Source: Botryllus schlosseri
Lineage: Eukaryota
Direction: 5' to 3'
NCBI GenBank assembly: GCA_051294905.1
Contig: CM119384.1
Location: forward strand, 15,128,001 to 15,192,000
Length of the DNA: 64,000 nucleotides
Part shown: in pieces, positions 1 to 64,000 of the stretch
Numbering within the stretch: the stretch's first letter is position 1
Layout of the letters: the number at the start of each line of letters is the position of its first letter
Made by a program: the position numbers and the translations under genes
Notes under the pieces: model-generated
What the model saw: only the letters and a program-made list of their open reading frames with translations
Told to the model about the DNA's origin: nothing
The model's database searches: none

Positions 1-179
1 ATTGCGGTGCGTTGACCATAACACCATGTTTACCTACTTGTTTTATTTGACCGTTTATGATTTACAATGAGCAGACAATTAGCCGTTTACAACGGTAGGC
101 CTATAAAATAGGCTACAAGCTGTAAAATATCAAATGATAAATTCACTGACATTGCAAAATCTACGATACGAACGAAATG

Positions 180-280
180 CAGACGTCAAAAAAATTTTGA
201 CTTGATGAAAAATTTTGACAAATTTTGACCTAACGCTACAATTTTGACAAATTTTGACATGTCAAAAAAAAACCGCCCTA
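180..280. mobile_element. Probable MITE end with repeated AATTTTGAC subterminal motifs
   Basis: Several AATTTTGAC copies ending in AAACCGCCCTA, like the CCCTA termini of other MITEs in this window. Confidence 0.4.
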
Positions 281-788
281 CTCATGACCATTGAACATCC
301 GTGTTCAGTACTTGTACTTGCATTTTTTGTGTAGTGTGTCACCCCTGTGTTACACAAATTGGCATGATGTCACATTAGTATATTTGCTCCTAGAAATAGG
401 CAGGCAGGGATGGAATGTTGGTGTTAGACTTGCTTAGTCTAACACAATGACATCACAGTCATGTTTAATGATTATAGCTTTCCGTCGGTTTTTGTGGGAT
501 CGCTTTTGATAGTGTCACTGAGCAAAGAGTTTATGAAGTCCTGATCAAAATCATAGCAAACTTTCGCATGTTGAGGATGCACAATCTCACATTCGTGTTC
601 AATGCGTGGTTTTGTAAAATAATTGGGTAGCACCAATTTCAATGTTTAGGGGTCTGTGAGCATTGACTATTATGGCATGCAACTTTGTTCATTTTTTAGT
701 TGAATCCGAAGCTATTCTGAATCTCATTTTAATTTGAAACATTCCTCAGTGGTAGATCTTCAGATTTCTACTCGTTAGTTTAGTTACT

Positions 789-3700
789 ATGTCGACTATG
801 AAAGATCTTGTTTCTGGTGCTTGTGGAGGCAGTAATCCTCTTGTGAAAGCCACCCAGCATGTTAAACAAAATATGGCATTTGGTCCTGCCGGAGTTATGA
901 GAGGAAATAATGGTTTGTTTGGCAATTTTTTTAACCAACTTGCCATACTTTCGTTTGTTTGCCTGCCTTAGGATTTTGCTATCTGCTGATGTATTCCTGG
1001 TAAACTACATGCATAGGCGGTTAGGCGTAGCCATGACCATGATGAACATTCACGATTACATTCAACAATTTTTGTGAGCGAAAGTTCTTAGTAATCATGT
1101 GTTGTCACAGTTCGATTGTGATGTAGTTATATCAGGTGACATCCAGATGACATCGCAATGCTGACAATGTCGGTGGAGGTAGAGGCTAGGGATGGTGTGA
1201 ACACGAGGTTCACGTTAATGTTCTGTGTTTGAACCTCATAAATTTATAGGTTCTGGACTGTGAACCTTTTACATATTACAATTTAACGTCAGAAGGTCTT
1301 TACATATTACAATTTAACGTCAGAAGGTCTTTGGTTGAATTCCTTTGCATTCGTTCAACTTCAGACCTCTATGCACGGCGCTAGCAGCAAAACGAAAAAT
1401 CAATACTATACGAGCGATTACCAGTGAACTCGGCCCTCGTTGAACTTGGCCCTCAGGCCCTCGAACAATTTTGCATTGAAAATGCATTTAATATGAATTA
1501 TGATTCTTAGATAGGGAACGTGCCGTGGTAGATCTCGCAGTGCGAGAGTCTGATATCGAAGACTCCACCACGCACGCTACCGGTTCACCATGATTGGTTA
1601 CTGGAATTATCGAATGTAAACATGGAATGGCAACGACCGATTTTGCAGCTTTGTTCCGCCTCGCTGAGGCTGTATTCAGAATTGTTTTTTCGTAAACGGC
1701 TGTAGGATTTCTGGCAATTCAGAATCTTCCACTTCCAGAGGGCAGAATTTACTGAATCTGGCTTTATCAAAAGCTACTGTCGCACTGATTCCGAAAATAT
1801 AAATGAATATATGGTTCTCTTTTCAGATTTCCAAAATATGGTAACCCTAGATATCATTCTTAGGAAATATCCTTGTCAGGGCACCCTAACTTGGACCCTA
1901 ACCCACTACCAACCCTAATATCCCCCTCCCCCAACCCTAATGTCCCTCCTCCCCTAACCCTAATCTTGGGATACCTTAACCCCAACTTGAACCCTAACCC
2001 TAATATCCCCCCTTCCCCAACCCTAATGCCTCCCAACCCTAATATCCTCCGCCAACCCTAATATCCCCCCTTCCCCAACCCTAATACCCCACTCCTAACC
2101 TGCAATTGCAATAACGAGCAGACCATGCGTGGTTGATATATGTGGGAGTCGCGTTATCTCCCGCGCTTACGCAATCCGTGATCATGTGATATAATCACGC
2201 TGTGACTTCGTGATCTACGCATGCCCTGACCTCCGTACAATATTGACAAATCCCTTGATAATAATATTATTAGTTTGATAATTCATATTAATAGTTGTTA
2301 ATACGCTATAATACAAAATTTCCAGAGGGCCGAGTTTGTGGGGCTGAATTCACCGAGGGCCGAGTTCACTGGCAACCATACGAGCATGCACCTTGGCAAT
2401 TTCAAAAATTTAACTTGCTTTGTTACAAAGTTTGCTCGAAATATCCAGCTTTTCGTTTGTGAATATTTTGTCAGCTTGAATCACACAACATCCCGAACTA
2501 AATTCATTACAGGTAGTCAGCAAATGATGCTCATTCGACTAATCGATGAGATTGATGTAAAAAATACGTGAATGCCTGATCGCCCTGATGTAAAAATCTA
2601 GCAGGCATATACGGGAGCCATCTTGATTTGATATGTTTATTGTATCATAAGAACCAAATCCGTGCATTTTGGGTGTTGGCTACTGTATAACTTGTTTATG
2701 GGGTAATATCGGTAACAAGTGTAGGAACCCGGTTTACACTCTACGCATTACACTGGTCAACACATATTTTTAGGCAGACAAAGTAGAGTGGTTTGGGGTG
2801 TTCTGAAGGGCACTGATTCCGAATATGACCTTAGTTTTTTTCAAATTGGCTCTTGTTGTGGAGATAACTAGGGCTGGGCAAAATCGAGTACTTGAGTGAT
2901 TCTATTCTGAATCACGTAATATGCTTCGAGTCGAGTCGAGTAATCGAGTATCAATCATTATGACGTCACAACTGGATGTGACATGTCGAAGTCCAAATAT
3001 GAAACTTTTATGCCACCACAAAGAACGTAATGCATGTTATCCATCACATAGATGCTTTGGTATTTTTTTCGACCATACCGATTTCATTGCACTTCTTAAC
3101 AATTTTGTTGGATGATGCTGACTTTGGAAATGTGTTATTTCCAGTAACGTTCATAGTTTTAAACTGTGCCTGGTATGCTGAAACACGGCCAATCAAGGTT
3201 TCACGGCTTCCTCAGTGGAAAATAGTATCAAACTATAATTCTCGTCAGTAAATTAACTTTCAGTTGCCAGGACCGTATAATTTCAGTACTCGAAAAAATG
3301 GTCTTTTACTACTCGACTCGAATCATTAAAATTACTACTCGAATCAGATTCGAATACTCGAATCATTTTGCCCAGCCCTAGAGATAACCCATGAGGCTAT
3401 TTTGACCAAAATCTCCCATTTTCGCGGTTATGACTTGATATGAAATCGGCTCAGTCGTACTATAAAGTTTCGAAATTCCATCTACTTGTTATTTTTACAC
3501 ACAGAAGACTCTTTTAAATCAAAATACAGCAACAGCACTATATTTAGGGGTAATAGATTTATCATAGTTACAGACTTTCATGGGTATCATGTACATGAAT
3601 AAACTTCAGTCATGTATATAAGTATTTACCTAGATACTAAAATAACGTGGCATTAATTCAAATAATTTTGCGTCAACCACCTATTGTAAATTCGAAATAA

Positions 3701-6700
3701 TCAGTTGGAGTATAATATTATTATTTTTATTTTAAAGCACAATTGTTTTTTGTACGATATTCGCCTGTAAGCTATTTAGTGCAGTTTCTCGAAAGGTTCC
3801 GGCAATGGTCTGCCATATAGTATGTTCAATTGTTCATCTCATCTGTCCTGATATCTTTCATTTGTTGTTCTGATGTCTTGGTAGAACCTCTTCCCTTGCC
3901 AATCAACAAGTTGATCAGGAAATATATCAATATGACTGAAGAGGAAGTGAACTTTTCTGCTTATGTTTGTGCCGAAGTTTTCGATATGCAGATACCAATA
4001 CTCGGACCAACTGTTTGTAGTTGGGTGCTTTGTGATCATATAAAAAGTTTTTATTTACTACATCTTAGGAGAAATTACATGCAGTGAACTCCTTCCTAAT
4101 GCGAAAATTAGAATCTTTCATCGGTATTCGAATATACCAGATACCAGATTCAGGCTTCTCGTTCGATAGGGTTACTAGGTATACCGTACCCATTTTGTTG
4201 ACTCAGCGGAAAATAATCCATTTACCAGTCGAAAGAAATGAGACGCATATGAGTATTGTAGTTGAGCTTTTCAAGGACAAATTTTATAGTTTTATACTCT
4301 TCTTTAATCTTGGTAGAATGACCAATTGATACAGGAGAATATGTATTTCCGTTGTGCAAAAGTACAATTTTTAGGCTTCACAAACTGCTTTTTTGACAAA
4401 CAAATATTTTACATCATGTCATGTTAATATTTATAGAATGACTGAGAACAATTTGAGGGTTCTTCCTACTAAATTATCTATTTATGCGCAGTATAAAATT
4501 AGAAAAAACTGCGATTTTCTTCCTACCAAGTGAAATATTCAAGCGTTTTGAGCCTTTTTCGGGGTATAAATATCTTCCGACAAAGAGCCAATCTGACAAA
4601 ACTAGTGTGATATTCGTAATCAGCAACCTCAAAAACCCTAGAAACGGCTCTGAGATGTTCTGCTTAAAAATATTTTTTTCGGTTTGTTGACCAGTGTTAT
4701 CAATATACCAATAGTCAGACGCTAAATGCATTGTCCTACCTGACCTACACCGTTAAGGCGTAAGCCTATCTTCCCTTGCAGGTCCTCGTTGAAATTGTTG
4801 GCAAAGTGACGGAAGACATTGATTTTAAGGGATTATTATAGCATTTGATTGTTCCGATAGATACATTTGCTGACATTTAAAAAGTCAGCATGTACCACAG
4901 CAATGTGGAATAATTTGGCCGAGTCGTCGCAATCTACTGTTCATATATTAATACATCACTAAACTGAAATGTAGGGTTGGCATTTGCAATATGACTTCAC
5001 GTGACGTCATGGGTTCACGTTCACACAAAACCTTTCAAAGAAATTCGCATTCACACGAACCTGAACCTTTCAGGGGTTTGCACCATCCCTAGTAGAGGCC
5101 CTATTGACTACTCCAAACAAATCGGTATTGTTCAACCCGATAATGCTGATTTGGTGCGTCTCGCAAACTTTTTCCTTGTGGCCCCGGAATTTTTTTTAAT
5201 TTCATTATGGTCCGTCACGACTTTGAAACCAAACATCCCAATGATAGGCATAGTTTAGTGAGGTTTTTGGAGTCCACTGTCAATGATGCCTACCAAATAA
5301 CGTTCACCCAGTGACATTTCAAAACAGAGAACCACTCGAAGAAGCGGAATTTATTGAGGATTGCGTACTCAATGTTGTCAGTTCATGTGTTTTGAAGTAA
5401 AATGAAATCGGCAAATCTACAGTTCCCTACTCTCACGTTTCTATTTTGTTTTAAGCATTGAATTAATCAAAACCAACGTTCATTCAAAATTTTTAAACAT
5501 AGGTTAACGAGAATAACCATAAAATATCATTAATTATGATGTGTAGGGGTTGTAAATTTTATTAAAATCTGCATACATTAGCATATAATCTCCGTTTCTT
5601 GGATCACAAGCCTTTTGTTTTGACATTTTCGATTTTGGCATATGATCCTAATTATTCTATAGTGCGACCCACGAACCTGTGACAAATAAATTTTGATTTT
5701 GTATGCAGTCCCTTGCTCACAAAAGTTGAATTTATGACATCACAATGAAATGAAGTTTATTATTGTGTGATGATACGGTGCGTCTCCACCTGGGATGCAA
5801 GATGTTTGAAATCAGGCTGATATATCGTCAAAACAGTTCTGAGCAATTCCTTCAAGTGCTGACGAGAATTTAAGGACATTTTCGAAATTTTCTTGGCCAA
5901 ACTCTGCACTCTGCAGTTATTGCTAGCCTTTACAATACAAATCAAAGAAACATATTGGTATTCACCATTGCTAGCCCGGAAATGATTGCGACATGCGCTG
6001 GCATAATTAATAATTGAGTTCATTGTTGAACACAATGATTTATCATTGATTGATGACCAGGCATTCATTGTTGCGGGTGAAACGTTTACTACAGGGTTAG
6101 AAATTTGCAACAGTAACTCTCGAAATCGTGAACTCGATTGCGAAAGTTACAATTGCGAATTTCCAACCCTGTAGTGCCACCAACCCCGTTACTTTACAAG
6201 TCTTGCTTAAACCATAAGGAAAGAAACAACCACGCATAATCCTCTCTAGCAAAATAGCGAAACACTTGTGCAATCAATTTTGAGAGCCACTATCAAAGGC
6301 TGAATAAGCCGCAGTTTGCCCAACCCTGCTAACTGCTATCTGCGGTTATTGCTCATATATGTATTATTGTATAACTGTTATGACGATTTCAATCATCAAT
6401 ACAATTCGAATTTTTCAGATAGTCATGGTGCGGGTGATTCGAGACTTGATGGTTCAGCTGCTGGCTTCCATCATACCTTCCACATGGGAGAACTATTACA
6501 TCAAGCCAAGCAGCTCGAAGAAAGGAATAAGGAATCTCAAGGTTGGAAGGCATTTCCCCAACGTTTTCAGCCATTCATTTATTCTGTGTTTGTAGATCCA
6601 CAATTTGTAACTGCACCAAAGCAATGGAAGAATGACTACCAAGGTTTCCAACAAACCGCTTATGAAGATAATCCTCAGAAACAAGATACCCGTAACCCAT

Positions 6701-9700
6701 CTGGAAGCTTTTCGATGCAAGGTACCATGATTCTTTTCTGATGGTATGTTGTCTCTAGGTTAACAAGCACATCGCACATGATTAGCAATATAGTGTGCTA
6801 CTGCCCTTGTTTGCTGTGATTGCCTCTTCCGTCATGTAGTTTTACTCTCCTAATTGATAGCTTAATTTGACTTATCTGTATTTCTAAGATCAATATACCT
6901 GTGTCTCGACTCTAGCAGACATTTCTGAAATCCATCAAACTTATGCAAAGGATTTAGCCAAAACCTGTCAGTTTCTCAGCGTTGTGAGGTACCAATTTTT
7001 TTTGTTTAGATGTGAAGCAGGCGCCTGGCATGGTATGGCCCCCCATATTCAGACCACCGGCTCCATCAGCACTACTCGGTGGGCCTAATATCCGGGAGGT
7101 TCACCACCCTATCTCAGAAGAATGGTAAGAAACTGATAATGCTATGTTTCTTTCAAGTTGATGTGTTCCTATGTTGTTTTATTCAACTTAAAGTTGATAT
7201 TTATGACTGCCTCATTCCTGGCATCAAGGAAATTCCTGCAAATCTATCATTAGGGCTTTTCAGAATTGTTGGTTTGCCTGATTCAATTTAGAGCAGTGGT
7301 TCTCATACACGGGTCTGTGGCACGTTTCCTGCCGGTCCACCCAATATATTGGGATTTTGTATCTTTATTGCAAAGCCAAGAAGGTGGACGCTTGTCAATT
7401 ACCGTAATTTAAGAAATAAAACATCTAATTTTAAATTTATTTAGAACTGCGGGATATTTTTCTGCATGGTGTCGTAATAGAGATTTCATAAGAATATCGG
7501 CCTGTTATAAATGAACATTGTAGTAAAAAAACACCATGAATACCACAAACAACAACAGACGAGAAAGGGCGTCTCCAATCAGCAATTCATCTATTTTGTC
7601 GAACACAAAGGGATTGTGAGGAGGTTGCGGTGCGGCAATTGTTTGCTGATTATAACGATAAATTGGTCTGGATTGCTGCATTTTCCGATCAACGTTCGCA
7701 AAGTCTTTGGAGGAAAGAATGAATTTCAATCTCACTCATACGCAATAACGCACTGTCGGATTCCACGCTCCAATCAATATGATTGTGACGAAAATCTGGC
7801 TCACGAATTGTGAGCATAGCAACGTGGCTTAATGGCGCAAAACAATTTAATTTGGGGTAGGGGAATGTGAAATTACCCTTCTAATCTTGAGAATATAAAG
7901 TGTTTGGAATATTTGGAAAATTAAATACGAAAGTGTAACATTTAAAACGTCTTTGCGACCCACCTGAAATAGCTTGGCGACCCACCGGTTGAGAAGCACT
8001 GGTCAAGTTTTCTAGTATCGTTCGTTATGACATGATCCAAGTTAGAAAGAAGAGAAAAGTTCGAATACGTTCTTTTCGACCACAAATACTCCATTGCTGT
8101 TAACTCTTCAAAACAAATAGTTTTGTGTTTGTTGACCATGACATAACCTATTGTGACTGCTGGATCACAATACCTGTCGTTTCCACAATCATGTGACGAC
8201 GCTCAGAGCCCAGCTACTCCAACATTTATTTTTTATTAACTATCAGCATTCAGCCCAGTGAATGACTTTTAATGCTTTGTATTACCCCATGTTATTTCAT
8301 GTCGCCGTTCTATTTTCCATGAACATTGCAAGACTTGAGCCACTGCTGTAAAAATGTAAATTATTCGTATTGAGCCATTCAAGTCCAAAATCGCTACCCT
8401 GATGTTGAATGAAGAGAGGCTTCAAGTACATCTGCATGAATACATATTTGGGTCATCATTATGCATATATTGGTTAATCTTGACAATAATGATGTCATTT
8501 TGAGCTCAGTGACATATTGACATTTGAATATGTTTGATTATGTTACTTGAATGTTACTTAGTAATAATAATTTTATTTCTACTAGGTATGCAATTTTAAT
8601 AACCGATATACTATACTACTTTAGGTCAAAAGATTATCAAGTTGAAGATAATGAACCAGGAATACTCGACAGCAACACTTCTGAGGTGAAGGGTCAAACA
8701 TCTTCAACAGCTGGTATGTACAAACTAGCAGCCCATTTCCTCTGTTATTCATTTATTCAATATAACTTTTCAGGCCTTGGATCAGAGAAGAATGATGCCT
8801 GGACTCGGCAATTGAACGACGTAAGTTTCACAATAAATATTACTCTATCTTTTATTAGGGAACCACAATATATTTGACTGCAGCGTTGAGTGTTTTATAT
8901 CCTTGCTGCGTTACACTTGGCACCAATTCTTAACTCGACTAACAAATAAGATGACTAAAATGAACTACAAACTTAAATTTTCAAGATTTAATCAGAATTT
9001 TTAGTTTTGGCATCCAGCTCCTGTTCATTCCATCACATTGCGTTTTATGTATTGCATTGTACAATGTGCATTGCGTGTGGATGAAAAGAATAGAGCTGTT
9101 AATTGCAATTATTTTGATTGATTTACATTTTCAGCCTTTGAACCGAATGAGGTTTTCCGGGGTGTGTCAATGAATCTTACACTCTGAATAGGATTGAAGT
9201 TTTGTTATCACATTTTCTTGGTGATGAATAAGATGACTGATTGTTCGACAAGAGATCAATTCATCGCTTCCTGTCACATTGCATTGTAGCCCCACCACAT
9301 GCCACGAGTTTTCAATCTGAGGTTTTGTTGATTTTTCACATCCATTCTTTTCGTACCTTCTTGGCAGTGGTTTATCCAGTTGAGGGTCGACATCCCTCCC
9401 ATTCCAAACTTGAAACCCCATACTTTTGAAGGTTACCAGTGAATTCGGCTCTCGTCAATTTGCCAGCTGATGTTGAGCAGACCCAATCATGGAAAGTATA
9501 GGTCAAATTCACCAACCAAGTGTGTGCCAACAGAGTTTGTGCAACATCTAAAAATAGTAAATTGAGCTTGACGCTCTCTTCACCCCTATTATTCGAAATT
9601 TCATGCCGCTGAAATCGTATCTTATGATAGGTTTGTTGATATACCGAAACAATGTTCTTTCCAATTCCCTACTAGTTGCTGACAATCGTCCCTGACGAGT

Positions 9701-12700
9701 GTCAGCTGAGAATAGAGGCTTCATCTCCATATACTATTCAATTGTATATTGAAGTTCTGCACCTCCAAGAAGCCCTTCAAATTCAGCATCTCAATAACAG
9801 ATGTATTAATCGATAGCAATATGTGGTTCTGGAGGGTATCAATAGTATGTGCCGAAAGTATGATTAGTCTCTTGCAAGCAATCCAATTGATACAGTACTA
9901 ATATACGGCTTCCGCAAGGAACAGAGTGCATGCTCCACAAAATATTTAGTATCTTTGTGATTAGAACAATAACATTTATTTCTAATTTTAACAAACTACC
10001 TACTGTACCCTTAAAGCATGACATACGGTAATGAAATTTCATGACCTAATCTGCGCTATGCCCTGATCTAACCTCACCACTAGCCTAATCCTTGGCCATA
10101 CAAACCATAGGCCCACACATAACCCAACGATTGGTCCCCGACAGGACATGATCTCTCACCCAAACTAACCTCAAGCCAACCAATCGGGTTACTTCGCTGG
10201 TATTTGAAAATGAACAAGTTAGATTTAGAGTGTTATAGAAAAAATTATACTCCTCTCTGGTATCTAGTAAAACGGCAAGATAGCGTAATGATGAAGCGTC
10301 CGTCTTCCTAATCGGTAGGGGGTGGATTCGATCCACAGTAGTGTCAGACCAAAGACCTGATTTGATTAGTAACACTGGTATCCATGACTTCCCCGCTTGG
10401 CGCTCATGCATTACAGTGGTAGCGTGGAGGGGGTGGTGCAAGACGTGAAAAGCCGTACAAGTCTACATCTGTACCTTCCTCGTCCTGCGGCATATGCACA
10501 TCATGCACTCATGGTGTCCATATACACAGATCGTGTGTATGTATATCATGAGTCGGTGTATATGCCGCATAAACATCTAGGACAAAAATAAACTACATCT
10601 TCCCGTCACTGGTATGGGTGACATGATAGCATGGATTGCATAATTTCCTTGGCAGGTTGAAGATCACGTCAACGTATCGCATGAACCCTCTCCATCTGAT
10701 CTCCTTGGATCCGTATTGGCACTTATGGAAGAACTAGAATCGATGGAATCATCGGAAGACGAATCTGATAGCGCAGAAGATGAGGATTCTCAGACAGTGA
10801 GGAAAATTACGCATCGTCACTGTCTAGATGGGTGGATATTTGTCATCAAACAATATATATATTCGTTCTCCCTTCTAGAATAAAACTGAATGCAAATAAC
10901 AAATGTCGCTTTGTCAATGGAAATAAGTCGATGCTAAGTTTGTTCTACGGTGTCACTTCAATAGTTAATTCTGCTAATCATCAAGCCAAATATAGGAATA
11001 AAAGAGCAATACGTGAAATATTTTTATCAAGTTGATCTGCCATGCTCTGAGAAGGCCAGTGTCGTAGTTTTACCTGTTTACTTCAGGGTCTACCTTATCG
11101 CTTCCAAAAGGATAATCCGTATCTGGACATGAACACGGAAGATGCCTTTGAAAAGGGAATGGAATATCTAAAAGTTTACGATACCGTAAACGCTACCTTG
11201 ATGTTTGAAGCTGCTTTGAATACAAATCGTCAGAACGCAAAGGTAACGTATGGCTTTCATTGTGATTTTGAGGATATTTCAAAGTAACAATCTCAATCTA
11301 ATCCTACAGGCTTGGCTGCACCTCGGTATGGCACAAGCCAAGAACTTGTACGTTTATGACGCTCTCAGAGCTTTTCGAAAGTATGGTTTAAGATTTGTGT
11401 TTTTTGAGTCACTATTTCCATATTCACTACAAAGATACATGCTTGATATTGCATCGTACTATTCATCGTATAATGGTTCCCACATTAATCTCAGCATATT
11501 CGCTTCTCTGTGTCACTGTGTGGGCTGCATCTTGTCCTTGAAATGTCTATTTATATTATTATTACATGCGCCTTTCTGTTATTCTCAACTGTTGAGCCTA
11601 CTTTTCAAATTTTGCGGAGTCAGATTGCAGGCAACAACTCTTCTATGATGCTTAGTGTTTTTAGGATATATAGAGACATGTGTTACGTAATCGCTATACA
11701 GTTGCCGTGCGGATGGTTGAGCCTGTTGCCTGATTAGGGAGATAATTTTCGCTTGAGTAAATCAGTGAATCTTCGCTAATTATTTTGTATGTTCGATATG
11801 GTGAATTGTTCGATAGTAATATGTTACCTTTATTTTGCAGCTGTTATCATTATGACCCAAACATGACGGAATCACTGCTTGGTGTGGCGTCAGTTCAGCA
11901 AAGTCGTGACAAGGATGCCACATGTATGGCTTTGATAGAATGGGTAAAAGTTCATCCGAAATACAAGCATTTGAAGGCAGATAACAAGACACGAATTGAA
12001 CTGGCATCTAGCAGCTTGTCTCGTGGGAATTATTATACGAATTGGTAAGAACGTCTTAATAACTGTTATGTATTAGGACAGTGGTTCTCAACCGGGGTTA
12101 ATATATAGTTCTATTATAATTAGTGTTAGAGCTACTCTCAAGAGCTCAATATCACTAATTGGCAATTACTAGTCGCTTGTATGTGGCTACAAATTAAGAT
12201 ACTATCAAGTAAACAGGTGTCCAGCTTAGAACAGGTTTGAAATTTTTCAAATCTATCGAGGTAACCATCCATTTATTAGGGTTAAGTACGTATGTCCCGC
12301 CTGCCTAGAATGCAAGAATCAGACCAGCTTCCTTGTGTTGATGAACTTACGCAAATACGCATACAATGTAAATTACCCGGAATAATCTCAATGTTCGCGC
12401 GTATCACAATATCACGTCCATGAGAAGCAAAGATGAAATTTCGATCTCCTACCGGATCAGACCAGAGACTCGAAAACTGGTGTCTGCTGCTATCTGGCTA
12501 GGTGCTCAGTATTCACGGATAGCGTGGAGGAGAAAAAAAACGGGGGTGCAGACTAGATGACGTTACGGTCGTATCGCATCTTCGTCGTCAAAAGCATCTC
12601 AATGGTGCAGGCCAAAACGAATACACCTCTTTCTGTGCTTCCAGGCCTTTTATTTAATTTGGTATGAATGTTTGTCGATAGTATTTCTGCGGGATTTTAA

Positions 12701-15664
12701 TTCCCAAGAAAATGCCCAATTTGTGGAACAATATGCCAACCACTCAACTAGAGCTGGTCGAAGTTGTCATCCTTGGCACTCCAGGATAAGTAGAAGTAAC
12801 AATGTATGTAAAAATTCGAAGTACTCTAGGTCTATTTTTACCTAAATAACTGGAAACTCTTTTTGTAGAAATTTCCTTTCCTACCTGTACTTGAAACGGT
12901 CGATATTATCCGAAACGAAATCTGGCAGAAATGCTGCAAAACTATCTGGTAATACCATGCACGTGGAAGTTGGCTGTCAACGTTCAGTACACTTCAATTA
13001 CAATCAGTTTGAAAAGATACCGAGACAGACAAAGCGTGCCTGTTATCCCAATCTGGTCTTGTCTTGCCAGAACTTGTTTTTCAAGCATCACAAAGGACTC
13101 ATTTTCATTGCAGTCGCATGTTCAATGAAACTGAAGGCCTGCTAGTTCAAGCGTTACGATTGAATGAGGAAAATCCCGATCGGGATGTGCTGAGCGCTCT
13201 TGGGATGCTCTACAACTTGGGCTGTGAGCACGACAATGCAATTGACTGCATCCAGGTATGAAGACATAGAAATTTATTTATGTTACGCTATAGTACAGAA
13301 TCAACATCAGATTCATTTTATTAGAAATTTCATCATTTCTCCATTAGCACATGAATTTTGAACTAAAATTATGCTAGTGATATAATGTAAGAGTATGCAC
13401 ATTGTACACTTAATGAGAAGTCGTTTCGAGGAATATCAAAAAATGGAGTATTGATGAAATGTGTTTTCAATTCTTGTAACATTGGTCACAGCCATATCAG
13501 CCTAATTCTGTTGACTATTATTTGCCTTAAGAGAGCTGATACGTTTCCTCCTGGTAGCGACTTGTTTTCTTCCGGTTAATAGGTTTCCAATAACTGACAA
13601 TCTCTTTAAGATGGCTCTCTCGATGAATCAAGACGATCCTGTCATGTGGAACAAACTCGGCGAAACATATACCTGTTGTGGAAACTATGCACAGGTAAAC
13701 TTGATTCGTAATTTTCTTTTGAACCAAATCCTTATGATGTTACTTCCCACTTGATTTCAGGCGGCTCATGCTTTCAAGAAAGCTTTGGAACTTCACCCGA
13801 ATTACATAGAAGCAATGTACAATCTTGGGTCGTCTTGTACATATCTGAAATGTTATCGGTATGTTTGCAATTGTTATCTAGTTATACCAGAGGTGACCAT
13901 ACCAGAGGTGACCAAACTGTGCCCACGGACCACCTGTGGGTTGTATACTTGCCGTTGTTCTGAGACCCCCTATAGGGCGGTCAAACTAACTCCCGGGAGA
14001 CTTCGTCCCACGTCTTCTATGGGTTATTTCATCACCAACTGTTATGCATACAATTGCACTCACCTTGTCTATAACTAAGCGTTATATATTATGCAAATCA
14101 CGAACGATCCAAACTAACAACGTATTTTGTCAATAATATTGTAGGGTTACCATATTTTAGAATCGGGAAAGGACGACACCTTTTCAAAATTTAACACTGA
14201 AATGTGGTTGGTTGACTAAAAAAAAGTCAACTTTCCGGCTCAGCTCCTCGGTGGACATTTTCAAAAACCTCAAAGGAGGACGTATGGTAACCCTATAATA
14301 TTGGTACTGGCTTGCATCACTGCATGTATTGCTTTTAATGTTTTATTTAGTCTGACCTCATCTGATCAGATTTACCGGTAGAGCTGATGGAGGTGATGTG
14401 TGTATTTAGGGTAACTAATTAGACGTCTGTAGTCATGTTCACGATTACCGAGGTTTTGCTTCCTATATATTTCGGCGTTGCAAACGGATTGCGCTCCACA
14501 AGAATTGCAGAATGCAGATGAATGTTGCGAGTGAATTATTTAGAATTAAGAAAGCTCTCCTTAGTTACTAACATGCTATGATTAATATTTTGAAGTTGAG
14601 GTTAAAACGTCATTGGATGGAAACTCTTTACATCCAAGTTTTGTGAATCATGTATGAAAGCCGCTATCCTCTGGATGCTAAAAGCCTGCATTTGTATTCT
14701 ACCATCTTAAAAATTGATACTGTGTCTTTTTGGGGGAACGATTGAATTTTCTAACGAAAAAAACTAAACATTAGCGGGAGGTCATACACTTCGATTTAGG
14801 CAACACCAGTGATGTTACATAAATTTGAAAGTAGGAGTGTCTCGAACATACATGGCTACTCCAGTAACAAATATTATATTTATTCTGGAATTCACTCATC
14901 ATTCATAGCTGTGATTAAGTGGAAGTTGAAAATAGGACTGATGAAAGAGAGTCTTTATTTTCATCCAACCAAAATACATCAAAAAAATACAGACGGCAAT
15001 GATGGTGGTACAGAAAATATGCATGCACAGCATTCAGTATCAGATAAGAATGATTGATACGACCGTGAAGGTCGATACAGCCCGGAGCCCACAGATCCGT
15101 TACAATTTTGAAAATCAATATCGATACGACCGTGAAGGTCGATACAGCCTGGAGTTCACCGATCCGTTACAATTTTGAAAATCGATACGACCGTGATAGT
15201 CGATACAGCCCGGAGTTCACCGATCCGTTACCATTTTGAAAATCGATATGACCGTGAAGGTCGATACAGCCCGGAGTTCACCGATCCGTTACCATTTTGA
15301 AAATCGATACGACCGTGAAGGTTGATACAGCCCGGAGTTCACCGATCCGTTACAATTTTGAAAATCAATAACTGATTCGTGCCATTTTCTCATGCTGTAC
15401 CAAAACTAATTGCATTTCTTCCTTTTATACAGGCAGGCCATGGTACATCATCTGACCGCCATCAGTCTGCAACGTAAATACGGAAAATTCCTTCATACGA
15501 CCAGTGGAGAAAAGATACAATACTCTACAATGTGGGAGGGTGTGAGAAGGATGGGGCCTAAAGTTGGTGACCCCCGAGTGGAGAGTGCCGCTGAACGGAT
15601 AAATTTCGAAGAGATGTATCGAATCGTTGTTATGGACCCGTCATGGGTCATGAAAAGTCAGTGA
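789..15664 (+). CDS. Divergent PEX5-like peroxisomal import receptor paralog (TPR protein), 14 coding exons, ~569 aa
   Basis: Exons read from sequence with GT-AG ends and consistent phases: 789-912, 6419-6541, 6596-6721, 6916-6988, 8625-8713, 8774-8820, 10656-10796, 11087-11242, 11310-11380, 11841-12044, 13114-13255, 13611-13694, 13761-13858, 15433-15664 (sum 1710 nt, no internal stop). PEX5 hallmarks: MSTMKDLVSGACGGSNPL, HTFHMGELL, WKNDY, YRFQKDNPY..AFEKG..LMFEAAL, AWLHLG, LGMLYNL, MWNKLG, ALELHPNY..YNLG. Extra N-terminal micro-exons cannot be excluded. Confidence 0.85.
1267..1330. repeat. 31-bp direct tandem duplication
   Basis: CTTTACATATTACAATTTAACGTCAGAAGGT occurs twice head to tail. 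Confidence 0.8.
1417..2378. mobile_element. Composite non-autonomous element with inverted ends and an internal CCCTAA-rich repeat
   Basis: TTACCAGTGAACTCGGCCCTCG (~1418) is inverted relative to CGAGGGCCGAGTTCACTGGCAA (~2356-2377). It contains a foldback-family fragment (1620-1805) and CCCTAA/C-rich units (1880-2100). A related end occurs at ~9431. Confidence 0.6.
2869..3380. mobile_element. hAT-type MITE (512 bp)
   Basis: TIR TAGGGCTGGGCAAAAT / ATTTTGCCCAGCCCTA; perfect 8-bp TSD GAGATAAC (2861-2868 and 3381-3388). Confidence 0.9.
9640..9785. repeat. Interspersed repeat family with GCTGAC..GTCAGC hairpin
   Basis: Similar copies (CTACTAGTTGCTGAC...GTGTCAGC...GTTCT.CACCTCCAAGAAGC) at ~36470-36600, ~36650-36730 and ~51025-51150. 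Confidence 0.7.
10279..10480 (+). mobile_element. tRNA-derived SINE (diverged subfamily)
   Basis: Head GATAGCGTAATG...GGATTCGATCC (A-box and B-box-like), followed by the GTCAGACCAAAGAC...CTTGGCGCTCA body shared with the SINE at 22801. Confidence 0.65.
12455..12625 (+). mobile_element. 5'-truncated SINE copy
   Basis: Matches the body of 22865-23030 (CCAGAGACTCGAAAA...CACGGATAGCGTGGAGGAGAAAAAAAACGGGGG.GCAGACTAGATGAC...TGGTGCAGG). Confidence 0.8.
14142..14295. mobile_element. hAT-type MITE (154 bp)
   Basis: TIR TAGGGTTACCATA / TATGGTAACCCTA; perfect 8-bp TSD TAATATTG. Confidence 0.9.
15056..15366. repeat. Minisatellite, 5 x ~61 bp
   Basis: Unit GATACGACCGTGAAGGTCGATACAGCCCGGAGTTCACCGATCCGTTACAATTTTGAAAATC, near-identical copies, in the last intron of the PEX5-like gene. 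Confidence 0.95.
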
Positions 15665-17678
15665 TGCTCTTGCAAGGACTCCGACAATGTTAATATTTTC
15701 TGTTGAGGTGGAATTTTCATGTGCGAATGCCAACTCAGTTGGACATTGAATGAATTTTTGGTATCGACATAGCTGGACGTATCATTAGCGACTACTATTG
15801 GTTGTCCGGTAATTGAAGCCTGCCCGTCTAGGATGAGTACTCGAGTAGTGTGATTGATTGGTCTATTGCACATAACCAGGGCTATTTTACATTGAATATT
15901 CATGCTACCAATGATGCTGTAATGTCTACGGACAGATTAATGGGAATTAATATCGCAGGCTTGTTACTTGCTGATGGTACTATACTTGACTCCACTACCA
16001 GTAGTACATATATATTTGCTTGAAGCCATGTCTACTTGAACCATGAGTACTGCTCTTCCATGCTTGGGTACTTATCACAAATTACAGCTGGGCAGAATCG
16101 CGTGCAGAGTGCTAGCCCGAGTCTGGTACTCGGGTAGCCTACGACTCACTAAGTCTCCATTACAGACTTGGAGTGTCCAAACGATTAATTTTTGTGTGAC
16201 CACGAAGGGAATAGCAAATATTAAATTTATTGCAAGTCTACAACCTCTATACAGAAATTTAGTTGCCATTCTGCTACATGCATTGAATGATATGGTACTG
16301 CCCTGCGTGCGTATTGGCGTTCAAGGTACCCACAGTGGGAGGAAAGTATCGCAACCACAATTTTTGTTCATGAAGCAAAAAGGAGCATATAATTTCAGTA
16401 CCCGAAAATATCGGCTTCCCGGCTTCCACTACGTGGTCGCCCTTATCCCTTGTGTTAGATTTGTATTATGTAGTACACCACTGTGTTCTGTATAGATTTG
16501 TATTATGTCGTATATCACTGTGCTCTGTAAAGTTTTGTTATTGGTTGGTGCGACCTTGAACTTTATCGCAAAATTATGATATGTTCAGGGTAATTCTTTT
16601 CCATCTCTGAGGTGGAAATTTCCAAATTCTGGTAAGACCAACCCATTATCCACTGTGTGTGATGACTTCATCAAATATTATGCCGTCGATGTTTCTTCGT
16701 AATGAAATGTTATTGTGGAATTGTGTATTTTTTAGTAATCTTTGACTGGAAGGGGAGTAACGGCAGGAAAATACAGTTTTGTTGCGAGACCGAGGTGTGA
16801 AGTGTATAAGAGTAAGAGTGCTTGCCGATTCAACGACTCCATAACAGTAGTGCTACCATTATAGGGTTGTAAAATTATGCCATTGCTGTGTAAATACTCA
16901 TCAAAAACATGTATGAGGCTACGGACGATTACGACCCGATATAGCCGACGTATACGATATGGGATGGTTGGAACCCTCAAAATAGTCGGTTCAACAGCTA
17001 CAGCACCGTACGTAGATATTTCGTCAAAGTAGCTATATTTTCAATTGTCAATGTCGTTCGACTATGACATCACAATTGAATATTCGTAATGTGGCCTTAA
17101 AAAACATGATTTTGGCCTTCTTTTAAACGTGCCTGTTTTAATGTAACCCTAGTTATACCATACGTCCTCTGTTAAAAAGATTTGTCCTCTTTCTTTCAAT
17201 AAATTGAAAGTGTCCTCAGAAGACGCCTAAATGTCCCCCTATTTTTCAAGAAAAAGTCTTGAAATGCAGGGTTGTAACCAAGTCACAAGTCAATCTCACT
17301 TATAGTTTTGACTCGAGTCAATTTCAATTCACCACCTAGTCAAGTCCAAGTCACGGAGAAGAGTGTCGAGTCCAAGTCATTGTCTTGACTGATCAGTTCC
17401 GAGATAGTGTCATGTGAAACCCACTTTTTACAACTCTGCTCGGTGATGTCGATAGCTTCGCATTCATAATATACTAATTTTCATCACTTTTAACAGTTTT
17501 TGGTAACATTTTCAAGTACCAGTACTGTAAGCCTAAACTAAACCGCCCTGGCGCGTAAGGCCTAATCGCGTCGAGCAAGTGGGACGGTGAAGATATCGTG
17601 CCATAAATTTTGTCAGCGTGTTAAGAAACCATGACGAGCTGTCGCGGGCCCGCGGCAACTGGAGCGTGAAGGTCCTGT

Positions 17679-17806
17679 GGAAATTTCAATAAATTGTAGC
17701 GTCATTTCGGTGGCGTTATTAAGAAAATGGTTGCGGCCAAAAATATTTTTTCGTTTTGCCCTTCAACTTGAGACCAGATCATCTTTAGCGTACAGTGCCT
17801 CTTTAA
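17679..17806. mobile_element. Diverged fragment of the TTAA-flanked palindromic element
   Basis: Aligns by eye to 30157-30282 (GGAAATTTCAAT...TTTTGCCCTTCAA.TTGAGACCA.ATCAT.TTTAG.GT.CAGTGCC.CTTTAA). Confidence 0.75.
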
Positions 17807-18795
17807 AAACTCGACTCCGACGCAGCGAATGGCTAAAGTTTTGTAATAAATCGGGCGAAACGTAGATCGAGTCGAAGTGACGACCTTTTTTGTTGGAAAC
17901 TTTTATAATTAACCATTTTCTTTTCCGGTATTACAGCTTTCAAAGCTTTTAAAAAGTGTCCTCTTTCTGATCTCAAAATATAACCCTATGCACATAAAAA
18001 ATTCAATTGCCAACTGCCATTTTGGTAGGTAGCTGACATTTTTCAGACTTTCTTGAACTATGGGGCGTGAAAGTGAGGCGCAAACTGTTTGTAGACAAGG
18101 CGTTACGGCGTAACTGCCATACCCTATTGATGATATGATTACATTACATTTTCAAAGTCTTCACCAGCTCTACCGCCAACTCTGGTGACATCAATTATTG
18201 CAATATATGGAAGAACCAATATTATTGACAGAATTCGTTCATGAACTTAAAATTGTTTCGCGCAGTGCACGACCACAAAACCACGTTGCAGTAAGCGGAA
18301 GAAATAAATATAGATACATCTTGATACGATTAGTACCGGTTTTCTGATGATATCGAGACGGTATCACACTCTAAAAGAAAGGTCAAAATATCAATAATTT
18401 TCGTATCGTCACAATACGAGAGCAGGGAGTCGGCGATCAAAAATCTGCTACTGCGAGACTGGAAATATCCTAGCTTTCAGGTTGAAGTAGTCTAAGTAGT
18501 GGAAGTAGAAGTAACATCATACATTTATACTCGAATAGAACTAGAAGAGACGATTCGCAAGTGAAAAAGTAAATAGGCTATTCTAGGTGACGTTTTGAAA
18601 ACTGTTCAGTAGAAGTATTCTAAAACCATAACCCCTCGAGTGCAAGTAGGTGAAAACTTGTTGATGAGCACGAATCCGAATAATGCCGTCCAGAATCCGA
18701 AAAATCCGAATCGAATAACTTTTCCGAAGAGTACAGCTGAGCAGAGTAAAGCTAAGGCTTGTAATGTAGCATGTGCAAGCACATGCACATTGCTC

Positions 18796-18964
18796 TGTCT
18801 TGGCTCTTGTCTTTTTTCTATATCGGCTCCTCTTGCGAGATTTTTATGCCGCCGTAAGAACAGCGACACGGGGGACGTGGAGCCCAGAATATCCTCCGAC
18901 AGCAGGACTTGAACACGGGCCGACTGCTTAACTGGCGCCGACCCTCACCATTACGCAATACCCC
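18796..18964 (-). mobile_element. tRNA-derived SINE (second family)
   Basis: Minus strand reads GGGGTATTGCGTAATGGTGAGGG...CCCGTGTTCAAGTCCTG (A-box and B-box), with an A-rich 3' end. Confidence 0.55.
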
Positions 18965-19223
18965 TTCAAATATTTGATTTTGAGACGTGCCTGGCAGAAT
19001 GCTTTCATATCTAGCCTACCTTTCGTATCTAAACCAGACTCTGCGGGACAACCCTACTCTTGTTCGCGGAGGGTGCATTCGTTTGCAATTCTTAATGTTA
19101 CGAAGAAGAAAGCTCTGAAAACAGAGGACATTGAAGGAGAAACATGCTGTTCGTTCATTGGTAATGAATGAGTTGATCGCAAGAAAGTAATGTTAACTAC
19201 CCAACCAAAATGTGGTCTGTTAA

Positions 19224-19633
19224 TAGGGTTAGGCCTACCATATTTTTGAAATCTGAAAAGAGGACACTTTTTCAAAATTTTCAGACTTGCAATACCGGAG
19301 GAAAATCCTGAAAAAATGGTTATTTTTTTGCACTTCGTGTTCGGTTGACTGAAAAAGAAGGTCAACTTTCGTGCTCAGTTCCCAAAATACAGTTTTTCTT
19401 TCACATTATCAGTTGGTTGACTCAAAAATGATGGATCAGCTTCAGCTTCCGACATAGCCGCCGGAGTGTTACTTCAGTGCTGACTTACTGTATCTCAGTC
19501 GAATTTTGACCCAAATTCTCAAAAAAGAGGACAAAATCTCAAAGAATAGGACATTTGGGCGTCCTCCGAGGACACTTTTATAAAGTCAAAAAAGAGGACA
19601 AATCCTCTTAAAAAATGACGTTTGGTAACCCTA
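19224..19633. mobile_element. hAT-type MITE (TAGGGTTACC family)
   Basis: Same termini and AGAGGACA internal motifs as 14142 and 40474; a 2.3-kb element has inserted at its right terminus. Confidence 0.8.
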
Positions 19634-19636
19634 TAC

Positions 19637-21938
19637 CAAGCCTGGGCAAAGTGCGGTCCGCGGAGCTATTCTGTGTGACCCGCGAAAGGTTGCTTGAAAT
19701 TGAAAATATAAAACCTACTTTTTAATGTTGCTGCGTAGACTAAAACCATAGGATGTATAAACTCAACCGGAAATTCGTTTACTATCAAGCCTATGTACAT
19801 TAACATGCCACGATGACATGCAGCCTATTCGTACCTCACATGCCTAATCCAAACTAAAAAAAAAGTCAATATAGCAAATTATGCCGTTACAATTAAATTC
19901 ACAAGCAGTCACCAAACCTTCTTTGTTGTCATTGTCACATTACACGGTCTGTGTTCCAAATTGTTACGTGATGCGTTTCCAAATCCCTAACTCGCAAAAC
20001 AAGTCAATCAGTGCCCGTGATTTCTATGAGTATATCACCACCCAAAAAGGATGTAAAAAAAAAGCCGAAAGTTGTAATTCAAAGAAGGTTCGGGGGACTA
20101 AATATTTGTTTACTGGTGAGGGGTAAACCCGTCATTTTAGTAGTTAGTGCCGAGCACGTCGCCGTGTTTAAGGAGTATGTAATTTAAGTCGGTTCGATGA
20201 CAAAAACACGAAGACTTACACTCGGTCAAAGGACGGCGAATTTCGCAATAACTGCAACTGCAAGCTTGACGCACCCCAAATCCCCCAATTGGGGGCGAGC
20301 TCGAAGGACGCCCAAAATCATTTCGTGAATGAACAAGGGCTGTTCAAAAATAACTTTTTCTTCTGGATTCCCGCCATTCAGGCATTAAATTGTCAGGTTA
20401 CCCTGAAAAACGCTGCTCACCAAATTTGGTTCAATTCTATCAAGTATAAGGCTCTGCAGATCCAATAAAAAAATTTAATTTATAATGAAATTTAAAAAAA
20501 ATTGGAGTCTTTCGTTGATATTTCTCGGATTATCGTTGATCGGTGATAATCCGAGGATTATCAACGAAAAACTCAAATAAATCCGCTTCTACTAGTTGGA
20601 ATTGACTCAAATTTGTTTTGCATCGTCTTTGAAGACAGCTCAACAATTTCGTGGGGTCGACAGAAAACTTTTAAAAAATTTTTTTTTTAATTTTTCATTA
20701 TAAATTAAAAATTTTAATTCGATCTGCGGAGCCTTATACTTGATAGAATTGAACCAAATTTGGTGCGCAGCGTTTTTCAGGGTAACGTGGCAATTTAATG
20801 CCTGAATGGCTGGAATCCAGAAGAAAAAGTTATTTTTGAACAGCCCAGAGCATTTTTTTGAAAACTTATGCAACTTGTTTCAAATTTTTCTCTCGCTATA
20901 CGCGCGATTTGGAGATCAATGGTTTATAGAATTGGGCATTTCGGCGTCAGCCATTACCGCGCCACGACGCACCAAGATATATGAATGTCAGGCCAACACG
21001 GGATTACAAGAAGTCATTGCAATTCCAACTGCTCATCAAATTGACTTGGTAAAGGGGAAAAAATTCGACAGCGAGAAACTCTTGGCCGAAAAGGAATGCC
21101 CTTATGTTGACCGAAAACCACCATGTCCAATTGTCCGTCCATCTCCATAGGCATTCCTATTGGCCAAGCCAGTGAAGAAATACCAATTGGGAATCGTGTG
21201 CGTCTTTTAGTTTAGTACGATTAGGCGATTTCAATATCTTTTCACATAGTAGACGGGAGGTCACGAAATAACAAAATATAACGAAGTAATTATACCAACG
21301 GGCCCTCCCGAATATCTCCAAGACAGCACCTCACTCAGCTCTAGGGGTAAAACTGAGTACGTGGGCTGAGAGAGGTTAAAAAATATAGCAATATATATGC
21401 AATTACTAATGTTATTGACCGATTGAATCATGAATAATGGAAAAATTCCACGCTTCGCGCGATTAGGGCTGACAATGTTGCCAATCAGTGTATACAAGAA
21501 ATCTCGCTCAGAAGTAGTGTCAAAAACGTGCATCCCGATGGGTCTGGTCTGGGAGGCGATGCCCCCAGAAGTTTGGTTTATAACTCTATGGGGCGGGCCA
21601 AGACCAACGTTTGGGAGGGGGTTGACGACGGGCTGACACATTTAATGTATTGATAAAAAAAAAACGCGGATAGGGGTTTAAAGAGAGTTCAAAAGGTATC
21701 ATGTTTAACATTGTTTCAAAATATGACGGCAAATAAATATTTTTTTGGTGATTAACCGTCAATTTCTCATTCCCCAATATCAACACATCCACTGAGCACC
21801 ATTTAGTGTAATTCACTGCTTTCAATTTAGAAATAAAACCAATACGCTGTAAAATACAGCTAAAATTTTTGACTCGGCCCGCCAACATATTTTCTGCTTC
21901 TCATTTGGCCCGCGGAGAAAAATAATTGCCCACCCCTG
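19637..21938. mobile_element. 2.3-kb non-autonomous hAT (Charlie-like) element
   Basis: Ends CAAGCCTGGGCAA..GCGGTCCGCGG and GGCCCGCGG..TTGCCCACCCCTG; perfect 8-bp TSD CCCTATAC (19629-19636 and 21939-21946). Confidence 0.75.
20337..20846. mobile_element. Long inverted-repeat (foldback/MITE) element nested in the 2.3-kb hAT element
   Basis: ~150-bp arms, GGGCTGTTCAAAAATAAC... / ...GTTATTTTTGAACAGCCC, plus an internal inverted segment at ~20505-20575. Confidence 0.8.
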
Positions 21939-22489
21939 CCCTATACTGTTACTAATATATTCACGTGAGACGCGATTGCTGTTAGTCTTTATATATTCAA
22001 GTATTTGGGGCCGTTAAGCAAGTTATGGTAATCTAAGAACCATTGCACTAAAGCGGTGGCGCTCTTCTTTGGCCTCGGGAACGGACACCGGATCCAGATG
22101 GAAACGAATCATTTATCCACATAAATGTATCTGGTGGCGTCTGCGACTAGAAATTTTGTGCTGTACTGCAGTATAGACAACTAACCTACGATCCGTAGGT
22201 TAGTAATCTTTAGGTTAGTATATTATAGTTATTCTATAGCTGTGGAGATTAGTTAAATTGGTTTGGATTTAAGGCACAAATACAAACTAATAATCTCTTG
22301 CGTATCATGCCAAACTTCGGATTCAAACGGATGATAACTGAATTTTATTAAAAATTTGCATCAACATTAGAGAATATTACATATTATATGTCCAAATGTA
22401 GCTTGAAACAAATCTGTAAACCCATATACGATCCTAGTCCGACTAAAATCGCCTACTTCAAATCCAAATCCGTGCTCACATTGCGTATG

Positions 22490-22800
22490 TCTGCCTATAG
22501 ATAACTAACCTACGGATAGATACCCAACACCCGTCGTCACGCTTGCTTGCCCGGAGGTAATTACTGCTCAGCAATCTGAACGCAACATAATTGCTAATCC
22601 CATAGCTGACGACCCGCGTGCTCAAATTCAATAAAGTTGATCTTATATGAAAGCTACTGTCGCACTGATTCCGAAAATATACATTAAAATCTAAGCAGGG
22701 CAGTGGAACCCCCTTGAAATACACCTCAAAGTCTGAAAATCGGCATTGTTCTGAACAATCGCAACCACGCTAGGGACATTGTTATGGTCATTGTGTTGCG
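22490..22800. mobile_element. Left arm of a foldback element (type B), cut at its centre by a SINE
   Basis: Matches 24111-24385 and the reverse complement of 24390-24636 plus 25063-25095. Confidence 0.8.
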
Positions 22801-23057
22801 TGATAGTGTAATGGTTATGCGTCCGGCTTCTCGAGCGGTAGGTCGTGGGCTCGATCCCCGGCCGGGTCATACCAAAGACTCGAAAATTGGTATCCGCAGC
22901 TATCCCGCTAGGCGCTCAGCAATCACGGATAGCATGGAGGAGAAAAAAAACGGGGGCGCAGACTAGATGACCTCATTGGGCCGTATCGCAACTCCGTCGT
23001 CAAAGCATCTCGATGGTGCAGGCGAAAAAGAATATCATATCTCTCTCTCTCTCTCTC
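22801..23057 (+). mobile_element. Full-length tRNA-derived SINE ending in a (CT)n tail
   Basis: TGATAGTGTAATGG (A box), GGCTCGATCCC (B box), tRNA-like head, body shared with the copies at 12455 and 10279, CT tail at 23040-23057. Confidence 0.8.
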
Positions 23058-23179
23058 CCAGAAAATCCAATCCAAATCCGTTCAGAAAACAATCTCTAAT
23101 CCTAATCCAATCCAAATTCGACAAAATTTCACAAATCCTGTTTTTTCAAATCCTAATCCTAATCCATGCTCAATTGCTC

Positions 23180-23217
23180 ATAACATAACATAACATAACA
23201 TAACATAACATAACATG
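23180..23217. repeat. (ACATA)n microsatellite
   Basis: About 7 tandem ATAAC units. Confidence 0.9.
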
Positions 23218-23342
23218 GTTGGGTTATATTTTTATCTGAACAAGTCACACACAATGTACAATGCGATAAGACACAATGCGATGTCATGAACAGATAGGAG
23301 GATGTAGAACGACACGCATCAGTAGCGATCCTTTACTCTAAC

Positions 23343-23932
23343 TATAGAAATTAAACATGGAACGGCAACAACCGATTTTGCAGCTTCGTTCCGCTTCGCC
23401 GAGGCTGGAGTAGAGAATAGTTTTGCGTAAGCGACTGTAGGATTTCTGGCAATCCAAAAGCTATCTTCCCGAGCGCAGAAATTACTGAATCTGGTCTTGA
23501 TCGAAAGCTACTGTTACACCGATTCCGAAAATATAAATTATAATATTGATCAGGCACTGATCCACCTAGAATCTGTCCTCCAAGTCTGAAATATCGGCAT
23601 TGTTCAGAACAATCGGGCAACCGCAACACAATGGCCATAACAATGACCCGTTACGACCCTCCGATTGTTCGAACAATGCCGTTATTCAGACTTGGAGGAC
23701 GGATTGTAGGTGGATCAGTGCTTGATCATTATTTTAATTTATATTTTCGGAATCGGTGCAACAGTAGCTTTCGATCAAGACCAGATTCAGTAATTTCTGC
23801 GCTCGGGAAGATAGCTTTTGGATTGCCAGAAATCCTACAGTCGCTTACGCAAAACTATTCTCTACTCCAGCCTCGGCGAAGCGGAACGAAGCTGCAAAAT
23901 CGGTCGTTGCCGTTCCATGTTTAATTTCTATA
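23343..23932. mobile_element. Foldback element type A (~590-bp palindrome)
   Basis: ~270-bp near-perfect inverted arms; flanking direct repeat (TA)CTCTAAC of 7-9 bp; arm fragments also at 1620-1805 and 28175-28320. Confidence 0.85.
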
Positions 23933-24110
23933 CTCTAACCATAGTGTTCTAAGGAACTATGCTCTAACATCCACCTCGGCCTAGAGTGCCCGATGTCACA
24001 GTTCTTTTTGATGTTGATCTCTTTGAAGCCGCGGCCCTTTCTACTAGTTCTTTTCCATTCATTGTGAGTGCTTTCTTTCGTCGGGTGCTTCGAGTGCTTT
24101 CTCATCTCTG

Positions 24111-25095
24111 ATAGATACGCTACACCCGTCGTCACGCTTGCTTGCTTGGAGGTAATTACTGCTCAGCAATCTGAACGCAACGTAATTTCCAATCCCAAAG
24201 CTGACGACCCGAGCGCTCAAATTGGATGAAGTTGATCTTATTTGAAAGCTACTGTCGCACTGATTCCGAAAATAAACATTAAAATCTGATCAGGGCAACC
24301 GAAACCCCTTGAAATACACCTCAAAGTCTGAAAATCGGCATTGTTCTGAGCAATTGCAGCCATTGTCATGGTCATTGTACTGCGTCGCTCCAATTGTTTG
24401 AAACAATGCCGATTTTCAGACTTTAAAGGCTATTGCGGGCTGGTTCCATTGCCTTGATGAATGTTTATTGTATATTTTTAGATTCAGCGCGGCAGTAGCT
24501 TTCAAATAAGATCAACTTCATTTAATTTGAGCGGTCGGATCGTCAGCTATGCGATTGGCAATTACGTTGCGTTCAGATTGCTGAGAAGTAATTACCTCCG
24601 AACAAGCAAGCGTGACGACGGGTGTTGCGTATCTATCAGAGATGAGCATGGATTAGGATTAGGTTTTGAAAAAACAGGATTTGTGAAATTTTGTCGCATT
24701 TGGATTGGATTTGGATTAGACATTTTTTCAGAACGGATTAGGATTTGGATTGGATTTACCTGTTTTCTGGGAGATTGAAATGTCGTCTGGCGAATGGCGA
24801 CAAGCTTTATTCAGATCAGTTATTAATGTACTTATGGTTACTAAGTTATCTTGAATCAAGTGAATCGTTGGTTGTGAAAGAAAATTTTCGAATCCCTCCA
24901 TTGCATAAATTAGTATTTTTTCTGAATTTCCTGTTGGAATCGGATTAGGATTGGACATGGACTTGAATATGAAAAAGTTAGGGATTAGGATTTGGATATG
25001 GATTTGAAGGTTCGGATTTGGATTGGATTAGGACATAGAAATTTCAAATCCGCTCATCTCTGGTATCTATCCGTAGGTTAGTTATCTATAGATGC
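24111..25095. mobile_element. Foldback element type B interrupted by a hAT MITE
   Basis: Inverted arms at 24111-~24345 and ~24390-24636; the arm resumes at 25063-25095 after the MITE. Confidence 0.8.
24637..25062. mobile_element. hAT-type MITE (426 bp) rich in GGATT repeats
   Basis: TIR CAGAGATGAGC / GCTCATCTCTG; perfect 8-bp TSD GTATCTAT; related fragments at ~18670-18725, 22380-22477, 23060-23170 and 40070-40232. Confidence 0.9.
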
Positions 25096-26466
25096 TATGA
25101 GCAATCAGTGATCGCAGCTCGCAGTCGCAGTCAGTCTCGGATATTGGCGCATGTTGGAGCGAAATTTCGGGATATTGGCTCATTTTCCTTTTGCCTGGCA
25201 GCGAAAATTTGAGTTTAGCACTATTTTGGCACCTTCATCGTTCTTCAACTATCACAATGGAAATTTGTTAACAGCACATTAGATCAGTATCAAGTGCTGT
25301 TTACTCGTGCACCTCTAACGAAGTATTTGATGTTAGAATTATAGAGAGACGTGGAATTACAGTAGGCATATTGGTGTCTTATTAACATCCTATGAATCAC
25401 TATCTTGCATTACCGTACATCGAAATAGTAGGTCGCAGGTCATTTTATCTGCTATCCATGGCAATACCCAGCTTGTAATGCCAACTAGGCCTATAGGCGG
25501 CTAGGCATATCAATTATAATTTCGGCTACTAGACATGCTCTTTCTTTCTTGGACATATCAACCCAGGCCAAGAACAGATCGTTAAGGCCTGTAATTCGTG
25601 ATGGAACTAAGCCTGCTGATTCATTGGAAAGTTTGCCTAGTTCTTCGTGGCGCTTTTGTCGTAGAATTGCGGGCTTTAATATTTATCTTAACTTGACAAC
25701 CCTATATGCAGAGCAAAATGAATTCCACCAAGATGTACGATCTTCCTTTTGGTTTGCAGCCTAATTTAAGCTTTATTTGACTGTTAAGCTCATTTCTCTT
25801 TATATAACCTAGCCACTCTTCAGGATTACCAGACCACGACCTCGCCCTCCGCCACATGCCACCCCATTTTGTCGCTTACGTCTTATATTCTCTGCATTAC
25901 TTTTCATTCAGTGTGCATGCCTCTTATTTACTTCGCCTAGGCTAAGGTGGGTGTCTGATCTTTAGGCTACTCCAAGTTGTTTCGACACCTTCCTATCTTT
26001 TCATTGTATCGCAGTCTTGTGATGTTTTGAAACGATGAAAATATTAATAAACCTGACTGACTGACTGACTAACCTATATAAGGTCGAACACTAAATATAA
26101 TTTGGCACTTTCTCAGTCAGTTTGGCACTATTTTATGAAGAATTTGGCTCTCACTCTAAGAGCCTTCCTGCAGTTGCCAGTTGGCAACCCTGCTCACAGT
26201 GCACTCTGCACAGTGACAGTGCAAGTCCATTAAGAAAGGATTTACATATGTCGCCGTGCTCCGTGCTGGATACTGAGTCACATAACGACACATATAGGCT
26301 ATTTCGTATAGTTTGACTTGTCTCAGATTGACAATTACTATTTTATTCACGGAAGCCATTTAAATTTTCTCGTCTTATTTCTAATCTTCCTGCAGTACCT
26401 TTTGCATCTGATCACAGTTTAATAATTTTCAAATCTTGATCGTCGATTGAGACCAGTCGGTACACA

Positions 26467-29400
26467 ATGGCTATGAAAGATCTTATTTCCGGTGAATGCG
26501 GGGGTGCTAATCCTCTCATGAAAATCACACAACATGTGAATCAGGATCTTGCTTTTCGGGACCGGGCCGTCGCAAATAGGAATCAAGGTTTGTTTCATGC
26601 TTTGAACTGACCAGTTAGTTTCTTAATTGACTGATCCTTAAGTATATATTCTAATTACATAATTTTATACACACTTGCTCATGGAAGCTTCATATGGCAG
26701 CGTCTTATGTGAATAGACTGGAATTTTATTCATTTCAACTTCAATTCAGCTACATTCACTTGAGGCTCAAATACTGTCTAATTAATCCACTTCGTGTTGA
26801 TACCAGAGTGGTATTTTACACAAATAATTTCACACACATTCGTCAAGCTTGATATTATGTGTGGACTAAGTTTTTACCCTCTTTATCTGCGACTGGCCAG
26901 ACTTGGAAAAAGTTGTAAGTAAATATGCCAGATTCACAAGAACATCTCCTGTCAAAGCTAATTTTTTTGTATCAAATTTTGATCATTTGCCGGAACAATA
27001 TTAGGCTACCGGTTTTCCTGAATTTGCTGCTGAATATTGTATATGACATGTCGAAGAATAGTTGCTCAAAATTGTCCAATTTTCCACTCATTGAATGGTG
27101 GGTAATTTGATCTTGCTGTTTTTTGGCGTGCACTTCGCAAACCATGCCTCGTTCAGGCATATACATTAAGCTACTCTTTTACAAAATCCATTGCTGAGAT
27201 CGCCAGTTGGTTTCAAAAGATATTTTCATCTCGCAGATTCATTCCAGCGCCCTTCGCAAGCGGTTGGTCAACCACACACTTTCAATATGCAAGACTTGTT
27301 GCAGCAAGCGAAGCAGCTTGAGCCGAAACCACAACGTAACTATTATACTATGCTGTCACGCAGCTCAGTTTGTTGAATATTGCTTTGCTTGGATGGCGTA
27401 GGTATGCAAGGGAGACCGACTGGTTTGGAATGGGAAAAGGAGCTTCATCCTCTTCAGCCAGCTGTGTTTAAAGACAATGTGAGAGATAACGCTGACTGGG
27501 AAAGGAATCCGTTGATGCAAGGTAGGACTTGTGGCCTGATAAAATAGATACTCTGTCACTTTTTGCACACCAATTTCGATCCTGTACTGGCATTGGTCCT
27601 GGCATTTATGATTCGGTCTGATTTCAATATTATTGATGTAGTCGGAGCAGACATGCACTAAACTAGTAGATTAACAAAATGCGCATCTCGAACTAGAACT
27701 AACGATCTTTAAAAATTCAAAAACATTTAAGACACCACTAACGCAACTAAAACTACCGTAAACCGGGGTAACTTTGAACACTAAGCAGTAAATCATTCAA
27801 ATGGTTATTGATGGAAAAGGGTTGACGCTGGATGTCCAATCCTTTTTCAAGAGGCAACAGTACCATAATTAGTCTCAATAAAAGGTGGATTCATTTCACT
27901 ACCAGATAAACTTGACCCAATATTTGATGAATTAATGGCGGTAGTCAATTTCATCAAAACTGATTGTTAATAAAATTCATTATAACCAAATATTGTTAGC
28001 ATGGGAGCTATAGATTCAAAACTTGGTAGCAGATACCTCTAAGTAGTCTTAATCTGGGGCAGAAATCTCAGCAGGCTCCCCCTTAGATATAAGAAAATGT
28101 GATGTCCAAAGTTACCCTCTCATATTTTATCAGAGCGGGGCAACTTTGGACAGTGGAAATGTGATATTATAGAATGTCAACATCGAATGGCAACGACCGA
28201 TTTTGCAGATTCGTTCCGCTTCGCTGAGGCTGTAATACAGAATTGTTTTGCGTAAGCGACTGTAGGATTTCTGGCAATCCAAAAGTTATCTTCCAGAACG
28301 CAGAATTTACTGAATACTGTGAAGACATATACAAAAAACTGCATTCTCTAAGGTTACCCCACATGCTGTGTGAACTTTGGACATGGATAATTAAAAAATA
28401 TACTGCACTTATTCATGACCATGAAGATTTTAGATTAGTTAATTCTAATCTTTGCACTGTAACCCCAGAAAAACATAAAACTTGCACCCCCTGCACTCTA
28501 GCATTACCAAGATGTAAAGCGAAACTGTGAAAAATTGCCCAAAGTTACCCCGGTTTACGGTGCTAAAAAAACGGTAGTTAGTTGACCGTTGACTAACTTG
28601 ATTGGTCAATTAACTTGATTGGTACTTTACAAGTCTGTGCACTGGTTCATTCTGATTTCAATATTATTAGTCTTATCTTATGCCTGCTAATTTTATCTTT
28701 GTAATAACAGGGTCAGAATTGTTTTTGTTGTAATATTCACTCTTCCCAAACATACAGGATGGGGTGGGTCAGTAAATTCTCATAACAGTGTCCTACGGCT
28801 TGTTGACTTTATCCCATGCTAAAATCTTTTTACTTCAAAGCACCATAATTAGTTATTCTGTGCAACTCTTGTGTCATTTCGATTAGTAACCAAATGTCGA
28901 TATTCGAAGTATTATCGGCTTCATTAGGTCATTCATTGAATCCCTTGATGCAGTTCCATGCGGGCTGAGCATTGATTTACCTTCTGAACCTCCATGTAAT
29001 CAGATTTTGATTATGCATCCGTGCCAAATTGGTGAGGAGTTGAATACGTTCACTTCTAGTACATAATGTGCATCTCGTCCAAGCAAAAGAATGCAAATCA
29101 ATATAGTATCGAAATATGGTTTTATTTGACATTTAATGTGTCCTCTGCCTTGTTTTGTGCAGATCGAATGCATCACAATGGCTGGGGTCATGGTTTCAGG
29201 CCTTCTTTCTCTGGACCTATTTTCAGGCCTGCTCCAGAACCCCGTATTCAAGTGCTTGACGACAATACTGCGACGAAGGAATGGTGAGACATTGCATTGT
29301 TTGTCGAGGCAAAGCGGTTTTAACGCTTTCAATCAATGACCATGTGAACTGATTAGAATGATACCTTGAAAATTGAGACGGTGATACATGCAAGGATATT

Positions 29401-32400
29401 CAATGCAATGATGTGGTCTCCGCAAGCACAATATTTCGAAGTGATACTAGTGTTTTGCAACTTAGAAATAGCGATTCTATTTGGGCTTGGATATTGGAGT
29501 TTAATTTGAATCGGCTATGATTAGATTTTACCCGCGTCTAGCCGCAGTACGCAAAGTTCACGTCTTGAGATGTTTTGATGTGCTGGATACAATTGAAACA
29601 GGCAGACAGAAAGAGAGGGAGAGAAAATATTTATTTCAATATTGCATCAATAAATATAGATCCATGATCCAGGGCATCAATGGAACCTCTATCTCGATTT
29701 TTGAGCATTGAGGCCCATAATTCATGAATATAATGTGAGAAAAAATATAGCAAGAGATTGATGGAAAGTACATATCGAATTTCTGTTAAAGGGGCACTGC
29801 ACTCTAAAAATGATGTGGTCTCAAATTGAAGGGCAAAACGAAAGAAAAATTTTGGCCACAGCCGTTTTCTTCAGAACGCCACCGTAATGGAGCTGTAATG
29901 TATTGAAATTTCCAGAGTTGCAGCACGCTCCAGCAGTCACGCAGAGATCGAACTTTATATAGTTGTCAGCCGATGTTATGAAGGAAATATGTCGTACACG
30001 CCAAGGTGGTTTGGATACCGCGTTCAACGGAAGATGTCCAGTCAGGAGATTTATGTCAAAATCGGGCCTAGTGTATTCTATTTCCTTCATAACATCGGCT
30101 GACAACTATATAAAGTTCGACCTCTGCGTGACTGCCGGAGCGTGCTGCAACTCTGGAAATTTCAATACATTACAGCTCCATTACGGTGGCGTTCTGAAGA
30201 AAACGGCTGTGGCCAAAATTTTTCTTTCGTTTTGCCCTTCAATTTGAGACCACATCATTTTTAGAGTGCAGTGCCCCTTTAAAGCATACTCAAGCTTCAC
30301 GTGCGGTTTGTCTGATCACGGGAAAGAAAATCAATGTATGTTGGAGTGTAATAGACAGATGTATTGCGCCTTGGGACACGCTGGTTGTGGTCATGCTAAC
30401 GATAGGTAATCAAAATGTCGATAATCAAAATTGTATCAGCTCCAGTTGAATCCCTTGATGGAGTTCTCATACAGGCATAGATTAACCGTCTAGTTATTGA
30501 GCCTCGCATTCGCATTCATGGCAGATTGCCAAGGAGTACATTTCCTAGCACAGAAAGTGTAGCTGACTTTCGTATATTATAAAGAGTGTTTTATCCTCTC
30601 TCAACCCAAGTGATCAGATTTACTGGTAGCGCTGAGAACTTTAGTGCACGTAGTTTATTATGTTCATGTCACACAGAGAAGACTATTCATGAGCATCTCT
30701 AGGGTTAGTTTCCTGCGAGACCATTATTGTTATTATTAATAGATTTGAAGCATGCTGTTATTTCCTGTAAATTTTAGCTTGCGGTTACAGCTAATTAGAA
30801 TGGTGGGTACAGTTGCATCCCATAACTGCAGTTTGGGGGTAGGCTTTCAGCCGTACAAATCTAAAGTGCTGCTAAATCTCACTTGAAAGCAGTTGCAAGA
30901 ATAATTCTGAAATAGGACCCGAGTGAAAATGTTTGGGAATCACTGATTTATGCAATGGGCTTGTTTGGATGACAAGATCTCTTCAGGCCATTACCGGTAT
31001 ATATGCACCTAATATTGCTTAGAAATGCTCTCGATTGCCTTTAACGATGATATCTCTGTAATGAACTGAGCTTGCTGCTTTTTCTTCTATTGAAAAAAAG
31101 TCTGTCTTGAATCCCGAACAGGAGTATCGAATACAACGCCGAGCAGTCGGAATTGACTGAACTGGAGAAAGCCGCCAACGAAATGGTCGACGCTCATTCG
31201 AACGACGAGAAAATATCGAAAACAGATTTTTTCAATTACGTCTCCGAGCTTGGGACACGAGGAGCAAAGGAGGATAACTGGACAAAAGAATACGGAGATG
31301 TAAGTTTTTAATTGGTGTCGTACGACAAAAAGCTAGGCGTGTAGAAGCTTTCTAAGGGTACTGATTTTTTTCATGGCCTTGGAGCATTTGTATAAGTTTC
31401 GAGAGCTCGCAACCTACAATTAGCACGATTAACATCTGATAAATATACCCAAGGTACTTACACAACCACAGTACTCGATTTAAATCCTAAGAGCTCCTCC
31501 GACAATGCTTTTCTACCCTTGAATAATGCTGGAATTGATGTGATGTGTAGAATAAATCGCCCCTGCGAGTAAAAGTATGAGTTTTCGGTCATTCAAGGCG
31601 GAGTTCCTTGACTTGCTCCTAATTATCGAATGTATTTGTCATTAACTATTGCATCATGCATCAAGTCATCCGCTGTGTTCTTTTTGTTTGTTTTTATATA
31701 CAACCATAACCATAGCTAGCAAGCATACATACATACTTGTTCATAATCTCCAGGGTTCTGGCTTGACATGAACATGATTTGACATGATTATATCGCCAGC
31801 ACCCCATCATTATTCAGTTAGTTACTCATTGACACTAATATTATTGTGTATGTGTTTTGGAATATTCAAATAAGAATGAATTACATGACGGTCAGAACTC
31901 TCGACTACTCTACGTTAGCTTTTATAACTCTCGTGCTGTTTGAAAAGGACCCAATGTACCGACTGTCATTCGTTAGATTTGGGTAGCACTGTCGGCAAGT
32001 TGCCTTCATTCACTAATCACACAATTGGTTTGTCGATTAGCAGGCCGTGCTTTTTATTCCCAGAATGAAAGCCAAATTTTGAGAGATCCGTTGGAGAGAG
32101 TGACTAAAATTACGGAGGAGTATAACGATATGCTCGGTGAATCTCGGACCTCGCCCGTGAGTATTCAGCCTATAGGCGACATCGCAACAGCTTTGTTTGA
32201 TCGTTGAAATTAACGGTCTGAATGGACTCTCACAATCAGTCTCTCCGATAAAACTCAGCTTCAAATTTCGAATCAAATTTATCTCTAGCTTGATCTCAAT
32301 CTTGCAGTATAGTTGAGAAATCCGTGCAATTTCGTACTCTTCTCCGTGGTTTAGTAACAGATGTGGTCAGAGTAGTCGGCGTTGGTACTTGCGAAGATAG

Positions 32401-35400
32401 ATTGTCAAGATGTGTCAAAACTACTTCAAGCGAAACTCAAGGAATGAAAAATGCTTGAGTAGTTCCACAAAATTTAAGTGGTCGACGAGTCTCGTACTTT
32501 TACCAGTTTATTGGTGGTTTCTAAAAGACTAATTTAACTACGAAAGGTGAAATTATCAAAAATACATTCTGGTACCGTGATAGCTATTTCGCCCAGTTCT
32601 TTCCATAATTTCACAGATTAAAATTTTAACAAATACATAGTGTTGACTGGAAAACTACTGTAGACGTGAAAGTAGTCTAAATCGTAACCACAGAGTAAGT
32701 ACTGCAAGTTGGTAAAACCGAGTCCTCCATTAATGACCACCTCTATTTAATAGTATAAGAGCTAGTGCCATCGGAGATAGGTGCCAAAATACTGTCTGCT
32801 CAACAGCAACCTTGCCCAGTACTCTGTCCGGGTTTCAAGGGGAATTGTAACGCGTCCTCGGACAGTCAGAATTGAATAACGGAGTAAGGCGTAAGGCTGG
32901 TCGGATTAATCGCTTTCCTTATCGCAGGCCGATCCGAAGTATTGGGAGAAGCTGGAGGAAGAATGGCAAAGCGTTTTGAACACCGACGAAGAAACGCATC
33001 CCTGGCTGGACTCCTCCGAAACCTCTTCGTCTTTGACCGAGGTAATGCGTGACACGTTTACGCCCTGTAGTGTCTTTAGCTAATATTGTGACTACCATAG
33101 TGGGTGCGATAACATCAGTCCTTGCATGTTCATTAGTGTTGTTGAAAATAATTTACTGACTACTTGATAAAATTTCAAGTTTGGCTAAGAAGACGCTGCA
33201 CATCAAATTTTTGGATTGATGGTGGTAAATCTATGATCTATCATTACTATTTATTGAATTACCCACCGTGAATACTATTTTTCAAATCCAAAATTTTCTG
33301 CTCTTAGTAAATCTTCGCTTGTACGGGTTCGAATTGAGCCAAATTTGATGTCTATCGTTTTTTAGGTAACCTTATAATTTTATCAACTATCCAGTAAAAG
33401 TAATAAAAAGAGTGGTCTTTTAGAAACCCTAGCGTAAGATTTTTCAATCATACGGTCGGCGTGAGGAGAAGCCTGTCTCTTTGAGGGATGCTTGAAATTC
33501 GCAAGTAATGCTTGATATTATGTAGGAGGCTTCTAAGCACAGGGTTAAATCTTCGAAATCTCCAATTGTGCATAAAATCTCACTTGAATTTACGCGTAAA
33601 AAAATTCAGACGATGACAATTGCTCGTTAACGTAGGAGCACCAAGTTTTCCTTGTAACGCTGCACCGGTCAAAAAGATCTGTTTTCTTGCTATAGGCATC
33701 AGACTTGTACTAACTACAAATCAAGTTAATTGACAGTCGACTAACTACTGGTTTTTTGAATACTTCTACTTGTGGTTGCGGATCTGAAAAGTGGGTAGTT
33801 CTAGTTACGCATTAAAAAAATTAAGTCGCTAAACGACTAGAAAGCCTCTTGTGTGAATTAATCGTGATACCGGTGCACTGTTGTGTGATTTTCTTGCAGC
33901 ATTGCTAGCTCAGAGTCATCGCTAGTAAATGTAGCCTAGCCAGGGGTGGGTTTGGAGGGTCGAAACCCCTCCCACCTCATGTGGAAAGCTGATCCGAAAA
34001 AATAAAAATGAACGTGTTGCTGCAGAATTATATCTGGTTGGTTGTGTTTTAGTCAGTTAGTCGTTAGTTGTAGTTTTACTTGCCACATTTGAAAAGTGAG
34101 TAGTTCTAGTTGTAGCTGTAGTTTCACATTTTGAAAATCCAGCAGTCTATACTAAACTGATATGCATCCATTTTTTCATAATCAGGAGTACAGTTTTGAA
34201 GAGAAGAATCCTTTCGCGGACGTCGACAATCCGTTCGAAGAAGGTTTGAAGCTGCTGAAGCTCGGCGAAATACCCAACGCGGCCCTACTTTTCGAGGCCG
34301 CGGTACGGAAAGACGCGAAACACGAAGAGGTTGGTTCCGACTGTCGTACGATGCGTCGATGTTTTCAATGAGTATCTGAGTGTGTTTCGCAGGCCTGGTA
34401 TTATCTCGGCGCCACACAATCTCAAAACGAACAGGAAGATCAAGCTATATGCGCTTTTCAAAAGTAAGGTGTAGCCCTGTTCTCGCTTGCGTTTGGCCAG
34501 GATAGCTGAGGCAGATGTGCAATCTAAATGCTATCGCTAGCTCAGTATTACTGGGAGCTTGACCAATGTTGTTTACTATAATGTGATGGTTTTGAAAGAA
34601 TTATTCTAGCACCAATATTCTTGTCGATGACCGCTTTTCCCCATGTTTATTGGGTCAAGCCAATTGATAAATTCGATTGTGCTGTGTGCATAGGCGCCGA
34701 ACGCTAATTTTCCTTAGGTATGCGAGTTCGATGACGTCACAAAGGAATGACGCCATGATCTGACGGAATTGATAATTAGGGGGTTGATATAGCATCAATT
34801 CATGAGGGTTAAGTGCATGCATAAATGCCGATTATGCAATATCTTCGTGTTAACAAACTTGCGCGTATGATAAGCTTGGCAAAGAGTCCGGAAGTGCTGT
34901 CCATTAGCGAGTCCCTGATCGCTAGCGAACAATTAAATAAGCCGCTTATCAACGCGTATTACGTAACTTCAGCGACGATTTGCGCAAGGCAAAATGTCTG
35001 AGTTGTTATGGAATCTGTTTTATAAGGGCACCGATTTCAGATTGTTCAAACCTTTCTCGTCTTTTACAAGTCAAGCCTTGACAGTTGACACACATCTTCT
35101 GATGGTTATGTTTAGGTATTAGAATTCACTTACGCATGCACGGCGCACTCACAATCATTCATCACAGTCATTCAGGTCAGCGATGTTGCTCTTTAATTAC
35201 AATCGCTAACCAACAAACACCTAACGGCATTGTCATGCCAAACCGAATTCTAGGTATGCCGCATACCTTGCATACCCAGGTTCGGCGCCTATGGCTGTGT
35301 GTTTGGTGTGTGTTGCAGAAGTGGTCAAAGTAGTCAACACGAGTAGAAGTAATTGTGTAAATTTCTTCTCAATTACAATTAGATGTAGCGCGCGGTTGGT

Positions 35401-38400
35401 GGCGTGAATGAAAACCTCGATTTTATTTTCAATTCAGTTTTCAATTTTGGCGCCTAAAATACTTTTGTTCTTGCTTGAAATCTCTACTTTGATTTGCACT
35501 CGACTAGAAATTTACGACTGTACTTCTACTTGTCAGTTTTCAGGTTTTTAGGGAAAACCAGGCTCTGAATACATACTTTTTACTAGCTCGAAAATCACTA
35601 CTTCTCCTTGTATTCGAGTACAAATATAAGTCGTTGTTACTACTAGAGTACCAACATGGACTACTGTGAAAGCAATAACCTAATTTTTCAGGTGCCTCTT
35701 TCTGAATCCCGACCACCGAGACGCGTTAATATCGTTGGCGGTAGCCTTCACGAACGAATCGATGCCGCGCGACGCCTGCAACTTACTAAAAAGGTGGATC
35801 AAGGCCCACCCGGCCTACCGTCATCTCCGTGGGGACGCCACGTCTCGGGAGCACGAGCCAAGCGGAAAATCATTTTGGGGCAGTAGAGTCACAGAAAGGT
35901 GAGAACTGGATTCGGGGTGTGAAAGGTATTTTGTGTGTTTGTGTGTCAAAATTGAACCAATTTTTTTATATAATTCGGTCGGTTTTGGCGCTTGTGCAAA
36001 AAATGGGAATTCGGATCCCAGTCCTATTTTGGAAAAACTTGCCGAATTCCTGTCTTGTTAGAATTCACATCAAGTTTGGCTAAATTCCAACCCGTAGAAG
36101 CAAAGTTATTAGAGCCATTGCCAAATGTTTTTCAAGCTCCACTAGGGACTCCATGAAATTGTTAGGTTTCTTGAAAGAAATGCGTAACAAATTCGGCTCA
36201 ATTCTAACCCGTAGAAGTGAGGTTATTGGAATACGAAATTTTGGATTGGAAACAAATGGTATTTAGGGGAAATTCTATTATTTAGCTTCGCCAAAACATT
36301 GTTTCTCACTATGTGTGAACGAGAAATGATGTTCAGCTACATGTCTTGATCTTTATTATTGTCTGGAATCAAGTCACATATTTGAAATAGATTTGACACC
36401 AATTCTGTTGATAGAAGTACATGTTCATGCCGGTGTTGTCGTATTTTGTGATACGATTGTTGATATGCAATGTTCTTTCCAATTCTCTACTAGTTGCTGA
36501 CGATTACCCCGGAAGAGTGTCAGCCGAAAATTTTCCGGTTCATTTCAATATGAATATACTATTTAATTACATATTGACGTTCTGTACCTCCAAGAAGCTA
36601 TTTAAATTTTATTAAAAGAAAATGACTCAGTAGCGTTTGTCATTAGCATTCTCTACTAGTTGCTGACGATTACCACTGAGAAGTGCCAGTCAGATATATT
36701 CTGGTTCATTTCAATATGAACATACTATTCCTGTACGATGTACATTTTGCCGTATTATTTCTTTGAACAACCCTAATCTAGTCATGCATCGCATCATTGC
36801 AAATTTCAGCGTAATGTCATCGTATGGTAAGCTTTTCCGTTGCTTCTTACACAGCGACATCTATCGTGAAGTCCAGGACTTGTACATCAACGCCGCAAGA
36901 ATGAACCTGGATGATCCTGACCCAGACGTTCAGTGCGGGCTCGGCGTCTTATACAACTTGAGCGGGCATTACGACAGGGCTATCGATTGTTTCAGGGTGA
37001 GCGAATTTAGTTACTCCACAAGTAGCTGCGTCGATTCCGATGTCAGACAAGGTTACTGTCGGATGAAATTGTGACTAGCGGCTTGAATTTTCGTCTCACC
37101 ATTTTTGAAGCTTTGTTTCTAAAGATTACTAGGGATGGGCAAACTTAATGCCTTCAGTGATTTGATATTGCCCAGCCTTGGATGCTAGTAGTTGTGTATG
37201 TTGGTTGGTGGTTACTGTTTATCTCTTGGTTTTCACGGTCGTTATGTTGTGAGTACGAGTAATAATCGACATTGTTTCACAGTGCGCTGTCTCGTTGAAG
37301 CCAAACGACCCTTTGCTTTGGAATAAGCTGGGAGCGACGTTAGCAAATGCCAGCCGTCCAGAAGAGGTCAGTTCTGTACTGTCGGTATTGAAAACCTACA
37401 CTTGAATAGTCTGAACAATTAGAAGCATCGTGTGTAGAGACTTGAAATATATGCACCAAGGATATTTCATTGTCATTGTGCTGGACTGTTGGGTTTCCGG
37501 TTATTTTCTTGCCGAATTTCTTGACATTTTTGTTGATATTGGATTGTCAGTCATGTGGTCTTCGTAGGCACGTTATTATTTATCCATTTACCTTGAAAGA
37601 ACAGCACAGAAAAAAACTTTAACCTACTTCATAATTGATAAATAGCTTCATGGACCAGCTCAAAATGGTACAGCAGCCCATTTGGTGAAAACCACTGAAG
37701 ACTGCTATAATCCAAGAATACTTGTAGCGTTGTAGGCTTGCGGCCTTGCACTTGGAATCGAAAAATTTTAGCGCTTGACTCGAGCATGTCTGCTTCGATA
37801 TGTGTCCGGACATGTGCTGGACGAGAGGTGTCTCATTTTGTGCCGCGAGTTGCGACTAGTGCCACGGCATTGTTATTTACGAGGACCTCGTCTGTTTTCA
37901 GGCTATTAATTCGTACAGGAAATCGTTGGAATTGCATCCCGGCTACATAAGAGCCCGTTATAACCTCGGAATCAGCTGCATGAATCTCAACGCGTACAGG
38001 TATGCACAGAGGTAGTTGGTGACGACGGACTTCTACGTATCAGGAATACCCGAGTACTTTTGCCTACTTGCGATACTTCATCAAGTGGATCTACCTCTAA
38101 TGGGCAGTTTTCAAAGCAAAACTACTCATTAATGACACTTCATGTGAACTTGAACAGTTTATTAGGCAAGACTGTTTACTTTTACAATTTGTATCATGAA
38201 AAGTACTGAACAAAGTGAACATACTTCCAAAACTTTGCCTGTTCATGGTGTCGTTAGTCGTTTTCTGTTAAGTCGTGGAGATGCACACTGTATGTAATTT
38301 CTGCGGTGACCGCCTCTGATTTACTGCTCAAAGTATGCGAGCCCTCAGCAAATTTACTTATTGATACTAATTGAGTAATTTTCAGACCTTTATTGTCTGC

Positions 38401-39129
38401 TTCCACTCGAAGAATAGTCTCTTAAAAATCGTTATTTCTACTTGATTCGAAATCAGGGCTGTGAAGTCGCTTCACTTCACCACCGACTTCAAATCAGACA
38501 ACCCTCTCTGACGGACTCCAATTCCATCATTCCTGTAAAGCTACTCGGAAGACTATGCATTCAATACATTTTTAGTTATTAATTTTTTCACATGATCAAC
38601 CTATTTGTGAATTAGATATTGAATTTGTGAAAGTTCGCCTACGCGAAAAACTTGATAACTTGTGCACCTGCAACAGCACTCTTAGTAACATTTGGTACGG
38701 GTTTGATGTAGTCCAAAGTGTGTTAACAAATTCCTACTCCATCCAGTATGTCGAGTGTTCCCCGTCTTCAGAGAGTGTTGCATTATTTCTGGGACTCCGA
38801 CTCTAGTAAGAGAAAATTTAACAAAACTCCGACTCCACAGCCCCAAAGCCCACAAACAAATTGATTGCCTTTTCGTATTCAGGGAGGGCATCCAGCACTT
38901 CCTCACCACGCTCAACATGCAGCAGTCCAGCAATCGCGCGGACGGAAAACAAGGCGAGACCTCGCAGAGCATCTGGTCTTCGTTGCGTATGGCGGCGTCC
39001 TACATGAAACACGACGAGGCGTATCGGGCCGCCGAGCAGAGAGACCTAATCGGTTTGAACAGGATTTTCAACATCGACGAAGCCGGTAGCGGCGTTGCGC
39101 ACGACCGCGTCGGTGCTGTTGGACAGTGA
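26467..39129 (+). CDS. PEX5: Peroxisomal targeting signal 1 receptor PEX5 (canonical), 14 coding exons, ~569 aa
   Basis: Exons: 26467-26587, 27237-27335, 27402-27521, 29004-29031, 29227-29283, 31122-31299, 32928-33041, 34186-34329, 34393-34463, 35692-35898, 36855-36996, 37283-37366, 37902-37999, 38883-39129 (sum 1710 nt). Motifs: [34 protein letters not shown] and WTKEY (WxxxF/Y), [12 protein letters not shown] (PEX7-binding-like), [58 protein letters not shown]. The N-terminal small exons are less certain than the TPR exons. Confidence 0.95.
27754..28561. mobile_element. Tc1/pogo-like MITE with a nested foldback fragment
   Basis: TIR ACCGTAAACCGGGGTAACTTTG / CAAAGTTACCCCGGTTTACGGT. The superfamily assignment is inferred from the terminal motif only. 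Confidence 0.7.
29790..30278. mobile_element. TTAA-flanked palindromic MITE (Kolobok- or piggyBac-like)
   Basis: TTAA|AGGGGCACTGCACTC ... GAGTGCAGTGCCCCT|TTAA; ~200-bp arms differing at only a couple of positions, with a ~90-bp spacer. Confidence 0.9.
33860..34145. repeat. Interspersed repeat shared between PEX5 and RAP1GAP introns
   Basis: AGTTCTAGTTG..CACATTTTGAAAA.CCAGCAGT and GAACCCCTCCC motifs recur at ~56190-56398. Confidence 0.6.
38454..38845. mobile_element. Degenerate hAT-type MITE (CAGGGCTGTG..GTCG / CTCCGACTCCACAGCCC)
   Basis: Imperfect TIRs; no TSD found. Confidence 0.5.
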
Positions 39130-40473
39130 AATTTCGATACTTCTGTAGCGTGATATTTTCTTTACTTCGCCGTGTGCTATGTGTACTGTGGCTCCGCGAT
39201 CGTTATATGTCTATGGAATCGTTTTTGTTTGCTCTGACTCGGCTAAATTATGTTTAGCGTCCGGCTTACGTAGCCGTTGCCAAACCTTGCGATGTATTGT
39301 GTGTAGGAAAATATGCCAGCCCCTCTTGGAAGTATGCTTCCAATCGTGGAGTAGGAACATTGGCGTCGTTTTGTTCTCGTGGCTGCCTACGATTGTAACC
39401 GTGTGGCAACGTTGCTGTTTTTGGTCGTTTTCAATAGCGATACTTTTGACGATTAATTTCATCACTATCACTACCAACACTCGTAACTATGCTGATTTTT
39501 TTACGGTGTACTCCGATCTTGAGCTTAACTGTGCAATTAATAATTTATGTTTAATTTTTCGACTAATAAATAATGCTGATGATGAGCTATCCGCTTTGTA
39601 CCTGGTCGATACGCAGTGCTTGTCCCGTGCAATCTGGATTCCGGAATTATGACGATTGTTGAAAAACTCACCAGCACGATTGATCAATTTCGGAGGTCTT
39701 GTTCAAGTTGGCCTACTCTAGGTGGCGCTTTTGGGCATGAAACGGTGATGAGCATTGGACGGACTCGGATAAGTTTCGGACCGTATTTTGCACAATTTTG
39801 AGAAACTCGGGATTTTATTTCTGATTTTGTTTCAGATAGTTGTAACTTCCGCTTCGGATATTTATTATTTATAGATAATTCTAACGTGACGTGATTTCAA
39901 GTCAATAGAAAAAAATCGTCAGCTGTACAGTGTACAATCAAACACGGACAGGAAACAGGTTCTGATAGGACTGGTAACACTAAAGCGCTTCTGTCAAAGG
40001 TCCAAACAAATATATATCAGCTAACAGTACCCTTAGCCTTTAAAAAACTACTCGCGGATCAGCTGTGCAATTAGGATTATGAGGAAAAGTTATTCGATTC
40101 GGATTCTGGACGACATTCGGATTCGCATGGATTTTAGGTTGAAAGTGTTCGGATTTGGACGGATAGTTCCTCCGAGACTCGAGCTGTCGAACGGATTCGG
40201 ATTCTCAGAAATCAATATCCGCTCATCACTGGCATGAGTATGCCGCAGCAACACTTATTATGTCGGGCCGTAATGATAAATGTCAGATTGATCAGGTTTC
40301 AATATTTTCGGAGCCAGAATATGATACTGACGTGGTGTGAAAGTGTGTGATGAAATCGCTCGCATGAGAGGACTTGTAGTTTAGATTAAAGGAGTTGGAT
40401 TATGGCAGTGTTCCCGAAATGGGCGCCAGCAATCCAGAGGGAGGCCAAAGATTTAGCGATAGCAAGTATAACA

Positions 40474-40847
40474 TAGGCTTACCATATTTTGGAAATCTAA
40501 AAAGAGGACACTTTTTCAGAAATTTGAGACTTGCAAAACCGGTCCGCTCAGAGCTCAAAATACCGTTTTTCTCTCCACATTTCTAGGTGGATGACTAAAA
40601 AAAAATAAAGGTCATCTTTTCGCTCAGAGCTAAATTCACCGTTTTTCACTCCGAAATACCCGCCGGAGCGTCACTTCTGTGCTAATTTACGGCATATCAC
40701 TCGCAATTTCCTCTAAATCTGACCTAAATTTTCAAAAAAGAGGACAAAATCTCAAAAAAGAGGACAAAAGGGCATCCTCCGAGGACACTTTCAAAAAAGT
40801 CAAAAACGAGGACAAATCCTCTTAAAAGAGGACGTATGGTAACCCTA
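40474..40847. mobile_element. hAT-type MITE (374 bp, TAGGGTTACC family)
   Basis: TAGGCTTACCATA / TATGGTAACCCTA; perfect 8-bp TSD GTATAACA. Confidence 0.9.
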
Positions 40848-42617
40848 GTATAACAGTAACAGCAGAAAGGACAACCAATAATAATGTTGGTAGGTAATCC
40901 AATCAAGAGAGATAGCTTATGATTACCAAGATTTATCATCGGAGCAAATAATCAATGAGGACAATAAATTGACAATAAAACACTCCAGTAATGCTGTAAA
41001 AACAATTCTTTTTTAGTCCCATGAAGCAACATGGTGAAATAACAGGCCTAAAAACGCTGCTCAACTGGAAGGCCACCAAATTCCATCATGAGAGGCAACG
41101 AATTTAGCTCGAATAAGAGCCGGGAAATGGAACGAAAGGAAAGCTCACGACGCTTATCGACTGAGACAAGGGTGGCATAACGCTACTGAACTGAAATGAG
41201 ACAATGCAAAATGCGGTCAAGGTGTTATAGGCTACGTTACCGCAAAAACATTTCGACGTGAATAATAGGGCACAAAAAGTAGAGATGATTGTGAATCAAA
41301 ATTATTGTGGCTCGTGCGAACTCATTTATATAAGGTTAGCGTGAACTCCTACTACTGATCCCAACACTTCATCTCCGCAAGGCATATGTACACTTGTACA
41401 GTTGTGCAGTGTACGTAGTACGTACACAGGTTAGCATATATTTCTAGTATGCAACTATGCAATATCGCCATAGTGTATTGTGACGCTAAAAACTATGATG
41501 AAGTCACTATGGCTATGACACTTGATCTTCGTAAACTCTCTCTGTCGAGATCAGTGGTTCCCAACCGGTGGGGAATTCCAGGGTTTTTGGTGGAGAACAG
41601 ACGCAAGTCGCAAGGTAGAATATCGCGATTAAAGTTATCATTCACTGCTCTGGACTGCATGCGTCGATGATAATTTTATCGCGTGGTGTTGTGGTGTTCA
41701 CAAAAACACATCTTCAACTCTGGATATCCAATAATGGCGTCATAAACGCGTCTGGCACGAGTAGCATGAAACGTGCAGTGTTGGACAAATAGAAAATTTT
41801 CAGCTTTTCCAAAGTAGATTAGAATTAGATTACTGGCATTTCGCTCTAATTTATTGAAATTAGACAACTAGAATTATATCTAGTTGTCCAGGTCTGGAAA
41901 CGTGATGAAGCTTTCGCATAAGGATCACTTCCCTGGATATTTCTACGCGCGCGGAATCAAGTAGCATCGACACAATCGCGATATCGGATCCATTCATCAC
42001 ATCGGCACAGTGGGCATATTTCGGTTCGGTAAATGCATTCTGCCATGATTTGTGAATCTGGTTTTGTTCTCCTAAACTTCAATGATGCTTGCTACAAACA
42101 CTTGTTTGCCCGTATCATGACACAAAGAATTATATCGAATTCAACATTGAAGCTCACGCGAACACGCCACCTTGTCTTGGATCGGTTACTCCGCTCCACC
42201 TCGATATTATATTTGAAAGTGATCAATCAAACTATTTCCATAAAATCATTCTTCGAGCTACTCTTATTCGAATCGCATGGGACTCGTCGGAAGCCCCATA
42301 CGTAGCTGGCTTCACATCCACAAGCGAAGTTTTCTGTTTTCGCGTGAAATCAAACAATACCGAAATACGATGTGCACAATTTCTCGAAATAACAGATTCC
42401 TCGACTGCATGATGCAATTGTGACGTAACTATGTACCAAGATTATCAAGCCGGAACTGTGACCCACCCACCAAATATAAGATGATTGCTTTCAAATATAG
42501 TATCGAGGTGCAGTAGAGTAGCCTAACTGATCCAGCGTGTTCGCATAAAGCTTCAATACTTAATTCGCCTAAATTATTTTAGTGATAAAGATACACGGGG
42601 GCGGGGAGTTTGTAACA

Positions 42618-44430
42618 AGCATCATTAAAGTTTAGAAGAACAAAACCAGCTCCTCAAATCATGTCAGAATACATAAACTATAGTTATGCCAATCATTGCA
42701 CCGATATGAGGATTGGATGCGGATGCTAAGTCTATGCTTAACAACTCCACGCGTAAAAGTAGTCTGGGCATGGTACGGTATAGTATGGAATTATGGTATG
42801 GAACGAACTTTATGTATGGAATATGGAAAAGCGCAAGTATGGTATGGTATGGAAGTTTCCCAAATATGGTATGAAATTGATTTTCCATACTTCCATACTT
42901 TTTCCATACTTTGACTGTTTTGCCAAAGTCATGATAATGATCGTACTTTCGATTTGTCAAATTGATTGCATAGCTCAGAAAATCGCTCACTGTCCTTGTT
43001 CATATCTCAAATTGCGATTTATGACTCATCCACCCCGGTCGACATCTATTTGGAGACAAAGTTCCGCAACGCGCATATGAATAAAAGCATCATTAATGAT
43101 AATTATTCCAATCTAAATATCATAAAAACGAATGATATTCGACCGCTGTCGCGATACAACTTGCATTTCGCGATGTAAAATTGTATGCTAAGGTATATTC
43201 CAATGCAGTGGTTTCCAACCGGTGGGAAATTTTGGCGTTTCGGGTTCGGAATAGACACACTTGAAAAAAATCTTTACATTGTTGACCTCGTTTATTAAAT
43301 GTCTTTGTGAATTGCCGATCGTATCTCTAATATTTCTCAGTTCATTTGCAATTCAGCAATTCGTATCATATGTTCCTCCAATTAGCGAGAACTGTCTGGA
43401 TGGTGTGATACGCGAGCTTTCGCATAAGTTAGTATTCATTTGTGTGCGAAATAGCGTGCTTGAAATCTTACAGTTCGTTATAATAGCTAATATGCACTGT
43501 ACAATGTACATGAATATGTATTCACGGGGGATCGCGGACTCGTTAATTGATAGCATAGCCGGACTCGTTACAGATCAAATGACATATCTATTTATTTTCG
43601 AGTTATAGTATAGCATGCGAAAGTGTAGCTCATGGGGGCTTACATCTACCATATGCATAAGTTCGTCAACACCAGAAGGTTTATCTGACCTATTCATTAT
43701 TCGGTATCATTGTATCATTGGTGCGTCAGGGCTGTTTAAATGGATAATTTCATCAAAAATAATAAGAATATCAATGCCGGAACTTTCATCACATCGAAAA
43801 TAGAATATGGCTTGATATACAGATCGGGCAAGTTACGAAAGTATGGAAAAGGAATCAAATATGGAATGGAAGAATGTTGCCATGGTATAGAAAATTGTCC
43901 AGTATGGTATGGAAAGATTGTGGCGGGTATGGAGTATGGAAATTTCCCATTCCATTCCATACCATACCATGCCCTACAAATAATATCCAGATTAGTCATG
44001 TGGTGCGTAAAAAAACGAGAGAGACCAAAATACGAGAGAGGTCAGTTTATTCGATTATTACGTCACACTTAAAAGCATGAAATCGCGAAAACATTTTTGC
44101 AAAAATTGTACGAATCGATTTTCGCTATTGTATCAAGCATCATTGAAGTTTAGAAGAACAATACCAGGACCACACATCATGGCAGAATACATATTCTATC
44201 GATATGCCAATCACTGCACCGATATGAGGAATGGGTGCGGAGCGGATGTTACATCTATGCTTTACAACTCTACGCGTACAAATAATATCCAGATTAGTAA
44301 TGTGGTGCGTAAAAAACGAGAGAGGCCCAGATACGAGAGCGGTCAGTTTAGTTGATTATTACGTCACACTTGAAATCATGAAATCGCAAAAACTCTTTTT
44401 GCAAAAATTGTACAAATCGCATTTCGCTAT
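42618..44430. repeat. ~300-bp tandem duplication, first unit split by a MITE
   Basis: 42618-42763 plus 43977-44134 corresponds to 44135-44430. Confidence 0.8.
42764..43976. mobile_element. ~1.2-kb hAT-like MITE with GTATGG subterminal repeats
   Basis: Ends CTGGGCATGGTACGGTAT / ATACCATACCATGCCCTA; decayed 8-bp TSD AAAGTAGT vs CAAATAAT; an empty site is visible in the duplicated unit at ~44270-44290. Confidence 0.7.
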
Positions 44431-44449
44431 TGGATTTCATCGAGTAAAC

Positions 44450-47293
44450 ATGGAAATGTTCGCGAGCTCTGGTCAATTGGAGAGACTGAAAAGGAATAAT
44501 GTGGTGCTTACGGACTTCTGGAATAGCACTGAAGGCATCGCAGGATTCATCTTGAAAAAAATAGACTACGCTTTCGGCAACGTTGGCATCGTATACTCTT
44601 ACAATAACTGGAAAACATCAAATTTCTTCAACGCGATCGAGATGCAGCCCACATATGGTGGGTATAGCATGCATAAATTCCAAATGCAATGGAGGATAGG
44701 CAAAAGGCGGGTTAAGTTTGGAATTGCATACACTTACGATGGCCAAATCCGTATGGACCATAACGGCGGGGAATACTATAAAGTTTGTCGTAACAAGTGT
44801 CAGTACGCTGACTTAGTTCGACGCTATCGACAGTCGGAGCAAGCTCTGGTTTACATCAACGACGAAGAAGAGAGTGATTTTGAAACCGACGAGCTGAATC
44901 GACATGAACCAGAGACTATTAAATGGGACGATCAGGGTCTTGCGTCGGATATCATATCAGTAGAGAAGCTCTCGGGATATGTGCGGGAGATTTTACAAGA
45001 GACTCCGTCTCACCCATGCCGAAAGAGAAAGCCCGACGGGGCTGGTGCAACGCAAAAGAGACGGAAAATGGACATTTCCGCCGATTGGTTTGACGAAAGT
45101 CACGTCGCTTGCTCCATGAAGTTCGAAGATGATGGTGTTATACCCCGAGGCGTCGGGGTCTTTGTGTGGGATACACCGTACTGTGACAGCGACAGCGAGA
45201 GTGGAAGCAGCGTATCGTCTTATGATTCTGACGTAGATTGTTGCAGTGTGGCCACCGACGACTTGTCGTTAGATTCGGCACGTTTTACTGGCTTCGATGA
45301 AGAAGACCGATATAAGCCGAGGTTTTGGTTCTCGTTGTCGGTTTTGGATGATGAAGGTAATGAGTTTTTGCAAAATTGCTTGGATTTCGATGTCCCTTCC
45401 TCTGATCCCGAAATAACGGTCCGACAGTGTTCGAAGGACCACGATGCTGGATATTATCGCTCTGTCATAGCAGAACAGCCTAAATGCGTTCAAAACGATT
45501 ACGAGGATTGTATCGGGTATTCATACTCTGAGCAAGATCAGGGCAAACCAGTTTTATATTGTGCGTTGTCGGTCTGGCATCGCGAAGGGAACAAATTTTT
45601 GCAAGAATGTTTGGATCACGATTGTCAGTCTTCCACAGAAGAACAGTCTCGCACTGAATCGCAATCTGATAATCACCAGCCTGTTCGTGACGACGATAGG
45701 GCTGCGATTATTCCCGGCGCGGAGAACTTTTATTACATTGACGATTCAAGTGACTCCAGCGATGAGGAAGACGAGTATGAAAATTATTTGAAGGATAATG
45801 AATATTTGGAAAAGCAACTTGCGATCACGTCGTATTGCGAATTGACTGCGCAGTATCCTGATAGTAATGATGGTTACGATACATCTTATAATGGCGAACG
45901 ACCTACTACCAGTGGTGTATCGAGTGGAAAACCTGATGGTAGCACTGAACCCGGTGATCATTTTACTTTGCACGAAATGTCACAAACTGTTTATAACGGC
46001 GACGGAGCTGCGACCATTCCCGGAACAGGGAACTTCATGTACATTGACGAGCTGGATGACAGCGATGATGTTGACAGTTATCAAAATTATTTGATGAAAG
46101 TGGAATGTTTGGAAGAGCAAATTGCGATCATGTCGTATTATGAAGCACTTGCCGAGTGCCCGCATAACAATGAGGGTTTCGACACGTCGTTTATGTGCAA
46201 AGACAGCAACAGACCAACAACCAGTGGTGTCTCGAGTGGAAAACTTGAAAGTAGCGCTGAACGTGGCGATAATTCGGCTCTGCGCGAAATGCAAAGAGGA
46301 CTGGAGATCGAGTGTCGCAATGTTGTGGAATATTTTTTAGGCAGAATTTTGTATAAAGTCTGCAATGACCAACAGGTGCAGGATTTCAGTGAATCTACGA
46401 GAATCGAAGAATTACCGGAAGTCGTCTGCGATGAACTTCAAGACAAGGGTGAAAAAGAATCCAAATCAGTCTTAGTCGTTCCCTGTTCGGATCGCAAACT
46501 TGACCGAAGTAAATCGGTCCCAGCGGCACACAGTAATAAGGACAGCGAGGCGTTACGTTTGGACTCACCTGGAGCAAGGTTTGGAGTTCCATGGATTTTG
46601 GTGCGTTCGGGCATCAGAATGCGCAAATTTAGTCGTACCGTGGACTCCGTACGCCAATCTCGCGTCGGTTCATTAGTCTTACGAATGGGTACTTCATTAT
46701 GTCTTCCTGAAAGGTTTTCCATTGGAAAGGTCTTCGATCCAAAACGATTGCTTGTGAAGAATAATGTAAAATATCGCATGCAGTCTATTTCTGTGCCAAG
46801 ATCGAATCCAGCTGGAGCAATCAACTTGTGCGCTGACGATCCTTGGAAGCAAATTTTAAAAGAAGTCTTCCGGCGAGCGCAAAGACGAATATCGCACCAA
46901 GATAATCCTGTTCACTCGCCAACCGCGTCAGACGATATTCGGAACGATATGGCAGAGACACGTCTTCCGTTCCACATACGAACTGACCGTGCAAACCGAG
47001 TGAGACGTATTCGAGCAGCAAATGTCGTGATTGAGCCTTGTCAGGAACGGTGTAGACGCCGTCGACGACCCTTTCAACGGAATCGCAGCGAGTTCAATGC
47101 TTCAAGTACGAACACCTTCTCCGGCGATATTGTAGCGGACGAATTACCTACAATCAATTCAAGTAATTTCACGACTGGTGAAATCACTACATCGAAGTCT
47201 GCTATCAAAAGCAAATGTCGATATTTTAAACCTAAAAATATTATTCGTTTTTTATCTCAGCCTTTTCGAAAATGCAAATCTTTATTTAAATAA
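44450..47293 (+). CDS. Intronless ~947-aa protein with N-terminal CBM21-like (PPP1R3-type) domain, bipartite NLS and acidic repeats
   Basis: Single open frame 44231-47293. The likely ATG is at 44450 (MEMFASSGQLE), because the upstream part of the frame lies inside a duplicated repeat unit. The first ~115 aa follow the CBM21 pattern: IAGFILKKIDYAFGNVGIVYSYNNWKTS...HKFQMQW...RVKFGIAYTYDGQIRMDHNGGEYYKV. Confidence 0.75.
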   Translation: MEMFASSGQLERLKRNNVVLTDFWNSTEGIAGFILKKIDYAFGNVGIVYSYNNWKTSNFFNAIEMQPTYGGYSMHKFQMQWRIGKRRVKFGIAYTYDGQIRMDHNGGEYYKVCRNKCQYADLVRRYRQSEQALVYINDEEESDFETDELNRHEPETIKWDDQGLASDIISVEKLSGYVREILQETPSHPCRKRKPDGAGATQKRRKMDISADWFDESHVACSMKFEDDGVIPRGVGVFVWDTPYCDSDSESGSSVSSYDSDVDCCSVATDDLSLDSARFTGFDEEDRYKPRFWFSLSVLDDEGNEFLQNCLDFDVPSSDPEITVRQCSKDHDAGYYRSVIAEQPKCVQNDYEDCIGYSYSEQDQGKPVLYCALSVWHREGNKFLQECLDHDCQSSTEEQSRTESQSDNHQPVRDDDRAAIIPGAENFYYIDDSSDSSDEEDEYENYLKDNEYLEKQLAITSYCELTAQYPDSNDGYDTSYNGERPTTSGVSSGKPDGSTEPGDHFTLHEMSQTVYNGDGAATIPGTGNFMYIDELDDSDDVDSYQNYLMKVECLEEQIAIMSYYEALAECPHNNEGFDTSFMCKDSNRPTTSGVSSGKLESSAERGDNSALREMQRGLEIECRNVVEYFLGRILYKVCNDQQVQDFSESTRIEELPEVVCDELQDKGEKESKSVLVVPCSDRKLDRSKSVPAAHSNKDSEALRLDSPGARFGVPWILVRSGIRMRKFSRTVDSVRQSRVGSLVLRMGTSLCLPERFSIGKVFDPKRLLVKNNVKYRMQSISVPRSNPAGAINLCADDPWKQILKEVFRRAQRRISHQDNPVHSPTASDDIRNDMAETRLPFHIRTDRANRVRRIRAANVVIEPCQERCRRRRRPFQRNRSEFNASSTNTFSGDIVADELPTINSSNFTTGEITTSKSAIKSKCRYFKPKNIIRFLSQPFRKCKSLFK

Positions 47294-47539
47294 CTTTCAT
47301 GTTTTATTATCTTCTTAATACAAATAGATACGCTGTGCTCTTTACGGATTTTGATTTTTATTGTTGTAAGCATGTCGGCTTCCTGACGATTAGCAAATAT
47401 GGTATTAGGGACATTTCGGTGTCATGTGGGTTTATAATATTGACGGTTCCAACCTAATTTTACACATAGGGTGTTATTGTAAAGGTCTACTACATTCGTT
47501 GTTAAGAAGACTTCGCTTTCCTACGGGTGAGGGTAATCC

Positions 47540-47760
47540 GAGATAGCTCGCTGCATGACTGTGGTGGTTTACGGATCATACATTCCTCCCAACTGTTGGG
47601 AATTTCATCTAGATTCCTCATCCGATCCACCCTCAGGCGCAGAATTACAATACACTAAAGAGCGACAGTGGGCCTTGCTACAGGATGGCAGCTTAGGGAT
47701 AGTAAATAAATATCGCCTCTATAGATGTCCATGGTTACGGTTGTACAAGAAGATTTATAT
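47540..47760 (+). pseudogene. Possible decayed non-LTR retrotransposon endonuclease fragment
   Basis: TVVVYGSYIPPN and WALLQDGS resemble the S-x-Y-x-P-P and LLNDGS motifs of LINE apurinic-like endonucleases. Recognised by eye only. Confidence 0.3.
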
Positions 47761-49520
47761 AGCCGTAAAAGGGGGCTCTCTACTACCCAACGTTGCAGAG
47801 ATATTTGGTACACGAAAACAAGCACATACCTCGTCCGTGACACCCGGCATAACTCTCTGGCAAACTATAATAAAACGCTAGTGTCAAAGAAAATACGATC
47901 ATCGTCATCTCAATCTCGGATTCAAGTTTGTGGAAAAAATATATGAGCAACTGTGATAATCTTAGGTTTTCTGTACGTGGGTCGTCACTATCACTATCAA
48001 GTCTTGACCTTTCACCATAATAACAGGTCTTTCCTGAACAAAGCCTTACCAAGCGTTTTAAGGGGTGAACAAATACAGTCCATACACATCCCCCTGCCTA
48101 CAAGCTCCCCATCTCACCCTGACAAATGAAGAGCATCGCTCTCAGCAGCATCAGGCAACGTTGAAATACGTTTCGCTGAGCTTCAGCTTTTATATAGGTA
48201 ACTGCCGACTGAAAACCACGCCTCTACATGATCGAGGGATTAACTTCACCTATATTACCTCTCTACTGCTTCAGAAAAAAACGCAACACCGTCCGTTTTT
48301 AAACCGATCTTTATTACCGAAATATTCGTCTGAATGATCAACACACGGACGCAAAATATCGACAGTAGAATGAAAGCAGCAACGAAACAATCGTAAGAGG
48401 AAATATACTTATATAGGTTTACGAGAACGATATCGGCTCAAATATTACAAAAGACATCGAGCAGCATCAGCCGCATCGCCGCAGGCTGCCCGCTTAACAT
48501 AAGCATAGGCGTTTTGAAGAATCCGTTTTTCAAACCACAAAACAATTTGCACAACCAAGGCAAGGCAATGTTTCAAAAGGAAGCCGCACACGGCAAGCTC
48601 CGTCGTGACGTCCCAACTTCACGACGAGACAACAGCCCGAACACAAGCAGTTCGAGGTTTAATAGCTTTTACGTATCCGAAGGATAATAACCGAATTTCA
48701 CAAAACCAAATCGCGTATCCATCCATATTTCTGGATGAATACGACAAATAAAAATGGGGTTCGATATCGCGTGGAACTTTTCATGAGCAGCGCGCACAGC
48801 GCGAGGGAACCGAACTGCCCGTTTCCGAGTCGGGAAACGCTGGATAACTTACCAAAAAAAAAAACGAGATCAAAGCAGACATCAAACGAATCGGCGTCGC
48901 TTTGATCTCCCTTTGATATTTCTCAGACAGTGGTTCGGTCCGAAACCGTCTCAAATCGAACCGGGGCGGCGAAACAGAAGCCAAAAATCAAGAGGCCCCG
49001 CGGGGGACATCAAAAGGACCCCGCTCTAATTCAAAGAAGAAAAACGACGGCTTCGAAAATGTCACGAAAATAGAGGAAAAATCGTATTAAAAAAGAACGG
49101 TTACGAGTAAAATTTGTGCAGTAAGAAAAGAGGGAAAGAATATAACCAGCTGAAAAGAATGTTACGAAAGCACGAATCGCGACGCTTTATCGAGGTAGAC
49201 TCGCGCGAGCAGCATTATCACGCCACAATGCACACGATAACGCCAGTCCGAAAGGCTAACTACAGATAGCCGGAACAAGCACTGCCATTGAGTTAGAGTC
49301 AGATTTCCGAATAAAAATAACGATTAATGATGATTCTCGATAAGATTGCAAGGGGTCTGACGTCATGAAGTTTATTTTAGTCCGAAGCGGCGTTGACGTC
49401 ATACGGGCCACAGTGGAGTTCGACCATCTAGGCCACAGCGAGAGATAGCGCACGCCTTTCGCGGTCAGGAATAGTACATCGCCGCGAGTCATCTATACAC
49501 GACAGCGACAGCCAGCCGGG

Positions 49521-52500
49521 TCACACCAAATGTTCAGCCGTAGTGGGGACAGCGTCAGGCACCCCAATTTGATCCAGCTTTTTGCCGAGACCGGAGTCCC
49601 CAGCCCTCGCGTCCCGGAGTTTTTTCAGTTCTTTTTGAAGATTCTGCGAAACAAAACAAAAAGCCGCATAAAATGACTGTTAGCATTCGACTAGATAGAT
49701 AAACTCATCGGGTCCGAAAGTGCTGGGCGATTTTGAGAGACTTATATCTTGCGAAGTTCGATTTATACTCGATCACAACATTCAGTCAATTACGTCTAAT
49801 CACTGTTTGATATCTTGGTAAGTTGAATTTGGAATGGATGTCGACAGAAAAACGGCGGAACGTTTAATTTTTGAGCTCGACGCGGAAAGGATCAAATCTG
49901 ATACATCAATTGAAAATGTATAAAAATTCTCGCGACTTCGTTGAAACGCGTAGTAGAAGCGCATCAAAAAACAAGTTCTGCCTTGGCAAAAAAGTTTGGA
50001 AACACCGGATTAAACAGTTGACAGAGACGACATCCGCAAATCCCTTTTATGTAGTGCTAGCACCATTCAAATTCGAACAAATGCGTGCGTCACACACGGA
50101 AATAGAACATCGATACAAAGTTTTTTCTCGCGGAAGCACGGCACAACCCTAACACGACTTAACGCATTCTATCCCATTCTTGCAGAGTAAGCATGACTAA
50201 CGCGAACCAAGGCAAGGTGCATTACAGCTTCCCTTACGGAGTAACTTCCTGGTGCGTTGACGTAACACAGCCAATTTCGACACGGTCAGCTCTAACATTC
50301 ATTCGGCACGGGTTGTTCTCTTTAAATGGCCGAATTAAAAGACTATCGAACACGCACTGTTGACACGAAGTATCACGACAGTATCTGACCATATAACTGT
50401 CGTCATACTGCATCGCAGTGAGGCGAGAATATTATTAGCCTTTTGTCGAAGCAGTCGATTAAGAACGCGTGATACGTAATCGCAAACCACAAGAACATCT
50501 AATCACGATACCAACCGCTCACGGTCGGCAATCGCACAGGTTGCATAACGAATCCGAGCTGACCACAAGACAAAAACACCAGAAAATTATCGAATCTATA
50601 ACCGCTATAAGCTAACCAGGGGTGTGCGTTTTGTGCAGCCATTTTATTGACAAGCCGCGCATGCATTCCTAGTAGTTACATACAGGCTCGTAATCTTGTT
50701 AAGGATCGGTAATGGCAATGGCGAGACTTTTCAATGTAATCCGACATCAGACTACATATAACAATTATAAGTACCTGGAGGTAGGTCGCGCTAAGCGCAA
50801 AAAATGTGGTCAAGTTAATATCAATAAACCTTGTCAAATATATCAATGCGCCAAATCAGCATATGCATATTTTGATTTTAGCGTTTTAGACATTTCTCCG
50901 TGCTCACTTGTGCATAACTCGAATGTACCAGAATTGCAACCAAAAAACATTTCGCACGCCGTACAATTTTCCTTGCGAGCCTCAGGTGGCACACCCCTGG
51001 TATATATCATAAGACTGCCGATGTACAACGTTCTTTTGAATTCTCTGCTAGTTGCTGACGACGACCCTTCGCAAGTGTCAGCAGAAAATATTTGGGTATA
51101 TTCCAATATGAATGTGCTATTAAATTCTATATTGAAGTTCTATACCTCCAGACTCTGGAGTCCTGAGTCCCTTTAGATATAAATAAATTAGCGCATGCGC
51201 CATAATCGGAAATGAAGAATCCCTCATCCTCACCATATTTTCCTGTTGTAAGCGCGCCCAGTCTTTCCTGAGCTTCGCCAGCTCGCCCTTGCCGTGGTCG
51301 CCGTCGGAATGCTTCCTCTCCACGGCGTTCGTCTTGTTATGATTGCTGCGCTTGTTCTGGTTGTGGTCCACGCCGACGCAGTTGTGATGGGGCCCGCCGC
51401 CTTCGTGCGCGCCGTTACGAGGCCACGAATCGGTTCGCGATGAAGAGGCCATGCTCTCCTAAGCAAATGATTTCGACCGTTACCCAGATGTGCTCAAAAT
51501 GGCCTAATTGATGCTCAATTAGAAATAGTGCAAGATGTATCTAAGCGACTAACACACAACGACTAATCTAACTGCAAATAGGTACAATCTTCCAATATAT
51601 ACTCACTTACGTTGATACGGGGACTACTTCTTAAGCTTTTATGACAGTTTCACCCATAAAAGCCGTGCATACTTATCGTATTATTACTTTCTACTTTTCA
51701 TATTTAAAATTGTAAAAAGGAAAGCAGTTTCATCAAAGTAAAGTGGGAGTAATCTAAACCTACTTCACTACTTTCCCACTTTAGGTCACCAGCAGGGATG
51801 CAGCAAAAGGCTATCACCTCAGATGACTTTCTCGATGGATCCGCTTATCTGATACCTCTGCGTATAAACACGCCCCATACCGGTCCCATCACGCTAGACA
51901 ATGATCACGAATAATACGCGTGCCTCGCACATCTACATTCCGGAACGCATATGCTGCTGTTGCGCCACAACGAATTAACGCGCATGAATAATTCAACGCG
52001 CTTAGAGGACGGATTTACTGCCGACATTGACAGCGATTCAACTTCATGAATGCGTAACAACGATTTTTGCGCATATGCAGCAGTGTATCTATAGTTCCAT
52101 ACCATATCCTTAAACATACAGAGCACAAAATCTCACCAGGCCAGTGTCGGAATCGAGGCTGTTGTAACTCCCGCACGACGGGCACGGCGAATGCGGACGG
52201 TTTCGACGGGCCTTCTTCGGCGACTCGCTCAACGACAAACTGCTTCCTTGCGCCGAGCGGCAATCCAACGTCAAGTCCGAATTGTTACCGCTGTCGTTGC
52301 CGTGCTGAAGAGTCGACGGCTCGCTGTAAACAATATCCGTTATTGCATTGTGACGTCAAACGCATATTACGTCATCGCATCAGCAATATCCCGAGTGTCA
52401 ACACTCAACATGTGCGCAAATCGGATTCGTAAATTCACGTCACAATATGCGCGCCATCATCGTTTCGCGATACATACACAAAGAATAGGCAGCGCTGCTT

Positions 52501-55500
52501 TTAATCGAGGTTCGATTGATCGAATGAATATTTTAGCAGGGTGACTTCATTTCCTCGTTGAATTATACATGACGAACGCGGCTATCGGCAAACTACGAAA
52601 TTGGGCGCTCATTATCGCCGCCACGTCGGCGAAAACACGTCAAGGACGCGCGACGGACGGGTCAATTCGCGGTAGTGCAATACCAAAACCAAAACAACGT
52701 GATACGGCGTCCTACAATCAACCTTTGACTGCGGGGTCGGTAGGGCGCTATCCTGCCTAGCACTGAACGCAAGTGATGCGAAACTAAACTTACAGGGATA
52801 TCAAATAAGTAACAATGCATCGCGCAAAGCAAATTGCTTACGACGGCTTTATAGTGTATATATGCTGACTGGCGGATGACCGAATAGACTAAAACATGCA
52901 GAAATGTTCAGCAACGCTTGTGCAGCATACCAAACAGCGAAAAGACACGCACGGTCATTCCAACTGACCCTTTTCCACGCAGTAACAAACAGGCGCATAC
53001 CTTTTCAGTCGCTGCCTGTCGTTTTCGTCAAAGGTCGCGCTCCGCTCCAAATTCGCGTTGAATTTCGCCGGAGACTTCCCGTGATCGTTAAAAGACGACG
53101 ACTGCAAAAACGTCACAATGAGTACGTCTGTCACGTGACGCGCCAGCATAAAGTGGGTCTACACTCCACAGAGTCGCGGGGATATTGTCTTACCGTGCTG
53201 CTGTGTTTCGAGTCCAGGTTCACCTTGCGCGTTGACATCAGCGGACTGGCCGTTTGGTGGTCAATGGACGAAGCTCTGTGCCGTGTGAACCTCTAAAATT
53301 GTAAGTCACGATTTGGTAAAGTCAATTGACCCGGTTTAATGTAAGATTGTCAGTGAATTTGGTATTAGAAATGTGATGACTAATATTATCACGAGAGTAA
53401 TACATTGATACTGTATTATTAAATTCGAAAATGAATGTTTCACTGAATACGAACGTGAATTGTGACATACAGCTCCTAGTGAATTTGGCGCCAGGTATGC
53501 ATTAATGTAGTCGGGTTAAGCTAGATTTCACTAGTAACCTGATATAGTACCATGAACCTTGGTACTGTACATAATTTCACTTCTACAATCACAACTGACC
53601 TTGAAAGCTTCGAAAAAGCCGTTACTGCCTTCCTTCACGGTGTCGGCAGACGAAGCGTTGCTCAAATTATCGTGCGGCTCCATCTTGATGCCAAGCATGG
53701 CTTCCGTGGAGACGGCGATCTCGTCGTACAGTTGGTCCATCAACATCGTCCTGTCGAGCGCAACGAGACAATATCATTTCCCGTTCAAGCACGACCCGCA
53801 AAAAGCGACACAGTCACGAAAGCGGTCAAGTTAGCGGCTTTAGCCTACCTGCGTTATTTTCTCACGTGGTTAGCTCTTAGGCTAGATTCACTTCTACCGA
53901 ACAGTATTTATCACTTTCACAAGCGAAATTGTCATGAAAACTGGACGAAATCATGTTTGCATTAGTCCCTAAGACGCACTCTGCAATTTCTGTTTTACGA
54001 AACTGGGCAACGATGGCTACTATGATCACCTATGCAAATTATTCCTGCTCACATCAAAATATTGCAAGCCGACTTCATCTCCCCTTAAATAGACCTATAT
54101 GTCGTTTCTTATTCGAAGGTTTTGGATCGATGTGTAAATGCCGCTCTGCAACAACGATCAGACACTAACTAACACACTCCGGAATTGAGCCGTGCGGTGA
54201 CTATGCCGCACTACGAACTTTCTCCACACCGCCACAAGCACCACACATTAGCGGATACGGAAGTAACGCATATTAAAATTCCGAGCGCATATCAATTCAC
54301 AACAACAATAACACCGCCAAATCGTTGCCGTAACTGGACACCTGGAGCACGCGCATACCTGGTTCGGAATTGCAACTTCGCGAACTGCTCGGATTTGTAG
54401 CAGGCCCACTCGGCGTTGACCATCTTACAGTAGAGCCACTCCCGGAACGCGTCGTCTTTCGAGAAAATGGCCGGCTCCGGTAGCGACGGCTCGAAATCTG
54501 GTACGTCTTCCCGACACGTCACGGACACCTGAAAATCGAAGAGGGGGCGCTTGAAATCAGTTTTGCGGGGTCAGAATCGCACAGCGCACGCATCTATCAC
54601 CGATAGCCACTTGAACGCATGCAAGATGCACAATGCACATTGTACATGGTACAAAGCAAGCGTAGCGCAGATTTCAAAGCGCATTGATCACCCACGTTCA
54701 AAACTGCCCGCGACCACTGCATGAGATACAGCCAAATCAATGAAATACCAGCCGTTTCAGTGTAATCTCGCCAGAATCGAAATACAAAATGACAGATTCA
54801 ACTCGGTCGTCTACCCGTTATCTGCTCGTTGACATAATTCGTGATTGACGATCGACACGCGCCGGGCGCTACGTTACAATAAACTATGCGTACCTTGTAA
54901 CGACAGTCCGGCGTGCAGGCGTCGATGGGCTGGATGACGATGTAGGCGTGAAGAAAGTGCGAGGTAATCATGTTGGGCACGAAAGGCGTTTCGCCGTCTT
55001 GAAACACGATGGCGACTATGTCGTTGCCGATGTGACGCTTGCGCTGGAGCTGCCAAGGAAAACGGACGTGTTGACACACCTGCGACATACGGACCAGACG
55101 CGTCCGATTTCGTAGCGGCACACCGCTTTAATTACACATCAAAGCGGTGTCGAAGAGATCGTAAAATATTGAGACAATATGTCGTGAATCACACGACACT
55201 CACGGAATAGACCTCGTTAAATAACACGGAAATTTCTAAAGATCAGCATTAAGGCCTGGCGAAGTCAAGAATTCTGAGGTACATCAAAAACGCGCAAGTT
55301 AATACCGTTCACAAAACCAGACACGTACCCATACACCCGCAAATCTATTTCTGTACGCCTGCTTACTATCAGGACCAGATATGGTCTTGCGAAATGTGTA
55401 CCGCTAAAACAAGGTTGAGCGAAAGCGGAAATTCGTCTGTGACGCACACCGCGTTCAAGGCCGCCCAATCGAGACAGGTACTTGACAATGTCATTGCCGA

Positions 55501-58500
55501 GAGTGGTATAGCAAGCATATATAAACAGACGGCAAAGTATAGCGTAACCATGTAATTTTAAAAATAATATAAAACAGTACAGGCGGACAATCCGCTAGTG
55601 CATATATTGTAAGACGCCTACGCCAAGCCGTTACCAAGAAATCAAACTTCCACTAAATACGAATACAGCAATAGTATACGAAGTCCGTAAAGCCGTACCT
55701 GCTGGCGATCACCCTCGATGTAGGGCAGCATGGTAGAAACGTGGAACATGACTTCTTTGTCTGCGTATCGTCCGTACACGGAGGTATCTCCGGTGTGGCC
55801 GTGCTGCACGTCTAATCCCCCGCGAAAGCCGGTGAAGCCCTGTCATCAAAATTGTCGCGATTTGGAACATAAGCCTTGATTGTGCAGTTGTTTTTGGAAT
55901 AGGGGAAACTCAAGTGGGCCGACTTTAACAAACTACTAATCTCGTTAGTTCACGGTCAACTACTGACTATACAGCTCTAGTTCTAGTTGCGGATTTTGAA
56001 AAATTTAGTTCAAATCCCAGTTGGGCAAATTAAAAAATACTACAAACTAGAGAACCAAAGAACAACTAAAAAAACACGTTTCGTCGTTTGGCCCGAATGT
56101 ATCGTGATACCGTTGTTCTGTTGTGTGATATTCTTCCAGCCATTACTAGTTCAGATATTCATCACTATTAACAGTGGCATAAGCCTGTGGTATGTTGGGG
56201 GTAGGAACCCCTCCCATTTCATACTAGAAACTCAGCCGTATTGAAATGTTCTTTTCATCTTTAACATTTCTTAGTTTAATTGTAATTTAATAATTCGTAT
56301 TATACATTAGTTAGTTGTGTTTTAGTTAGATAGTTGTGGATTTTGGAGGTCGTCAGTTCAAGTTCTAGTTGCACATTTTGAAAACCCAGCAGTTTCTGCA
56401 GGTGGGCATTGGTGGAATAAAACAACCGTTACCTGCAGGTCGACCACATCGCCGACAAACTCCAAAAATTCCCGAAACGCGGGTGATTCTCCCCTATTAC
56501 CAAAGACCTCTTCCTCTTTGGCCTGGTTCGGCTTTTGATACAAAATCCCGAACTTGTTGGTCGGCGTCACAGTATGCTCGTCGAAGTTGAGAATAGAATC
56601 CCACGCGCCCGTGGACACCACCGGATAGAACCTGCGTGCAATCGCGCCATTGTTACGCGAGTTCGGCAGGAAAGCCAACCGGCCGCGCGCACGGCGTGTT
56701 GCAGGGAAATCGCCGATTGCTGTATCGCGTTACAGCCGACAATGCGCGCGATTGAAAGTGTTCGCGAATTGTCATACGCGCGCCAATACAGCGCAGCGCA
56801 CCGCATTGTACCGGCAACAGAAAATAGTTTGCGTTGAGCCTAGAAAGCTGTTCGACACAATGGGGAAAATATACGCCTCGGGCGATGCGCTAGTTCATGA
56901 CCATATAGGTTACTTGACGCTACTAGGGCTTTACATATTACGCGGAGTGTCTGCATTGAATGCACGAACTTACACACTTGACGATATATTTTTATATCAT
57001 TGTGTAAAAAATACACCATGTGAACCGTGTCAGGTATCATTCATGTAAATAATAATACAATTAACACATCAATATTTACCTCTAATTCTGTATATCGCGA
57101 TATTTCTATGTTATGTACGAAAGTCCACAAACCACAGCGTGTCACTGATGTAAACCATATACAATTAACATATATTTTACAGTACCTCTATTTGCGTGCA
57201 AAATTACACTATATATGGCGGTGTTTATGTATATTGTACAAACATCTCCCCACCCACAGTGTGCCACACATGCATATAACAAAAAAGTGAACATATATTG
57301 AGCATCACTTCTACGATTGTGTATAAAGGTACTGTATGGCGTATGAGACGAGTTAGCAACAACATAATTAAACGTAAACGAGGTTGCGTTCGTGGATTAT
57401 GCTTGTACTACCAGTGCAGCGTACTTATTCGCGGCGTGCTAACCGGAATTCCATACGCCAGGACGGGGATTGCGGATCGAAATGTGAATCGCGAAAATAC
57501 TTTGCATATTCAGGAAAACAATAGCATTCCTCACATCGACTCGCGATTAATCATAAGACCCGGCGCTGCGCCGGCACGCATCGGATATGGCGCTGCGCAA
57601 CGGGAGTCCGATTGCGAGGTCACGCGAAGGTAAGCTCGGCACTAATTTCAGCAACAAGACACGTTACCCCGGTCATTATCTCGACACTGCGCAAATGCAC
57701 GGAAAACGTATAGTATAGGACTTCGCGTTCCAAGACTGAAACACGTTCTCCGCACTTTGCCCGTTAATCATAATATTCCGTTTGTAACATGACAGATGGA
57801 GGAAGCATATGTGCTGGGCACGAACTACATATCGCGAACGCCCGTACTGGTTATGAAAACACGCCGGCCCCAGCTGCGAGGCCAAATGAATGAAGTACAT
57901 CATTTCAACTTTTATTAAATTATAATCTTCTGCAAGGTGATGTTACAACTCTCGTTACCAGGCGACGCGATAACCCATTGCGTTAAACAGCTGCCTTCCA
58001 GAGACCGCTCAAGCAGTAAGTGCATCAAACATAGCCAATTCGAAAAGTATGTTACAGCAATGTGATATCAAGAACAGTTCATCAGAATTGAACATCCAAG
58101 CGTCAATATTGACAGCGCATAAGCATTTTTGGAATGAGCATTTGTCTCTTTGTGACACGCCTGGTTATGAGGAATCGAGCGATTTAAATAACTCAATTCA
58201 GTTTAACAGCGTGTGGAATACACAATTAACATGCCCGAAACGCGTGGCGTGCGCAAGCCGACAAGGAAACACAATGTTACTATTTCCACAAGTGTACCGA
58301 CTGATGTCTACAACTGACGCGTAATAGGCACTTGCTAAGTATCTGAGAGGCGATGACAAGTGCTTTGTGGAAACTTCGAATTGACGCTGCAGTTTTGAGA
58401 AAAGGCCCAATAAACACTCCATAAAACACCAAACAATAACAAGGGCCAGTTTGACTCACCGGTCAGTGGTGATTTCATCACAGAGATTCTTCGCCCAATG

Positions 58501-61500
58501 GGCCGGGTTACCGCCCTCGTATGATTCGAATCGTTTTGCCCAGGACTGCGCCCTAGACCTGAAAGAAAGGACGCGTGTTAAGTCCGAGAATTCAGGTTGT
58601 TCAGGACATAGTTCGAATTTTAGACAGTCAACACGAATTTACATAACACACTGAGAACACAGTTTCATAACACACTTCATTCAACAAGTATTTACATAAC
58701 ACACTGGGAACACAGATAAATAACACAATTTATTTTATTCAATCGTTAGCCTCCTCGCAAGACGCGAACCTATAAAAGATTATGTGCGTGGCATTAATCA
58801 TCCCACATTTGCATGATTTTATGACAAGTCTTGGTAGCGGCGAAACGTTTTTTTGCAAATACGACCTAGCCACTTGCAACCGTGTCATATTTCATAAAGC
58901 ATCATTGCCATAATAGGGAAGTTGCTTCTGAAAGTAGGCGGCAGTTGTTTCGTGCTGGTTGCAGATTCTTCGCTTCTATTGTCTGCGCCGACTCAGGCCT
59001 GCGCGGACCATTTGAAAAGCCTGTTTCAATGGTTGCTTGCAAAGCTGCGAAATCTACTGAATGGAGGCTGTGATGTTCAATGCACTCGCGGTAACTCAGT
59101 TTCCCAGCGAGCGATTCGCTACATTTCCTTTCGATTAATACTCATCCGCACTTTGGATGATGGTTCGAAGGTCCAACACGCCTACGCGGAACGCCCTCAC
59201 TAGCAAGTGACTAGGGCGTCTGTAAGAAAGCGCTGATGTTTTGGAGTATCATATTATCATAAACGGGCTTCCACGGACGCAATAATCTGCAAACTACTGT
59301 AATGAACCGTCTTTGACAGGCGATGATATCCCCTTACAGATCCCATTCCCAATAACTAATCTTGTACTTTGTCAGAGCGACACAACGATAGACACCAAGT
59401 TAAATTCACAGGACCACAAACACTGTCGTTAACAACGCATACGCGTTCAATACTCGATAGAGCGCAGCGGATAAGCGTCAACACAATCCATTTCCTTTTC
59501 AGCACACGTCATAGTGGACCCATTGAATAGCGAGTATGTGGAATCCAGTCATTAATCGCTGCGTAGCCGAGTATCCATAATGTGCGTTCGGTATTATTGT
59601 CCGTTAACATATGATGCGTCTTCTAAATGAAGTTAATCTCACCTTAATAATAATCGTGTGAAACCTGCTTCTGATGTGACTGAATCCTCATGCTTTACAG
59701 ACATAACAAGCGGGCCGAGATTCTCATCGAAGGCGTAGAAATTAACGTGTTCCTGCAAGGAAACAGCATTGTACAAATCTCCGGTATAAACCGCGTTTTG
59801 GGAGGCAAACCAACTTTTGAGTCGGCGAAAGTGACAGAACGCACGTACCGAACTAGAAATCGACCGGGTTGCAACGCAACATAACCAAGCGTTGAATATG
59901 ACACCACTACAACAAGTTGCAACGCACGTGCACACCGCAGTTACATAGTTTCGATAACCTTGTAAATATCGACTAGATTAACGAATGTCGTGATGAGATG
60001 ACAAACGCTGTCAAAAGACGAGCATTAATGTCTTCTTTCAGGCACGGATTGTGATGCAATTGATTCAGGAGTGCTGGATTGCTACCGATAGGTAAACGAC
60101 ATCGCTAGTTTCTCTTACGAAGAGTAAATATGAATACACACGTTCGTATACTAGTAAGCATTCCCCGACTACTTTGCATAAAGTACCAAATTAACTACAA
60201 CACTATCTCTAGACAGCATATTGTTATAACTTCAGCCTGAAGTGTATAATACATGTAGCAAATCATAACAAGCACCAAGTACTGTCTATCAGTCAATAAG
60301 CGATCGATAGCCACCAATGACAAAATAGAATAACTTCAATACAGACACATTCAAGTGGACTCGCATTTAATCAACATCGACACTCGTCTAGAAAAGATAA
60401 TGACCGCTAATAATGAATACCTTTCCGTGAAAGTGTCTCCTGTACGAGGTCACCGTTTCCTCCCGTTCGATGCTCAATCGATCGCTTATCATGGCGGGTT
60501 GTTCTTTCGCGATGTCGGCGCTCAGGTACGGCGACTCGGGGTGGAATCCCTGCGCCCAGTATCCCCCCTGCGGGGGCGGGATTACTTGGGGATACGGCGC
60601 GCCTTTACGCAAAACCTCTTGGATGGACGGGTAAGTGTAAACCTGTAGATAGGAGCGCTGAAGTTTTTGCGAAGAAACTTTGGTACTTTTCATTGTGGTA
60701 AAGCCCCATATTAGACGTGTTCTAATATACACCAAATCAGTAATCGCAAATGTAAGTGTTCTAAGACACACGAAGTTGATCCTAAATGTCAAGTGTGCTA
60801 ATAACACTGACCAAATTGGTGGTAAATTTGCAGTGTTCCTATGTATACCAAAACGGCCATCAATTTTAATATCGCATCAATACGCGACATGTAAACATGA
60901 CATGCAGTCGGGCAAGAAGACACAGAAACGGCTGTTTTGATTAAACGCCTTGCATCCCAACGCCATTACATTCAGACTTCCGCGTCTATCACAACAATAA
61001 AACGAAGTCAACACCACGCCAACGTTGAAAACAACTCATTCAGAATTATTAACACGAACGGACAAGCGTAATCTGCGCAAGTCAAGTCAACAAGACGGCT
61101 ACAGTCAGTGTCTCGTGGCAGCATCCATCAATAACAAAAACATATTCATACCGGCTTATCGGCAGGCAGTGACACGACCGGCATCGGTGATCTCTGTTCA
61201 TCCAGCCTGGTTCCCTGGAGAGAGAAAAGATATTTCAATTGAACGGCAATGGGGTACATCGAATGTATAAAATCAATTCGCCACGATTCAACTCAAGGCG
61301 GCAGTAAAATAATATGAATTTAATCAACATCGATTCGATCTGCACTGCGACCGGTGACGTAGCGAGTAGCACACACAGAAACAGATACAATTCTAATTAC
61401 ACAGTAGTGCTGTAAGTGACGTGTTGATTAACACACTATGTTGCGTGTACGGTGCAATTGTGCATTCATCGCAATATGATGTCAGTCGTGTTACGCAACA

Positions 61501-63693
61501 CGTAACAAAAATCAAGATAGGTACCCGAAATAGCAACGACGCATACTTATTTCACGAAATCAGCCGTTCATAATTTAAAGACTTGGCGATACCGCACATA
61601 CGCGTTACCCCTAACAGAACGTACGCTTCCCGGCTTCGGAATTGTGAACTTACAAAAGTTATGACCGGAGGATTGTGATGCCGCCTATGTCCGCGAGTAG
61701 TTTTCCGAGCGGACCGTATCATGCTCTCGAACTTTCTGGTAGTTTCCTTCACAAGGCTAGGCATTGATATTGACCGAAGGCACGCCGCTACTTCCAAGTA
61801 ATGAAATAAGGCACGAAGGTGGGAAATCTCACGACAGTCGGCTCGCGCACGCCGGGTCAATGCGCATATCGGTGGTCGCCAAGTAACGGTGGTAACTTCG
61901 GTAGGTAGGTATCCGATAGCGCGTGCCAGCAACGGCGATTAGCACAACACAGCAAGCGTCTGCGTAAGTTATAGATTCTAGAACGCAACGTAGAGCTGTA
62001 AATTCGATAACCATGATATCCTCTACCTACAGATACTAGTTATTTAGATGTCTAATAGACCAATGTAAACCTACATGCTTGCTTACAGCAACTACCTTAA
62101 TACGGAGAATACTATCTGCATATCACGTTTGAACTGGAGCGAATGTAATTCAGTCAACACAGAAAATACAACAAAACAACACTTTTCTTGCGCAGCAACT
62201 TCTACAAGACTTCTCGCCCCGCCATCCCACGCGCACCTGCCGCACCTCGCTGCCCTGTTAGCAACAACGACTAAATCACCGTCTGTACTACTAGATCCAT
62301 ATCCGCCGAACGAGAATCAATCTCTGAACAACAGTTGCGCGCAAAATAGAGAGACGCTTACGAGAGTGACTGGCCGCGCGTTTCCACACAGCCCATCAAA
62401 TTAACCGGCTGTCCGCTGTCCTGAGAAATTCATTTTTCGCTAACCGCCGTAATCCTCTGCGACGGCCGTATTAATCCGTCGCTGTACATTTGCGCATATC
62501 AAAGTCGCCACGGGTCGCCTACACCAGTGAACGGGTCGCCTACACCAGTGAACGAAACACTAACATATTGAGCCGGGATTACTGCTATTAATCCGTTCCA
62601 GGCGGACGCCGTTGAATTACGGACTCGGGAAACAACCACCTATCGCGTTGTTAACATCTGACTACTAACCAGTGGGCCTACTTACAATGACAACTCAGAA
62701 AACTAACCGTGACTAGCACCTTCGAAAAAGGAAGTTCTCAAACAGCGCTTTCTCTCTAATTACATACGTAACGTTGCATACAATGTCATACTAATTGATT
62801 TCGCGAACAATACATTGACTTGATAAGCACTGCATTTTCTGAGATCATCACACTGCCATCTGACTTGTCGAAGTTCTCTACGCGACACGCACAAACTTAC
62901 GGGAACTTTAAATCTCTCTGAATTCTGACTGCTCGCTCCAAAGTCAAAACAATGCCTCTCCAATTCCGCAACGCTCCAAACGCGCGGCGAACACTCAGCC
63001 TGACTGTACCTCTTCGGATTAATGATTGTCATCATCATCCAAACGAATGGCATTAGAGAACGACACCCGCCTGTGACTTGCGCTAAACTAAAATCACGTT
63101 TTCCGGTATCAGCTCCGCGGGCTGACGTCGAGCGGCGTATAAGCGCCGCGCGCGCTGGCTACCAAGTTTTTATAAGCAGGATATGACGATGCATCGCGAT
63201 GCGCTAGCAGGAATGCGCGACTGAGCCCGAGAGAGACAGCAGGGCTTGCGCGGTGTCAGAACATTTTCCGCCAGCACGCTGTAAGACCATTTCGAAGAAA
63301 CGCCCGTTTCCGGCGCGAGATGAGGCAGCGTCCGAATGACGGTATCGCGAATAAACGAAGACGTCGGGTGACTGTGCGGAAGGTTCACGGAACAAAGGCA
63401 AAAAAAGCGAGTACGGAGGAAAGTTACACGTCCGGCGGTAAATTATTTATTGATTGGGTGCATATGGCGCACGAGAGAGTTGAACTACATTCGGGGATAA
63501 CCGTCGGGCGAATCGATCCCACAGTTTTCGGCGGATACCTCGTATGGCACTGTCTCTGCGCGGAAAAAATACCCGCGTGTCGCAAGCGAGATAAAATGCA
63601 GACAGCGGCAAAAGATGCGATTCACAAAATATGAAAGGTAACATTTTATTTTACCTGGGCTTTTTCCAGCATGGCAAATAGATCGTCGTGTCC
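49521..63693 (-). CDS. RAP1GAP: Rap1 GTPase-activating protein with GoLoco motif; 5' end beyond window
   Basis: Minus-strand exons in transcript order: 63655-63693, 61152-61214, 60421-60642, 59643-59752, 58460-58558, 56433-56631, 55699-55839, 54894-55049, 54359-54528, 53600-53750, 53224-53292, 53001-53101, (optional 52723-52752), 52137-52323, 51234-51458, 49521-49643; phases are consistent. Motifs: [11 protein letters not shown]|GTRLDEQR (GoLoco), [33 protein letters not shown] (catalytic Asn), FFEAFK, DSDTGL|ESMASS, and a C-terminal coiled-coil-like segment ending EHLV*. Confidence 0.95.
62511..62552. repeat. 21-bp tandem duplication
   Basis: GGGTCGCCTACACCAGTGAAC twice. Confidence 0.85.
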
Positions 63694-64000
63694 CTGAAAT
63701 AGGAAGACACAAATTAGTCAACGCATATGCAACGCGTGTTTGGTGGGTAAGTCGTTTCGACATATGCGGTCACCAATGCACGTTACAGCACAGTACAAGT
63801 GTAATTAGGCGTGCAGCGTTTTTTTACGCAACCAAACAATTCAATCAATGAAGAAGTGAAATTAGGGGACATAAATATTTATATTGAAATAAACCCGAAT
63901 ATTTTCGGCCGACAGGGGTAATCGGGTGCATTTCAATATGGGTTGATTAGGAATAGGAATAAGACGTTTTACATGATCGTATGTATACTGAAGTTCAATA

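Follow-up and report, generated by a model that had tools for sequence, protein, structure and literature searches.

A lineage-specific PEX5 paralog with a remodelled ligand groove in Botryllus schlosseri

A stretch of the Botryllus schlosseri genome contains two PEX5 genes, and the question raised by this locus is which signal, if any, is read by the second of them, in which many of the residues that contact cargo in the PTS1 receptor PEX5 have been exchanged. The window analysed here comprises 64,000 nucleotides (assembly GCA_051294905.1, contig CM119384.1, positions 15,128,001 to 15,192,000 of the forward strand). We conclude that the second gene is a PEX5 paralog specific to its lineage, in which the groove has been remodelled, and, judging from its residues, that its signal is probably a different one, if it reads any at all. 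The explanation that we favour, and consider reasonably likely, is that it encodes a functional, weakly expressed, full-length relative of PEX5 with a rebuilt groove, which arose by an old head-to-tail tandem duplication of PEX5.

Gene structure

The paralog is located 10.8 kb upstream of canonical PEX5, with both genes on one strand. Its TPR domain is encoded by seven exons at 11087-15664 (+), which together form one uninterrupted frame of 328 amino acids. An AG acceptor immediately precedes position 11087 and the TGA stop codon is at 15662-15664, so that both ends of the domain and the intactness of its reading frame had been given correctly in a preliminary description of the locus. Residue numbers refer to the long isoform of human PEX5 unless stated otherwise; N378 of the short isoform is N415 of the long one. 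The TPR exons and their comparator are as follows.

TPR exon a, 11087..11242, plus strand: TPR1, with FQKDN at the position of the FEEEN motif; 36% identity to canonical 34186-34329
TPR exon b, 11310..11380, plus strand: TPR2, with KNLYV (N382 kept, E383L, E385V); 71 nt, as in the canonical gene
TPR exon c, 11841..12044, plus strand: TPR3, where FTNES is replaced by SVQQS (N415Q, E416Q)
TPR exon d, 13114..13255, plus strand: hinge and TPR5
TPR exon e, 13611..13694, plus strand: TPR6 helix A, with WNKLGETYTC (N526 and K527 kept, A530E, N534C)
TPR exon f, 13761..13858, plus strand: TPR6 helix B and TPR7 helix A, with YIEAMYNLGSSCTY (R557E, N561 kept, N568Y)
Last coding exon, 15433..15664, plus strand: TPR7 helix B, C-terminal bundle and TGA; very diverged
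Canonical PEX5 (comparator), 26467..39129, plus strand: TPR frame of 330 aa, intact; every pocket residue matches human PEX5
Canonical PEX5 TPR exons, 34186-34329, 34393-34463, 35692-35898, 36855-36996, 37283-37366, 37902-37999 and 38883-39129, plus strand

The intron phases are identical in the two genes and four of the TPR exons are equal in length (156/71/204/142/84/98/232 nt in the paralog versus 144/71/207/142/84/98/247 nt in canonical PEX5), whereas the GC3 values differ, with 0.66 for canonical PEX5 and 0.47 for the paralog. The full model of the paralog has 12 exons from 789 to 15664, is in frame without internal stops and yields a protein of 621 or 561 amino acids; its first five exons were placed by homology, splice consensus and frame closure, and their junction to the TPR exons is predicted. 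The gene extends further than the interval 11087-15664 of the preliminary description.

Transcription and splicing

One RNA contig joins five of the TPR exons of the paralog and then enters the 3'UTR, while a second contig joins exons a and b. The latter (record 10 of X2) has 11136-11240 spliced to 11308-11380 across a GT..AG intron; record 11 of X2 is an RNA contig that supports exon c, and the junctions 12043|13113, 13253|13609 and 13857|15432 are also seen in RNA. All six junctions observed in the TPR region are GT..AG. The preliminary description had held that the lack of a spliced transcript would undermine its reading; these contigs provide the transcript.

3'UTR, 15665..16397 and continuing further, plus strand: in the exon-joining RNA contig, which has 173 nt more past 16397

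Seven RNA-type runs, from two studies, contained 5-15% of the words of the window, which is approximately the exon share. Expression of the paralog is low, with a depth of 1-2 in two bulk RNA-seq runs. Relative to the reference, the 759 coding nt of the exon-joining contig carried 6 substitutions and were free of indels, versus about 15 substitutions and 5 indels in the 3'UTR, so that divergence is lower in the coding part by a factor of about 2.5.

Sequence divergence and selection

Over the TPR domain, the paralog and canonical PEX5 share 35.6% amino acid identity, with a saturated pS of 0.85 and a dN of 0.64. The paralog is the fast-evolving copy, while its canonical neighbour stays near human PEX5. 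Under neutral decay about 18-20 stop codons would be expected in the paralog, whereas none was seen, and none of 20,000 shuffled sequences was free of stops, which implies that the frame is not open by chance. Among the nine coding polymorphisms listed, a small sample outside of which at least one further variant is present in exon d, six are synonymous and three non-synonymous (pN/pS about 0.13, p = 0.004-0.03). The three non-synonymous variants are all located outside the TPR1-6 repeats, and the six within the repeats are all synonymous. The paralog is under purifying selection.

These data bear on the possibility that the gene is a transcribed pseudogene, that is, a decaying duplicate in which the open frame is a leftover. 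Low expression and very fast divergence would fit such a duplicate, as would the state of the last exon, which is 22% identical to its canonical counterpart and in which no PEX5 is recognisable by comparison with the PDB. When the 76 aa of this exon were searched in a set of 1.84 billion representative proteins, no homologue was returned either, the sole match being an unrelated repeat protein; the query's own protein was likewise not recovered. Since the exon is too diverged for PEX5 to be recognised, it is a poor probe and the blank search is weak evidence. Against decay, the 328 codons supported by RNA, and the 621 of the full model, contain neither stops nor frameshifts despite saturation at synonymous sites, all six observed junctions in the TPR region are canonical and used, synonymous variants are in excess and the indels are confined to the UTR. 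The pseudogene reading is thus largely refuted and we regard it as very improbable; the preliminary description, which had named decay as the outcome that would overturn it, is borne out in this respect by the lack of stops and the mostly synonymous polymorphism.

The N-terminal half

The five exons predicted upstream of the TPR domain are listed below.

Exon 1 (predicted), 789..912, plus strand: start codon and N-terminal module, with Cys12 in SGACGG
Exon 2 (predicted), 6419..6721, plus strand: HTFxMxxLLxQAKQLE block, with WKNDY in the long form
Exon 3 (predicted), 7010..7124, plus strand: putative exon carrying WPPIF
Exon 4 (predicted), 8625..8820, plus strand: WSKDY junction, the PEX7-box-like FIQYNFSGLG, and AWTRQL
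Exon 5 (predicted), 10656..10796, plus strand: acidic linker preceding the TPR domain, with AG and GT sites, in frame on both sides

The first of these, which contains the Cys module, is the best conserved part of the paralog, with 61% amino acid identity to canonical 26473-26595, a shared donor position (G|GTTTGT) and the motif SGACGG where the canonical exon has SGECGG. It is also the sole repeat between the two PEX5 genes at the DNA level (74% nucleotide identity). Recent gene conversion was considered as the source of this likeness and ruled out, since just 42% of the third codon positions of the exon are identical between the copies.

Exon 2 shows 47% identity to canonical 27227-27328 and has an alternative donor at 6541 that leaves the phase unchanged. 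A small, RNA-sized contig set of uncertain run kind (X25) contains a share of 0.91 of the words sampled from 6405-6750, in agreement with the long form of the exon. Exon 3 was picked among the enumerated open, Trp-containing candidates between exons 2 and 4 that change the phase from 1 to 2. Its polypyrimidine/TAG acceptor is strong and its donor is GTAAGA; the last two bases of the exon together with the first base of exon 4 make up the Trp codon of WSKDY, and use of the exon closes the whole ORF. Exon 4 is collinear with canonical 31120-31308, with which it shares the acceptor phase and the D|GTAAGT donor, and position 10714 (approximately) in exon 5 is covered by a contig of run X1, the kind of which is listed as 'RNA?'.

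In PEX5, the N-terminal Cys is the site of mono-ubiquitination for recycling and export, and di-aromatic WxxxF/Y motifs in the disordered N-terminal half serve in docking to PEX14 and PEX13. The model of the paralog, in which these exons are predicted and partly supported by RNA, has two or three such motifs, namely WPPIF, WSKDY and, with the long exon 2, WKNDY. The protein would therefore keep the parts for peroxisome cycling, comprising the N-terminal Cys module and two or three docking motifs.

The ligand groove

To place the groove residues, N415 was located in FTNES by the chain indices of PDB 1FCH and 2C0L, while QNEQE was assigned to N382/E383/E385, a numbering that was also taken from Stanley 2007 (PMC1854907). 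The replacement of N415 by Q was consistent in three alignments (MAFFT, phmmer and gap-free). From the set N415, N526, N534, N561, N568, K527 and R557, all seven are kept in canonical PEX5 versus three (N526, K527 and N561) in the paralog, where three of the five asparagines are replaced (N415Q, N534C and N568Y) and two acidic residues are gained (A530E and R557E). The preliminary description had found the groove of a real and intact paralog to be heavily rewired, which stands, and the replaced motifs are all present in the upstream gene (KNLYV, SVQQSRD, WNKLGETYTC and YIEAMYNLGSSCTY). Its residue numbering was correct except in one motif: in short-isoform numbers N489, K490 and N524 are kept and A493E, N497C, R520E and N531Y are right, but it read N378 as kept and E379 as L. 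These two residues sit in FTNES (1FCH, 2C0L) rather than in QNEQE, and FTNES is SVQQS here, so that N378 is replaced by Q, as is E379.

In PEX5, the C-terminal carboxylate of the cargo is hydrogen-bonded by N415, N526 and N561 (PMC3328432), while position -3 is bound by N534, which is invariant, and the Lys at -2 occupies a negative pocket (PMC4900764). A salt bridge between R557 and E383/E385 characterizes the closed, cargo-bound state of the ring (PMC1854907), and both partners of this bridge are replaced in the paralog. The substituted groove residues include a 10-residue stretch in exon e that is identical from the trypanosomatid PEX5 chains to the ascidian canonical copy; human chains also match exon e.

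The identity between the paralog and canonical PEX5 is 56% at TPR core positions, 33% at concave positions and 30% at others. Matches of the paralog to the Pfam TPR models were weak, while exons d, e and f matched PEX5 chains in the PDB. Against human PEX5, exons c/d/e/f scored 48.6/54.8/35/46 bits in the canonical copy versus none/30.6/13.4/32.3 bits in the paralog. We infer that the TPR fold would be retained, with core positions conserved above the surface, around a rebuilt ligand groove in which asparagines, the R557-E383/E385 bridge and FEEEN (FQKDN) are changed and N526/K527/N561 stay. Most likely, SKL-type PTS1 would no longer be bound with normal affinity, and the protein might either import a narrow set of non-canonical cargo or, independently of cargo, partner with or regulate the import machinery.

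One specific form of the first option, a cycling import receptor for an undescribed non-SKL C-terminal signal in which Cys534, Tyr568, Glu530 and Glu557 would replace the PTS1 contacts, is a tentative proposal that we consider rather doubtful. If true, PEX5-type cargo recognition would gain a third class, found in a chordate. The preliminary description had put forward a candidate receptor for a non-PTS1 signal, possibly with charge-shifted specificity, or a non-binding regulator of PEX5. Several of the groove changes approach the generic TPR consensus, and relaxed ligand constraint therefore fits as well as a new specificity.

An alternative to the favoured reading, to which we give similarly little credence, is a ligand-free or regulatory PEX5-like protein, in which the N-terminal half would act (in docking, in a PEX7 co-receptor-like role, or by competing with PEX5 over the export machinery or PEX14/PEX13) and the TPRs would be a folded scaffold. 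Such a role would agree with a groove that is conserved no better than other surface (33% versus 30%), with the reversion of several residues to the consensus TPR sequence, with the loss of the salt bridge on both sides and of the FEEEN motif, and with the N-terminal Cys module being most conserved. There is also precedent in other proteins, since human PEX5 N526K, described as a mimic of the cargo-bound state, remains an import substrate (PMC4900764) and the N-terminal domain of Ustilago Pex5a works without the TPRs (PMC9133605). What speaks against a mere scaffold is the retention of N526, K527 and N561 and the finding that six of six listed polymorphisms in the TPR repeats are synonymous, which, although the numbers are small, indicates constraint beyond the obvious needs of the fold.

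The retained residues also raise the alternative of a sub-functionalised but otherwise ordinary PTS1 receptor, which would bind SKL via N526/K527/N561 and Q415 and differ from its neighbour in expression or in preference for PTS1 variants, as do yeast Pex9 and Ustilago Pex5a. With N526, K527 and N561 in place and Q415 chemically similar to Asn, a free C-terminus might still be clamped and some PTS1 binding is possible; the model moreover keeps the full PEX5 architecture, and known PEX5 paralogs share out PTS1 cargo (PMC9133605, PMC8172628). However, N534C affects the invariant residue that binds position -3, N568Y and R557E add to this, the acidic side is without E383, E385 and E416, and the altered 10-residue stretch is otherwise constant from trypanosomatid PEX5 to the canonical copy. 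Comparable changes are not described for Pex9 or Pex5a (PMC8172628, PMC9133605), and we consider this alternative unlikely. If SKL were bound normally, several 'invariant' contacts would be dispensable.

Under the favoured reading of a functional paralog with a rebuilt groove, the gene is a natural experiment on the uses of the PEX5 scaffold beyond SKL, with the shuttle parts kept, the groove replaced and purifying selection acting. Its study could uncover either a novel signal for peroxisomal targeting or a built-in import regulator, and it supplies naturally tolerated groove substitutions for studies of PTS1 specificity.

Comparison with other PEX5 proteins

The paralog resembles human PEX5 (1FCH, 2C0L, 3R9A) in its seven TPRs and C-terminal bundle, the Cys module, the WxxxF/Y motifs and N526/K527/N561, and differs from it by N415Q, N534C, N568Y, R557E, E383L, E385V, E416Q, A530E and the change from FEEEN to FQKDN. 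Over the TPR domain it is just 36% identical even to its canonical neighbour.

Among chordates, TRIP8b/PEX5L is another PEX5 paralog with a possibly non-canonical function. TRIP8b is a subunit of HCN channels that keeps the groove asparagines and binds the PTS1-like SNL C-terminus of HCN; it is without the N-terminal Cys and docking motifs of PEX5 and has its own core for binding to the HCN CNBD. An orthologous relationship, which would place the PEX5/PEX5L split before the tunicates, is suggested by exon c, which scores best to TRIP8b (4EQF, 21 bits), matches no PEX5 chain and shares PKYK(H/Y)L. On the other hand, exon d hits human PEX5 without hitting TRIP8b, and exons e and f match PEX5 equally well or better. 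The paralog carries WxxxF/Y motifs as well as the N-terminal exon with the Cys of PEX5, it has SVQ where TRIP8b has the YTN asparagine, N534 and N568 are lost and its tandem arrangement is what a local duplication would give. In a published phylogeny, PEX5R is also treated as a vertebrate duplication (PMC8172628). Based on the Cys exon, the WxxxF/Y motifs, the lost asparagines and the tandem position, orthology to TRIP8b was rejected and seems to us extremely improbable. The preliminary description had likewise thought it unlikely, in line with the retained Cys exon and the lack of a consistent preference of the exons for TRIP8b over PEX5.

Saccharomyces cerevisiae Pex9 is, like the paralog, a lineage-specific PEX5 duplicate that arose independently. 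In Pex9 the disordered region at the N terminus has been lost and PTS1 binding retained (PMC8172628), whereas the paralog keeps the N-terminal half in the model and has lost conserved PTS1-contact residues. The closest functional analogy is provided by Pex5a and Pex5b of Ustilago maydis, with two full PEX5 proteins per organism, where the shorter or diverged PEX5 needs its N-terminal domain as well as its TPRs for cargo choice (PMC9133605). Unlike the case here, both Ustilago TPR domains bind PTS1 with overlapping specificity, and a comparable loss of groove asparagines is not described. In all of the described PEX5 paralogs, TRIP8b, Pex9 and Ustilago Pex5a, PTS1-like C-termini are still bound.

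A metagenome scan with an exon d alignment of both copies yielded one locus (L001), a generic TPR protein and not PEX5, and no publication on a PEX5 paralog in tunicates was found when the literature was searched. Near the expressed repeats, no tRNA-derived element was found. Intronless ORFs of 1020 and 947 amino acids were observed as neighbours.

Two PEX5-like genes in tandem

The eukaryotic sequence of the window has a GC content of about 40% and many repeats, and its + strand carries two PEX5-like genes arranged head to tail. The canonical copy starts at 26467 and has seven TPR-domain exons within 34186-39129 with an intact frame of 330 aa. The interval 11087-15664, for which the preliminary description had proposed a PEX5 paralog with a rewired cargo pocket, contains seven exons homologous to these, and all of the motif replacements quoted there were found in its sequence.

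TPR exons of the paralog, by homology to the canonical copy (lengths in nt, paralog vs canonical)
11087-11242, + strand, exon a (156 vs 144)
11310-11380, + strand, exon b (71 vs 71)
11841-12044, + strand, exon c (204 vs 207)
13114-13255, + strand, exon d (142 vs 142)
13611-13694, + strand, exon e (84 vs 84)
13761-13858, + strand, exon f (98 vs 98)
15433-15664, + strand, last coding exon (232 vs 247)

Together the paralog exons comprise 987 nt (328 codons) and are stop-free up to the TGA at 15662-15664. The intron phases are identical between the copies, which together with the matching exon lengths identifies the paralog as a DNA-level duplicate, and the homologous exons with shared phases rule out a retrocopy. 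Vertebrate PEX5R/TRIP8b and yeast Pex9 arose by independent duplications (Jansen 2021, PMC8172628), and the paralog is a further one, produced by local tandem duplication. No tunicate PEX5 paralog was found in the published literature searched. An exhaustive search of 1.84 billion representative proteins with the last exon yielded no orthologue, a blank that means little as this exon is itself unrecognisable as PEX5, and a metagenome scan with an exon d alignment of both copies retrieved only a generic TPR gene, not PEX5.

Transcription, splicing and selection

Between 5 and 15% of the sampled words of 11087-15664 were present in seven RNA-type runs from two studies, approximately the share of the interval that is exonic. 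Contigs from four runs were placed on 10500-16400, and those spanning junctions came from one RNA-type run, X2. A 1658-nt contig joined 11841-12043, 13113-13253, 13609-13691, 13758-13857 and 15432-16397, while a second joined 11136-11240 and 11308-11380. All junctions observed in RNA were GT..AG and fell exactly at the homology-predicted exon borders, so that a spliced transcript is present. The raw-read depth on the paralog exons was only about 1-2 in two bulk RNA-seq runs, indicating low expression, and some unspliced pieces were also seen in X1, a run listed as 'RNA?'.

The TPR domains of the two copies share 35.6% amino acid identity (114/320) and 48% nucleotide identity, with a dN of 0.64 and a pS of 0.85, which is beyond saturation; third codon positions are 32.5% identical, and GC3 is 0.47 in the paralog and 0.66 in the canonical copy. 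Neutral decay of the canonical sequence to the same divergence gives 14-18 stops, shuffled paralog coding sequences contained 19.6 stops on average (0 of 20,000 shuffles being stop-free), and the other two frames of the TPR exons contain 20 and 18. Six of the nine listed variants in the TPR exons are synonymous; of the remaining three (T17P, Q265L and P321Q), none falls within the TPR1-6 repeats. The pN/pS of this small polymorphism sample is about 0.13, based on 204 synonymous and 780 non-synonymous sites. The synonymous excess is significant (p = 0.004-0.014), also when one unlisted exon d variant is counted as non-synonymous (p = 0.008-0.03). Relative to the reference, the longer X2 contig shows 6 differences and no indel over 759 coding nucleotides, against about 15 differences and five indels over 733 nt of 3'UTR. 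The spliced RNA and the selection data thus argue against a pseudogene, which the preliminary description had associated with a missing transcript or a dN/dS near 1; the paralog is an intact gene that is transcribed, spliced and maintained by selection.

The four groove-bearing exons (c to f) were scored against human PEX5 chains. Exon c reached 48.6 bits in the canonical copy and had no match in the paralog; the canonical and paralog scores were 54.8 and 30.6 bits for exon d, about 35 and 13.4 bits for exon e, and about 46 and 32.3 bits for exon f. Divergence is asymmetric, and the paralog is an old and fast-evolving copy.

Changed residues in the cargo groove

Residue numbers were set by the chain indices of PDB matches with assumed offsets (1FCH +234 for the short isoform; 2C0L +334 and 2J9Q +311 for the long isoform), which reproduce the residue numbers in PMC3328432 and PMC1854907. 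WNKLG contains N526/N489 and YNLG contains N561/N524, and on these indices the A493E, N497C, R520E and N531Y replacements described previously are correct. The placement of N378 and E379 in QNEQE was mistaken: both lie in FTNES (N415/N378 and E416/E379), while ENEQE contains N382, E383 and E385, in agreement with Stanley 2007 (PMC1854907). FTNES reads SVQQS in the paralog, and Gln is placed at 415 by MAFFT, by phmmer against TRIP8b, and when the sequences are aligned without gaps from the Trp that follows.

Groove residues of the paralog (long-isoform numbering)
Kept: N382, N526, K527, N561
Changed: E383L, E385V, N415Q, E416Q, A530E, N534C, R557E, N568Y
Motif: FEEEN to FQKDN

The canonical copy retains every one of these residues. 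Its 10-residue groove stretch at TPR exon e is letter-identical in the trypanosomatid PEX5 chains aligned to it, and GYIR(S/A)RYNLGISC(I/M)N is conserved between it and human PEX5. The terminal carboxylate and last peptide bond of the cargo are hydrogen-bonded by N415, N526 and N561 (Fodor 2012, PMC3328432); the PTS1 backbone is held by asparagines described as 'highly conserved', N534, described as 'invariant', binds position -3, and a pocket of negative charge accommodates the Lys at -2 (Baker 2016, PMC4900764). FEEEN is numbered 326-330, and a salt bridge from R557 to E383/E385 marks the closed, liganded ring (Stanley 2007, PMC1854907). In Ustilago, which has both Pex5a and Pex5b, the PTS1 specificities of the two overlap (PMC9133605). 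That the paralog still binds a subset of PTS1 is improbable. SKL-type signals would no longer be recognised canonically. The proposed rewiring of the pocket is confirmed, and is stronger than stated once the numbering is corrected.

Fold versus surface

The groove is ordinarily the most conserved part of PEX5. With the six repeats set in TPR register, identity between the copies was 56% at core positions (4, 7, 8, 11, 20, 24, 27 and 32; a figure lowered by the TPR3 B-helix being out of register), 33% at concave positions (2, 5, 6, 9, 12 and 13) and 30% elsewhere (Fisher p = 0.048). The TPR fold is probably retained and the surface changed. Since concave positions are about as divergent as the rest, the paralog groove evolves like any other surface. 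Several changes are toward an idealised TPR consensus (YIEAMYNLG vs AEAWYNLG; WNKLGETYTCCGNY vs W..LGEAY..QGDY), and the best-scoring matches of exons e and f are designed consensus-TPR proteins. Such changes fit a release from PTS1 constraint, and are compatible with the presence or absence of a new ligand.

The predicted N-terminal half

Collinear homology to N-terminal exons of the canonical copy extends upstream, to 798-920 (vs 26473-26595; 61% identity, ..SGACGG.. vs ..SGECGG.., shared donor position), 6424-6525 (vs 27227-27328; 47% identity, HTFxMxxLLxQAKQLE block) and 8623-8829 (vs 31120-31308). Exon 1 is the sole stretch alike between the copies at the DNA level (74%), and its third positions are just 42% identical, which rules out recent gene conversion and points to protein-level constraint. 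Two predicted exons were added.

7010-7124, + strand, predicted phase-correcting exon (strong acceptor; GTAAGA donor)
10656-10796, + strand, predicted acidic exon

With both exons included, the model reads in one open frame, free of internal stops, between its ATG (789) and its stop codon (15664). Its product of 621 aa (561 aa if the exon 2 donor is at 6541) carries Cys12, WPPIF, WSKDY (spanning an exon junction) and AWTRQL, and WKNDY in the long form. RNA support for this half is limited to a contig near 10714 and a small, RNA-sized contig set in which a fraction of 0.91 of the 6405-6750 words is present, as would be expected for the long form of exon 2. We infer that these exons are joined to the TPR exons. 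The original observation is real and beyond chance; the paralog is a functional gene and extends further than first reported.

A contig set under a second organism name (X26 and X30) contains 84% of the 31-mers of paralog exon 2; the name is either a second label for one and the same species or that of a very close relative in which the paralog is also present.

Comparison with other paralogs and probable function

TRIP8b is not known to have the PEX5 N-terminus. Compared with PEX5R/TRIP8b, Pex9 and Ustilago Pex5a/b, the paralog alone combines a kept PEX5-type N-terminal half with lost groove contacts, and the YTN asparagine kept in TRIP8b is lost (SVQ). Exon 11841-12044 is the sole paralog exon with TRIP8b as first match, and the earlier view that the gene is unlikely to be TRIP8b/PEX5L holds. 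The TPR3-TPR4 linker in this exon, HPKYKHL, is closer to mouse TRIP8b (NPKYKYL) than to PEX5 ((T/H)PAY(A/R)HL), possibly by convergence or chance.

Because the Cys module is the best conserved part and WxxxF/Y motifs are present, the paralog probably continues to interact with the machinery for peroxisomal docking and export. The proposed new cargo specificity is a hypothesis: carriage of other cargo has a low probability, and so, to a similar degree, has a role as partner or regulator that needs no cargo in the groove. Human PEX5 N526K, described as a mimic of the cargo-bound state, remains an import substrate (PMC4900764), and the N-terminal domain of Ustilago Pex5a acts without its TPRs (PMC9133605), which makes a cargo-independent role credible.

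Repeats and neighbouring features

A long intronless ORF at 44231-47293 (1020 aa from the first ATG) had been described as a CBM21 protein; neither its 1020-aa nor its 947-aa product was in the gene-position collection.

Within a paralog intron, a short element at 10500-10596 has very high RNA-type depth (word depth of about 5000 in X1 and hundreds of raw reads in the runs X11 and X15), with loose ends that reach poly(A) at 10596. Its appearance is that of an abundant transcript from a SINE-like or retroposed repeat, and no tRNA gene was detected. A dispersed repeat, 86% identical between 12441-12561 (paralog intron) and 22851-22971 (intergenic), also has high depth (about 1800 in X1 at 12470-12666), as does the segment 14834-15030 flanking a tandem array at 15056-15370 (61-nt unit, 5.1 copies, 91% match), located in the last paralog intron just upstream of the final exon. 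Another family is found at 1608-1755 (paralog intron 1), 23343-23490 (intergenic) and 28168-28315 (canonical intron), and accounts for a multi-frame likeness of 1606-1728 to 28166-28288 that was rejected as an exon match. Four near-perfect hairpin-like inverted repeats (20337-20846, 23343-23932, 24101-24646 and 29786-30282; intergenic and in a canonical PEX5 intron), with arms of 165-260 nt, 85-99% complementarity and spacing of 26-180 nt, look like foldback or MITE-type elements.

What the first reader, a model, noticed from the sequence alone, without database searches (positions are those of the whole stretch)
44450..47293. Intronless CBM21 protein with an unusual architecture (possible retrogene, atypical PPP1R3 relative)
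Seen: a 2.8-kb uninterrupted ORF in a region where the other genes have exons under 250 nt. CBM21 sits at the extreme N-terminus, followed by about 830 aa of novel acidic and then basic sequence. Established: PPP1R3 glycogen-targeting subunits place the RVxF PP1-docking motif upstream of CBM21 and have a W-D-x-N-x-G-x-N-Y signature. Here nothing precedes CBM21, the signature is MDHNGGEYY (Trp lost), and the only evident RVxF match (KRRVKF) lies inside the domain. Inference: a repurposed CBM21 fused to a lineage-specific tail.
Basis: partly seen in the sequence, partly recalled or inferred. Interest (0 to 1): 0.7.

Follow-up and report, generated by a model that had tools for sequence, protein, structure and literature searches.

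The report
Sea-squirt CBM21 protein without PP1 motif
A sea-squirt-type genome has an expressed, intron-free gene whose protein starts with a worn-down copy of the glycogen-binding module of phosphatase-1 targeting subunits, lacks their phosphatase docking motif, and carries a long tail found so far in only a few other samples, so it looks like a glycogen module put to a new use.

Summary
Window 44450-47293 (+) is an uninterrupted 947-codon gene; the next longest ORF in the 64 kb has 157 aa.

- **Domain.** Residues ~9-113 are a very diverged CBM21. Alone they score below Pfam's cut-off (E 0.048). A profile of four family members hits the PPP1R3C and PPP1R3B CBM21 structures at E 2.6e-7 and 7e-6. 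An AlphaFold model has solved CBM21 domains as its nine best PDB matches (PTG best, TM 0.72).
- **Family.** An exhaustive search of 1.84 billion proteins found only four relatives, from two other samples. All start directly with the domain. The full-length ones share six tail motifs and a C-terminal motif.
- **PP1 docking.** No relative has an RVxF motif anywhere. The window's RRVKF lies in a core beta-strand and reads RHM(S/T)F in the relatives.
- **Glucan sites.** Of 13 glucan-contact residues of PTG, the family keeps two (Phe, Trp) plus Asn→Asp.
- **Expression and constraint.** RNA-like contigs from two studies cover 44425-47319 without a joint. pN/pS is about 0.37; dN/dS against a paralog is 0.58.
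- **Paralog.** That paralog, 3.5 Mb away, keeps the tail but has lost the domain.
- **Retrogene.** Nothing supports this origin.

The scan listed this stretch once more from another reading, without follow-up.

Verdict: a real, lineage-restricted, RVxF-less CBM21 family, a new variant of a known kind; its function is inferred only.

The parts
44450..47293 (+). Coding sequence, 947 codons plus stop, no intron
   Evidence: ORF listing. Continuous RNA-like contigs over 44425-47319 with no joint inside. Start Met shared with the paralog.
44231..44449 (+). In-frame upstream extension of the ORF, probably not coding (promoter and 5' leader)
   Evidence: It overlaps the duplicated promoter block. The ATG at 44378 is out of frame in the paralog. 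Contig depth is 0 over 44158-44351.
44474..44788 (+). Diverged CBM21 beta-sandwich (residues 9-113)
   Evidence: Pfam CBM_21 over profile positions 2-112 of 113, below cut-off. Family profile against PTG 7qf7 at E 2.6e-7. Atlas top cluster is CBM21. AF2 model pLDDT 74; best PDB matches are CBM21 domains, TM 0.66-0.72.
44705..44719 (+). RRVKF (residues 86-90), the only RVxF-pattern match; lies in a core strand
   Evidence: Regex scan of all members. It aligns to the strand QKIEF of PTG and reads RHM(S/T)F in the relatives. The model has a strand at residues 87-96.
44756..44782 (+). MDHNGGEYY (residues 103-111), degenerate counterpart of WDNNxGxNY
   Evidence: Alignments with canonical CBM21 domains. 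The Trp position is M/I/Y/F across the family.
44795..44830 (+). Family-specific basic extension K-C-Q-Y-x-D-L-V-R-R-Y-R (residues 116-127), nearly invariant
   Evidence: Alignment A1. Predicted helix at low confidence. Absent from canonical CBM21 domains.
45020..45073 (+). Bipartite basic cluster RKRK-x8-KRRKMD (residues 191-208), NLS-like
   Evidence: K(K/R)RK(V/L/M)D is present in the window protein, P0001 and P0002, and the paralog has KRRKMD. P0001 reads PPKKRKVD. The resemblance to the SV40 NLS is from general knowledge.
45206..45274 (+). Acidic Ser-rich motif SSVS-x-YDSD-x3-CS-x-AT-x-(E/D)LSLD (residues 253-275)
   Evidence: Conserved across the window protein, the paralog, P0001, P0002 and the L018 gene.
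45314..45391 (+). KPRFWF-LS...G..FLQ.CLD motif, copy 1 (residues 289-314)
   Evidence: Alignment A2. tblastx match to L017 and L018.
45545..45622 (+). Same motif, copy 2 (residues 366-391)
45681..46291 (+). Two tandem ~102-aa repeats (45681-45979 and 45987-46291) holding F-x-Y-I-D-acidic run, LE(E/K)Q(I/L)AI.SY and RPTTSGVSSGK
   Evidence: Direct-repeat families D1, D4 and D5, spacing 303-312 nt, 72-80% identity. One copy only in the paralog.
46316..46363 (+). R-x-V-V-E-Y-F-L-x-x-I-L-x-x-V-C motif (residues 623-638), conserved in all members that reach it
   Evidence: Sequences and alignment.
46610..47290 (+). Basic C-terminal region (residues 721-947, pI 11.3)
47228..47290 (+). C-terminal motif K-x-I-x-x-F-(I/L)-S-x-P-F-R-K (last 21 residues)
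   Evidence: Shared by the window protein, the paralog, P0001 and P0002.
44277..44435 (+). Proximal promoter block with a CRE-like TTACGTCA at 44359-44366, 84-91 nt before the ATG
   Evidence: Conserved with the paralog and with both genes of another species, which have TGACGTCA (alignment A4). Function as a promoter is inferred.
43975..44133 (+). Distal tandem duplicate of the promoter block (TTACGTCA at 44058-44065)
   Evidence: Direct repeats D3, D6 and D7, spacing 301-302 nt, 85-98% identity.

Best explanation
This is a real, transcribed, intron-free protein-coding gene. It belongs to a small, fast-evolving family found so far only in this sea-squirt-type genome and in two other sequencing samples.

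The protein has three parts:
- a head: a strongly diverged CBM21 beta-sandwich placed directly at the N-terminus, plus a family-specific basic extension
- a long, probably disordered acidic middle with an SV40-like basic cluster and several conserved short motifs
- a basic C-terminal region ending in a conserved motif

It descends from the CBM21 of PP1 glycogen-targeting (PPP1R3) subunits but is not one of them. The RVxF docking motif is absent from the whole family, and the canonical glucan-contact residues are mostly replaced.

Most likely (inferred) the head no longer works as a standard glycogen anchor. It would serve as a binding module for a different or much weaker ligand. The loops that form sites I and II are still among the conserved parts of the family, which suggests the same surfaces are still in use. 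The tail carries a function of its own, possibly nuclear, because a paralog has kept an intact tail after deleting the head.

Shown here: gene, family, fold, missing RVxF, replaced residues, transcription, moderate purifying selection. Inferred: loss or change of glucan binding, no PP1 binding, nuclear targeting, promoter function.
For: **Gene**
- 947 codons are open while the next ORF in 64 kb has 157 aa.
- Contigs of two runs from two studies cover 44425-47319 at depth 22-39, with about 0 depth in the flanks and no joint. Raw RNA reads of a third run lie on 46098-47455.
- Of 56 differences between these contigs and the reference, the 37 listed are 17 synonymous and 20 non-synonymous, with no stop and no indel in the ORF. 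That gives pN/pS of about 0.37.

**Family**
- Exhaustive phmmer of 1.84e9 representatives gave 4 hits: P0001 E 4e-58, P0002 2e-45, P0003 1e-30, P0004 4e-17.
- P0001-P0003 begin 8-10 residues before the domain. P0004 is an 86-aa tail fragment. The full-length members share the tail motifs and the C-terminal motif.

**CBM21**
- All 4 domains hit Pfam CBM_21, best E 2.7e-4.
- Profile A1 against PDB: PPP1R3C E 2.6e-7, PPP1R3B E 7e-6, over the full domain.
- hhalign against this genome's canonical CBM21 domains: E 1.2e-4.
- The best-matching protein-language-model cluster is CBM21.
- AF2 model pLDDT 74; its nine best Foldseek matches in the PDB are all CBM21 domains (PTG, GL, Rhizopus glucoamylase, GM).

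**No PP1 docking**
- The RVxF regex matches only the window protein, inside a beta-strand. SILK and MyPhoNE patterns are absent from every member.
- RVxF is described as essential for PP1 binding and conserved in all G subunits (PMC6235537).

**Ligand residues**
- PTG site II is N177, F180, E181, K182, Y203, D214. Site I is R187, W193, Y196, C235, W246, N248, N253 (PMC9582199).
- In alignments the family keeps F42 and W54 and has D39 for N177. The rest are replaced.
- The best canonical CBM21 domain of this genome keeps the VxNxxFEKxV and WDNNxGxNY motifs, and the second nearly does (Tyr for the Phe).

**Tail works alone**
- The paralog at C14:18.738 Mb has an intact 695-codon frame and 54-62% identity over residues 185-947. 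It keeps the first ~27 residues but lacks residues ~27-180.
- dN/dS is 0.58 overall and 0.43-0.60 in most blocks.

**Own promoter**
- A block with T(G/T)ACGTCA lies about 85-95 nt before the ATG and is conserved across species.
Against: - No binding assay exists. Phe42 (the residue that inserts into the glucan ring in PTG) and Trp54 survive, so some glucan affinity is possible.
- The placement of one gap in the site II loop is ambiguous: HMMER aligns D39/F42 to N177/F180, while MAFFT shifts by one residue.
- The confident AF2 model needed three canonical CBM21 sequences in its alignment. With the family alone pLDDT was 37, so the fold match is not fully independent of the sequence match.
- PP1 can be bound through motifs other than RVxF, and the CBM21 of GM itself touches PP1.
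- X1 and X10 are not on record as RNA. I infer it from their depth profile.
- One bulk RNA run (X18) shows no reads on the gene, and the tissue of expression is unknown.
- dN/dS reaches 0.96 in residues 641-800, so parts of the tail may be unconstrained.
- NLS and promoter functions are read from sequence only.
Confidence: 0.6

Rival explanations
1. It is still a glycogen-binding protein, but a PP1-independent one. The head would tether the long tail, and whatever the tail recruits, to glycogen particles. This would work like the CBM20 protein STBD1 rather than like a PPP1R3 subunit.
For: The CBM21 fold is kept. The family keeps the Phe that is buried in the glucan ring and the site I Trp as invariant residues. 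The conserved N-G-G-(E/D)-(F/Y)-Y and N-W-K-T loops lie at the old sugar sites. The F-x-Y-I plus acidic run in the repeats looks like an Atg8-interaction pattern (this comparison is from memory).
Against: [quoted passage not shown] A basic NLS-like cluster is conserved. A paralog dispenses with the head. The F-x-Y-I pattern is missing in P0001 and P0002.
Confidence: 0.2
2. It is a PP1 glycogen-targeting subunit after all, docking PP1 by a non-canonical route: the internal RRVKF, the CBM21 surface, or an unrecognised motif in the tail.
For: It descends from PPP1R3-type CBM21. The window protein matches even the strict RVxF pattern. The CBM21 of GM adds to PP1 binding (PMC6235537).
Against: RRVKF is part of a core strand and aligns to the strand QKIEF of PTG. 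Its Val is Met in all three relatives, and no member has RVxF, SILK or MyPhoNE anywhere else. The 8-12 residues before the domain leave no room for the RVxF and PhiPhi segment that lies upstream of the CBM21 in G subunits.
Confidence: 0.1
3. On origin: the gene arose as a retrocopy of a PPP1R3 mRNA that lost its 5' part (hence no RVxF) and then acquired the tail.
For: It has no intron over 2.8 kb. The domain starts right at the N-terminus, as a 5'-truncated copy would.
Against: There is no A-rich tract after the stop, and I saw no target-site duplication. tblastn to the canonical CBM21 loci of this genome finds nothing, and identity to them is about 19-20%, so no parent can be named. The family with its tail and its own conserved promoter block predates the split from the other species. 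Canonical CBM21 genes at C14:17999814 and C15:22353676 also have the domain in one open frame. The paralogs share upstream non-coding DNA, so they arose by DNA duplication.
Confidence: 0.15
4. It is an expressed but functionless or decaying ORF, such as a young or dying gene kept open by chance.
For: dN/dS is high (0.58 overall, 0.96 in residues 641-800). A broken tandem copy lies next to the paralog. One member in another species carries a frameshift. One bulk RNA run shows no reads.
Against: The 947 codons have no stop in the reference or in two independent transcript assemblies that differ at 1-1.5% of sites. pN/pS is about 0.37. The domain, six tail motifs and the C-terminal motif are conserved across species whose synonymous sites are saturated.
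Confidence: 0.05

Closest known systems
PPP1R3 glycogen-targeting subunits of protein phosphatase 1 (GM/PPP1R3A, GL/3B, PTG/3C and relatives)
   Same: CBM21 beta-sandwich with PPP1R3C and PPP1R3B as best sequence and structure matches. Like GM it is about 1000 aa: a CBM21 near the N-terminus, a long low-complexity stretch and a conserved C-terminal end.
   Different: No RVxF or PhiPhi segment before the domain and none conserved anywhere. VxNxxFEKxV reads KKxDxxFx(N/T)V and WDNNxGxNY reads xD(H/D)NGG(E/D)(F/Y)Y. It scores below Pfam's cut-off. The C-terminal end is a basic motif, not a membrane helix, and the tail has no similarity to any PPP1R3.
Canonical CBM21 genes of the same genome (C14:17999814, C15:22353676, C14:17853315, C13:9204192, C13:9133592)
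   Same: Same domain family. Two of them also lie on chromosome-scale contig C14.
   Different: They score 26-98 bits against Pfam CBM_21 and, in the two I read, keep the sugar-site motifs. The window's domain scores 14-19 bits, is 19-20% identical to them, and is invisible to tblastn.
Starch-binding domain of Rhizopus oryzae glucoamylase (CBM21 prototype)
   Same: Fold match with 2djm, TM 0.56/0.71, 27% identity over 101 columns. Same two-site architecture as described in PMC9582199.
   Different: That domain is part of a secreted enzyme and binds starch at two aromatic sites. Here most site residues are replaced and the context is a long disordered protein.
STBD1 (CBM20 glycogen-anchoring protein)
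   Same: An analogy only: a carbohydrate module joined to a long non-enzymatic protein without PP1 docking (from general knowledge, not tested).
   Different: A different module family (CBM20, C-terminal) and an N-terminal membrane anchor. No sequence relation was found.

Membership tests
PPP1R3 (PP1 glycogen-targeting G subunits) | CBM21 domain | tested here: met
   Weak alone (Pfam E 0.048-0.0023, below cut-off). The family profile hits PPP1R3C and 3B at E 2.6e-7 and 7e-6. The fold match to PTG has TM 0.72.
PPP1R3 (PP1 glycogen-targeting G subunits) | RVxF PP1-docking motif (with PhiPhi) N-terminal to the CBM21 | tested here: not met
   Only 8-12 residues precede the domain in all four N-termini. 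No RVxF, SILK or MyPhoNE match exists in any relative. The window's RRVKF is a core strand and is not conserved. The requirement is stated in PMC6235537.
PPP1R3 (PP1 glycogen-targeting G subunits) | Conserved glucan-contact residues (VxNxxFEKxV loop, WDNNxGxNY loop) | tested here: not met
   Of the 13 PTG contact residues (PMC9582199), 2 are kept (F, W) and one is Asn to Asp. The Trp of WDNN is M/I/Y/F.
PPP1R3 (PP1 glycogen-targeting G subunits) | Physical binding of the PP1 catalytic subunit, glycogen, and glycogen synthase or phosphorylase | not testable with these tools
   This needs pull-down, ITC or co-sedimentation. I did not run a complex prediction because I do not claim binding.
CBM21 (Pfam PF03370 / CAZy family 21) | Score over Pfam's gathering threshold (28.9 bits) | tested here: not met
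   14.3 bits for the whole ORF and 18.6 bits for the domain. The best E among the four members is 2.7e-4.
CBM21 (Pfam PF03370 / CAZy family 21) | Eight-strand immunoglobulin-like beta-sandwich of CBM21 type | tested here: met
   AF2 model pLDDT 74, core 76-90. The top nine PDB matches are all CBM21 domains. Caveat: the alignment contained three canonical CBM21 sequences, and the family-only model failed.
CBM21 (Pfam PF03370 / CAZy family 21) | Binding of alpha-glucans | not testable with these tools
   Residue loss argues against standard binding but is not a measurement.
Processed retrogene | Intron-free copy of an intron-containing parent gene | tested here: inconclusive
   Intron-free: yes. 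Parent: none identifiable. Two canonical CBM21 genes also have an unsplit domain.
Processed retrogene | Poly(A) remnant and flanking target-site duplication | tested here: not met
   There is no A-run after the stop. The repeats found flanking the gene are a promoter duplication and MITE-like arms, not a target-site duplication. Age could have erased such marks.

The most novel reading that the evidence does not exclude
This is the first animal CBM21 family uncoupled from protein phosphatase 1. It would be a nuclear or nucleo-cytoplasmic scaffold protein that reuses the former sugar-binding surfaces of the CBM21 sandwich, plus a new basic helix, to bind a protein or another polymer. It would be driven by a CRE-type promoter and evolve fast, as reproductive or stage-specific genes do. 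The domain-less paralog would be a natural 'headless' variant.
Probability: 0.3. Interest if true: 0.6.

Novelty: new variant of a known kind. Interest (0 to 1): 0.45.

Why it matters
To my knowledge, CBM21 in animals occurs only inside PP1 glycogen-targeting subunits, and the two papers read here describe RVxF plus CBM21 as their common design. A conserved family that keeps the fold but drops both the phosphatase docking motif and most sugar contacts shows that this module can be recruited for something else. It also offers natural comparisons: canonical CBM21, the diverged head, and the headless paralog. These could be used to ask which residues make a CBM21 bind glycogen or glycogen synthase.

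The family is also a clear case of a lineage-restricted gene built from an old domain and a new disordered tail. The practical reach is modest, because the function is unknown and the family is narrow.

Tried and rejected
- **Word-indexed protein search, full length:** no hit. The exhaustive search was needed.
- **Word-indexed search with a canonical CBM21 exon of this genome:** one hit only, too few for a deep alignment.
- **AF2 on the four family domains alone:** pLDDT 37, unusable.
- **tblastn of the domain against the genome's canonical CBM21 loci:** nothing, so no parent could be named.
- **Family-profile search of the whole genome:** only this locus.
- **Pfam, PDB profile and Atlas searches of the tail:** nothing beyond noise. 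The weak hits ecTbetaR2 (E 0.013), End3 and MAJIN were rejected as chance.
- **Synteny between the window and the two contigs of the other species:** none outside the gene. A DNA search of L018's flank in this genome gave no match, and papers naming the two SRA runs gave none. I could not name the other species.
- **Earlier notes of the scan on CBM21, PPP1R3 or glycogen:** none.
- **Trans-splicing or an upstream exon at 44425:** the bases before it are TT, not AG, so the 30 unmatched letters of one contig are more likely an allele or an effect of the duplicated promoter. This stays unresolved.
- **Transposable-element or viral origin:** rejected, because of low copy number, no TE domains, and relatives with a conserved promoter block.
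- **Complex prediction with PP1:** not run, because I do not claim binding and a negative would not count.
- **AKAP-type amphipathic-helix pattern:** the V-E-Y-F-L-x-x-I-L-x-x-V motif fits one that I recall from memory. I did not test it.
Full report
**1. Observation**

The frame 44231-47293 (+) is open for 1020 codons. No other ORF in the 64-kb window exceeds 157 aa.

- The paralog shares this Met (MEMF here, MDML there), while the in-frame ATG at 44378 is out of frame in the paralog and opens a short uORF there.
- The relatives from other samples start at the same point.
- RNA-like contigs begin at 44425.

The product is 947 aa. Residues 1-128 are basic (pI 9.7), 129-640 acidic (pI about 4.1) and 721-947 basic (pI 11.3).

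**2. Is the head a CBM21?**

Taken alone the evidence is thin:
- Pfam CBM_21 scores E 0.048 on the ORF and E 0.0023 on the domain. Both are under the 28.9-bit cut-off, although they span profile positions 2-112 of 113.
- phmmer against PDB sequences gives PPP1R3B E 0.009 and PPP1R3C E 0.014.

The exhaustive search supplied three more copies of the domain. With them the case becomes solid:
- Each of the four domains has CBM_21 as its Pfam match.
- Their profile hits the PPP1R3C CBM21 at E 2.6e-7 and PPP1R3B at E 7e-6 over the whole domain.
- hhalign against canonical CBM21 domains of this same genome gives E 1.2e-4, probability 55%.
- The protein-language-model search puts CBM21 clusters first, at score 0.93 with 189 of 256 features shared.

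AlphaFold failed on the four-sequence alignment (pLDDT 37). With three canonical sequences added it gave pLDDT 74, with the core at 76-90. That model's nine best PDB matches are all CBM21 domains: PTG (TM 0.72, rmsd 2.4 Å), GL, Rhizopus glucoamylase and GM. Because canonical sequences were in the alignment, I count the fold result as consistent rather than independent.

**3. The family**

phmmer against 1.84 billion cluster representatives returned only four proteins, all from Logan assemblies of two runs:
- P0001: 1106 aa, from SRR25569784.
- P0002: 475 aa, from SRR23343704.
- P0003: 196 aa, from SRR23343704.
- P0004: an 86-aa fragment whose source run I did not look up.

P0003 is the front of a gene whose frame slips at the basic cluster and continues in L018:5154-5978.

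P0001, P0002 and P0003 start with Met plus 8-10 residues and then the domain. The members share this order of modules, as far as each one reaches:
- the head
- a nearly invariant K-C-Q-(Y/F)-x-D-(I/L)-x-R-R-Y-R extension
- an acidic linker
- K(K/R)RK(V/L/M)D
- SSVS-x-(Y/F)DSD-x3-CS-x-AT-x-ELSLD
- KPR(F/Y)(W/Y)F-x-LS...G..FLQ.CLD
- LEEQ(I)AI.SY
- R-x-V-V-(E/D)-Y-F-L-x-x-I-L-x-x-(I/V)-C
- a C-terminal K-x-I-x-x-F-(I/L)-S-x-P-F-R-K

The tail has no Pfam, PDB or Atlas relative. The contigs of the other species share no flanking similarity or DNA identity with this genome, and I could not identify those species. Earlier notes of the scan describe this genome as sea-squirt-type.

**4. Copies in this genome**

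Only the window locus carries the family's head. On the same contig, 3.5 Mb away (C14:18737909-18739993, minus strand), lies an intact 695-codon paralog:
- It is 54-62% identical over residues 185-947.
- It keeps the start Met and about 27 residues.
- It has lost residues ~27-180, that is the CBM21 core and the acidic linker.

A second, truncated copy with stop codons sits beside it and has the same deletion. Since the relatives in other species have head plus tail, the head was lost in the paralog, not gained here.

The paralogs share about 120 nt of upstream non-coding sequence, so they arose by DNA duplication.

**5. Is it a working gene?**

Transcription:
- Contigs of runs X1 and X10 (different studies) cover 44425-47319 continuously at depth 22-39, with no joint inside.
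- Depth is 0 just upstream (44158-44351) and near 0 downstream. A genomic library would not give that profile, so I read both runs as RNA although they are not on record as such.
- Raw reads of RNA run X22 lie on 46098-47455. Bulk RNA run X18 has none. Expression is therefore real but conditional, and the tissue is unknown.

Selection:
- The contigs differ from the reference at many sites. Of the 37 listed differences, 17 are synonymous and 20 non-synonymous, with no stop and no indel. That is pN/pS of about 0.37.
- Against the paralog, dS is 0.48 and dN 0.28, so omega is 0.58. It is 0.43-0.60 in most blocks and 0.96 in residues 641-800.
- Between species, synonymous sites are saturated while the head keeps 43-47% identity.

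Together this shows moderate purifying selection on a fast-evolving protein.

**6. PP1 docking**

A scan with the loose and the strict RVxF patterns, SILK and MyPhoNE found a single match in the whole family: RRVKF in the window protein. This motif:
- aligns to the strand QKIEF of PTG and ERMEF of GL
- is a strand in the model, residues 87-96
- reads RHM(S/T)F in the relatives

The literature read here states that all G subunits carry a conserved RVxF that is essential for PP1 binding, placed upstream of the CBM21 (PMC6235537; PMC9582199). The defining docking feature is therefore absent.

**7. Sugar sites**

PMC9582199 lists the PTG contacts:
- Primary site II: N177, F180, E181, K182, Y203, D214, conserved in PTG, GM and GL.
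- Site I: R187, W193, Y196, C235, W246, N248, N253.

In the alignments the family has:
- D39 for N177 and F42 for F180, if the one-residue gap is placed after the Phe as HMMER does. MAFFT shifts by one.
- Small variable residues for E181 and K182.
- An invariant Glu for Y203.
- A shortened loop at D214.
- A hydrophobic residue for R187.
- W54 for W193.
- Ser, Pro or Ala for Y196.
- M, I, Y or F for W246.
- H or D for N248.
- Y or F for N253.

The best-scoring canonical domain of this genome has the standard VxNxxFEKxV and WDNNxGxNY motifs, and the second differs only in a Tyr for the Phe.

The old site loops are still among the most conserved parts within the family (N-W-K-T and N-G-G-(E/D)-(F/Y)-Y are invariant). 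I take this as a hint that the surfaces are still used, but for a changed ligand.

**8. Start of the gene and origin**

A block upstream of the ATG is conserved between this gene, its paralog and both genes of the other species. It contains T(G/T)ACGTCA about 85-95 nt before the ATG, and a T-rich/AAATTG element about 45-55 nt before it. In the window the block is tandemly duplicated: 43975-44133 and 44277-44435. This argues for an own promoter directly in front of the coding sequence and against a hidden upstream exon.

For a retrogene origin I found no poly(A) remnant, no target-site duplication and no parent. Two canonical CBM21 genes of this genome also have an unsplit domain. The retrogene idea is therefore neither needed nor supported, although an ancient event cannot be excluded.

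**9. Reading**

The best-supported account is a lineage-restricted gene family that took a PPP1R3-type CBM21, lost PP1 docking and most glucan contacts, and joined it to a new, largely disordered tail with a conserved SV40-like basic cluster. P0001 even reads PPKKRKVD; the comparison to the SV40 signal is from general knowledge.

I give this account about 0.6. The rivals are:
- glycogen scaffold without PP1: 0.2
- non-canonical PP1 subunit: 0.1
- functionless ORF: 0.05
- retrocopy origin, a separate question of history: 0.15

It is a new variant of a known kind: interesting to people who study PP1 targeting and carbohydrate modules, but narrow in range and without a demonstrated function.

Noticed in passing
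window 43975-44133 and 44277-44435: The roughly 160-nt promoter block of the gene is tandemly duplicated (period 301-302 nt, 85-98% identity). Each copy carries a CRE-like TTACGTCA. The same element is TGACGTCA in front of both genes of another species.
   Followed up: partly
G000:C14:18737909-18739993 (L008:1909-3993, minus strand): Intact 695-codon paralog that keeps the tail and the first ~27 residues but has cleanly lost the CBM21 core and the acidic linker. Its expression was not checked.
   Followed up: partly
G000:C14:18741233-18742446 (L008 about 5236-6446, minus strand): Truncated tandem copy of the paralog with several stop codons and the same CBM21 deletion. It lacks the basic C-terminal region.
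   Followed up: partly
window about 43713-43975: Contigs and reads of three runs match up to 43975 and then continue into three different unrelated sequences. This stretch, rich in TATGG-type repeats, therefore looks like a dispersed repeat that is transcribed elsewhere.
   Followed up: no
window 42033-42099, 42608-42674, 44128-44192: Three copies of a 65-67-nt sequence. The first is inverted relative to the other two (88% complementary), and one lies between the two promoter copies. They look like MITE-type ends.
   Followed up: no
window 54801-55121, 56361-56678, 59642-59935 (minus strand): Exon-sized ORFs match Rap_GAP (E 2.9e-19) and the Rap-GAP dimerisation domain (E 1e-7). A multi-exon Rap-GAP gene lies on the opposite strand downstream, converging on this gene. 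RNA reads of X18 start at about 48232.
   Followed up: partly
L018:5154-5161: In the other species, the gene that P0003 begins changes frame exactly at the basic K-K-A-K cluster. This is either an assembly slip in an A-run or a real frameshift.
   Followed up: no
G000:C14:17853315-17858105 and C14:17999814-18000113: Two canonical CBM21 (PPP1R3-type) genes lie on the same contig, 0.7-0.9 Mb from the headless paralog cluster. The one at 17.85 Mb has an intron at profile position 79; the one at 18.00 Mb has the domain unsplit.
   Followed up: no
window 46316-46363; P0001 residues about 700-1000: The invariant V-E-Y-F-L-x-x-I-L-x-x-V stretch fits an amphipathic-helix pattern like that of kinase-anchoring proteins (recalled from memory). 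P0001 carries about five extra degenerate copies (A-E-A-V-L-C-D-I-V-N-E-T-C). Not tested.
   Followed up: no
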